Source of the DNA: Podarcis melisellensis
Taxonomy: Eukaryota
Length of the DNA: 64,000 nucleotides
NCBI GenBank assembly: GCA_964234715.1
Contig: OZ174277.1
Reading direction: 5' to 3' (one strand)
Under the pieces are notes generated by a model. It ran no database searches and was not told where the DNA came from. It worked only from the letters and a program-made list of their open reading frames with translations. A program made the position numbers and the translations under genes. This document shows, one piece after another, positions 1 through 64,000 of this stretch (positions within the stretch are counted from its first letter, which is position 1; every line of letters begins with the position of its first letter).

Positions 1-227
1 TTCGTTCTGCGAGTTTTTTCGTTCTGCAAGTTTTTTCATCTTGCGAAGCACGGATTCCCTGGGTATTAACGGTTTTAAGAAAAAGGAAACAAACTCGCAA
101 GATGTTTTCATCTTGCGAAGCAAGCCCATAGGGAAATTCATCTTGCGAAGCAACTAAAAAAACGAAAAACTCTTTCGTCTTGCGAGTTTTTCGTCTTACG
201 AGGCATTCGTCTTGCGAGGTACCACTG
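1..227. mobile_element. Right end of a Tc1/mariner (Tigger/pogo-like) MITE, cut by the window edge
   Basis: Ends in TIR ...GAGGTACCACTG followed by TA (228-229); internal repeats of TTCRTCTTGCGAR. Confidence 0.8.
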
Positions 228-339
228 TATAGGAATGGATTAATCTGTCTGTTTCCAATCCCTGCCATTTTGCATGTGTTTGTCCATTAGTCCATTCTAC
301 CCTATTTCCCCATTAATCTATGAATTGATATTGATTGAT

Positions 340-812
340 TGATTGCATTTATATCCCACATTTTTCTCCAAAGACTTCAAGGTGGTGTGCATGGTTCTCC
401 CCTTGCTCATTTAATCCACACAACAAACCTGTGAGGTAGGTGAACTGAGTGGCAGAGACTGGCTCAATGTCACCCACTGAACGTCATGGCTGAGTGCGGA
501 GCTGAACCCAGGTCTCCCAAGTCCTAGTCCATGGGTAGGCAAACTAAGGCCCGGGGGCTGGATCCGGTTCAATTGCCTTCTAAATCCAGCCTGCAGCCGG
601 TCTGGGAATCAGCGTGTTTTTACATAAGTAGAATGTGTCCTTTTATTTAAAATGTATCTCTGGGTTATTTATGGGACATAGGAATTCGTTCATTCCTCCC
701 AAAAAATATAGTCTGGTCCCCCACAAGGTCTGAGGGACAATGGACTGGCCCCCTGCTGAAAATGTTTGCTGACCCCTGTCCTAGTCTGACTATCTAACAA
801 CGCTGGCTCTCC
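340..812 (-). mobile_element. Old MIR/CORE-like tRNA-derived SINE, interrupted by a hAT MITE
   Basis: Reverse-strand core (CACAACAAACCTGTGAGGTAGG...GAACCCAGGTCTCC) and A-rich tail near 340; resumes after the TSD at 779-786. Boundaries approximate. Confidence 0.6.
530..778 (+). mobile_element. Non-autonomous hAT (Charlie/Buster-type) MITE, ~249 bp
   Basis: Termini CATGGGTAGGCAAAC ... GTTTGCTGACCCCTG; exact 8-bp TSD TCCTAGTC at 522-529 and 779-786; second copy at 36998-38881. Confidence 0.9.
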
Positions 813-1063
813 ATGAAACTTCCATGACAATGCACATTTAACTATATATTTAAAATGCTTTTTATCACCAATCATGTGATTCTAAACACATGTCCTCTCA
901 AAACGAATGATTTTAAATGCACTCTTGTAATTTTTGGCAGGCCCAAACATTGCATCGGAATATTGGGTGCAAAAGCTGGCAAATTACTGAGCTCTGCTCT
1001 GCACCTTCATCTGCAGGGTACCAATTAGTTCAAACCATGAACTAGTTCTAGAATTTGCAATAC

Positions 1064-1712
1064 TTTTTTTTAAAAAAAATATTTTTATTAGGGTTTCAAC
1101 AGATTTTATCATAACAAACAAAACAACACAATAACAGACAATAAACAATATAACACAAAAAAATCAAACAGAAATATATAAGTTCAATTCTTAATTTCAT
1201 GTACCTTACTTTCCCGACTTCCTCACACCTCCCTTTTCTGTATTCCAATTTCCAAATTAGTTTCAGCAAACTCTTCCATTATTTTGTCTGATTTTAATGT
1301 TACTTAATTTCTTTTAAATTAACCATTGCCGCTATTAACCACTTATCTTCTAATCCCCCATCATTGATTAATTTTGCTATGTTTCTTTACTTGTTACTTA
1401 TAAGACATCTTTGCACGTTCCTTTCAACTTTGTCACTAATGCCGCACTATCTCTATATCCTGCATCATTTTAACATTCAAATAGTTTACAATGTTTTTGC
1501 AGATAATCTTTAAATTTCATCCAATCTTCTTCTGTTTGTTCTTCTCCCAAGTCTCGGATTCTGCCAGTCTTTTCTGCCAGTTCCATGTAGTCTATCAGTT
1601 GCATCTGCCATTCTTCCAAGGTGGGCAAATCTTGTGCCTTCCAGTACTTTGCGATGAGTATTCTTGCTGCTGTTGTTGCATACATGAAAAAGGTTCTATC
1701 CTTCTTTAATAA
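1064..1712 (-). mobile_element. 5'-truncated L1-clade LINE (ORF2 C-terminus, 3' UTR, polyA)
   Basis: ORF 1470-1721 'YATTAARILIAKYWK..PTLEEW' resembles an L1 ORF2 C-terminus; AATAAA (minus, 1084-1089) and an A-tail; near-TSD AATTTGCAA(A)TACT at 1052-1064 and 1713-1726. Confidence 0.8.
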
Positions 1713-3085
1713 AATTTGCAAATACTGAATTCCTCAAGCATCTACACTCTAATCCATTTGTCCATCTGTCACATTTTTGGCTGCAGGTTGTTTAGAACAG
1801 TAACTTGTGCTTAGGCTTTCAAGCTGGCTGTAGTTCTGACTGAATGAAAGAAGCAAAGTGATTCTGGCAGTATTAACACACATTCCTTCAACCCACTTTG
1901 GGTTTACTGCAACACTTACGGTAACTCAATTCCACAGAAACTCACCCTTTGACTTTAATAGAAAGGGTAACTGTCCTATTTTCCCATAATCTTTTCTTTA
2001 AAAATACAAGCAAACAGCTAGAAATCTGCATGTATTATACAAAAGCAGACTTAGTAAGAGAGCAGCAAAGTGCAAAGCTACATTTTGTGAAATGGTCCAG
2101 AAAAACTCAAGAATTAAACAGAATAGAAATTGTGTTTGATTAAAAAAAGCCTACTTAGCAAAACTGAAAACCTTGCTTTAAAGCTTTGATGTTTTTATTA
2201 CTACACATGAATATTCATTTTCCAAGAATGATTTGTATAATGTGATATTTGTAGACATGCATATGCAATAGAGATAATAGAAGTCTGAATCCTTGAGGAA
2301 CCATACTTTTAGTTTATCACATAAAGACTTGTAAATAACTGAAACGCAAACATGCATTGGAACCTAAAGGCCACTGAAAATGACTGATTCCGCAGAGAAT
2401 ATGCAATCCACATTATGTATGCAGGTAGGAAAATGTACAGAAGGATCACAAAATACCATGTCTTAAGTTTAATAACCCATTTAATATTGCCTTTCAATTC
2501 CATTTCATGCTCAGTAAAGCAAGAATAACTGAACCTTTCACTGATTCTGATGTCAGATGAATAGCTTTTGTTTTGAAAGCTGCAGTTAGAATGCCTTATT
2601 ATAGCCAATAATTAAGGTCTACCATTGGGGTCATATTGGTGCTTTCCAGTAATATAGTCAAAGACTGGCAAGTGAATCATTCCAATGATAAACACTTGTG
2701 GGGGCTTTTTATCTTAAACTATGGGGCTACACCTAACTGGGTTATAAACTGGTACAATATTGAAATGTTTATTAGACTGAGGTAAGCACAATGCCATTCA
2801 CTGTCCCATTTAGTAAAGTTAATGGCAAAAGAAAAGACAGGGCAGCTAGACTCATGGTGTGTTAAAACTGTTTTGGAAAGGTTAATAGTTATAGCACTTC
2901 ATGTCTCCAAAGGGGGGAAAAATAGTAGGTGGAATTATTCAACATCAGGGTAAGGAGATTTTTCTGTTTAGCACAATCATTTATCCTTGCCAGATGGAAT
3001 GATCTTCCCTCTTCTCCCCCATGTGTACTGTTTTAGGGTTTCTCTGAATCCTCTAGATAGGATTTGAGGAAGTGTAAGGGGGGAA

Positions 3086-3449
3086 GGGACGCGGGTGGCG
3101 CTGTGGGTTAAAGCCTCAGCGCCTAGGGCTTGCTGATCGAAAGGTCGGTGGTTCGAATCCCCGCGGTAGGGTGCGCTCCCGTTGCTCGGTCCCAGCGCCT
3201 GCCAACCTAGCAGTTCGAAAGCACCCCCAGGTGCAAGTAGATAAATAGGGACCGCTTACTAGCGGGAAGGTAAACGGCGTTTCCGTGTGCTGCGCTGGCT
3301 CACCAGATGCAGCTTTGTCACGCTGGCCACGTGACCCGGAAGTGTCTCCGGACAGCGCTGGCCCGTGGCCTCTTAAGTGAGATGGGCGCACAACCCCAGA
3401 GTCTGTCAAGACTGGCCTGTACGGGCAGGGGTACCTTTACCTTTACCTT
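3086..3449 (+). mobile_element. Sauria SINE, full length, young
   Basis: GGGACGCGGGTGGCGCTGTGG head, B-box GGTTCGAATCC, (ACCTTT)n tail, 11-bp TSD TAAGGGGGGAA (3075-3085, 3450-3460), CpGs retained. Confidence 0.95.
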
Positions 3450-4356
3450 TAAGGGGGGAATATCATTGTACTTGTGGAACTCATTGCTAGTGGGACTAAC
3501 CCATTAGTTGAATCCAGCCCAGCATGTTGGGATCCAGCCAACTAAGGCCCTATTTATATATACAGTTTATATTGTACATTTAGTAAGAAAGCTGCTTTTA
3601 GACTTCACATTGCCGGACATCCTCCCCCAAAGAACGTCCTTTAATATAGAAACTTTTTGTATCGGGGCAACAGTTTCAGCCTAGCATGGTATCTTTCTTC
3701 CGGGAGTTTGTTTTCCCAGCAGACTGAAGTGTTGAAGTAAAAATAAAAAAAATAAAAAATCACTTTATTATGCTGCAAGTATAAAAATAGACAATGGGAA
3801 CAATATAAGAAGAGTGAGCAATGATTAGAAATAAAAATTTCAAATTCTTCCATCATTTGCCCTCTTTTGCAGTATTATACCACCATGATACTGGTGCTTT
3901 GGCTGCCAAAATGAGCAATCTTAAGCAATGAAAAGTTTAAGGAAAACACGAGTATTAAATAAGGTTATAAATTCAAAATTGCACATTATATTAGGCAAAA
4001 TTTTGACTTAGCTGGAAATGGGAAATGGTGGAAGTAAGAGTAAAAGGGATGAAAGTGAGAGTAAAAGAGGATATTGCAAGATCCTTTGTATGTTACCAAT
4101 CCATTTTCAGTTTATGTCAGCCACTACAGATTGTTGGTAGTTAAGTGTGTCGATGTGACGATGTGCCTACGTCAATTCCAAGTGCTTTAGCCAGGGTTAT
4201 GGAATGTCAGCTCACATCTTTGTAGGCATCTTAAAACCATCTCACTGATTTTAAATGGATATAACTGATGCTCACCTATTCATTTCTGTTGGGCTGTCAT
4301 ACTTTGAGCAGGAGACCCATTGAATAAAATGTGACTTAAGGTAATCATCTAAAAAA

Positions 4357-4739
4357 AGGGTAAAGGTATAGGACCCCTGGATGGTTAAGTTCAGTTGAAT
4401 TCAACTGTGGGGTGCAGTGCACATCTCCACTTTCAGGCCAAGGGAGCCAGCGTTTGTCCACAGACAGCTATTCTGGGTTATGTGGCTTGCAGGACTAAAC
4501 TGCTTCTGACACACAGAACACCGTGAAAAGAGCCAGAGTGCATGGAAATGCTGTTTATCTTCCTGCCGTTTCAGTACCTATTTATCTACGCATGCTGGTA
4601 TGCTTTCGAACTGCTAGGTTGGCAGGAACTGGGACAAAGCAACAGGAGCTCACCCCACCTCATGGATTTGAACTGCCGACCTTATGATTGGCAAGCCCAA
4701 GAGGCTCGGTGGTTTAGACCACATTGCCACCCACATCCC
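4357..4739 (-). mobile_element. Sauria SINE
   Basis: Reverse-complement match to the 3086-3449 copy; AAAGGTA tail at the left end. Confidence 0.9.
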
Positions 4740-6441
4740 ACAAATCATATGTCTTCATCTATGCCAATGATTTTCTTTGTGTACAATAAAACAAAAAAGA
4801 TGAAGAGTGCAGCCTAACAGATGTCTAGGATAATAAATGGTCAACAAAATCTAACATACGAATGATAGCAGAAAGTGATACATAGATATCATTTACTGAA
4901 GAAAGATGTAATAGTCTATAACATCTTGTAAAAAATCTAGATGGAGCACTTGCATTTTATAACTTCTGCCAAGAAACTGCTCAATGGAAGGCCAGTCATG
5001 GAAGGTTTCTTTTATATTTTCCAATTAAGCGTGGATCTCAGTGCATATATTTCATTGGGGGGGCACTTCCCTGATGAATGTTGTTTTCTATCCTGGAAAC
5101 ATGGTACTAACATAATTTAAAATGAATATGGCAGGGAAATGTATAGGTACCAAGGTTTTGCTTTGTTTTTACTACCAATGAACATTGTGATCAACTTCGG
5201 AAGTGCAACAGCACATTATGTTTTCAACAAAGCGTTAAAATGTATAAAAGCACATTGTTATTCTGCTGTGTTGATTGCTGGAGTGTTGTTTTTTAGCAAC
5301 TCAAAGGCACCTGCAAGTTTTAACTTTAAAAGAGAAGGAAAAAACCCAACGAAATATTGTTTATTTCTCAGAAAATCTTTTAATGACTTTTCCCATTTTT
5401 TGGCCTCTGTTTGTCTTTTGTTTATCAACATGCTTCGAAGAGTTGCCTTTAATGGTGTGTGATTATCATGTTACATTCCTCTTCACTATGATTTGACATA
5501 CACATCAAATTAATGTCTAGGAGATAAAAGCTCTGACTTAATATATTTTTACTTTATGAGAAAAATCTCTGATCTTTAATTATCTACTGAGAAGTGGTAC
5601 TTGGAAAATTCCTATATATTGCAAGGTAACAACATCTTCAGATTAGTTTATATTGCTAAAAGAATATTAGGAAGGATATAGTAGACATAACTATTGTGTG
5701 GACTCCTGACATGGAATTTTCAGCAGCTGCTCCAAATTTGTGAATTGCCCTTCCTGGTGAGGTATGTCTGCCTCCCACATTACTGACTTTCAGGAGAATT
5801 TTTAAACATCCCCATTTAACCAGACATCTGATGGCTATAAGAAACTGTTCCTTGCAACCCTGTGACCACTTTCTAAAGAATGTATTAAACTGATTTTAAT
5901 TTAACAATAATAATAACAATAACTGTTTTATCACTGATATGTTTAACATCCTGGGCTCCTTCTGGAGGAAAGGTGGGAAATAATTTGGATTAATAATAAT
6001 AACCCTCTAAATTGTGGGACCCCAATAATACAATAATCTGTTCATTTTGCCTATTGTCCTAATCAGATTTTAGAATTTTAAGGCAACAGTACAACAACAA
6101 CTGCAGGTATTTTTTGTCAACTGAAATCTATATTTTAGGTTTCATACTCTACTCTTTTGATGTCTCTCAGAAATATTCCACAAGATTCTGTGGGATGGTA
6201 GTTAATCTATATATCTTTAAAGTATAACATTATTGACTTTTGAGTTTAGATCCTTGTGATCTAATAACATCTTAGATGGTCCCCAGTCAATATGACTTGT
6301 GCCAATAAATCTTAATATTGACAACAAGAGTCAATACCTTCTTAGGGTTTTTCCAAGTGGTGCTATAAAATGATGATGGTATGAAGCATGCAAAACAGTG
6401 ATGGCAATTCCTCTGATGTTTCATATCGACATCCAGTTTGA

Positions 6442-6447
6442 TTTATT
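6442..6447 (-). terminator. Candidate polyadenylation signal AATAAA
   Basis: AATAAA about 220 nt downstream of the stop at 6665-6667, followed by CA dinucleotides and a U/GU-rich stretch; the hexamer is common in AT-rich DNA. Confidence 0.3.
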
Positions 6448-6664
6448 TTTCAGAAACCTGCTGACTGTGTGCAGCATTCTGAGTTCACGGAACAGCAATG
6501 CTATTATTCCTATTACAACAAGAAGTGTGTTTTTGTCTGTCACAAAACATTTGGACATTTGGCCCTCCAGGCCAAAAAATGAACAGCGAAAAGATGCACA
6601 CATTTAAATACTTAGATTTATACTTATAGAGCTAGATCCACTATTAATGTTCTATATACAAAAG

Positions 6665-6888
6665 TTACTGCAGTACAGTGGAGACTCCTGCTGCAAAAAG
6701 TGGGTGTGGGTGTGACCTGATTCTCTCTTCTCTGCAAGTCACACACCGTTCCAGAGAGTCCCTCAGTCCTCTGGACCAGGCTATCAGGGAACACAGGAAG
6801 CTTTTGGAAGAAGCAGGAATCAGTGAAGCTAATGTGTCTCCTTCGTCCAGTGGGAGTGTCCCATGAGTAGCGTTTTGCTGAAAGGACT
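6665..6888 (-). CDS. Candidate terminal coding exon of an unidentified gene (frame and strand ambiguous)
   Basis: Non-repetitive island richer in GC than its flanks; possible acceptor TCCAG| at 6889; frame ESFQQNATHGTL...HPLFAAGVSTVLQ* is open, as are a second minus frame (to 6624) and one plus frame; protein not recognised. Confidence 0.35.
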
Positions 6889-8371
6889 CTGGATCCAGAC
6901 CATACAATGAACATAAAAAAAGTAATAGGTAACCAAAAATAGTATATTTTACTTTAACATACGCTTCCTATTTCAGTTGTAACTTATTGCCAACGGTATG
7001 TCTGCTGTCCATACCTTGGCAAAAGAAGTAGTGTTCTGACTAATGTCTCTACTTTGGCACATCAGAACTACAAACACTGGCAAATATAGCATCTTGGGTT
7101 TCAGATATAAAATTCAGTCCGCAGAAACACAACACAGAGGTTCATCTGTCTCAGGAAACTGAGATAGCAGCCAAACTGACCATGCAACTCAAAACCCATT
7201 GACAACCTCAGCCTTGGACGCTTTATGCCATTTCTGAAAAGAAAAATTAAATGTGTACCTCCTTGCAGTCTGCTCTTGATTTTACAGTGAGTTTGTTGTT
7301 CAGAATTGTGAATTAATGTGTTCTATTTAATTAAATGCATCCAGCTGCAATGTAATTTCCCATAGGTTATATAACCTCATCCGGAACAGAAAGTCTTCTA
7401 CACTCCATACAATTACAATGAAAAAATAACTAAATAACTAACTAAATAAAGCTGTTTATATATTGGCAAGAATGAATGATATCAACAGAGCACTTCAGTT
7501 ACACAGAGTATTGATAATAATTTAATTCTTCCCCCATTGTGCTGTACAACCATATACTGTGGAAGTTAATATTATAATGGGCAAACTGGAGTAATTATCA
7601 TCATTCTAATATTCCTATTTAAATGCATGAAAAACTGATTAGCTGAAGGAGACCCTATTGCATCTGCCTAATACTTATGCTAATGCAAAGTCCATATTAT
7701 ACTAAAGGTTAGAGTTTACAGAAATAGTGTCCACCAAACATATTTTTTAAAGTACAACTATTATTTCATTTGCAGATATTTAATCAATATAATACATGTG
7801 AAAGACCATGCATTGTATGTATTAGAGTCCATTTAGAGATAATAGTGTCAATATTTGTGACAATTCTTTGTTATAATTCTCAATGATTAAATGTCCATTT
7901 TGTCTGAAAAGTTTACCTGGTGAGGCTTAGCTTGTCAGGACATTGTGCATTTGTATTAACACCCTATTGAAATGGAAAAGGTAGTGTTTCAGCCCTCTAT
8001 AAATGGGAACATGCAGACTTGCTAAAACCCAATTGCCTTTCCCTTCCTAATCTGATCAAGACAACACTTATCACTATTGAGAGCCCTGAAGTGTGTGGCT
8101 TTACACAGTAACTCAGAGCAGGGCTTTCAGTGTGTCTGCCCCTGTTCTGCTGAATAGCATTGCTGTTGAGACATGACAGGTGCCCACTATCTATCTGCAC
8201 TTTCTGGAAACTGCCAGCAGACCTTCCCTGCTGGATGAATGGATTTCTGCCATGGGGCATCTTTTTTTAAGATGCTTTTGACTGCTTTTTGTTATTTTAC
8301 AGTACATCACCTTGAGATAGCCGTGCAACAGGTGATTAATAAATAAACAATCATGGTTAGTACCATAATGA

Positions 8372-8685
8372 AGAGATGCGGGTGGCACTGTACTCAAAAC
8401 TACTGAGTCTCTTGGGCTTGTCAATCAGAAAGTTGGTGGTTCAAATCCACGCAATGGGGTGAGCTCCGGTTGCTCTCTCCCAGCTTCTGCCAACCTAGCA
8501 GTTCAAAAGCACACCAGTTCAAGTAAATAAATAGGTACCACTACAGTGGGAAGGTAAACAGCATTTCCATGCACTCTGGCACTCATCATGGACCTCCATG
8601 TGCCAGAAGCGGAGATGAGCACCACACCTCTTAGTCGCCTTTGACTGGACTTAACTGTCCTGGGGTCCTTTACCTTTTTACCTTT
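8372..8685 (+). mobile_element. Sauria SINE with an internal deletion
   Basis: Sauria head and body, ACCTTT tail; 10-bp TSD GTACCATAAT (8360-8369, 8686-8695). Confidence 0.9.
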
Positions 8686-9795
8686 GTACCATAATAGATT
8701 TACCTTGATTCATGCCGGACCCCCACCTTTGCCAAGAAGAAGAGTCAGCCATCCTTCTCTTTTTCGCACCTGGCAATTTTCCTTCCAGTTGCCCTGCTAT
8801 TCTTTCACTAATTTTGATTTTTTAAAATTATAACTAGCCTTAGCCATCTGATCTCATGAAAGGTTTAAGAGACTCTGTGAGATCTCACAAGCATTATGAT
8901 TCCAGGCCAGCAGGCTTGCTTGGTTAAAGTCAGTCTGATTGACTCCTGGAGCTTTGCTGATCCCTGCCTGTAAAGTGTTGCCATGGCTGAGGAGCATGGT
9001 AAAGCAAGTTTTAGACACAAGTCCTGAGTAAACATGCCAACCAATTCCTTCAATATATCCCCTTTTAGAATAGGCATCATGCTGATATTGTGCCAGTTAC
9101 GAGCTAGGAGCAACAGTCCAGATACCAAACTGACAGTCTGGACAAGGGCAGATTGTTAATGCTTTGTTAGGTGGTCCAAATTTGGCCCAAGGATTATCAG
9201 CTGCATACCTGCTATTACAAAAAGGGGGAGACTTCAGTTTTAGCTGAAAACAAATGTTGCCAACATTTTGAGAAGCAGATATCAAAGTTCAAAATAAAAT
9301 TCAGAGTCTCAAATTTGTTGGTTGTGGAACTCAGATTTGAGATTTTCTTATATGCACCCATCATAAATTGGAGGATTTGTGAATAAAGAATAGTGGTCAA
9401 GAGTTTACTTGATTAAACATACCATTTAATACTGCAAATTTCTTTCAAAAGCTTATGTAAACAGATGGAAACAAGTGTTTCAGACTGTCCTAACCTCACC
9501 CAATTGTGTCGATGTTTTTCACTGCCAGGAACTGAAAACAAATCAGGTGTAGTTTTTAGATGAGCATATTTCTTTGCTGCCACTTTTTTCCTTGTGGAAA
9601 AACAACAGCTGTTCCCCCCTGGCATTATAAGCAAGAATATAGTGATTTAAGAAACAACAGCAGTATTAATTCAGGTTCATATTAATTTCTTCTATAAATC
9701 AGAGAGTAGCAAGATGAGAATAAAAATAAACATTTGAGAGAATATTTACCGTAACAGTTTTCCCTGATTGTTACCTGATATATCTATAAGCAATA

Positions 9796-10430
9796 CAGTG
9801 GTACCTTGGTTCTCAAATGCCAAATACCCGGAAGTAAGTGTTCCGGTTTCCAAAGATTTTTTGGAAGCCGAACGTCCAATGTGGCTGTTGGCTATTGTTT
9901 CCGGAGTGCCTGCACCAATCAGAAGCTGCGCCTTGGTTTTCAAACATTTCAGAAGTCAAATGGACTTCCAGAATGGATTAAGTTTGACGCTTTTGTTTTT
10001 GCTATATATTTTGTGTTTTTGTTTTGAGGCTTTTTCAATTAATTTGTTTTTGTGACTGTGTAGAACCCAGTTCAGCTACTGATTGATTGATTGATTGATT
10101 GTGTGACTGTGGAAATGAATAAAAGCCATCCAAACAATGACTATCATCAGTGCAGGTGAGAAAAAAATAATATTTTTAATTTTTATCATCTACGATACTG
10201 TCTTATTTTATAGTACAGTACATTGATTATTGCTTTCATTTTATGGATCAATGGTCTCATTAGTAAAATTCATGTTAAATTGCTGTTTTAAGGGTTTTTT
10301 TTTAACAGTCTGGAACAGATTAATCCGTTTTGCATTACTTTCTATGGGAAAGCATGCCTTGGTTTTGGAATGCTTTGGTTTTGGAACGGACTTCCGGAAC
10401 GGATTAAGTTTGAGAACCAAGGTACCACTG
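9796..10430. mobile_element. Tc1/mariner (Tigger-like) MITE, 635 bp
   Basis: TIRs CAGTGGTACCTTGGTTCTCAAA / TTTGAGAACCAAGGTACCACTG with TA on both sides. Confidence 0.92.
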
Positions 10431-10957
10431 TATATTTTATATTACTACATTGTTGTCAGATGTTGCAAACCAAGTAAACTATCCAGTTGTTAAGAAGCGG
10501 CTTTCATGGGTTTAGCAAAATATCCACTCATAACATATACAGTATCTTCTTGTTCTTTAGCATGAGGTAAGGCCTGTTTAAGATATCAACATATCATACA
10601 GGACTGACATGGTGCAAACAGTAATAAGAAAGTTAGCTGAATTGTTGTAGCTAGTATATCATGTGGTAACTAGTATAAAATTATCGCAGACAGCTTTCAT
10701 ATGCAACATGCTGTTTTTGGACAGAAATCCAGTATCACTAGTACTATATTGGCCCATTTCCAATAGTTTGGCTACAGGGTTTCTTTCCCATTTTTGTTAA
10801 ATGTTGTCAGGTTTTAAAGCAGGCACTGTGACCCCATTTAAATTTTGATCTGTAGATTCCCTAGGCACTATAGCCAAGTACTCTGAGGGAAATGTAAACT
10901 GTTCCTGCTTGGTCATCAGATCCATTATCTGATGGGCAGAGCATGGCATCAGCAGGT

Positions 10958-10959
<2 letters not shown>

Positions 10960-11016
<57 letters not shown>
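10960..11016. repeat. (CT)n microsatellite
   Basis: About 28 dinucleotide units with one interruption. Confidence 0.98.
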
Positions 11017-13959
11017 GCGCCTGTTGATATATGAGGATGTGGGTGCAAATGTAGACTGGCCACATCTCCTTTCAGCCACACTCACCACTGGCATGCAGCC
11101 CCTGGAGGGTTAGTCAAGGGTGAATGCAACCCCAGGTCAAATCAATACGACAACATGTTGATAAGGATATATCTTCCTATCCCACCCTATTGCCTTGAGA
11201 TGCTCACCAGTTACCCTTTTTTCCTGCAGACCTGCACTGAATCTTCCAGCTGTGATTTACCTCTGCAGTGGGAAACCCATACCTACCAAAATCACTTAGC
11301 CCCATCCATTTAACAGGGCACAGTAGAACTTTTTTTATTAAAATGCTGTTTGTGAAACCAGTGCCAATTAATTCCCACTGAATCTGCTATCAGCTTATCT
11401 TGCGCTATAGGTTGGAAGGGATGCCACAATACTGTTCCAAACTGGGGCAGTGAAGATGAATTTTATATGGCCTTTGATTAGCCAGGTAGTACAAGACCCT
11501 TCTCTACTTGTGTGCCTCACATGCTCCACATTTCCCTAGGGATATTAGCAAAACTTCATCACAGCATATAGCTGTGAGATTGTTTGGGATAGTTGTTGAC
11601 TGAGTGAATGTGTCTGAATTTCAAGATGATTCACAGAAAACAGAGTAATATTTTATCACCCATTATAATGAAGAACCTGTGACTAACCAAGCAACTTTTA
11701 GAATCAGTGAGAAAGACCTGCACAGTTCACATGAAAGGTTTAGTGTTCTTGAGTTATGGGAACTTATTGCACATTCAAGTCTCTTGTGTGCATTTTAGAA
11801 AACGTCTATAATCTTTTTAGCCTGGTGTTGGCAGGCAATAATGTCACAGGCTTAGTGCTGGCAGTGTAGCAATAGGTCTGCATAAATCACTGTGGCTATG
11901 GCAAGCAAAATATTAAGGACCCTGCCCACCCAAATTCAGAACCAGAATTCTTTCAAATATTATAATAAAGTAATATGTTTGTGCAGATGGTATGGGGAGG
12001 AGTTCCTTTGCAAAGATGTGATGTCCAAAATCCATAGGAAGGTTCTTGATGGGTTAACGAGATTCTAGTGTAGAGGTTAGGCAGAGGGATGTTGTTCTGT
12101 GAACGGTGAAATCAGCCTTGAAAGAAACTTGGCAAAAGGTCTTAGGCCCTCGATTAATTAAAGTTGTGCTTGTTGTTCTGGTAAACGGCACACAGTTGGG
12201 ATTTGCTGTTTGCATAATTTACTCTTACTGTGCTGGCTGACTCTCAGTGCAGCCTCATGTGGGTTTAGTCAAGAATTGCATTTTTTTGCTTCTGAAGTAT
12301 CATGAAGTTTGAGTAATTAATACATTCAGAAAATCTGAGCTCTAAAATAAGAGAGATTCAATGACCACTCAGACTGACATAGTCCTATAGGGCCTCACAA
12401 GTATAAAATATAGTTGACTTCATTCTATTTCCATGGTTAGTCATAATTCCTAAAGGAAGTCTTTATTGCTGTGTTGTATATTTTGCAGTAAAATTTTCAA
12501 ACCATGTAAGTACTCTTACAGTTATGCCACAGAAGTACTGTAAGCACACTCAGTGTTTACTCTCCAGGGGCAGAAATGTGCAAGTAACAACGTGAAGAAG
12601 AAGAAAACGTAGTTCTGAAAATATTTGTGAAAACATGCCCTATTTATTTGTCATGTTTTATCCTACCCATTCTCCAGTCAGGAGCACAGAGTGGCTAACA
12701 ACACTGATACAATCATAAAACCACTATTAAACTCAAACTCATCAAATCAACAACAACAAACATGTGTAGTACCACTGCAGTCAATATTAATTTCAGCTAC
12801 AATACAAAGGCCTGGACAACTAAAGATGTTTTTAGACTTTGGTTGGATGTTTCAACTGCAAGATAATGGCTTTGGCATGTGACAACTACAACAAACTTTA
12901 TGAAACTATTCACTCAAAACCATCCACTAGCAAGAGGGATGCACACATATCTGTCTATTGATTGGAGGCTGACTGGTTCAGTGAATGCCTCCACCTGACT
13001 TACTTCCTGCTCTCTCCATTGTCTCAGTAGCTAATGAAGATTCCATGGCATTCTCCTTCTTTTCAATCCACAACAGGCTCCAACTCCAGCAGTCAAACCT
13101 CAGGTGTACTCCTCAATACACTCTTCCATCAATTCCTTAAAAGTGTCAGAGGGCACAGTGTGGTAAGTTTAGTGTGCCATAATGAGAATGATTTGAACCA
13201 AAGTAAAAGGGGAAAAAAGAAAAAGAATGGCTTCAACCTATATATATATTTATTTTTATTGTATTTATCAAGTGAGGTCTTGAATAGTAGTTGGGACCTA
13301 TGAGATTTCTAGCATCTGTCTGACTGCTGTGTTGATGCTCTGTCTTTCCTTGGGCATTGTCAGTGCTTTGGCAGGCATCTCAGAACTGCAAGATAATTCT
13401 CCACTATGAACAAGAGTAGGGGTAGCCTGTCCTGCTTCACCACCTGAGGTGAAACAAGAAGATGCTGCGCACACACACTGCACCAAAGCCTCAATTATCT
13501 AGGTGGTGCAAGAACAGTGTCTGGGTTCCAGGAAGATCTCATAAGAGGTCCATGAGATCTCACCGGATTCTGGAAGCCACCACCACATTCATTTCTTGTT
13601 GCTACTTCAGCAGCAGCAATGGCAGGTGGGGTGCCATGGCTACAGTGGTTGTGGCTGCTAGCGTTGAGATCTAGCAGGAGCCTATTGAGATCTTGCTGGA
13701 AGCCACAGCTGCTGCTTCTTGCTTCTCCAGTTGCTGGTGGGGTAGGCAGGGCACCCATGGCAGCAGAGAAGAAGCAGCAGCAGCTTCTGGTGAGATCTCA
13801 TGACAGGACTGCAAGAGATCTTGCTGGAACATGGAAGCTGCTACTGCAGCCACTTCTTCTGTGGTGGCAGTGCATGGGACACTGCCTCATGGAGTCCGCC
13901 ACCCAAGGCAGCTGCCTCAGTTTGCCACATGGATAGGTTGGCCCTGCACAGAAGGTTCA

Positions 13960-14087
13960 NNNNNNNNNNNNNNNNNNNNNNNNNNNNNNNNNNNNNNNNN
14001 NNNNNNNNNNNNNNNNNNNNNNNNNNNNNNNNNNNNNNNNNNNNNNNNNNNNNNNNNNNNNNNNNNNNNNNNNNNNNNNNNNNNNNN
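13960..14087. other. Assembly gap (128 N)
   Basis: Run of N. Confidence 1.
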
Positions 14088-14409
14088 CTAGGAATCAGCA
14101 GAACCTCTCCAGAAAGTTTGGCAGAGCTAATCATGGGTTGCTCTGTTCTTACAAGCCCACAGCCCAGTATGGAATTATTGGATTTCAAAATGAATTCTGC
14201 AATTCACACTGAGTATGCATGGAAAGTTTAATGCCACATGTCTCCAGGCCAAAGAAAACCTAGGCTCAGAGAACTGCCTTGCGGCACTGAACTGATTCTC
14301 AATATACCAGAAAACTAGACACAGGTGAACCTGGCAACTGAAAGACATAGGCCCCGAACATCCCTAGGCTCAGTTACACTTTGCCTCACTAATGTATAGG
14401 CCTTTAGCA

Positions 14410-14622
14410 TAACACTGATGGCATACCAGGACAGGGGAGACCCAGGTTAACATTCTTGCTCAGCTTGGAAACTCACTTCCTTGGACCAGTAACTATCTCC
14501 CAGCACGACGTACATCATAGGGCTGTTGTGAGGATAAGATGGGGAAGGGGGAGAGGGAGTATGCCCCCTGGAGATCCTAAGAGGAAAGGTGGGGTATAAA
14601 TGTAATTATGAATAAATAAATA
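14410..14622 (+). mobile_element. Old MIR/CORE-like SINE
   Basis: GGAGACCCAGGTT B-box-like motif, core AGGGCTGTTGTGAGGATAA, (AATA)n tail. Confidence 0.6.
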
Positions 14623-15889
14623 CTGGCAGACCTGTGAGGACATGGCAGTACTCCATAATTGTGAGGCAGTCTATAGGAACAGCTCTCTCCATTTGTGTGG
14701 TTCTAACCTGTCATGCAAATGGTTTATTGCTAAAAGGTATAAGATTAATGGAGTCCTCTTTGATTTCCTTCATACCTTTCACCTTTTACTGCTATAAAAC
14801 AGATTATGTGAATACAGGCAAGCAAAGAAGTAAAAGAATGCCTTAACCCAGTTATAGAAATGAGCAGTAAAACAACCTAATGTATGAAAAGAGAGGCCAT
14901 AAAAGGAATATATCAGTAGAAAATATTAATTTTCTGTACAGCATAAATCATGATTTACAGCACAGTTTTTGAAAATAGACGTTAGTCACTGGGTTGTTTT
15001 AACAGGTTAACATATTTTATATGACTTCTGGATCTCTCTTTAATAAGGAGGGGAGAAGTCTTAATACACGAACCTTGAGATTACTACGTTGTCATAAAAC
15101 AAGGTGATTCTGCTTGTTTGAAATAAATTATTCTCAGAAAGTCATTCCCAAGGCAAGAAAAGTGCTATTGCTATTGATTTCTCTCTTTATATACTTTTTG
15201 CCCCCATTTCCATAGGTCACCTGCTCAGACAGGAATTTCACTTGCATATAAAGTGACGGATGTTGTGGCGACATTCACAACCAATTTTCATAAAATACTT
15301 GTCAATGTTTTTCACTTGCAACACAGGAGCAGATGGTAATGCAGACTGCTTTACCAGCTTTTTATTTTTTGCATTTACGAGGTTTCAGGTTAAGTCACTG
15401 CCATTTCCACTTGAAGGCTTTTGGGTAGCTGGCTTCAGAAGGACCTTTGCCTGGGACCCTTCCCCAGACAGCTGTTGATAGTCCTGATCTTGATGGACCA
15501 TTGGTCTGAATCCTATAAAGCAGCTTTTTATAGCCTTGGGAGAAGTATTATAAATGTGTCAATGAGTTTTGAACTTTCCCCATTGTTTCCTTGTGAGAAA
15601 TATGGCTCTAAGGCCCAGCTGTACTTGGAAGAGAAGTAAAGGGGAGGAAATGTTGTTTTCCACCAAAGAAAATGGATTCAGGTGATCCTAAATCAGTGCT
15701 GAAATACCTGCTAAAATGTATGTACATTAATCATGAAAGATCTTCACATTGATATTACCACCAGTAAGAGGTTTTGTTAGTGTTTTTGTTTATTTGGGCT
15801 ATACTGAATCAACTTTTGAAGTATATCCATGTAGATGGCCCTCCTAGTTGCTCCCAAAAACACACACAAAAAAACCAACAACAAAAAAC

Positions 15890-16080
15890 CAAGCTGAACA
15901 TTGACAGATTCTGGATAGATAGAAGAATGAATTTCTTTATGCACTGCATAGTTAAGCTATGGAGCTTACTCTCAGAGGATGCCTCCTCTGAGACTAAGCT
16001 CCATAGCTTAGTGGCCACCAAGTGGGGGGATTTTAAAAAGAGCACAAATTCATGGATGATAGGTCTATAAATGGCTACTA
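15890..16080 (+). mobile_element. Old CR1 LINE 3' fragment containing a fold-back duplication
   Basis: CR1 ORF2-end-like sequence (..CATAGTTAAGCTATGG..GTGGCCACC..ACAAATTCATGGATGATAGGTCTATAAATGGCTACTA). Confidence 0.6.
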
Positions 16081-16120
16081 TATACAGTATTTATTCATTT
16101 AATAAAATTCATACATACTG

Positions 16121-16339
16121 GCAGGGGCGGCCCATCCCATTTCACAATCTGAGGCGAAACAAGAATGTGCTGTCCTTTCCTCCTCACCGCCACACCCTCT
16201 TTTGCTGCTGGGAACATCCTAGCGGCTGGTAAGGAAGGCACTTCCTCAATTATCGGGGTCTGGGAAAGTCACATGAGGGCCCTGGGAATCTCTCAAGGCC
16301 CTTCCACGACATTCCCAAACCCCAATAAGCAGCTTTCTA

Positions 16340-16370
<31 letters not shown>

Positions 16371-16610
16371 GAGGTTCTGGGATATAACCTCTAGAAAGTT
16401 CCAGAGGTCACAAAACAATGCAACTTGATTTTTGTGTGCTTCATTATGTGGGGACTACAGTGGTGTGTATTGGGGGTTGTGTTTAGATGTCTAGATTTGT
16501 ACTTTTCCCAGATAAAGCAAAGCTTATTCCACACCATCACCTCCATCTCACTGCACTGGCAGGGGGAGAAGGTGCCATTGTGGGGCTCGCCTCAAGTGCC
16601 TGGCCCTAGA
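16121..16610. mobile_element. Probable degraded hAT-type MITE containing (TG)n at 16342-16369
   Basis: Starts CAGGGGCGGCCC; subterminal inverted motifs TGAGGCGA / TCGCCTCA; no clean TSD. Confidence 0.4.
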
Positions 16611-17811
16611 CACTTTTTATCTGCTGTTTTAAATCTTCCTGGATAAATGGAATTAAAATGACTAATCCCAGCACCGCTAGAAGTTTTGAGCATGCTGGGA
16701 AACCTGTTTTGTTGCTGGGGAGCTCCTGAATGAGTTGGAGCTTTCAGAAAATTTTTAGGAAAAGCCCAAACCAAAATTGACAGATTTTTCTAGCTTTACT
16801 TTGTATTATTGTTACGGACCAATTGCTAGGAAGGTGTACAATCACATTATGTATATAAACAAGTCTGGTGAAAATATGCAAATCTAATTTTATTAGTTGG
16901 TACAAGAGCCAAGTGTCAACTAGGTTTACTATCAAACTGCTCACCGGGCTTCACCTTTTATCACATTAATAGGACACATCAGGATGTCACTGCAGTTTAA
17001 ATACATTTACTGAACCCAAAATGAATTTCCCTGATCTTTAAATGTATATAAAGTTTTCCCTGCTCAGCAAAAGAGTAAAATGTATGCCTGTTGTGAGCAG
17101 TTGTATGAATGCACATACCTATTTGTAGACTTAGGGTTATTATAGCATTAGTTTTATTTAGGAATTTCTGTGGTTATCATAGCTTTAGCTTCATTTAAGA
17201 ACTATTGCTGGTTTTTCTTCTTAGCTAGCTCATCTACACATTTCTGCTTCACTTCTTACAGAAATCACCTCAAATGACATGAGCTTTAAAAAATACATTT
17301 ATCTATTTATAGCATGGAAAGATTGCAGATGCTCTCTTGGCAGCCACATTCTGAGTGTGAATGAATGCTATTTTATGGACACAGAAGTGTTGGTGGCCCG
17401 AAAAAGAGCTTCTAGTCAAAACCCAGTCCAACTTTTACTTTATGCTTCACCAAGATGCCTAAGATAAAAGTAAGGAAAGTTTTGAATAATGGAAGTATGT
17501 GCTTTTGCTTGCCTCTGCTTTTTGAAAGCTTGTAAAATTACTTTCAAGGATATGATCCTAAGCTGATCTACCTTATATTATAAGTTTGTAGTTGATGCTG
17601 TCAAAAGATCATCTGCTATCAAATTTGCAGTTATGGGTACTGTGGTGAGCACAATGTATACCTGACCTATGTACTTTAATATGGCAAATGGCCTTTGAAA
17701 GACATACTAATAGTAGAGTACGACTTCACAGCTCTGCATGACTTTCCAGAGCAGCGTCAACAACAAAATGAAAATTTCCATTGCTCCAGTAACATTTCTG
17801 GGTCTCTGAGG

Positions 17812-17900
17812 CATGCAGCCTATCCTACTGCATGTCTACTCAGAAGTAAGTCCCCCTGTGTCCAATGGAACACCCTCTCATGTAAGTATTCATAGGATTG
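17812..17900. repeat. Short imperfect palindromic interspersed repeat (MITE-derived); related copies near 51197-51282, 53006-53083 and 54760-54810
   Basis: Shared motif CAATCCTA..CTACTCAGAAGTAAGTCC..GTAAGT..TAGGATTG, degenerate in each copy. Confidence 0.55.
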
Positions 17901-18676
17901 TGTGCACAGTCACATTTTTTTCAAATATTAATTCTGTGGACAAAATCTAGCACAGAGTTATATGAATTTGATTTTGATGAGACTTCAAGTCCACATAATT
18001 ATGCAATGGATTGTGGCCGGAGACTTTAATTAAATTACCAAGTGCCTTCTGCTCTGCCAAATTATGATAGATGAGCATCCGTAATATTTTGAATATTAGT
18101 TAACTTACAGTGATGCATACTTAATTATATCAGGTTCCCCCCTCTCAAACTGTAGCAGTTAAAAAAGGTATAGAGAGCAGCATGTTTTCAGACTTGACAT
18201 AAAACCTTTCACCATAAAACCAGGAGCTCTGATTTCATGCTACTTTAAAGTAACTTTGAAGTAATGAAAAAGCTATTTTCCAGCAATTGCTTCAAGGGCT
18301 CCTGTAATAATGTTTTTCACAGAGGACCCATATTTTTATTAAACAAGATAGGAGGGAGCATTTTCAAAGTTTTATTGGCATTTCTCTCCCTCTTTTCCTC
18401 TCTCTCTCACTTTATTTGTTAGCACACATTTTAAGCAGTTACTAATTTCTTATTGAATATTCTATTTCATTGTTTTAGTAATTTAGCTGATTTCAAGGTC
18501 CATATAACAAGCACTTAAATTAGGATGATGCTTCTGTAGGTTGAGCATGTAATCCACAAATCACATGAATACTGCAATGAGCCTCTTGCATATGTAAATC
18601 GAGATTTTGTGGGATTGCAACCACATGGGGAAATAAGAATGTAAGACAGAAAGATTGAGAGACTGAGTCACATTTA

Positions 18677-18917
18677 CAGTGGTACCTTGGGTTAAGTACT
18701 TAATTCGTTCCGGAGGTCCGTTCTTAACCTGAAACTGTTCTTAACCTGAAGCACCACTTTAGCTAATGGGGCCTCCTGCTGCTGCCGCGCCACTGGAACA
18801 CGATTTCTGTTCTCATCCTGAAGCAAAGTTCTTAACCAGAGGTAATATTCTGAGTTAGCAGAGTCTGTAACCTGAAGCATATGTAACCTGAAACATCTGT
18901 AACCCAAGGTACCACTG
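18677..18917. mobile_element. Tc1/mariner MITE, ~240-bp family
   Basis: TIRs CAGTGGTACCTTGGGTTA / TAACCCAAGGTACCACTG, TA TSD; opposite orientation to the copies at 25703 and 26438. Confidence 0.92.
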
Positions 18918-19141
18918 TATGAATTTAACACTACGCATTGGTAGCAGGGAACCATGGTGTGGGATATTAACTGCGCAAAGCAAACTGGGTGAGCCAATCC
19001 TATCAAGGGTGAGGGATAGCATTTTAACTAACCCTTCCCTTAAGCCCACCCTTTCAAGCAAGTGGGAAGCATTCCAGGCAAGTGTTTCAAGTTGGCCTCA
19101 AAGGTGCTCCATATCCTACCCCACAGCCTTGAAAGGAACAT

Positions 19142-19724
19142 AAGGTGCTGGTTTTGACCTTTAAAGCCCATTGTGGCTTAGGGCCCTCGTATTTACGGGA
19201 CCGCCTCTCCTGGTATGCCCCACAGAGGACATTAAGGTCCATGAATAATCATAGTTTAGAGGTCCCAGGCCCTATGGAAGTCAGATTATCCTCTACCAGG
19301 GCCAGGGCCTTCTCAGTGATGGCTCCAACCTGGTGGAATGCTCTGTCCCATGAGACCAGGGCCCTGCAGGATTTAACTTCCTTCCGCAGGGCCTGTAAGA
19401 CAGAACTATTCCGCCTGGCTTTCAATTTGAACTTAGCCTGATCTTTTATTTGCCTTCCTTCCCTCCCCCTCCCCTTTTATGAAGATTACCTCTCTGGGAT
19501 CCAACAGCTAATTCTCCCCTGGTCTCCTCGCTGGCCCAATAGGACTAATTTAGCTAGCTAGCCCTGGTGATCATCTAATGTTTATTGGATGGATTTTCAC
19601 CCTAAATTGATTTTTGAATTCTGAATTTATTGTTATTCATGTTTTATACTGTATTTTATGCTGGTTTTTGTTGCATCAATTCAGTGTTTTAAATTTGTTG
19701 TTAGCCGCCCTGAGCCTGGTTTTC
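19142..19724 (+). mobile_element. L2 LINE 3' fragment (ORF2 end and 3' UTR)
   Basis: ORF 19145-19441 'VLTFKA..GPSYLRDRL..RAFSV.AP.WWN.L..FRRACKT.LF' is an L2 C-terminus; T-rich UTR ending GTTAGCCGCCCTGAG. Confidence 0.88.
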
Positions 19725-21219
19725 TCAATCAATTAACCTATTTAGCAGCAACCGACCATTAAGGACATTAGCTGCAAAACCAGTACAGAGTAGGCAAAAA
19801 GAAAAAAAGAAAAAATAGCCAGCAATCAGCTGACATGCAAAAAATAAAATAAAATAATCCTGTGTGCCCAAAAATGTCAACCTGTACTGAATAAAGAGCA
19901 GGAGGGTGGATGCCAGGAATCCAAAGAAGGCTGAGGGAAAGGCAGGGTGGGTTTACATCTCGCCCTGCCCCTCCAAGTGCTGGTGCAAGATGAGAGGCAA
20001 GATGCCAAATATCCTTTCCCTAAGCATCTGCCTAAACAATCTGCAAACACCTTATACACAGAGGTTTCCCCCATAAATACATATATTTAACTATCTTATA
20101 TCACCACTTCCATTTTTTCTGCATACTTTTATGGGTGTGTGGGTGTGTGTTACAATATTGCTGTTTTCTAAAAAGCTATCAGACTTGCTTTATATGTTCT
20201 GATGTATGAAAGGCAAAAAAAGTTCAGTAACCCCAGCAGAAAGATGCAAATAATGTAATGCACAGCTAAACTGCAAGGCTTCGCTTGCAGCTATTGAAAG
20301 CTTAAAACTTACAAATGCAATTGCATCCTAAGCATCCTGAGCCTACAATTGAATGCATCAATGAATTCTTGCATATTTGCAATGAAAACACAAGTCTACC
20401 TGAGTCATTTCCCCTCTTCTTTGGTTTTTTTTTTTTGCAGTAGATCTCTGTGCAATTAAAACATCGAAATCCCTGCTGAACTGCTGATGGACAGGAGAGG
20501 ACCCAGAGGGCCATGTGCCAAAAAAATTGATTGCTATTAATCATTAATGTGCCTATTTCCCCCTTTTGGCTTAAATCATTTTAAGAGGTTTTTCATTTTA
20601 AAGTAGGCAAGAATATTACCAAAAGCTCTCACTACACAGAAACCCTTTCAAATCCATACTGTTTTCTAGAAGAGTTTATGCTAATTAGTAGCTGCTTTCA
20701 TGGAATGATTCACTAACTAATTAAGCAGGTATCTGTGCAAAAAGTTATTTAGGCATATGTTTAATCAAAATCAATGAGAATTAAGTGTGGATAACCATGT
20801 GCAGCAGCATTGATTGGTTTCCTCCCACTGACCTCGAGGCTTACCAGTAATTAATCTTTTGGTTAATATCATCTTTTCCCCCTGGTTGTGTGTACACTAG
20901 CCACCCATATTGCTTAGGAAGGACAAAATATAAAGTAAACTTTTGACTTATATTTCATGCTTGCTGAGTATGTTACAAAGCACCACATTCAATTTCTCAT
21001 CTGGTTGCCTTTTCACACCGATGCACAAAGCACCTTAAGACAGGAGAGCTGTGTTCAACATGTGGCATGCACTACAGATTCTCAACGGCAAGAGCGGTCC
21101 AAGTAGTTACTGGTTGCCAGTGTGGTACAGTATAATTTGACAGGCATATCTGCAACTTTCTATCTGTGTGGTTCTTCTGGAACGCCTCCCAGATTGCCAC
21201 TGCCTTCATTAGCCCCAGG

Positions 21220-21382
21220 GTATGGTCTAAAGTCATACAAGGCCACCACCTTGCTGATGCCTCCAGGTCTGGATCTGGTTAGTGCCTAAATGGGTGACAG
21301 GCAGGAGCGGAAACCACAAGTAAGCCTCAGTGAATTCCATGATGGAAGAACAATGGACTATAAATATAATAAAATAAATAAA
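21220..21382 (+). mobile_element. Degenerate 5S rRNA-derived SINE (SINE3-like)
   Basis: AGGTCTGGATCTGGTTAGTGCCTAAATGGGTGAC resembles 5S GGGTCGGGCCTGGTTAGTACTTGGATGGGAGAC; (AAAT)n tail. Confidence 0.45.
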
Positions 21383-21946
21383 TTTTGGGCAACAGAATAT
21401 ATTGAGATAGCCCTGACATTACATCTACATCAGAGAAAATAAGGACTGAATTTAGTTACTAATGGGTTTCCTAATCCTGAGCTTAAGGTATAATATCTCC
21501 TGGCCAAACAGTATTTAACCACACAAACATTATGACATTCCACTCATCAAAACATAGGTTTGCTTGTACTAAGAAAAAACAGGAACTATTCTATAGAGAC
21601 CTAATTTGTATAAATTACATTATTAGCACAAAAGGGGTATATTTATAACTAGGCAGTTAACACCATCCCTCTAACCTATCAGGTTTAAATTAACAGTCGT
21701 GGCATAACATGTATCCATGATACATCAATGGGTTAAGAAATCTGAGTAAAATGGTAACCCTTATGATTAGTTAAACATACATGTTAATAACCATAAAAAT
21801 ATGGCACCAAAGAAGCAGCCTGAATTAGACCTTTCAAAACACTTGTCATTAAAAGATGGATTGTTGAAACTTCAGACAGGTTAAACGTACACTGTGTTTT
21901 GAGTGAAATAATTATCTTTCCAGGGTTGCAATTACTAGAGTGCTTA

Positions 21947-21960
21947 GTTGCCATGGGAAC
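21947..21960. promoter_or_regulatory. RFX X-box motif
   Basis: GTTGCCATGGGAAC matches GTTNCCATGGNAAC in unique sequence. Confidence 0.5.
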
Positions 21961-22620
21961 CAGGCAACATATAGATGTTGTCAGATGAAGACATCAAGGG
22001 GCAGACAGTGGATTTTCAAATCACTACATGCCAAGTGTCAGCTGTCATACATTGCAGTGTTCAATTTTTAAGAAGGCATGGGGAAAATGAAAAGAGAGAG
22101 AGATTAGCATTTCAAAACAATGTATTAATAGCATTAATACTGTAACTCTTTATCCCACATACCACAGAAACAGGATCTGTACCTGAATTTTCTTTTTCTC
22201 ACTTTCTCTCTTGGTTAATGCTTATCAAACACATGGAGGAATACAAGGAATTAAGGGCACAATGTCAGCCTTAATTCTGGACTTGCTTTGCTTTCCCTAC
22301 AACTTTAATCCTACCTATTTTTCTGTGTTAAAATGTCCTGCAGTCTTGGGCTTTGATGCTTTTAGTGCGATGCCCCTGTTGACCTGTTCCCCACTTCCTT
22401 TCAAGCAAGTAAAAGACATAATAGGTCTTACAATCTGTCTGTAACAACAAGAACAAGGACCTGTGCTGAGAATGCTCCCTTGGTATGAAGGCTGCAAATG
22501 CTTCCAACTGCGATCTGTGTGTAAAGGATAAAAACAGGCTGACAATCCGATGTTAATACAACCTTTAGCTCACCTTCAACGTAAGATATTTTATGACTAA
22601 TTTTGATATATAGCTTCATT

Positions 22621-22674
22621 TAACCAACATGGTAATGAAAGGTTCTCTAACCAACAGGATAATGAAAGGTTTTC
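22621..22674. repeat. 27-bp tandem duplication
   Basis: TAACCAACATGGTAATGAAAGGTTCTC / TAACCAACAGGATAATGAAAGGTTTTC. Confidence 0.85.
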
Positions 22675-24774
22675 ACTATTAATTTATCCTTTAACTACAA
22701 GAGTAGTTAAAATGCATCTGGAGCCAGATCTTTGCTTTTTGCCACTTCCATCACAATCCCAACATCAGATAGACATCAGAAGGTGTTGTGAGCCTGAACA
22801 ATACGCTCTCTCTCATCCTCCTTCAGCCAGTGTCCCAATATTTGACAAAAAGCCATTTGAAAGCAGAATTCTAGTCAAATAAAAATAAATTCGAACACAA
22901 CCAGGTATTTAAAGTAGTAGTAATCCTTCAGACATAACTTAAGGCCTAACTATGTACTGGCTTCTAGGATAATTTATGTGAATTAATAACCATGAAATAG
23001 GTGTACTACTTAATCAAATACATTTGTGTGAAGGACTTCTGGAAACATGGACAGAATAGGTGTATTTCACCAGAAGAAGCTGCCTTCTAGGAAGTTGTAT
23101 GGATTCTATTTATTTATATAGGAATTTATAAACTGCCTTTCTTGGCAAAATAACAGCTTAAGGTTGCTTGCAATGTCATAAAATAAAATAAAACAATGTA
23201 AGACATAATCAAACAATAAAACAACAATATAAACAAAACTAATGGAAAATATTAAAGGAAATGCATCAATGAAAACCATACTACCCTTGCAACATGGAAG
23301 AAAAATCTAGAATTGTGTATACTTCAATTGGGATTCTGTCAGAAAATGTAGAAGAGCGGAGGGGGACAACATTCAGGAGTGGAAATATTTCAGAAGGAGA
23401 ACTGTCAAATCTGAGAAAGAACATTGGAAGAAAGGTCCATACTACATGGCAGCTTGATACTGTTTCCATTTGGTCCCTGTAATAAAAGACGAATTTATCT
23501 GTTGTTTACACTCACTCCTGTGGCTATGAATCTTTTGGCAGGCAACTGCAGAGGCTTCTGAAATAGCACACAAAAAATAACTGAAAAGATAGACTGTTTC
23601 AAGGTAGCTGATGAATGTAACATATGAGCTGACATTTATGACATGACGAGACCAGAAAGCCAACTCAGTACATTTTAAGGTATTTTCTAATACAGGGACT
23701 ATGTTTTAAAATTGTTTTTCTTAACTGGCTTCTTAAATTTAGATAGTTGGATGGATAAAGTCTCCTACAAAAACATCCAGCCTCAATAAAATTAGTGCAT
23801 CTTTTTTCTGGACTCAGCATGACAGGAGATTGGCAGCAGGCAGAAAATTTCTCCTGGCTCCTGGGATGCAGAGATAACTACAGACACCCAGATTGTTTTA
23901 GTAAAGCTCCTGCTGTCCCCAGGCAAAACAAAATTCAGGAAAGTCACAGAGCTGAGTTGTAGTTCAGCAACTGTGAGAATGTTTCACAATCACAAGGGCA
24001 CAGGTTCCATTTCAAGTATTTTCAATTACAGGAACTCAGAAAATCTGAAAGTCTGAGATTCCTGAAAGCTAAATGCACGAGTCTAGCTGCACTATTGGCT
24101 TGAGGACCTATTCAGACATTACGTTTCCCTTTTTTCATTTCAAAAGCATAAGCAGAGGAGCAACAGAAAAAGAGAGAAAGCTGAAAATGCATGTTTATGG
24201 CAATATTAGAACTGTCAGACACTTAACCCAGTTCATGCACTATCCACAGGAAAGGACTGGGTGTAATTAAAGGTTAGTGGAGTCATGTCCAAGTGCCTTA
24301 CTCCACTTGCAGCCTCTGAACATGAGTTGAAGTTCTAAAGGGACAGCTAGCTGTATGCAAGCAAGTTCCGTCTCATGTTTGGGAGTGCTCAAATGTGTGG
24401 AGAAGCATTCACAAGTCCAACCACCTCCCTCTTCGTTCTTCCTCTTGAATTCAGCATGCAAAAGTGGGGAAGGGTAGAGGGAGCTTGGTGAGCAGGCACA
24501 ATGTTAGAGGCATAGCCTGTAGCATGACCCTGCTAGCCTTTAATTGTGTGAAAATATAAGACTAACTTCAGGAGTCTAGCAATTTCTTGTGCTTGACTCA
24601 CGTGTCTGTCTTCAGTTACCTACGCACGCTCATTAGCAAACCTGTCAAATTACTTTTTATTTATGCTTCTTACTACAATAATTCTATTTTATGGGAAGCA
24701 ATTCCCAAACGGAACCAAACAAACAACATCTTTTTTATTAGATGGGAGCTGGGGGCACTATTATACAGTGTTTC

Positions 24775-25965
24775 CACTCCTTCCTCCTGGACTGTGCCCA
24801 GAAAGTAGTGTTGAGGGATCAGTGGTCAGATCCCTGGACTCTCACTTGTGGGGTGCCTCCGGGCTTCATCCTCTCCTCCATGCTTTTTAACATCTATATG
24901 AAGCCGCTGGGAGAAATAATCAGGGGGTTTGGGCTGGGCATTCACCAGTATATGGATGATACTACCTCTCCTTTAAATCTGAACTAGTGAAGGCAGTGAA
25001 GGTCCTATGTGAGTGTCTGGAGGCTGTTAGAAGATGGATGGTGGCTAACAGATTGAGGTTGAATCTTGACAAGACAGAAGTACTGTTTCTGGGGGAGGGC
25101 TGGTGTGGAGGACTCCCTGATCCTGAATGGGGTAACTGTGCCCCTGAAGGACCAGGTGTGCAGCCTGAGAGTCATTTTGGACTCACAGCTGTCCATGGAG
25201 GTACAGGCCAATTCTGTGTCCAGGGCAGCTGTTTACCCTGCCCTGAGACCCTACTTGCCTACAGACTGTCTCACCAGAGTGCTGCATGCTCTGGTTATCT
25301 CCCACTTGGACTACTGCAATGCGCTCTACATGGGGCTACCTTTGAAGGTGACCCGGAAACTACAACTAATCCAGAATGCAGCAGCTAGACAGGGAGTGGC
25401 CACCGGGACCATATAACTCCGGTCCTAAAGGATCTTCATTGGCTCCCAGTGCATTTCTGAGCACAATTCAAGGTGTTGGCGCTGACCTTTAAAGCACTAA
25501 ACAGCCTCAGCCCAGTACATCTGAAGGAGAGCCTCCTCCCCCATTGTTCAGCCGGGATACTGAGGTCCTCCTTCAAGGGTCTTCTGCTGGTTCCCTCACT
25601 GCGAGAAGTGAGATTACAGGGAACCAGGCAGAGGGCCTTCTCAGTAGTGGCGCCCTCCCTGTGGAACACTCTCCCTTCAGATGTCTAGGAAATAAACAAC
25701 TACAGTGGTACCTCGGGTTACAGATGCTTCAGGTTACAGACTCCGCTAACCCAGAAATAGTACCTCGGGTTAAGAAATTTACTTCAGGATGAGAACAGAA
25801 ATCGTGCAGCGGCAGCGGGAGGCCCCATTAGCTAAAGTGGCACCTCAAGTTAAGAACAGTTTCAGGTTAAGAAAGGACCTCCAGAATGAATTAAATTCTT
25901 AACCTGAGGTACCACTGTGTCTGACTTTTAGAAGACATCTGAAGGAAGCCCTGTATTGGGAAGTT
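24775..25965 (+). mobile_element. L2 LINE fragment (RT domain to C-terminus), frameshifted, interrupted by a mariner MITE
   Basis: 'GVPPG.ILS.MLFNIYMKPL..HQYMDDT', 'RLRLN.DKTE', 'LDYCNALY.GLP..KLQLIQNAAAR', 'RAFSVVAPSLWN' across several frames. Confidence 0.92.
25703..25917. mobile_element. Tc1/mariner MITE nested in L2
   Basis: TIRs CAGTGGTACCTCGGGTTA / TAACCTGAGGTACCACTG; left TA, right TG (mutated); L2 resumes afterwards. Confidence 0.9.
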
Positions 25966-26117
25966 GGTGCAGTGCAAACACACTAGTGGAGACAATCCAA
26001 TGTTCCCTCTGATATGTTTGCATTAAGCCTCCCAGTAAGCAGTAGTGATATGACCAGCCGTAAGTCAGGTGAGCTCTGCTACCCCACCACACTGTCCACT
26101 ACAGCTTTCAGTAACAA

Positions 26118-26162
26118 AATCATAGAATTGTAGAGTAGAAGGGACCCCAAGGGTCCTTCTAA
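26118..26162 (-). mobile_element. Very short CR1 3' terminus
   Basis: AATCATAGAATTGTAGAGTAGAAGGGACCCCAAGGGTC resembles the reverse complement of a CR1 3' end with an ATTCTATG unit. Confidence 0.6.
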
Positions 26163-26307
26163 AGGAAATAAATATGCAAGAGAAAGTCCATCCCTGGTGA
26201 CTTTTTTTTTACAATTACTCCCCCCTCCCCTTGCGGAGATACTAGGTCTAGAAGCAGTTCATACAAGTAGATATTTTCATATTCTTGCTTGCTTACCAGT
26301 TTATATT

Positions 26308-27053
26308 TGTGTTGAAGCAAAGTGAAACGTTCCAGAAGGCCAGCAAGCACCATCTTGGTAGTCAAGATAATCCAGAAAAATAATTGGTAGTTGTGAGAAT
26401 GAGCTAATATATGTTTATGCTTCCTTTCTTTGATAAACAGTGGTATCTCGGGTTACATATGCTTCAGGTTACAGACTCCGCTAACCCAGAAATAGTACCT
26501 CGGGTTAAGAACTTTGCTTCAGGATGAGAACAGAAATCGTGCTCCTGCGGCGCGGCAGCAGCAGGAGGCCCCATTAGCTAAAGTGGTGCTTCATGTTAAG
26601 AGCAGTTTCAGGTTAAGAACAGACCTCCAGAACAAATTAAGTTCTTAACCCGAGGTACCACTGTATGCTAATTGGCTTGCATTGATGCTGTGCTTATATG
26701 TGGACCTAGATATGCTGGGCTGTAGATCCAGAGAGGTGAGAAACTTTGGATAGCTGCCATCTCTGGCCTCTCTGGCCAGGTATGATAGGAGGTTCTGGAC
26801 AAACTAACGTATGCTGCTTTGTGCTTATAACCTGTATAAATGTTTGCTTGGGGGCGGACATGTGATGGCGACCTCTCACTGTTGCAGTGTCCGTCTGGCG
26901 ACTGTAATAGCAGTGATGCCTGGCAGGCTGATTTACCTTACTCTTTCTGATAAAAAACCTCTAGAATGATCACTCTGTTTTTGACAACCTTCTTTGGTAT
27001 GCCTACACCAAACCGCTCACCTGATCCCGCCTTTGCGCTGGTGAATCATGACA
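26308..27053 (+). mobile_element. Probable solo LTR (~520 bp without its nested MITE)
   Basis: TGTGTTGA...TCATGACA termini, 5-bp TSD ATATT (26303-26307, 27054-27058), TATA-like TATAAAA near 26835, GATAAAA near 26949, CpGs retained. Confidence 0.6.
26438..26663. mobile_element. Tc1/mariner MITE nested in the putative LTR
   Basis: TIRs CAGTGGTATCTCGGGTTA / TAACCCGAGGTACCACTG; near-identical to 25703-25917. Confidence 0.9.
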
Positions 27054-29336
27054 ATATTGGAATGGCCTTCTAATCAATATGTACCTCTAATTAATAGGGT
27101 GTGTGAGAAGATTCAAACATTCACAAACAGGGTGCAAGAAAGATGTACAATTCCCACCCCCCGCTGCCCCCACAAGTTTAGGGCAGGGACAGAGATATTG
27201 CTTCCGTGATCCCTAAAAGCAGCTAAGAAATATACTTGTTATGATTTCTTTCTCTGACAGATAAAATTAAAAGAAATACCAGATGAACTGCAGCAGAAAG
27301 TATAAGGCTCCAAAAGCCTGTTATGCTTCTCATGGTTTTGTTCTCTGTTTTATATTAATAATGGCAACAAGAGGGAGAGAGGAGGTTAGAGTTTTCAGCA
27401 TTCTATACTTAAAATTCATTCAGAGAATAGAGACAACTAACAGAGACTAAAAGAAATTCCAAATTATTCCCGGCACATAATTCTGACCAGTGTTCAGATC
27501 TGAAATACCATTTCAGATTTAATATCACTTACAACAATTGATATTTTTAAGCTCAGATTTGATTGGGATTCCTCCCCCCTCCCCGTGGATATGAGTAATT
27601 TAAAGAGATATGTCAGTTTGAAAGTAATCAATGAACTAACAATATTATTGTTCTATGATCTGGACAGGGGGCGCACATGGATGAAAGCACCCAACTTCAC
27701 ACACATTGATCCACAGTGGATGAGAAACTACACACATTTTAAAGGGTGTTTCATGTGCTATTTCTTTCCCATGTGAGCTACTGCAAGTGGATGTTTGTAG
27801 CCCCTCAGAAAACTCTGGAGAGCACCAATCAGTTTTTCAGCAGGGACTGGATTTTGCCCCTTCTGCTCATTTTCATTTAGCATCATTGATGATTTTTAGG
27901 AAGGCCTATGCACAAAGAGCCTCAGCTGTTGCATATGAACACAGCTGGATCAGGGCTGTGTATTCATCAGAATAAGGCAATATTATGTTAGGCTATTTAA
28001 TATGCAGTCAAAATCATCCTTTTATTCTGAAAAGATGGCCACTTAAGAAGAATGGGGAGATCCTCAGGCCAACTTTCAAAACAGGCACAATTTATCAAAC
28101 CTAATGGTGAATGATCTGATATGGTTGGGGATGTGGATATTGGTTTTGAGTATACTGACATCACTTTACCTCTTCGTTTCAATATTCTGGATAATATTGA
28201 ATCACTATTTTAAACAACCTTAAGAATTAAATTCTACCACAAAACTTTACTTTAACATTTCTTATAAAAGTCCTCAGACACAATAATTCATACACTGCAA
28301 GTTCTAGAAGGGTATAGCTACTATTTTTTATGTATTAATTATCTCCCTACTTCAGAGACATTTAGATCTTAATTCTTAATCTATCTGCTCCGTTATTTCC
28401 CCAAGTGACTCAGAGTGGAGAGGCTTAATGTCTATCCTTTGTTGCCTTAAATGACATATTTGCTTTTCAAAGAGATGGCTGACAGCTACAGCACTCCTCA
28501 GAGTGCACTTATACTCAAGCAATACAAGAGCACTAATGCCTGTTTACTCCACATGGGAAGAGATTTTTCTCCTCTCAGATGCAGGAAGGACAGACATGCT
28601 AACCACATCATACTCCAGATACTCATAATCTCTCTTCAGTTCCTAGAAGTGCTAGCCATGATCATCCTTATGCACACAGAACAAGAAATAAAAAGTATAT
28701 TGAAATACACTTGAACACCCCGAGCTACAATGTAGATGTTAATAATGTAGTTGGAAATGGTTTTTCAAGTCTTTTGCAGTCCTTGTGACTTGTTTGCTGC
28801 ACTCCTGTTCCATTAAATTCAGTGGATTATTATTTTGTCAATTCTGTTGGAGAACAAGTGCATCTGGAAAACTACTTATAGATGGGGTGGAATGTGATTG
28901 GCATTTGTAGGATCTATATCAGGGAAATAAGTATCAGCAGGGTCAGGTTTAGGGTTGAATCATGTCCAGCATAGTGGTAACTTAAAACATCATCATCATC
29001 ATCATTGTATTAAATTTGTATACTCTGAAGATCTCAGGGTGGTTCACAGCATAAAAATACAAGATAAAAACACAAACTACATAATAAAAAGAAGAACAAA
29101 ACAAAAACAAACCAATAACCCTCCTCCCCCACAATCGGGACAAGGTAGATAGACACTGAACAATGAAACTTAAGAGGCTGGGAAGGAATTCTGGACAGGC
29201 ATAAGCTCTAAAGAGTCATGGACAGTATAAGCAAAAACTACTGGGGGCCAAATAATGAGGTAAATGAGGGTACCTCCCAGAGCCCCAGTCAACCAACTTC
29301 CAAGCCCCAAGCCTTGTGTTGCTCTGTTTTTCAGTA

Positions 29337-29890
29337 CAGTGGTACCTTGGTTTAAGAACAGCTTAGTGGGTGGCTCTGTGGTCTAAACCACTGAGCCTAG
29401 GGCTTGCCGATTGGAAGGTCGGCGGTTCGAATCCCCGTGATGGGATGAGCTCCTATTGCTCAGTCCCAGCTCCTGCCAACCTAGCAGTTCAAAAGCATGT
29501 CAAAATGCAAGAAGATAAATAGGTACCCCTCCGGTGGGAAAGTAAACAACGTTTCTGTGTGCTGCTCTGGATTTGCCAAAAGAGGCTTGGTCATGCTGGC
29601 CACATGACCCGGAAAAACTGTCTGTGGACAAACACAGAGACACTGAAAAACATAGGAATACAGTACACAGAAAGGTAGTGAGTACAGTGGTACCTTGGTT
29701 TACAAACTTAATCCGTTCTGGAAGTCCATTCTTAAACTAAAGCATTCTTAAAAATAGCAGCAGGGGACTCAATTTACAAATGGAACACACTCAGCAGGAA
29801 GCGGAACATGTTCTGCTTCCAAGGCAAAGTTCACAAACTGAAACACCTCCTTCCAGGTTTGCAGCATTCTTAATCCAAGTTGTTCATAAA
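29337..29890. mobile_element. Tc1/mariner MITE split by a SINE insertion and an inversion (pieces 29337-29366 and 29685-29890)
   Basis: Two TA-CAGTGGTACCTTGGTTTA termini now in direct orientation; the pieces join into one MITE once the inversion is undone. Confidence 0.85.
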
Positions 29891-29992
29891 GAAAAGGTAA
29901 AGGTGAAGGGCCTCTGACAGTTAAGTCCAGTCACGAACGACTCTGGGGTTGTGGCGCCCATCTCGCTTTACTGGCCGAGAGAGCTGACGTTT
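29367..29992. mobile_element. Sauria SINE broken by an inversion: 5' part 29367-29633 (+), 3' part 29891-29992 (-)
   Basis: The 5' part ends ..TGTGGACAAAC; the reverse complement of the right piece continues AAACGTCAGCTCTCTCGGCCAGTAAAGCGAGATG..ACCTTTACCTTT. Confidence 0.88.
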
Positions 29993-31294
29993 CTCTACTC
30001 TAGGTACATGGGCTTTGTAAGAAGTGAGGCTGCCTAAATGCAACCTGCAAAGCACTGAAGAGAGCTGCCACACATATGAAAAGTATAGCACTATATCTTG
30101 GAGTATCAACTGTTGTGTCCCAGCTTCTATGACTTCTTGCCACTGCCTGTCTGAACACTGCAATGGTAGGAGGGTTAAAAAAAGAGAACAGCGGGGAGTC
30201 CACTGTGATTTACAACAGCATTTTAGTATTGGACTTACAAGTCTTCCAATAAGAATGCTGAAGTACTTGTATGCAACAAAGGTACTTGGCAGGTAATCTT
30301 TCAATTTATTCATCAAAGCACCCACAGTGTACATTTGAAGACATATGAATTAACAATAGCTATTCAATTTATTTCAGAATGCATTTTATTTAACAAAAAC
30401 ACACCCTCTTTTTGTATCTTTGTGATCTTTTCATACAACCTTTTTTGAATTTGCTATCTTTTACAGATTCTGACCATTAAATAAAACTGTGAAAGCTATT
30501 GAATAAAGAATTTTTTTAAAGCTTTATATTCTATGGCTATTGTATCTCCAAAGGGCCAGCCAGTGGAACTTACCAGGTGGTGAACAGCCTATTAAATAAG
30601 AGTTCTTGCTGCAAAGAGTAACAGATGACTTCTGCCCACTGTGAAAAGCTTGCCTCCTACATTGCAGACAAAATTACAATGCATTTGGAATTATTGGGGG
30701 AGCTCTCATTTGGCAGTGCCCAAGCACAGGACCAGGTTATACAATCAGCAGATTGAAGCAGTTAGGTTTAGAGCTTTCCCAGGTTTGTACCACTTCAAGA
30801 TACAGGCAGAAAAAGATGACTGGCTTGAATGCTCCCTATATGAATAAAAGAATTGTCTGAAAAATCTTCCTAAAACTCCTTATGCAGCTTGAAGTGGTAT
30901 AATCTAATGAATGCATACATACATATGGATTAGACTGGCTATCTTCCCCTGCTCTCTTGCAGCTACATGGTTTTTATGAAGACCAAATGTAGGGAGATAT
31001 TGAGAAATAATTATGACTTTAGAAGAGGAAGGAAAGGCTTCTCAGGTTTTCCAGTGATTTGGGATATCAAGTAGTAGTGCTGGAGATTGCTGTAGAGTGA
31101 AATAGTAGCTATATGGTGGGATAAGCAGCAGGGAGAAGCTATGGTGGTGAGCACTAGGGGTTTTGTCATGGCCTGGCTAAGAAATTGTGTTGCCTAATGT
31201 GAAAGGCAAGATGCAGCTCCTTCTCCATTCCATATACAGAAGCCAACTGCACTGGCAGATGAATTTTACTTCAACAATGGTAGTGACAAATCAT

Positions 31295-31425
31295 TGGTTT
31301 CTATCTCTCACCTTTCCTTCAATGAGCTAAAGGAGGGATACATGGTTTTCTTCATCTCCATTTATCTTCATAGTAACCCTGTGAGGTAGGTTAAGGTGAG
31401 AGACTGTGACTGTCTCAAGGTCAAT
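31295..31425 (-). mobile_element. Old MIR/CORE-like SINE fragment
   Basis: TTTATCTTCATAGTAACCCTGTGAGGTAGGTTAAGGTGAGAGA core, as at 340-530. Confidence 0.55.
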
Positions 31426-32287
31426 GTCTGGCACCACATCTCAGGCAGCAGCCCAGATTAGGGGCCCCAGGAGAGTCCCTCTAGCAATAGAGAAGGGTTG
31501 GGGGACTCAGGAGGAACACCCAGAAGCTCCTACTACTCACCAACAACTGCCTCCCCAGGTATTTTTCTCACTCTACCTAGTGGTAGAGTCGTCCCACAGC
31601 TCTTAAACATAGGTAATTTGGAGACAGCAGGCTTTGAGATGCTCAGCCTTGCTCTTCCTATGTGTGGGTGAATACAGATGGCCAGCTTACCACCAAGTGG
31701 TTGCAAAAAACACACATAATATATCAAAAATGTATCTAAGAGGTATACAAAAAAATTGAAGCAGCAGCAGACAACTTAAACAAAATATTTCAAAAACATA
31801 CAGTTACAAATAAAAATATTACATTCATACTACGGTAATAAAATATCTAAATCAATTCATTTTCCTTCTGACACACCCTCCCTCTCAGCCTCTAGGTTCT
31901 CACCCAGGGTCCAAAGAACCTCTCAGCTCACCCACAAATGTCTCACAACAAGAAGAGTTCCTGGAAACAGCAGACATCACCCCAGTCTCTTACTCTAGAC
32001 TTGCTTTTTATGGGCAGGCACAAGGTGAAGTATACTTCCCCAGGCTGCCCACAGCTATGTCCCATTCAGCTGCACTCTATGAACTCTTTCCCCAACAGTT
32101 CACTATAAACCAAACTAGTTCATAGATGTTGCACACACCATTCCCTTACTCCAGTTTATTTGAACTGGCTAATCACCACTTGCATTTTAACATTTATTTA
32201 TACTGGATGTGGCTCACTGGACTGGGGAGGGCAGCTGTTTCTGGCTTGTAATCAAATTTGCAACTTGTTCTGAATGCATAGATATAT

Positions 32288-32768
32288 GATCACCAGTGCT
32301 GAAGCAATGATTCTTCAACATCAACTTTGTTGGACTGGTGATGTTGTGCGGATGCCTGATGATCGTCTTCCGAAGCAACTACTCTATTCCTAACTTAAAA
32401 ATGGAAAGCGTAATGCTGGTGGTCAACAAAAGAGGTTTAAAGACTGTTTCAAGGCAAATCTAAAAAAATGTAGTATACACACTGACAACTGGGAAACACT
32501 GGCCTGCGAGTGCTCCAGGTGGAGAACACCTTTACCAAAGGTGTCATGGGCTTTGAAGACACTCAGGATGCAAGGGAGAAACGTGCTAAGAGGAAGGCAC
32601 GCTTGGCAAATCCACACCGTGATCAACTCCTGCCCGGAAACCAATGTCCCCACTGTGGGAAGGATGTGTGGATCCAGAATTGGCCTCCACAGTCACTTCC
32701 AGACTCACTGTTAAAACCGTGTTTATGGAAGACAATCTTACTCAGCTACGAGTGATCGCCGAAGAAGA
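32288..32768 (+). mobile_element. RTE-clade LINE 3' end (distinct from the BovB copy)
   Basis: Translates to 'QL.WTG.VVRMPDDRLPKQLLY..GKRNAGGQQKRFKD', a C-terminal CPHCG..GLHSH..TH zinc finger and a (GAA)n tail. Confidence 0.85.
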
Positions 32769-34832
32769 TATTTTCTATGAAAACCAATTTCTAAACTCAT
32801 CATAGAAAGCAATGTCTTCAAACATGTATAAAATACTACTATGCATTTGTCTGAGGTTACTTCTTTTATTTATTTATTCATTTAAATATTTACAAGCCAC
32901 ACTTTCATAAAAATACAACTTAATATTTCCGATGTAAAAAACAATGGGAGAAGCAGACAAATACGAAAAATATGACCTTTATAGAGAATTTGAAACAACT
33001 TCATCAGGATGTAGTGGCTGAAGAATTCCGCTTGAGATTTTTACATTTAGTTAAAATAATTTATGGATAAAAGAAAAAAAGCCACAAGATGATAGTATTA
33101 CTATTACTTTGGAATACCAAAATTACCGTACCTTCCATTCTCACAGTCACAAAACCCATCATCTTCTGAAAATTAACTATAAAATTCTGCCATGTCAAAT
33201 CCTGTCACAATCTAAGTTCTAAATGGATAATTAATACTTGTTAATTAAATAGCACTTTAGTGCCTTTTTTACAGGTTGCCATAGTAAGCCTTGGGTGTCA
33301 AAACACTGCTAATCAATGCCAACAAATTTAGTTGATTGCTAAACTCATGCATTCTTAGAGAAACATAATGTAGCCACATTTATATAAAAAAGTATGAAGC
33401 CCTAATCCAGAGTTCTTGCATTTTTACAAGCTCATTTTCATTTTTTAAAAAATATTTTTTCACAGTTTTTTACTTTCAATATTCAGCTGATTTCTTTACA
33501 AATATGGTGAAGGCACTTTGTCTTGTAACATACATATCCTTCTACTTGCTCCCAGCAGTTTTAATTATTTGGTTAATGCTGTGTGAAATGGTAACAAGAT
33601 GCAGCAGGAAACTGTAGATTTCGTTTAGCAAATGAGAAAAATACAGCTTAATGCAACTTTCCATTTGGTAAGCATAGCACATTTTCCTGTAGCAGATTTA
33701 ATCCTTTTAGGGGTATTCACTTAAGAGGCCTCCAGACGGCATCACTGCTGTCACTTGATTTATGTAACACTTATTCATCATTCTTAGACCACATGTCATT
33801 CATGCCAATGATTGATGAGTTATTTACTGCCCTGCAACACACTCAGGCCTTGCAAAACTGCGATGTTGTCCTCGCATTTTAAGAAATACTAATAGATCAG
33901 CAGATGCTTGATTAGCATTCAATCATTTCTGTATCCATTCTGAGAATGTATGTCCATGGATTTGTTACCTCACAATGTCCCTAATTTGAAGGTTGAATGT
34001 GACTTGCTCCAGTTGCTAATGTGCTCCATTGTAAGCAAAACATTACTAATGGAACAAAAAATTGCTGTTTTCAATGTCAGCATTTATTAGTGGTGATATA
34101 GTTGGGGGGGGAATAGTTGGAAAAAACCCCAAATTCTACAAACCAGAAAATATAATGTGAGATTCCAGTACATTTATTACTGAGTACATTTATTAATGAG
34201 TACATGGTTTCCTAAAAGAACAATATCAGTTGCATTGCACAAACAACCTAGCTAGTGAGATAAAGACCAAATGGAAAATATGCATTTGGTATCCCTTTGA
34301 AAGGCCAATAGAGAGGGTGAGTTATGAACCTCAAAGGGAACTGTAGCAATAAATTTTGAAGTACAGGAGCTCATTGTGACAGTCGTCATAGCCGCACTAC
34401 AAGGAGAGTCTACAATCATATTATTTTAGTTGCACACACACACATGCTCCACAGAGCATTATACCGAAGTTATTAGGATCTATCTAAGTACAATACCATG
34501 GGAGGAAGCTCCATTGAAATAAATGGTGCTTACTTTTAATGTCCATGTTCAACTTTGAAAATATGCTGAGCTTTAGCAAATGTCATCAAACTGAAATGCA
34601 ACCTTAGATAGAAATGCAAACATAGAATCATAGCATACTTGCAAAGAAGTGATACCGTCTAAACTGTCAAAGCAGTGGTGAGATAGAGTACAGAGCAGTT
34701 CCAGAGCAGGAACAATAACATTATCTGCTCAAGTGGCAGGCTAATTGATAGACCCTCCTTGCTCTGGCAAGTGAATGAGATGATAATTAGGTTTTAAAAT
34801 GTTGCTATTGTTTGTGACAGATTGGCACAAAA

Positions 34833-34930
34833 CAGGGATTGGGAACCTGTGGTCATCCAGATGTTATTAGACTTCAGCTCCCATCTGCTCCAGTCAGTGG
34901 CCAATGGTCAGGAATAATGGGAGTTGTTTC
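34833..34930. mobile_element. Fragment of a short palindromic hAT-like MITE; related copy near 53290-53415
   Basis: CAGGGATTGGGAACCTGTGG..CAGATGTT..CTCCCAT / ATGGGAG internal inverted repeat. Confidence 0.55.
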
Positions 34931-36997
34931 CCATCCTTGTCATAGAGAAAATCGGAAAATGGGGGAAATAAGCAGAGGGCTCCTATTTCATGCTGGCAGT
35001 TTAGATGGTATCACTTCTTTGCAAGTATGCTATGATTCTATGTTTGCTAAGGTTGCATACTTTGCACATGAAGCAGGACCAGAGAAGAAGATCAAAGCTG
35101 ACATGGGAGTTCATAAAAGGGCAAGTGCTCCCTCAGTTATAGGGGACCATGACCATGAATTTCGCAATGCAAACAATTGCTACAAAATACCTTACAAGTC
35201 TTTTGTGGCAAAGCCCTTGGCTTATTTGTTTTCTTGAGCTTTTCAGTCTAAATTTGACTTCCGTTTTGAGCTAACTCTTTTACTATGGATGTGCTGTTTT
35301 GGTTCTATTAAAGATGGGAAGCTCATGATAATTAATTTTAGCTGAAAAATATTCACATGCACAGAAAGTACTCTGTAACAGTATGGACACATTTTCTGTG
35401 TTATAGGTAGAAACCGGAGAATATTAATTATATGCTAATATAGTAACCGAAGTTCATGCTTTGAAGAGATGTTGTCATTCAAGGGCATTAAGCATTTCTG
35501 AAACAGCTCATTTTTGCAGTCTGAATAATACATTCTTTACGGATCATTAGGCATTGTGCTAAATGATTTATGGTTTCATACATAATAGCTGGATTCTGAT
35601 GACTAAAAAACAAACAAACCCTCAAAAGTCAATTGAAGCTGTCCTAGTGCACAGCAGTTATATAAGAACATATTGTATAAATTTATACCGTAAATGTCTA
35701 CATTGTTCACTCTGAAAACTAGAGGTCAGTTCCTTTGAGTCTTTTTTTTACTTAGGTTTCAATACCAAAGCATGAGCAGCATATGAAACATAACACATGC
35801 ATGTGTGCATTATTATTCTGATTAGTCCTAAAACACACACACATGGGTCTGATTGCTGCTCATGTATGCTTTTCAGGACAGATATGGAAAATAAAATACA
35901 TGGCTATGATTCACACTGGATGTGGTGCCTGTCTATATTTTCATGCCTAAGCATTCACACATAAGGTAAAAAAAATCAAAAGAAAAAGTCACATAGGAAC
36001 TGGCCATAAACCTTTCCAGAAAAGTGTGTGTTGTATGGCATACTGTCATATAACTTATTCCTGCTCAGCAGCATAAATAGTAAATTGTTAGGACCAGTGC
36101 TGAAAAAGCTCTGCTTATTTTACTCATCAACCTCATATGTGTAGGCCAGAGCTTAACTGATGGCCTGATACAAAGGTTAAAACGCGGAGGGGAGGAAAGG
36201 ATTAGGTGTCAGTGGTTTCCTTGGGTATCTTGAATCTAGGCTTTGAAAGCCATCACCAACACTTTAAATGGAACCTGGAAACAATCTGAAGCCAATGATA
36301 GTTTCTTCAAATTCAGTGAAATATGCTCTCCACAGCCAGTACTTGCTAACAACAGGGTCTCTGCATTTTGTATCAGCTGAACCTTCCAGAAATTCACCAG
36401 AGGCACCCCTACACGGAGTGCAGATACAGAATTTATTTTCTTTATTTAACAAAGTCAACTTTTTTCTGATTTCCCAGAGGAATCAAAGGTGGCTAACAGA
36501 TCAGATAATAACAGTATTTAAAAAAATCCACTCCCCAATTAAACTCAAATAACAAAAAATGAACATGAAAACGTTTTTCACAAAATTTAGGATTACAGAA
36601 TAGCTGTCAAAACACCACACTAAGCTAGAAGAAGATCACTCAGCCAAAGGTTTTCACCAGCTGCTTGAAGCAATTTAATGATTGGGCATGACACTCCCTT
36701 TACTCCGCAGGCAGTCCACAAGGTGGGTGTCAGAACAGAAAAGAGCAGCAGGAAAGTTACTGATGCATGTTTAATGGCAGCTCAATCATACAAGTGAAAA
36801 ACGACTGTGCTTAAGTCTTCCCTTTTTGTGGTAAGAGAAATATAAATTTAAAAACAATACAGACAAATCTATTGCAATGGTATTGCAATTAACCAGGTGT
36901 AAAAGAAGGACAGGTTCCGATGTCTGTAAAAATTAAAGAAGAAGTGACTAAACATCATATGTTACATTTATTAGAAAGGGGGTACTTCTGTCTAAAT

Positions 36998-38881
36998 CAT
37001 GGGTAGGCAAACTAAGGCCCGGGGGCTGGATCCAGCCCAACCGCCTTCTAAATCCAGCCCGTGGACGGTCTGGGAATCAGCGTGATTTACATGAGTAGAA
37101 TGTGTCCTTTTATTTAAAATGCATCTCTGGGGTATTTGTGGGGCATAGGAATTCATTCTTTTTTTCTTCTTTCCAAAATATAGTCCAGCCCCCCCACAAA
37201 ATTTGGAGCAGAATTTGGAGCAAATGATTCAGGAGGAAACACAGCCCAGAATAACTAAGGAGAAAGTACAAGAATACTTGGCTAGTTTAGATGTATTCAA
37301 CTCTCCAGGGCCAGATGTACTGCATCCAAGAGTATTAAAAGAACTGGCAGATGTGATCTCAGAACCACTGGCAGTCATCTTTGAGAATTCCTGGAGAACA
37401 GGCGAAGTCCCGGCAGACTGGAGGAGGGCAAATGTTGTCCCTATTTTCAAAAAGGGGAAAAGAGAGGACCCAAATAATTACCGCCAGTCAGTCTGACATC
37501 AATACCAAGGAAGATTCTGGAGCAGATCATTAAGCAAACAGTCTGTGAGCACCTAGAAAGGAATGCTGTGATCACCAATAGTCAGCATGGATTTCTGAAA
37601 AATAAGTCATGTCAGACTAACCTGATCTCATTTTTTGACAGAATTACAACCCTGGTAGATGAAGGGAACGCAGTGGATGTAGCCTACCTTGATTTCAGCA
37701 AGGCATTTGACAAGGTGCCCCATGATATTCTTGTAAAGAAGCTGGTAAAATGCGGTCTTGACTATGCTACCACTCAGTGGATTTGTAACTGGCTGACTGA
37801 CCGAACCCAAAGGGTTCCTCTTCAATGGTTCCTCTTCATCCTGGAGAAGAGTGACTAGTGGGGTGCCACAGGGTTCTGTCTTGGGCCAGGTCTTATTCAA
37901 CATCTTTATCAATGACTTGGATGATGGACTCAAGGGCATCCTGATCAAATTTGCAGATGACACCAAACTGGGAGGGGTGGCTAACACCCCAGAGGACAGG
38001 ATCACACTTCAAAACGACCTTGACAGATTAGAGAACTGGGCCAAAACAAACAAGATAATTTTAACAGGGAGAAATGTAAAGTATTGCACTTGGGCAAAAA
38101 AAATGAGAGGCACAAATACAAGATGGGTGACACCTGGCTTGAGAGCAGTACATGTGAAAAGGCTCTAGGAGTCTTGGATGACCACAAACTTGACATAAGC
38201 CAACAGTGTGACGCGGCAGCTAAAAAAGCCAATGCAATTCTGGGCTGCATCAATAGGAGTATAGTATCTAGATCAAGGGAAATAATAGTGCCACTGTATT
38301 CTGCTCTGGTCAGACCTCACCTGGAGTACTGTGTCCAGTTCTGGGCACCACAGTTCAAGAAGGACACTGACAAACTGGAACGTGTCCAGAGGATGGCAAC
38401 CAAAATGGTCAAAGGCCTGGAAACGATGCCTTATGAGGAACGGCTAAGGGAGCTGGGCATGTTTAGCCTGGAGAAGAGGAGGTTAAGGGGTGATATGATA
38501 GCCATGTTCAAATATACAAAAGGATGTCACATAGATGAAGGAGAAAGGTTGTTTTCTGCTGCTCCAGAGAAGCGGACACGGAGCAATGGATCCAAACCAC
38601 AAGAAAGAAGATTCCACCTAAACATTAAGAAGAACTGCCTGACAGTAAGAGCTGTTTAACAGTGGAATTTGCTGCCAAGGAGTGTGGTGGAGTCTCCTTC
38701 TTTGGAGGTCTTTAAGCAGGGGCTTGACAACCATATGTCAGGAGTGCTCTGATGGTGTTTCCTGCTTGGCAGGGGGTTGGACTCGATGGCCCTTGTGGTC
38801 TCTTCCAACTCTATGATTCTATGATTCAAAGACTGAGGGACAGTGGACCGGCCCCCTGCTGAAAAAGTTTGCTGACCCCTG
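36998..38881 (+). mobile_element. hAT MITE (same family as 530-778) split by a CR1 insertion
   Basis: Left half 36998-37200, right half 38828-38881; exact 8-bp TSD GTCTAAAT (36990-36997, 38882-38889). Confidence 0.92.
37201..38827 (+). mobile_element. 5'-truncated CR1 LINE; ORF2 reverse transcriptase pseudogene with frameshifts
   Basis: 'SPGPD.LHPRVLKEL', 'YLDFSKAFDKVPH', '[18 protein letters not shown]', 'IKFADDTKL', 'LYSALVRPHLEYCVQFWAP'; (ATTCTATG)n 3' tail. Confidence 0.97.
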
Positions 38882-39107
38882 GTCTAAATGATGGCTTTTC
38901 AGTGGATGGGATTTCAGCATCAACACATTACCCTATGAAGGGAGCAGAAACTGCAGCTTCCCTATCCAAAATATATGTGAGCAAGATCCCAGTCCTTTCT
39001 CAGTCACCACTCATGGGTATTTTGAAGAGAAAAGTCAAATTTGTGTCTTTGTTCTTTAAAGCACCAAGAGAGCTCAGAAACTGTTTAATAATAGCAGCAT
39101 ATATATA

Positions 39108-39108
<1 letters not shown>

Positions 39109-39147
<39 letters not shown>

Positions 39148-39180
39148 CTGTGTGTGCGTGCGTATGTGTGTGTGCGCGCG
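39109..39180. repeat. (TG)n microsatellite with a degenerate TG/CG end
   Basis: Direct inspection. Confidence 0.97.
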
Positions 39181-40377
39181 GGGAATACTGAGAAACAACA
39201 ACAAAACTTCCATGTTCTGCTGAGAAACAAATTAAACTAAATGGAAACTAAATGGAACAACATCAAAAGAGTAGGACAGGATTACACAGAATGTATCAGC
39301 AGTGACCCATGCCCAGCTGCCCTTGAGTGGCACCTGTATATTTGCTGCCCATAGCTGAGTCACTTCTAAGGATGGAAGAAAGCTTAGCATTGTTATTACT
39401 ACATTTGTATCCTGCCTACCAAGGAACTTAGGGTGGCATCCCATTTTGTCTTCGCAACAACCCTGTAAGGGAGGTTGGCTTGGTTTCTCCAAACCAGCTC
39501 AACCCTTCAGTGTTCACTGCCAATTACTGCTGCAAAGAGTGCTTGAACAAAAACTCATGCCTTAAAAAAAAAAGGTTGCCCACTGAACTGGAAGTGCAGC
39601 ATTATTAGAAACAAACAAATTAGCAGGGAAAAAGGTCAAATCACTACCCAGTAAACCTTATAAGATTTTTTGCTGTCATTAAGTCTCAGCTGAGAGCTTT
39701 ATAACTTGGGAATATAATTACTGTCAGGAAGCATGCCAAAGAAGCAATCAAGGGGAAGCAGAGAGCAGGAGGCCATGTCTAAAGCCAGTAATATATTCTT
39801 CCGTTATGGCCAAAATTAGGTTGGTATTTAGTTCTGCCACAAATGGTAGACATTAAGGGTGATAGTAGATCACAGCATGACAGACACATTATTGTGTGTT
39901 TATTTTGTGTGCATTTATTAAAAGGATGGTTCTTAATCTTCTAACCACAGCAAAGAAAATGAAAACAAAAGTAAACTATGCATTATGCTTAATGCACTGT
40001 GTGTAGCAGTGTGTCTTGTTTTTCTTAGTGCTGTGGTGGGATGGGAGATTGTTATCTGGATAAAAGTGCACAGGGAGGCAAGGTTTATCTTATACCTTTC
40101 CTAGCTACACTGGGAAGGGCGAATTTCAGGGTGGTGGACCTTGTGGCTGGAAAAAGGAAGGGATAAATGTCCATTCTTGCATTGTTTGACCTGATATCAA
40201 TACACACACCAACTGGAATTAAGAAAAGCAAGGGATGCAGCTTTGTGCTACGCATTAAACACAATGTGCAGATTCTGAACTAAGATAAATCATCAGATGT
40301 TGAAGTGAGGACAAGAGTATTTAATTTTCAGCTCATGTTACTACCACAGAAAGTCTTGATTTTCCAAAGTATGCTTC

Positions 40378-42695
40378 TGTTGTTGTTTAGTCGTTGAGTC
40401 GTGTCTGACTCTTCATGACCCCATGGACCAGAGCACGTCAGGCACTCCTGTCTTCCACTGCCTCCCGCAGTTTGGTCAAACTCATGTTTGTAGCTTCGTC
40501 CCCTTCTCCTTGTGCCCTCAATCTTTCCCAACACCAGGGTCTTTTCCAGGGAATCTTCTCTTCTCATGAGGTGGCCAAAGTATTGGAGCCTCAGCTTCAG
40601 GATCTGTCCTTCAGGACAGTATTGGAGCCTCAGCTTCAGGATCTGTCCTTCCAGTGAGCACTCAGGACTGATCTCCTTCAGAATGGATAGGTTTGATCTT
40701 GGAGTCTATGGGTCTCTCAAGAGTATCCTCCAGCACCATAATTCAAAAGCATCAATTCTTTGGCGATCAACCTTCTTTATGGTCCAGCTCTCACTTCCAT
40801 ACATTACTACTGGGAAAACCATAGCTTTAACTATACAGACCTTTGTCAGCAAGGTGATGTCTCTGCTTTTTAAGATGCTGTCTAGGTTTGTCATTGCTTT
40901 TCTCCCAAGAAGCAGGCATCTTTTAATTTCATGACTGCTGTCACCATCTGCAGTGATCATGGAGCCCAAGAAAGTAAAATCTCTCACTGCCTCCATTTCT
41001 TCCCCTTCTATTTGCCAGGAGATGATGGGCCCAGTGGCCATGATCTTCGTTTTCTGATGTTGAGCTTCAGACCATATTTTGTGCTCTCCTCTATCACCCT
41101 CATTAAAAGGTTCTTTAATTCCTCCTCACTTTCTGCCATCAAGGTTGTGTCATCTGCATAGCTGAGGTTGTTGATTTTTCTTCCGGCAATTTTAATTCCA
41201 GCTTGGGATTCATCCAGCCCAGCCTTTCGCATGATGAATTCTGCATATAAGTTAAATAAGCAGGGAGACAAAATACAGCCTTGTCGTACTCCTTTCCCAA
41301 TTTTGAACCAATCAGTTGTTCCATATCCAGTTCTAACTATAGCTTCTTGTCCCACATAGAGATTTCTCAGGAGACAGATGAGGTGATCAGGCACTCCCAT
41401 TTCTTTAAGAACTTGCCATAGTTTGCCGTGGTCGACACAGTCAAAGGCTTTTGCATAGTCGATGAAGCAGAAGTAGATTTTTTTTGGAACTCTCTAGCTT
41501 TCTCCATAATCCAGCGCATGTTTGCAATTTGGTCTCTGGTTCCTCTGCCCTTTTGAAATCCAGCTTGCACTTCTGAGAGTTTTCAGTCCGTATACTGCTT
41601 AAGCCTGCCTTGTAGAATTTTAAACATAACCTTGCTAGTGTGTGAAATAAGCGCAATTGTGCGGTAGTTGGAGCATTCTTTGGCACTGTCCTTTGGGATT
41701 GGGATGTAGACTGATCTTCTCCAATCCTCTGGCCACTGCTGAGTTTTCCAAACTTGCTGGCATATTGAGTGTAGCACCTTAACAGCACCATCTTTTAAAA
41801 TTTTAAATAGTTCAGCTGGAACATCATCACTTCCACTAGCCTTGTTATTTGCAGTGCTTTCTAAGGCCCACTTGACTTCACTCTCCAGGATGTCTGGCTC
41901 AAGGTCAGCAACCACACTGCCTGGGGTGTACAAGGCATCTATATCTTTCTGGTATAATTCCTCTGTGTATTCTTGCCACCTTGATGTCTTCTGCTTCTGT
42001 TAGGTCCTTACCACTTTTGTCCTTTATTATGGTAATTGTACGAAATGTTCCTTTCATATCTCCAATTTTCTTGAACAGATCTGTTTTTTTCCATTCTATT
42101 GTTTTCCTCTATTTCATTTAAGAAGGCCCTCTTGTCTCTCCTTGCTATTTTTCAGAAATCTGCATTCAATTTCCTGTATCTTTCACTATCTCCCTCACAT
42201 TTTGCTTGCCTTTTCTCCCCCGCTATTTGTAAGGCCTCGTTGGACAGCCACTTTGCTTTCTTGCATTTCCTTTTCATTGGGATGGTTTTCGTTGCTGCCT
42301 CCTGTATAATGGTACCAGCCTCCATCCATGGTTCTTCAGGCACTCTGTCTACCAAATCTAAATCCTTAAACCTGTTCCTCACTTCCACTGTGCATTCATA
42401 AGGGATTTGATTTAGATTGTATCTTACTGGCCCAGTGATTTTTCCTACTTTCTTCAGCTTAAGCTTGAATTTTGCTATAAGAAGCTGATGATCTGAGCCA
42501 CAGTCATCTCCAGGTCTTGTTTTTGCTGACTGTATTGAGCTTCTCCATCTTTGGCTGCAGAGAATATAATCAATCTGATTTTGATGCTGCCCATTTAGTG
42601 ATGTCCATGTGTAGAGTCTCCTCTTGTGTTGTTGGAAAAGAGTGTTTGTGATGATCAGCTTGTTCTCTTGACAGAGCTCTATTAGCTCTATTAGC
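40378..42695 (-). mobile_element. BovB (RTE) LINE, 5'-truncated, ~2.3 kb, multiple frameshifts
   Basis: 'EPDILESEVKWAL', 'GKGVRQGCILSPCLFNLYAE', 'NNLSYADDTTLMAESEEEL', 'FPVVMYGSESWTIKK..RIDAFELWCWR', 'DSLEKTLVLGKIEG'; (CAA)n tail. Confidence 0.96.
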
Positions 42696-42897
42696 TCCCA
42701 TTTTCATCATTAAAAGTTTTTATCAGCAATTTGTCGCCTTGTTTGCGTTTTTGTGTCCCAAAAACTTAGTTTATAATCTAATAGTTCTCCAAAAGGTTTT
42801 TACTTTCTCAATCTCACTTATCTTCCTAATTCTATCTAATTTAGTGGTGCTCAATTATTTCTGATTTAGCAACCTACTTAACATTCAACCAAATTAC

Positions 42898-42956
42898 AAT
42901 GCTTTTGTAAATACATTCAAGAAATGCTTTTGTAAATACATTCAAGAAATTCAAGA
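42898..42956. repeat. Perfect 25-bp tandem duplication plus a partial unit
   Basis: AATGCTTTTGTAAATACATTCAAGA x2, then AATTCAAGA. Confidence 0.92.
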
Positions 42957-45431
42957 TTCCTGGCTGTGTCATAGTTGTGCCATTTGTGCACATGCATAGC
43001 TAGAGGTCCTCTGTCTATCCCAGAAAATTGTATGCCAAGGACTATCTGATCTCCTGCCACCGTTTAAAAAGTATAGGATTAAGATTTATTTTCTGTGCTC
43101 AGTGTTCTTATAGTCGTTCTAAAGTGTTTATTCCATTACATAAACCAACAGAATATATCTTTCAATTGTTTCTGAGACAACTGATAGTTATACATAATAG
43201 GTTTATGATTTTTTTGTTTGTTTGCACATAATACAATGCTTTCCAGGTAGGCCAATAAATGTGATCTGAAATTATGAAAACATAATTTCAGGGTATTGCA
43301 ACAAGAGTTTGATTGGTATAAATTAGTGCAGGTAAATACTAGTGCCTTGAGTGAAAACCCAATCAACTCTTAAGTGTTATTGCTTAGCAAGTCAATGTAT
43401 CATTGCTAACCTACCACACACTGAGTGTATCCATGGGACATTAAGCAAGCCAAGTAAAACAAGGCAATCTAAAATGTATCATTCAGTAGCTCAATATCAT
43501 TGCTGTCCATGTTGGTTCTATGCAGTGTAGCATGAAGGCACAAGTTCTGAGGGCTGTGCATATTATTTCCTTGGATTATGCTGTCCATTTCATTGCTAAA
43601 CATTAAGACCTACTTGGTAAGGGCAAAAAACTGAAGCTAAAAGCTCATTATAAATCCTTTTATATTAAATTTACCGGTCTACAGAGTACAGTGATAAGCT
43701 TTCTGACCTCAATCCCTCTGGATGTGACTTCACAAATGAATGCAACTAATGTGCTTTTTGCTTTATGGAATGTGATTCAGGCTAATCCCACAAAAAATGT
43801 GATGGGGTGAAGGTGAGGTCATGGACTACAGGAAATAAAGACGTGGTTATAGAATACATGTGTGTGCAAAAATCAGAGCAGTAACTTAATATTAGCCTGA
43901 GAACAAAATACTGTAAGAGCAATCTAACTGGATAAAAAGTAAAAATGGATAAACAAAGTCAAGTGGAATTCAACAAAATTGTGAACATATCTAATAGTGA
44001 TGATGATGATTGTTTCACTATATGGAGAGAAATAACTAATAATGAGAACACGTAGAACCACTGTGTACTAAAGATGGAGGGCAAATCAAAGGTGGTTCAT
44101 CTGCCATAGCAAATGCTCTGCCGGCATCCAAGCCCTGTTGTCAGCAGGGCAGAAGGCAGGAGCACTCTTGCAATCTTACAGGGTAGTCCTCCCCCCACAT
44201 CATATGTGAAGTAGTTACCTCCCATTGTTTCAAATAAGAGTGAAATAAATGGGCTTGAACTGTGTCAGGATGGGCATAATTCAATATCCAGTTTGGCATG
44301 TGTGTGCGTATCAGACAACTGTAAAAGCATCCAATCCTTTGCAGTCAAATTTTATTTGGGTCTCTCTAAGCACATCCCAAACCTGCCCCACTTTCAGCCC
44401 TACCAAAGGGCCATGGAAGTTGTTGTGGCAGTAGGAAGAGGGAACCCAACACTGAATCTCCATCACCAAGGCTAGAGCTCTCCTTCCCATATACAGAGCC
44501 AGATAAACCTCCTATGATCAGAGCAGAAGCTTTTGTAGCCAACAAGTACCTGGCAAGTGGCCCATGAGAGTCCTGTGGGTAGTTGGACAGGCCAGATCCA
44601 GCTAATGGCTAGCCTTACTTTAGGTCTAGGAATATCAGCCACACGTGGTGTAACATAGTCTCTTGTTGATAATAACTGATTCCTTTTCACATTGGTTCAG
44701 GAAAGAAAATTGTGTCATATCTTACTTGTTTAAAAACAAATGTTATTTGTAGGCATGTAACATTAATTCCAACCAGCATTTAAGTTCAGTTAAGCAGAGT
44801 TCTGCTGCTTATCACTTCCCCTTTCCTGCATCCTTTGTTGTAATTCATATAACAAGCTAAATGCATAAATACACTGAACAATATATGTCAGAATGATTAA
44901 TAAATAATATGCCAACACAAAACAACGTGGCTAGGATTCAATGAACCCTGCAGTGTGGCATTTATAATATACTCATATTATAATTAAATAGATAGTACTG
45001 TATTTCTAGACAATGCAAAATCAAACAGGCATTCAAAAACTGGCAATATATAGGCAATCAGACTCTGCCATATGAAATCCAAGGAAACCTATCATTGACC
45101 AGCACCAGACTACTATACTCAGTTGTTTTTAATTAAACATCAGCAGTGATGTGACAAATAAACTGCATGAAAAAAACTAAATGTTAAGAGCTTTTCTTTC
45201 CTATAACTAACATGATTCATGGAATTGAACATCCTTTCTGGTCAGAAGGTCTTAGAAGACAAAATCTGAATGATATCTGAAGAACTAAAAAGGCAAACTC
45301 AAGAAAGATAAAATCTGTAAAGCTAAGTAGCAGTACAGGATTCAGTAAGCAATAACTAGCTAGGCTCCCCAGATAACACTAATTTATAGAGAGAAGCAGA
45401 TCAGTATAATCACTCCATGAAGAGCACTTAC

Positions 45432-45483
45432 CACAGTAATCAAACACTCTCACAGCAGCAATGAATGAGAAACTTCCACTTAC
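45432..45483 (-). other. 52-nt exon candidate whose 5' end reconstitutes a donor (recursive-splice/RS-exon-like)
   Basis: CTTTTCTTTTTCTTTTTCAG|GTAAGT...CTGTG|GTAAGT: pure pyrimidine tract, CAG acceptor and two GTAAGT donors. Confidence 0.6.
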
Positions 45484-45751
45484 CTGAAAAAGAAAAAGAA
45501 AAGCCCGTTTTAAACTAGCTCCTCAGAAGCACTATTTCAAAAAGAGGAAAAGGTACTTAGCTTATTTTAGCTTTGCATGATATTTTCATAACAGCAGTAT
45601 GAGATACCATTCTAAGCTACATTTATTTTTCATCTAAAGAGGTTTAAAAATGGTGTGCATATGATACAACAAGTAAAACAAAGCACAGTCAGTCATAATG
45701 CTATCTGAACTGCTACAATTGCTCCACAACTGGTTTAATATTTCTTCAGCT

Positions 45752-46145
45752 TTAATTTATTTGTTTGTTTATATTTCATTAAAATTATTCACCACTTGTA
45801 AAAAACAACAACTTCAAAGTGGTTTACGGAAGATAAAATAGTAAAATCAAGAAAAAATTAGAACCTTACTTGAAAACATACAAAAGTTAAGATGCTAAGA
45901 TTAAAACTTTGTCAACTTTCTGAGCATCAGGGTAGGAATGTTTTTAATAGGCACCCAAAAGAGTATGGTGAAGGCACCTGCTTGATCTCAATAGGCAGGG
46001 AGTTCCAAAGTGCAGGCACTGCCACACTAAACGACCGAGTTCTTACAAATGTGGAATGGGTATTATGTGGCACGTGTAGTAGTGCCAATTCCTCTGATCA
46101 AAGCAGTCGAGTGGGCACAGGTGGGGTAAGGCAATCTCATATGAT
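45752..46145 (-). mobile_element. Old L2-like LINE 3' fragment
   Basis: GGCAGGGAGTTCCAAAGTGCAGGCACTGCCACACTAAA is the reverse of an 'FSVAVPALWNSLP' motif; A-rich UTR and tail. Confidence 0.65.
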
Positions 46146-46151
46146 CAAGTC

Positions 46152-46153
<2 letters not shown>

Positions 46154-46195
<42 letters not shown>
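46154..46195. repeat. (CA)n microsatellite
   Basis: Direct inspection, about 21 units. Confidence 0.97.
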
Positions 46196-46196
<1 letters not shown>

Positions 46197-46399
46197 ACTC
46201 CATTGCCCAATTCCACTATCCTTATAGAAACAACAGTCTTATTCATTCATTCACTATCTGGATTAAATAAACACACGAGGCGAGAGTGGGTATAAGGATG
46301 CTAGCTGTGCCCCTTACCCTGCTGTTTTGCACAGTTTCAAGGGTGACTGTCTCCTGTACTTGTGGTGGCTTCTGCATGATGCAGAACACTGGAAATTTA

Positions 46400-47053
46400 G
46401 GGTTCTATATCACACGGGGCCCTTCAGGAGTACAGGAGGGTTCTCCACCGCACACTTTCACTTTTGAATTCATAGAAAGTGTTGCGGATGCAGGTGGAAG
46501 TATCAGACTCGTGTCCACTCTCCTCCTCTCACATGTTTGGTTAACCAAGGTAGAGAATGCTTGAATAAGGCTAATGACACACAGGAAGGAGTTAAGGAAC
46601 AGAACGTTGGAACCGATAGTTAAGGAGACTACTTCTCAAACAATAATGACTAGTTCAAGTCAAAAAGCTCAACCCCCTTTTAGCACAGGAAACATCAGGT
46701 TTTACTTTAAAAAATAGGGCATCATAAGGTGAAACAGCATTTTCCCCCAGAGGGTTGAAAGTGGTACAGTAGAAGCAGCATTGTCTGTAGTGAGCACACC
46801 AACATCCAAGCATTGTCTCAGGTCAGATGGTTTTGCAGCTGTTTAAAAATTCTGCATACCCTGTTTGAACAGAGGCCACAGCAGGACAAACAGGCTACAG
46901 CAGGACATGTTAGCGTGCAATTATGGAAAACTGTAGCTCTCTCAAAACACTTTCAACTCTCGTAAAAATGACTCTCTAGTAGCCACAATAGGAATCTTGG
47001 TGCGGTGGAGAACCCTCCTGTACTCCTGAAGGGCCCTGTGTGATATAGAACCC
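46400..47053. mobile_element. 654-bp segment bounded by 54-bp inverted repeats (candidate PIF/Harbinger-like MITE or fold-back)
   Basis: 46400-46453 versus the reverse complement of 47000-47053: 53/54 identical; flanked by TTA and TAA. Confidence 0.6.
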
Positions 47054-48490
47054 TAATTTTGAATATCTGTGGGTAGGTGCACTGAATGTATCAGAGGGAG
47101 CTGTCCACAGAGTTCTTATTACTAGGAGTGTTGAAATAGGTTCAAAGTTCTGAAACCCTTTCAGGCAGGGCCACAAGACAGAAACACTTTGCTACTTCAG
47201 ACTCCTGGCTTATGATCTGTGGTAAGAGAAACCTGAAGTATAAGTCTAATAAAGTGACACAGGTGTATATTTTGAGCACATAAAATGGCATGGGGAAAAT
47301 ATTGTAATGAGGAAGGCCAGGGAAGAGAGATATTTAGCATTATAATTACCATTCTCTGTTCTGTTCAAAATATTCTTGGGACTAAAGTCCACAGGAGAAC
47401 TGAGGCATCCAAGTGAAAATACAGATAAGGCAGTATAATTGATCTTTTTGACTACTTATATTCTCACGCTGCATTGTGGCGCAGCTGTACTTCACAGTCT
47501 GGGTATGACTTTCTGACTAAAATGGGTAGAAACACACAGCATCATATAGCTATGTCTTTAACATATGAAGAAGAAGGGAAGGGATGTCTTCACGCTAAAG
47601 GTGGACACAGTTGTTGTAGCTCTTGCCCTCTTGTTCATTACTTCATCACCATAGTGAATTACGCCTATGTGAACGTGAAGGGTTTGGGCTTTTTTTATCC
47701 TTCTGAAATCCTAATCTGAAAAGCTGTTCTAACTAAATTTCATGCCTAACCCTGCAATGCCTGCAGAGTAGATTACATATGAACATTACAAAGGCAGAAC
47801 ATTTCTCATATTTGGGTTTTCTTAAAAAAAATAAATCAGAGCTGATTTGTGTTAGTAACGAAGTGGTATCACTGCTACTGTGGTGAGGCCCACTGTTCCC
47901 CCCTAAAATAATATAATGAACAAAATTCCAGCTAATATTATAGAAAACAAAAATCCAACCTAGTGCATGTGCATACGCCCTCTGAGTTAAGGGGAATGTA
48001 AGTTGAGTAGTTAATGTGTATAGCAACCAGTCATTATGTGCATTCACCAGGCCTCATAGAGAATGCACACATAAAGAGGGCATTGTGCACATTTTCTGCT
48101 CAAAATATACAATCTCCCAACAGGTCTTGGGGAATGTGCATATATTGGCTAATTTTTCTACATTCTCCCTAAGATTTTGTACATTGTTCCTAAGCTTAAT
48201 GGCAGCATGGTATGTGTGTGTGATTTCTATCAGAATTGTGGGAAGGGAGGGAAAATTGAAACATACACATTCCCCAAGGCCTGTTGCAGATTATGTACAT
48301 ATACTGATAAATGTCCACAATTCTTTCTTCATGGATTATGTGCTCATTCTTCATGGGTCCTGGTGAATATGCACAATGGCTGATTGTTCTACACATTAAC
48401 CACACAAGTTGCATTCTCCTTAACATACCACACACATGCATGCACTTGGGATTTTTGTTTATATCTATATCTATCAATATAAAATAATGT

Positions 48491-48588
48491 ATGTTTAATA
48501 TTACATCTGTGTAATGGAATCCTCCAGAAAATGGATATATAAAAAACCAGTTTTCTGGAGGATTCTATTACAGTGGTGTAATAAACAT
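48491..48588. repeat. ~98-nt imperfect palindrome (hairpin)
   Basis: TGTAATGGAATCCTCCAGAAAA pairs with TTTTCTGGAGGATTCTATTACA, extendable on both sides; 12-nt A/T loop. Confidence 0.8.
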
Positions 48589-49238
48589 GGCTATTAAAAA
48601 GTAACTCTAAACAGAATTCCATCTTTTATCAATGCTTAGCTGAGACACCTGTGAGGGTATGGTACAATACTGAATGGAGACAATAAGATTCTCTAATCAT
48701 CACTTGATTAACAGAAAACCTTCCTGCCACAGCTTGCTGACCAGTGATTACTAACAGCCATTGACTGAAGTCACAAGCAGCCTTGCTCATACGTAATGAA
48801 ATAATCAATATAGAAGTATGTTTGCACATGGAGCTTAACTAAGAGTCAGAAGTCCAAATGGAAGTGCACAGCCTCCAATATGTATGGTTCTTTGGTGTGG
48901 GTGTACAAAATAAATCCTAAGATTCAGATCTGGTTTACACATTCTATAGGGGCACACCTTTACAGACAGGAAGTGAATGAGTGAGATATTTAGCTACCTA
49001 TAGGATTTTTATACTGCCCTTCATCAATAATTCCAGGGCTTTTTACAACATACTCAAACAATAAAATACAATAAGCAGTTGAACAATCAAAACAGAAATA
49101 AAACAGCAATTAAAACAGCAGCAAATCATCAACTGGAGTGAGTTGTCTCTGCATGTGATATCAGCCTTGACAAATTTCATGGTACAATTTCCAGCACTCA
49201 CAGAAACAGCCATGAATGATTATTTAACACATTTCATT

Positions 49239-49257
49239 GTTCCCATGGAAACAGATG
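49239..49257. promoter_or_regulatory. RFX X-box abutting a CAGATG E-box
   Basis: GTTCCCATGGAAAC (49239-49252) overlapping CAGATG (49252-49257). Confidence 0.5.
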
Positions 49258-49304
49258 TGGGAGTGATTCCATGTTATTCTCTTTATAGGAGCACATGGGA
49301 CACA

Positions 49305-49345
49305 CCACACAGACACAGACAGACAGACAGACAGACACACACAGA
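49305..49345. repeat. (CAGA)n/(CA)n compound microsatellite
   Basis: Direct inspection. Confidence 0.9.
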
Positions 49346-50789
49346 TATTAAGGTCCAATTCTGTTTTCTCAGCAACATCAGCTACAGTTTGAACAACAAC
49401 AACAAAATACACCTGTAGTTTGTTAAGTTTTATTAATGTAAGTGAGCCCTGGTCTAGGAGCTTCTTCTGCATGCAGTTAGGTGCCTTGGCTTCAAATATT
49501 CTATTTGCCAACTATCTTTCCAAACAAAAGAATACATTATATGAGAATTTTACAAAGACTCTTCCTTAGAAATAATAAAAAAGGAATGGAAATCTATTTG
49601 CTTCTGTAAAATGTAGTTTAATGTTGCTCAGTAGTCCCTTCCTTTGTGTTCTCAAATGCAAGCCACTGTCTGATGATAAACTCACATAACTTTAAGAAAT
49701 AAACACTGCAAAAGGCATTAAAAATTTGACCAAAGTTGTCCATCATTAGCAAGTGATGTTACCATTCATCACTTACCATGTTTTATGTCTAGCTTACATA
49801 ACAGAATATATTTGAATCATGGAATTTTCTTTTTTAAATAGATAAAGTTTCTGTATTTAGATAATAATTTTGTTTTGCCATTTAAATGGAATCAAAGGAT
49901 TCTCCACAGCTTATTTAGCCTATTAGAAGAAACCTTTTTGTGTCAAAAAGCTTTTTACTCTAACATAAAATAGATGTGCTTATTTAGTATATACTTTCTA
50001 AAATGCTTTAAATCTCTCTTCTTCTTGTTGGTCTAGTAACCAAAAAAACCAAACAAACCCCAATTATTTTGAATCATAAAAGAATTTCAGTTTTAAGACA
50101 GAATGATACATCTCATGCGGCAGTTATATGATTCTGTTTCTTTTCCTCATTCCAGAAGAGGGAGAAAGATGAATTCAAACTGTCACCACGTGCTCTGCCA
50201 TGATTAGAGTTTCGCTGGGCCTCCACAGTGCCCCTAACAGGCCAGGGTAAAGTCATTTCCAGCAGATGCAGTTAACCACTCTTCCACAGGGAGCTTTTAG
50301 GCATGAAATTACCAGATCAATGTAGGCACACAGTACAATATATTTTTAACTTGCAAAGTATGTTTGGTGGGTCCATCTGTCTTAGTTTCCTACTTGACTT
50401 TTACCACCCAGCTCTATTTCTGAAGACCAACAGCATTCTTCAGCAGCCATTTTATAAACATTACTTTGCCTCCAGTCATTACATTACTTTGATCACGTAA
50501 AATAATGGGTGGTGGTTTACTTAGATGTATTGGTTTCCATGATGCTTTCAGATTTCTTTTCAAAGCATCATAAATAAAGGCTAAAAAACAATTAGGCCCT
50601 AATCAACAAAAGCTATTAGATATTATTTTAACACTGAGTGCTCTTTTCTATATTGATTCCGTATTTTGTCTTATAAATTCTTCAGAGAGTTCTCCATTTC
50701 CAGCAGCTAGGATAGCTTGTTCCTACTTCCCTGCTATGATTTACCCCTCAGATTGTTAGCAAACTACTGCAGTCTTGCAGCTGCTTAGT

Positions 50790-50910
50790 GTGGAAGGGAT
50801 GATAGTTGAAAGCACATGCTTTGCATGGAAAGTCCCAGGTTCAGTCCCTAGTATCTTAAGTTTTAAAAGGGTCAGGTTGCAGGAGAAGGTGATGTGAAAG
50901 TCTGGAGAGG
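50790..50910 (+). mobile_element. Degraded tRNA-derived SINE head
   Basis: AGCACATGCTTTGCATGGAAAGTCCCAGGTTCAGTCCCT resembles a tRNA anticodon arm plus B-box; lacks an acceptor stem. Confidence 0.5.
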
Positions 50911-52225
50911 CGACCCGAACTCATAAAAGCACAATGGAATAAAGGCAGAACTGTTGTAGGCTGTAGAACACAAGTCTCTTTCTGTTCATTGTCCTGGGGG
51001 AGTCCTAAACCACTGAAGGAAGCAATTCCCTTCAAGCAGTATTAGCATTTGTTTATGAAACATCTGAGAAGATCCCTGAATTACTGCACAATGCTGATGA
51101 AGGGAGGGAAACCCAATGAGCAGCAGTACACCAGAATGTTCATATACAAGAAAGCTATTCTACAAGCAAGAATTAATTTTTTGGTTTCTTAATTACAGCA
51201 CAATACTATATCTACTTAGAAGCAAGTCCTATTTACTTCAGTGGGGCTTACTCCCAAGTAAGTGAGGTTAGGACTAGAGCCTTAGCCATCCATTTTTGCT
51301 CAAGGGTATCAAAGATTATATATTTTCATCACTCAGACTTGCATTCTAAGGAAAGATTTGTGGGCTTTCTCTTTTAATCTTAAAACCATTCAATATATGG
51401 CAAGTTCAGTTTTTCGTATTCCCATCCCAACCATTTTTAAAACAGGTTGCACCCTAAGCAGTTTTAAAACATCCCATTTCTTTACAAAGATTACCAAATC
51501 TATTTCTCTCCTGAAACTGACACAATGCCTGGCTGCCTGTCAAATATTCCTGCCTTCCTAAGCTGTTTGGGCTTTTCTCTCAGCTAAAATAACAAGAAAC
51601 GGAGGGACAGAGTTTCTGCAAGGCTAACAGAAGGTCTGACATAGGTGTGCATGCCTTGCTATTAACTCTTTTGAAACTATGAACCTTAGTACAGCAGGTT
51701 AAGGGGACACAGTCTCTCCTAATAAAAAGGCTTAAATAAATCCACACTAGGGATTAGTTTGCTTTATGGACATAGCAGAGAAAATGTCACACACTATCAA
51801 ATGCTCTGTTCTGTAAAGCCAACTAACATTAATTAAACTGCTGGCCCACAAACTCAGGTTTTGCTTTGAAACTTGGCAATTGTAACAAAATTATCTACCT
51901 TATGGTGTCCATTCTTTTAAATATCCAATATGAGATGAATCTACACACTTGACAACATCACCATATTCATGGGTTGCAAAGTTGGAACATTTCAGTGAAG
52001 GAGTTCACACACATGGGTTTGCTGCACAGTACTTGCATATATTAGCTTCCCTTCTTCCCATTGCCATTTATGCAATGCATCTTATGCATAATGCACCAAA
52101 GCAAAGGTAGGAAGAATCACTTTCTGATCCTGACTTTACCCTGGACTTGGCTTTGTGAGGATGGAATGTGGAAGCAGGAAGCAGCAGGAGGTATTGATTA
52201 ATTAACCAGGATTAATTAGCAGGCA

Positions 52226-52580
52226 GGGACATGGGTGGCGCTGTGCTCTAAACCACAGAGCCTAGGGCTTGCCAATCAGAAGCTCGGCGGTTCAAATTCC
52301 CGTGATGGGGTGAGTTCCCGCTGTTCGGTTCCTGCTCCTGCCCACCTAGCAGTTCAAAAGCACGTCAAAGTACAAGTAGATAAATAGGTACCGTTCTGGC
52401 GGGAAGGTAAATGGCATTTCTGTGCACTGCTCTGGTTCGCCAGAAGCAGCTTAGTCATGCTGGCCACATGACCCGGAAGCTGTACGCTGGCTACCTCGGC
52501 CTATAGAGCGAGATGAGCGCTGCAACCCCAGAGTCGTTCACGACTGGACCTAATTGTCAGGGGTACCTTTACCTTCACTT
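52226..52580 (+). mobile_element. Sauria SINE, full length
   Basis: GGGACATGGGTGGCGCTGTG head, ACCTTT tail, 14-bp TSD TTAATTAGCAGGCA (52212-52225, 52581-52594). Confidence 0.95.
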
Positions 52581-55500
52581 TTAATTAGCAGGCAGCAGAA
52601 AACAGTGAATGCAGGAGGCAACTATTCAGTCTTTAATCCTGGTACCAAGACAAAAATATTATCAAAAGAACTTTCTGTTAAGGTCTATTTTTATAATAAA
52701 GAGCTTTCTTATTTACTGAAAATGTATACGAACATAAATCTCCATACACTTTCCCTTTCTCTCACTCACTGACCTTTACATTAAATTACCCTTAATAGTA
52801 AATTAAATTATTATTGTGTGGGGTGGCGGAAGATGTCTTTATCTTAACCTCCATGCCCCACTGCACTGGAATGGATTTAGAGGAATCTATCCTTCACTAA
52901 TAAATTATACTTATATTTAAAGGTAGATTCAGATCCAAAGTTGCTTGATTTTTACACTGCCAACTATGTAAAATATCTGCCTATCTCCATTTTAACATCC
53001 TTTTAGGCAGCAATCTTATGCACATTTACTAGGGAGTGTAACTTAATAAAATGGGATTCCATTTAGACATGTCTAGGACTGCACAGGGTTAGTTTCTTTA
53101 TTGGCATATGATCAGTTTGCATATTGGCTTTAGAGTTCCACTTATTCATTAAACATTTTTCCTCATAAAGTTCATTATGAAGCGCCCACACTTGTAACTT
53201 GTGTTCCCTGGCAGAATAGCATGCTTGTGTGTTTGTCAAAGAAGTGACTGTGAAAAGATTGCCAATGGGAGGGGTAAGGATTCACATATGCCAGCCTTTT
53301 TTCAACCAGATCTTTTGGAGTCTAACTCCCATCAGTCCAAGCAAACACATCTGTGATGCCTGGAGCTGATGAGAGTTGAACTCCAATATATCTGAATGTT
53401 ACCAGGTTGGAGACTATGATATTATAATGGGTACTTGTCTTCTGTAGTTCTTTCCTGCAACCACTGGAGAAAGGCAGGGATTCTCCCCTGGTGTGTTGGG
53501 ACTTGTTAGCAGATCCGGTTCCTCCCTCTTAGGGAGATGGTGGTCATGGCAAGAACAAATTCTGGTTGTCTTCCAAAACAAGAAGGGGCACTGTCACTTT
53601 ACTGAAAAGAAAAGAAAAATCAGCCTCTAATAAGAAAGGGAAACCAGAAAGATTGAAGCTAGGGAACTACTGGTAATCTATTCCCTTCCCCCAGGGAAAA
53701 GAGCTAGGGCTATAAGCAGCATTTTTATTCTCAGGATTTTCTGGTGAGAACAGTGGCGGCGGACACCAGAAGTTAGTTGTTTGCACCTCCCCAGCAGTCA
53801 GCAACCCATTTGTCCAACAGGTAGTCCTGGAAGTTAGTTGTGATCTAAAAGCACTGAGCAACTCAGAATCGATGTCCTGTTAAATGCTGATTGGTGCTGC
53901 CTGCAAACTCCTTTTTGGCCCACCCACAACTTCATCTGCACCACATGTGGGACAGGTAGGTGGTGGCTTGCCAAAATGCCCTGAAGGTTCAGAGGAAGTT
54001 TAGCTGGCTTAGTTAGATCTACAGCCTGATGTCTTCCCATTCCAGGCTTAGAGTGACCCAAGATAGAACTGGCAAGCATGTCTGGAGAAAAAGAAGGAAG
54101 GAAAAGGAGACAAGCAGCTGAAGAGGACAGATGAAATAGAAGATGAGTGTCTAACTTGTGATATTTCTTTAGAAATATTCCACTATTGTTTTTTTTTTTT
54201 TTGCAACCATAAAGACTAGACATTAGTTTTCCAAGAGGATTCTCTGACCAAAGGCTGGATGAATTGAAACTTTTGCAGAGAATGTGGGAAATAACGGACA
54301 GCATGACAATGTTTTTCTTGCTAAGTCCTTGATCAAAGCTCCCTTCAGTGTTCTCAAGGGTCCGAACGCCATATTTGCCTTAACTGGAATGGGAGATTAC
54401 AATCTCTTATTGATTTTTCAAGACTGTGAGCACTTCACAGAAAGGACTGCCTTTTAAATTTGCTTCCATGCTTTATTTTGGAGCACTTAATTGTGTAAAA
54501 CAGATACAGCAGATAGAGCCATATTTGTCAGTGGGATGTAAGACACACACAGTATCACTAAATTATGTCCACTGACCACTTTTCTTGGACTTTAAATGAA
54601 TCTAGACAGAGGAATTAAAAGTCCACCTTTAAGGAATAAATCACTGTGTGGATCATGCAAAACTCCAGAAAGAGCAACAAAAAACACTCATTTCAGGAGG
54701 CTTGCCTTAAGCAAAGTTTAAAAATTGGTAAAAATTCTACTCTCTAGCATTTAGACTAGGCAATAAATCCTACTGCTTACTTCTGAGTAAAATCACAAAG
54801 GATTGTGCAATTAACCATGAATCTAACTCTGATTAGAATCAGAACTGAAAGCTTTAATCTTGGCTGAATCATGCGATCAAATTTATATTTATATATTTCA
54901 TATGGGATACAGAAACAATATTATTCTTAACATGCAGTAATTTTCTGTGAAATATGTATAATTACTGCATAAATTTAGATAAGATGTCTTCTCAAAAGGA
55001 TTATTACCAGCAGTCATGCATAGTAACTAGCACCCCTGTAGCATAATAAAAGCCTGAACAAGTCAAACAATCATATCTTTTTTCATACCGTTCTGGGGTA
55101 TTTTTTTTTAGTTGGAAAGAAAGAATTAGTGATCTATAATGTCTGAGTCCTAGTTGATTTTTTTTTTTACTAATCATTATTGCTCTTCAAAGGAGATGAG
55201 GGATTATACAAATAGGGCAGCCTCAACATGGAAGTGTTCATATCACATTCTATGTATGTGGTGAACAGTGGGAATAGAGCAAATTTTCACTTTTCCATTC
55301 CTTAATTGTTCTGTGCACTTGCTCTGCCCTGTGTACTACTCCTCCTGGTTTCCAGTTAAATTAGGAAATTTATTGGAGTACAGCCTGGAACTAGAGAGTG
55401 GGCAGTTTACCACAATTTCTGGTGCCTTTGATTGCTTCCTCTGCTTTATGGGTGTGGGGGGCAGTCTTGATGCACTGAAGATTTTTGTGCAGCATTTTAC

Positions 55501-57871
55501 TGGTGCATAAAGGTACTTCTGTACATTGGTCAAACACCTGGCAAAAAGATCTTGATTCAACCATATGTACCATCACTTCAAGGGCAATTTGCTGCAGTGC
55601 TTAATCAACACACACAAGTAATACAAATGGGGAAAGGCAGAAATTAGTTGAAAGCTCTTACAAACAATGCATGCATACTGCTCTGTACAAAATTTGGAAA
55701 TAAAAAGATGAAAAAATGAAATGAAAAGATAAAAAGTTTAGAAACACTGGAACTCCAAAACCTAGTGGAAATTTTGATTGAGTTTTACTGGGAAGAAATC
55801 ATGCAAAGCAAATCATACCCTGGTAAACAACTGAGTTGTATACTCATGGGCTAATTTCATGCTTATTTCTTGGGTGATAAAATAAGGAACACATGCAAAC
55901 ATTAACGTTTTGAGATATTTTGTCAGCAATGGCCACCAGATGAAGTCAAAGCAAGACTTCAAAAGTAGCATTTTGCTGATATATCTCTTTGGAGATTTTC
56001 ATATTGAGGGTATTTTTGGACAAATGACTCTTTATGCAGAAAATTATATGATAAGCAGATTGTGCACAGTCTTTTACCACCTGAGAAATAAATGTACAAA
56101 TTGACTTTGATGATGGCAGTTTCACACATTTTGGCTATCAAGTGATCATTGCAATCATCATATAAAAAGGTAACATGTGATCTCACCCTAAGTCAGAAAG
56201 CATTTTAGTTCAGATTATGGTTGCTATAAATAAAGACCAAATAAAGCTTTTCTCTAGACTTGCTTCTGTTCTGCTGCTTGTCAGGCAAGGCAGCATATGT
56301 TCTGCAAATGATGTGGAAATAAAAGAACAATAAAATAAAAGGTTATAGTCCATTTGTTTAAAACTAAAGCTTCCCATTTGTAGTCAGCTTCATTCTGGGA
56401 AGGAGAAAAATGCTCAGAGCTGATTATTTTTTTTTAATGGACCAAGATAACAAATATTTTTGTATGATCTAAATCACTAACAGTTAATCACTGCATATTA
56501 CTATCATTGTATTTTTCCTCAACCTCATTAAATACAATTTAAGACTTTAGAAATCAAACCCTGGGTGAACCTAAAAATATGTCTGCAGGATGAAGATGGA
56601 TGATGACCTCAGTTGCTGCTCTATTAGTTTGTTTGCATGTTGGATGTTTTTGTGATTATAGTTACTTTGAGATTTAACAGTAGGAGGCTAATGGAAATGT
56701 TGTTTGCTGCCATGGCAGACTAAATCAGTGGGGGGAGAGAAAGAAATGTGTTTACACTTGAAGATGTCACATAAAGCAGCTGGAGGCTCCCACTTCCAGA
56801 CCTGCACATTCCTTGAAGAACTCATCTGCATTATTACACACTCCTTCACACTTAGAAATCTATTAATTTTCTATTAGTTGCATTGATTTTCTGGCAGATT
56901 TGTAATTTCTGTAATAATTTACAGAGTACTGTAGAAATTAACTATGTTCCGTAGAAAGATAAGCATTACTGAGAAATAGAACTCTGCACGAGTTATTGAA
57001 CACATCATTGACCGTCTGGCTTCTCTGCTTCAAAAAATTCTACATTAATTACAGCAGAACTGATTGGTGGATTTTGTCTCCCTGCGGAAAATTCTGACTG
57101 TGCCACCCACCATGATCCTCAGATTCAACTCTATGCTAGGGATAAACATACAGTTTAATGTATGACATGTCTGATTTTGAAGTGGAGGTTAAAAGAAAAA
57201 GACAACTACATATATTAACAATCTGCTGTGCTTTAAAAATAATTGTGAAATACTTAACTTGACTACGTCATACTTTATGAAAATATTTTATATTCCCTGC
57301 ATTGCACCCTGCATCTCTGCTGAGATAGGTAGTTGTACAAATCATGACATCTGTTCCGTAAACCAATTTAGATGGAGTACCTCTGCTTAACAAAATGTGC
57401 TGTATGTTTCCCTTTAACAACTGTCAGGATCTTGGTGACCCACTGCACCTGGTCTGCCTCCCATCAGGCTTCAGTTATGGAGGGGAAGGGAGAGAACAGC
57501 ACATCAACTAGTTTCATATTCCCTGTGATGTTTTGAAATCCTGTTTCCTAATTTGCAACCCCCTAAACCACCCTCAGGGAAATTTGAAAGGTAGTGTATG
57601 ATATAGGGCTGGAGAAAACTCCTGTCTGAAACCCTTCGACATTATCAGTGTGGTTATGGTACTAAGTAGATGGACCAATTGTCCGCTCTTTCCTAGGTCA
57701 TACAGTCCTGATTTTTATTTTTTATTTTAAAGTCCAATTGGGTACACACAACATATTGGCCAGTAGCTGTTAATAAATGTTGGCACTTATTGTAACAGTG
57801 TTCTAGTTTTTATTAATCAATTTATGTATTTATAGGTTTTTACGGTAAAGGGTTATGTATAGTTCTTTATA

Positions 57872-58022
57872 GAGACAGTGTGGGGTAGTGGTTAGAGTGT
57901 TGGGCTAGAGTGACTTTGGGATAGTCATTGTGTGAATGAGGATAAAATGGGGAGGAGGAAAGCTACATACACTACCTTGAGTTCCTCAGAGTAAAGGTAT
58001 ATTTAAATGTTATAATAAATAC
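57872..58022 (+). mobile_element. Old MIR/CORE-like SINE with internal deletions
   Basis: A-box-like GTAGTGGTTAGAGTGTTGG, core TGAGGATAAAATGGGG, AT-rich tail. Confidence 0.55.
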
Positions 58023-61000
58023 AGCTAAAAAACATGTATTAATTCCCACAATATGTCTATAAGTTATGGTTTATACTCCACAAATGAGGAGTTAATGCCA
58101 AAGTGACAGTGTTAATGCCTAAGTGACAAGTATCTGACTTCCCAGGATAAACTGAGACTCCTGGGCCTTTTGTTTCCAAGGCTGGAAGAATACACATATG
58201 GAATACACATTGGAAGGCTGCACAATTTTCCTGTGCATCTTGTCTGCATAAGGTAATGGCTTTCTTTACATGTATAGATGTTCTGTGCAATACTGAATTT
58301 TCAATAACCTTTGGATACCAGTGACAACACTGGCATGAAGGTGAACTTGATGGATGGATTAGGAGATAAGTTCTGGTTCAACTCATCTCCTTGGTGCTTT
58401 CATCAGTTTACAGAGAGATTGTAATGAGTTCCATAGAGGCACTGCTAGCACACACAGCATGCCTTTTCATTTCTGTTGCTAGGTTTTTCATCTCACAACC
58501 AATTTTATCATTTATGCCATTACATGGAGGGAGCATAACTTAGTGACTGCAAATATTTCTGGTAGTGCATTTTCATATTTCTTGCATAAAGATTGTATAA
58601 TCTCCCACTTAAGGAAGCATTTTGTCTAAATAAGTAGAACTTGCTTGTAAATATGAGTTGTACCTGATTCATTGCTAATAAAATGTATTGTTGGTTTTTT
58701 AAAAAGCACCCTCATTTTTCCAGTGACTCTGCAAAGAAGTAAACAAGAAAAAACAACTCATTTATAAACATTATTTGATATTGGGATCCTATTTGACACA
58801 AAAACTTGCCTATGGAGGACAAAATCACAAATAGGGGTCAACATAAAATAAATTCTCCACTCCTTTTGGAGCTATACAGCCCCTGAATTACAAGGTATAT
58901 TAATTATTGTCAGGAACAAAACAGAGACTGGGAATGGATGGATGGACGATTAGCAAACTTTGTTGGAACTCTAACAATTCTAGGACTGGAATCACATTTT
59001 TATCAGTGCAGTTGCATGCACTGAAAAAAATGTGTTTTATCACTTTTAACAACACAGAGCCTAAAGGCAAAGAGCAAACGTAACCAACCGTTAAAGACTC
59101 AAAAGAGTCAGTGACATGACATTTGTCTGAATTAAAAACCCACAAAATTCAGCACCTATTCCGGAATACCACCACAGGTCAAAAAAGTGGAAACAGCCAG
59201 TGCTAGAGAAGAAGTGGAGGATCACATGGCAGTCCAAAGATGGGAGCCTGACTAGCACAGGCAGAAGACCATGGCATGACTAACAGGTGGTACACCTACT
59301 ACATTCGCCTCCTATAGGTACCATCTTGCACATGCAGAAAGATTAATGTATTTCCTGGCACAAATGTGCTTTAAAAAACAAACAAACCATAAGCTTATAG
59401 TTTCCTCAAAAACAGACAACAGCGTGTTTGGTGACTCAATGAAATGCTGTGTGTGTTGTATTAGATTTGGGATAAGAGAATACTCAGTTTTGACAGACTG
59501 TGCTGACCTTGCAGAATAGAGGGCAGTAAACCAAACAGCACAAAATGTGACACACGCAGCCACAAAAGGAGGTCACACAGAATGTCTATGGATCATAGAC
59601 CAGATAGATAGCTGAACAAAGGAAGATGTTCCATATTCATTACTGTTGGCTAGGAAAGCTGATGATGACACATTTAGCAGGGCAGCAGACAAGAGCACTC
59701 TCTCTTGTGCTTTCTCTCTGCAGGAAAACAGGCTTTAGTTTGGAAAGTTTTCATTCTGTTAAACAGTTTGCAGGGATTCTGCACGTACAGTACAAGCCAG
59801 TTAATACCTTTCATACAAAGTCTGTTCATTAATAAAATATGTAAAGAATTTTCTATAGTCATACATTGAGTATCCAGTTAACCAGCAGCACTGACTACAA
59901 CAGTATCCTTAGAGAGATGAATATTTGCCCCAAAGGAGCACTGTCAAAGCTACTGCTGTGTCTAATCTCTGAAAATTTGTGGTGTGAATGTATTTGATGG
60001 TCTTGTTTCTGGGCTGCAATGTGCTCTGCCTACTTTCCTCATCACTTGTAGCCTCCATCTTGTTGATCAATACCAAATGAACCTCACATTTATAAGAGGG
60101 TTTATAGTTTTCAAAATGAGTAGCAGCTGCAATTACTGTGGTTTTGAAGTAACAGTAATTACAACAATGTTATAATGTTTTAAAACATTATGTGTGTTAA
60201 TTGGTTTACCAATGTGAAGATGCCTATATCATCAAAAACTTTTGTAAATTACCATGTTATATTTCATTAAAAGCTTGTTGGAACAAAAACAAAAAACAGT
60301 ATGTGATTACCATGTTTGTACTTTTCTGCTTTTCATTTCAGCCTAACCTCACTTTTTTGCAATCTTTCCATGTATGCATGTCCATGTAATTCAGGATAAC
60401 ACTTCATGCATCGGATGAATTAGATTTTGGTTGACAAAAACATAGGTTTCCAAAAAGTCTCACACAGATTGTACAGGATCCAGACTTTATCTCCTGCAAA
60501 CGGAAGAGCTCCTTCCATCCATGAAAGTCTTTTGATCCCCTGGTAGAATGGAGAAAGAAGTGGTTCTGTTGATTCCTCTTCCCACTGCAATTCCTTATCT
60601 ACCCAAACTGATCTGGGAGGTTAGGGAACACTCTGGAATAACAGTAGAGGAAGCTTTCTCTCTTGTTCCCAAATGAAAATTAGTTTGAGACAAAAGAGAC
60701 TACATAAATGAATGAATGAATGGATGGACTTATAGAACTTCCATTAGCCTTTTCCAGGCATGTTGAGTGTGATGCCTGGAACCTTCTGTTCTATGGCAGG
60801 AGCTTCCTGAGTGGAACTCTGCTTAGGGGATATTATTGCCTGTGGCAGCAAACTCTAAATCTAACCCAGTATCTTGTAATCCTTATAATATCCACATTAG
60901 GCTATTTCATTAATCCCATATTGCAGATGTGAGGTTTAGGCTAAGAGAAAATGCATTTATGTGAATGCACAAATGATGGGTCCATGAGTGCGAGGCAGAA

Positions 61001-61919
61001 GCACTCATGCAAGCCTTGCCCACTATATCCCTATGTGCAACTCCCAACCCTACCTGTTGTGTCCATTTTGAAGGTGGGCAGGGAGCTTTTACTTGCATTT
61101 GTTTGAATAGTAGAACACCTCACACAAGTAGAACACCTCATGCAATCACTTTATCAGGGTCCCTGATTGCGCAGACAATTCTACCCTTGCTTGAATAATA
61201 GTATTAGCCCTCTGCAGATCTTCCCTGCTCAGCATGGGGAAGATTGGAGACAGTACATGGGGAAAATGGGGTGGGGCTTGTGTACTTGCTGCTACCCCAA
61301 TCCATGGTCACAGAGTTCATGTGTTCAGGAAAATGCCTAAATGCTATTAGTGGCAAAGGGTGATATTTGAACTAAGTTCCTGATTTGTGGCATGCACCCT
61401 TTGCTATTATACCATGTCACCTCTAATAATAGGAAATTTATACATTTTAAAAAATAGAAATAATGTCTCCAGTCTATTTCCTATGGCTGTTTGAAGGACA
61501 AAATACACGTAGTATTGCAATAGTCTTAAGTATAAAAAAGAGGTCAGCTAAAGATTGTTTACAGAACCATAACTTTAAAAGTATCACATGCTTGAAAGAG
61601 AATATAAAAACAGGTCAAGGTACAAGATGAGAAAGCTGAAATCTTTTTCAATAATAATCCTTCCAAATTAGCATGCCTAGAGTTGAATAAGAGAACATTT
61701 GTATATTAAAACAGTAAACAGATGAACTATAACAGCAAGATATAACTTTAACTAGTTACTAAGGTATCTCAGCTCACAATTCCCCCTTCCCAAAGTGCTT
61801 ATATTGAAGACACTTATACATCCATTCTTAGATCCAGAGCTATTTTTGCCCATAGGTTGTATGCTCATATGGAAGCTTCTATGAGAACATGAGTGGCCAA
61901 GCACAATGCCTACGAAAAA

Positions 61920-62550
61920 CTCACAAGCAGGACCTCAGCACCAGAGCAATCTTCCCTCCTGAAGTTTCCAGCAGTTGGTATTCAGAAGCATAGTGCCGCC
62001 CACTGTGGAGGCAGAGCATAGCTGTGATTGATAGCCTTTACCTCCATGAATTTGTCTAAACCAGGGGTTGGCAAGGTTTACTTCACCTGGGCTCTGTATT
62101 ATGTGCATGTGTGAGCACGTGCACCTGCAATTTCTGGTGTCTGTGCAGACACGATTTCCGGCATCTGCACAGATGCAATTTTCGGCGTCTGCATCTGCGC
62201 ATGCACAGACACAATTTTCGGCGCGGTAGAAGCGAGTCCCTGCACTGCGCAGCACCGGTTTAGTGCTGTGCGTGGGGACTCGCCGAGTGGGCAGCTCGGT
62301 TTGGGGGCCCTTCGGGGGCCAGTTAAACAACCCCCGTGGGCCTCTTGTGGCCCATGGGCCTTAGGTTGCCGACCCCTGGTCTAAACCTCTTTTAAAGTCA
62401 TTCAAGTTGATGGCCAGCACTGCTTTCTGTAAGACTGAATTCCATAGCTTAACTACTCTGTAAAGAAATACTTTATTTTGTTTGTCCTGAACCCTCCAAC
62501 ATTTAGCTTTAGTGGATATCCACAAATTCTAGTGTTACAAAAGAGGGAGA
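61920..62550 (-). mobile_element. Old CR1 3' fragment interrupted by a hAT MITE
   Basis: Reverse complement resembles the 15890-16080 CR1 piece (GAATTCCATAGCTTAACTA; CCTCCATGAATTTGTCTAA). Confidence 0.7.
62062..62378. mobile_element. hAT (Charlie/Buster-type) MITE, 317 bp, CpG-rich
   Basis: Termini CAGGGGTTGGCAA / TTGCCGACCCCTG; exact 8-bp TSD GTCTAAAC (62054-62061, 62379-62386); internal TCTGCRCAGA-like repeats. Confidence 0.92.
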
Positions 62551-62919
62551 GTGGAAGCTTCCATGCGTACAGGAGGCATCCCCACTGCAGATAGTCATCT
62601 GTGAATATGTGAAAGGCAGAATTAGTGTAGTTGTGTATTCTCCCTCATCCTTGTACTTAGCCCCTACTATTAATAGTACTACAGCTGGGGGAGAGGTAAT
62701 TACAATTGCCTATATTCCTACTTTTTTGTTTCTCTCTGACATTTGCTTTATTTCATTTTATTTATTTATTTTATATTCTTGACACAGTTATACAAGCATT
62801 TCTGAAATCATTGTAAAAATAAAGTGTAGGGAAATGGTATATGTTACCTATACCTGCAATGTATCTTAAAAGGTGAGATTTCTAATCTGTATAGATCAGA
62901 ATCTCTGATGTTGTACATA

Positions 62920-63590
62920 TGGTTGGAATCTGTCTGTGTCGAGAGACAATGGAGTGCACCTTTGGGGGGTGAAGTCAAACCACTGCATTAGTGGCACTCA
63001 AGTGATCTGCCTGGGCAGTGTGTATGGAGGACCTGGGCTGCCCAGACGACAAGCCCACCTCTCAGCCTCACTGATGTGGTCCATAGGAAAGCAGTGCAAT
63101 ATGTTTGACACCAGCTTAGCTGCAGGAGTTGCTGGAAGGAGGCATATAAGGTGGCATCCAACCATCTTAGGAACTCTACTCTGGATTTGTGTAGGGTTTA
63201 CTCCTTAGCTTTTTCTTCTCTCAAAGATATCCCACAAGGCAGTGGAGTTTTAGGACCAGAGTTTTCCTTCTTTCCAGGTTGACAACCCCCATCTGCCCCT
63301 CACTTCCCTCTACAGTATGTGCAGAAGCCACCTTCTTGACCGTTATACTCACTACTGGTCTTGTCTGATCAATCCACCAGAGCCTGTCTTCGCATGCAGG
63401 GCAAGTCCCTAACTCACCAAGGATTTGAGACCCATCAGCTACTGGTTTAGCCAGCCAATCAAAGCCATTCTTGGAGTGTGGCTGCTGTGCATGCTGACAG
63501 CCTCTAGGAGCCAAAGGTGGGAGTTGAGTGTGTGGTGGGGACCAAAGGTGGACAAACTACCCCAGAAGGAACACGGTGTGTCCTCCTCCT
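62920..63590 (-). mobile_element. Probable 5' UTR-derived piece of an RTE-like non-LTR element
   Basis: Minus strand reads GGGCAGATGGGG..AGAAGGAAAACTCTGGTCCTAAAACTCCACTGCC, a motif I associate with RTE-type 5' UTRs; higher GC; no ORF recognised. Confidence 0.45.
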
Positions 63591-64000
63591 TATGCTGTAC
63601 ATATACTCAATCATATTTCCCCAGAATATTTGCCATATAGCAAATCAGGTAAGTGACCCATGCAAAGTGTTGCCAATCGCTGGGATCAGGTGACTATCTT
63701 AAGCATCTTCCATGGTCTTACTACAAGAGTGCTTTTAATGCCTGGAATGGAATTTCATATATGCAAGGCATGCATTCTTTGGATGTTGGTGAAGTTCCTC
63801 AAGTTTGTGCTTGGAAATTAACTTTGGGGGCTTGTAAAGCCCACTTATTATTGGTAAGGAAGCCTATACCAAATCCAGAAATTGCAAATATATATTACTT
63901 TGCTTTCTGCAGCTGTTGCTCTGTGGTGGATTTCTTAGCCACACATTTAATAAAGAGCAATAAAGCCATTCTGTCAAAACTCTTGAGGCAGCAAAATTGA

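Follow-up and report, generated by a model that had tools for sequence, protein, structure and literature searches.

Recursive splice (RS) sites in long vertebrate genes are reportedly known from the work of Sibley in 2015. Sites of this kind that depend on exon definition have been described in CADM1/2, ANK3, ROBO2, NTM, OPCML, HS6ST3, PDE4D, NCAM1 and LSAMP (PMC5126111, PMC6224609, PMC8797253). Twenty RS sites were found in the mouse cortex, with RS exons of 42-348 nt (PMC8797253), and about 20 efficient sites are present per mammal, half of them with reads from the downstream donor. The published features of such sites are AGGTAAGT, 20 nt rich in pyrimidines and, in the mouse, introns longer than 51 kb; for RS introns with the saw-tooth pattern, medians close to 550 kb are given (PMC10156609). 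According to the published model, definition of the RS exon and its splicing to the upstream exon come first, and a rebuilt donor then competes with the exon's own (PMC6224609; bioRxiv 10.1101/2025.08.14.666599). The RS exon is normally removed tracelessly, and NMD clears just the rare cases of inclusion. Two neighbouring classes have also been described: annotated RS-exons, on which the exon junction complex acts as a repressor (Blazquez 2018; PMC6224609), and cryptic exons of an RS-like type (PMC8797253). Our literature search returned no report of a recursive splice site in a lizard.

Here we describe a site on the minus strand of lizard DNA that, judged from its sequence, is a good candidate for the exon-defined RS class and a likely addition to it. 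It lies in what we call the window, the whole stretch of 64,000 nucleotides that was analysed (Table 1; a slash in a motif marks the splice junction). A preliminary description of this DNA had drawn attention to an 18-nt pyrimidine tract and AG running into GTAAGT, and this arrangement was confirmed at 45503-45478. The site combines the YAG/GT fusion (typically AGGTAAGT), a strong tract and 3' splice site, a downstream donor at +52 nt and an exon that breaks the reading frame. The proposed match to the architecture of published vertebrate RS sites, YAG/GTAAG with a donor downstream, is thus borne out. The second donor had been called perfect. Its GTAAGT does begin at 45431, right after the exon-final GTG, but the perfection is confined to the intron side, GTG not being a consensus exon end. 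The sequence had further been called unique, and this holds for the window, the extent of our search, in which no further copy of the 45483 site turned up. AG-GTAAG occurs a single time on the window's minus strand, at this site.

Table 1. Features of the candidate recursive splice site, in window coordinates
Feature	Position	Strand	Basis
Polypyrimidine tract, 18 uninterrupted C/T	45486..45503	minus	read from sequence
Acceptor AG preceded by C (3' splice site)	45484..45485	minus	top minus-strand acceptor of the window
GTAAGT abutting the acceptor, the intron half of a donor that could be rebuilt	45478..45483	minus	sequence and matrix score
Candidate RS exon, 52 nt, 3n+1	45432..45483	minus	sequence and frame check
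Downstream donor GTG/GTAAGT, which would define the exon	45426..45434	minus	sequence and matrix score
Candidate branch points, weak: A at 45510, A at 45523	45507..45523	minus	inference

The candidate exon behaves in translation much as had been claimed. Its length of 52 nt is not a multiple of 3, and stops are met in the frames that begin at bases 2 and 3: the former opens with an immediate TAA and has a TGA further on, and the latter contains a single TGA. The frame from base 1 is open for 17 codons and reproduces the peptide that had been quoted for it. Inclusion of the exon would give a stop in two entry phases and a frameshift in the third, which is of relevance only if the exon joined from upstream is coding. 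About 30 nt ahead of the acceptor contain no AG, the closest upstream AG being at 45516, and no textbook branch point is present upstream of the 45484 acceptor. The 45483 site gave no Rfam match and no unusual RNA fold (z -0.78). The polypyrimidine tract is similar to a short (CTTTTT)n repeat, a type that can arise neutrally. A retroposon-like remnant, recognised by eye, stops about 250 nt upstream of the motif and excludes it.

In its shape, the lizard site resembles the exon-defined RS sites closely. Common to both are the pyrimidine tract, CAG/GTAAGT, a downstream donor less than 350 nt away, the size of the exon and a long exon-free setting. Among the closest in shape are mouse Lsamp RS2 (48 nt, with the identical downstream donor GTG/GTAAGT) and mouse Cadm2 RS1 (73 nt, with a stop in the exon). 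When the primers published for the Lsamp and Cadm2 RS exons were compared by eye with the lizard exon, no match was seen, and a comparison with the known mouse RS exons by length, donors and primers likewise yielded none. Unlike the catalogued sites, the lizard site is known from sequence alone and may fall between two separately annotated genes. Annotated RS-exons, as well as cryptic exons that are RS-like, also start with a donor motif and have a good downstream donor of their own, as the lizard exon does. However, these exons are included in mRNA, and those of the cryptic class usually have a weak rebuilt donor, whereas the rebuilt donor of the lizard site looks strong.

How often such a site might arise by chance was estimated in several ways. 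Splice scores were calculated with our own approximate weight matrices, which are neither MaxEntScan nor SpliceAI. On this scale, the 45483 site ranks first in the 64-kb window among minus-strand acceptors (17.6 bits) and among minus-strand donors (12.9 bits), and the 52-nt exon is the highest-scoring exon pair on both strands. Over 128 kb (both strands), the acceptor is first or second, depending on the scoring scheme; one at 54081 scores slightly above it when intron bases alone are counted. Of all AG-GTRAG sites in the window, the runner-up reaches no more than 3.8 as an acceptor, as against 17.6 at 45483. No equal site appeared in 400 simulated windows (200 from order-2 and 200 from order-5 Markov chains). 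Because Markov chains under-count long pyrimidine runs, we multiplied the rates observed in the window itself as a second estimate. Under strict definitions, this gave 3e-6 to 1.5e-4 sites per window, or about 0.1-4 in the 25,000 windows of a lizard-sized genome, and under loose definitions tens to hundreds of look-alikes per genome, all with thresholds that were set after the site had been seen. Since about 0.1-4 strict look-alikes stand against some 20 efficient RS sites per mammal, a clean site is likelier to be real than fortuitous. With due regard to the post hoc thresholds, the 45483 site appears more likely to be genuine than to be a product of chance.

The preliminary description had placed the window in a giant intron of a minus-strand gene. 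No host coding exon was detected in 64 kb (45 kb on one side of the site and 18 kb on the other), and a window of this kind would fit a giant intron. Apart from LINE reverse transcriptase, no Pfam match above the cut-off was obtained among 50 candidate exons and long frames, a search past which short or domain-free exons could slip. The G+C content of the window is 35-47%, and neither a convincing CpG island nor a partner exon was found in it. An excess of T over A (+0.012, 95% interval -0.006 to 0.030) leans toward the minus strand but is not significant and does not prove minus-strand transcription, and donor-like words show no enrichment on the minus strand of the window.

To place the window in the genome, we relied on anchor genes whose positions are assumed here. 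UTRN, NHSL1, AHI1 and HBS1L presumably lie 1.33, 3.25, 4.38 and 4.52 Mb past the window's end, and ARID1B presumably lies 3.49-3.55 Mb before its start, in an order that we take to be that of human 6q23-25 reversed. With human positions likewise assumed, the four anchor intervals scale at 2.55-3.14 human bases per lizard base; this is consistent and serves as a partial check on the anchors. By interpolation, the site would correspond to a position near hg19 148.3 Mb (147.5-149.1 Mb for scales of 2.0-3.15). If an exon-free stretch at least as long as the window is required, the SAMD5-SASH1 gap takes 71-98% of the weight in the interpolation model. By this interpolated synteny, the likeliest host is a transcript that crosses the SAMD5-SASH1 gap; we regard this only as reasonably probable, having lowered its weight because the coordinates are assumed and because a local rearrangement may have occurred. 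In human, SAMD5 and SASH1 lie with the genes around them on the plus strand, which would correspond to the lizard minus strand and so to the strand of the motif.

Other hosts were considered. PTPRK, LAMA2, NKAIN2 and PDE7B were dropped, as the AHI1, NHSL1, UTRN and ARID1B anchors put the window on the other side of HBS1L, and GRM1 and UST fitted the interpolation poorly. Synteny also argues against the example hosts offered in the preliminary description (CADM1/2, ANK3, ROBO2, NTM, OPCML, HS6ST3 and PDE4D), the window presumably being situated between UTRN and ARID1B. Further, the neighbours HBS1L, AHI1, NHSL1, UTRN and ARID1B, as unverified anchors, coincide with none of the 20 mouse RS loci; the lizard site would therefore not be an orthologue of a site in any of the genes named there.

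The region was also sought in the published catalogues of RS sites. The mouse cortex lists (84 candidates and the top 50 weaker ones) contain no chr10 entry near Samd5/Sash1 at the mouse position that we assume for these genes. When 342 human RS candidates were searched for 11 neighbouring gene names, the single match was STXBP5, which was rejected as a counterpart because its intron of 14 kb is too short. The absence of the region from the mouse and human lists counts against a conserved, efficient site here. Those screens retain AGGT sites within annotated genes only; an intergenic site would thus be missed. The mouse candidate chr10:+21,309,092 is probably within Hbs1l. It has a low count of 9 reads (PMC8797253 S1 Fig E).

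We propose, with somewhat better than even confidence, that the 45483 site serves exon-defined recursive splicing within a giant intron of the minus strand, and we model each splicing step on published precedents. In the initial step, the spliceosome would define the 52-nt cryptic exon by means of its strong acceptor and downstream donor, and the upstream exon would be joined to base 45483. A donor composed of the last three bases of the upstream exon and GTAAGT would thereby be rebuilt. In the subsequent step, this donor would usually outcompete the downstream one, and the 52 nt would depart with the next piece of the intron, leaving no trace in the mRNA. On the rare occasions when the downstream donor was used, the exon would be kept and the frame would be broken in every phase. 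Such transcripts would be cleared by NMD if the upstream exon is coding, so that NMD would act as a fail-safe rather than as the main route.

The relative strengths of the two donors are pertinent to this proposal. The GTG/GTAAGT 9-mer has a MaxEntScan score of 10.36 in a published table whose letters are slightly garbled by machine reading, and AAG, CAG and CAT before GTAAGT score 11.0, 10.86 and 8.31, respectively (PMC8797253). With an upstream exon ending in CAG or AAG, the rebuilt donor would hence reach 10.9-11.0, against a downstream donor of 10.36; the strength of the rebuilt donor hinges on that end. As the rebuilt donor would then be the stronger of the two, skipping would be expected to dominate, with some leak. 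In the mouse, exon-to-downstream-exon reads are obtained from RS exons whose downstream donor is strong, and a leak like that at those sites would be anticipated here.

Several other readings of the motif must be weighed. The exon could be included in some transcripts, as a 5' untranslated exon, a lncRNA exon or a regulated poison cassette, and simply happen to start with a donor motif; it would then be an "annotated RS-exon" whose skipping is restrained by the exon junction complex. SASH1 presumably has distant upstream first exons, and stops would be irrelevant in a non-coding exon. The downstream donor is strong (10.36), mouse RS exons with donors of that strength do give reads into the downstream exon, and in vertebrates, included exons that have a donor motif at their start and rely on the exon junction complex number in the hundreds (PMC6224609). 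However, mouse RS-like cryptic exons mostly have a weak rebuilt donor (PMC8797253), whereas the intron half here is the full consensus, and the window revealed neither a CpG island nor a partner exon for such a transcript. Taken together, these considerations leave an included exon rather unlikely. We also judge it unlikely that the motif is a pseudo-exon that arose by chance, in DNA that is untranscribed or evolves neutrally, and that stood out because many windows were scanned. In this lizard, the region may lie between genes, and the look-alikes expected per genome (tens to hundreds by loose definitions, 0.1-4 by strict ones) lend this idea some weight. Against it, all three signals together stand near the top of their scales, and the next AG-GTRAG acceptor falls far below.

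The remaining alternative, an ordinary small coding exon, had already been raised in the preliminary description. The exon could run from phase 0 to phase 1, or it could be a short last exon with a 34-codon frame to the stop and a poly(A) signal at 45133 or 44356. One frame is indeed open across the exon, for 34 codons in all, and poly(A) signals do lie downstream. Yet open frames of 17-34 codons are common by chance, poly(A) hexamers are frequent (58 AATAAA on the minus strand of the window), and no other coding exon was detected within the 45 kb and 18 kb at its sides. A coding exon is the least likely of the rivals and strikes us as very improbable; chance and an included exon, be it non-coding or poison, have to be taken more seriously.

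If the 45483 site is a recursive splice site between SAMD5 and SASH1, a fusion transcript known from human tumours becomes pertinent. In chordoma, SAMD5 exon 1 (147,830,523) is spliced in frame to SASH1 exon 2 (148,711,270) with copy number unchanged (PMC5352057), and the SAMD5-SASH1 fusion has also been found in ganglioneuroblastoma, grade I meningioma and a BCOR tumour (PMC7653769, PMC6489307, PMC13429291). We infer that an in-frame splice over 881 kb with no change in copy number is the pattern to be expected from read-through over a giant intron. The interpolated position of 148.3 Mb falls within this published splice (147.83-148.71 Mb), and the fusion and the lizard site probably share a genomic interval and a strand. 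The interpolation scale gives about 340 kb for the lizard counterpart of the human span. The fusion papers concern a human tumour rearrangement and leave recursive splicing unmentioned, and the tie to the lizard site is one of interpolated synteny alone. Our literature search found no link between SASH1 and recursive splicing, and a word search of two reviews found no passage on an isoform or a fusion of SASH1.

A more speculative proposal, which we advance as a doubtful but worthwhile possibility, is that SAMD5 exon 1 belongs, together with the body of SASH1, to one ancient giant gene. The site would be a ratchet for the stepwise removal of an intron of about 340 kb in the lizard and 881 kb in human, and the recurrent "fusion" would be a long form of SASH1 that is made normally and carries an additional SAM domain at its N-terminus. 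The RS screens would have overlooked a SAMD5-SASH1 site, since they look inside annotated genes only. About 10-20 efficient sites of the saw-tooth type are known per mammal, and the class would be broadened by an RS locus away from the brain adhesion genes. If the site does lie between SAMD5 and SASH1, it would offer a single base at which to ask whether the fusion reported in cancer is in truth a normal isoform, and it would reveal a gap in the reach of RS screens that are bound to annotation. Should it be a product of chance or a plain untranslated exon, it would be of little interest.

Other features of the window were also noted. An element of 668 nt at 46393-47060, about 900 nt upstream of the RS-like site, is bounded by 61-nt inverted repeats that are 97% complementary; it is a MITE-like insertion with no clear target-site duplication. 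The segment 47939-48583 comprises a long palindrome, imperfect and of about 530 nt, with an 85-nt hairpin next to it, and the two are probably remnants of non-autonomous DNA transposons. The 54081 acceptor, also on the minus strand, sits in a 181-codon open frame (53837-54379) that gave no Pfam or PDB match, and the donor that follows it after 158 nt is only weak. Two LINE copies, both broken but with reverse-transcriptase domains, occupy 36900-38900 (plus strand) and 40300-42720 (minus strand); by eye, they were judged to be CR1-like and RTE/BovB-like. Multi-copy short interspersed repeats are located at 348-778, 3082-3452, 4360-4739, 8370-8685, 18672-18891, 25702-26665, 29366-29979 and 52222-52584, and positions 13960-14087 are a run of 128 N.
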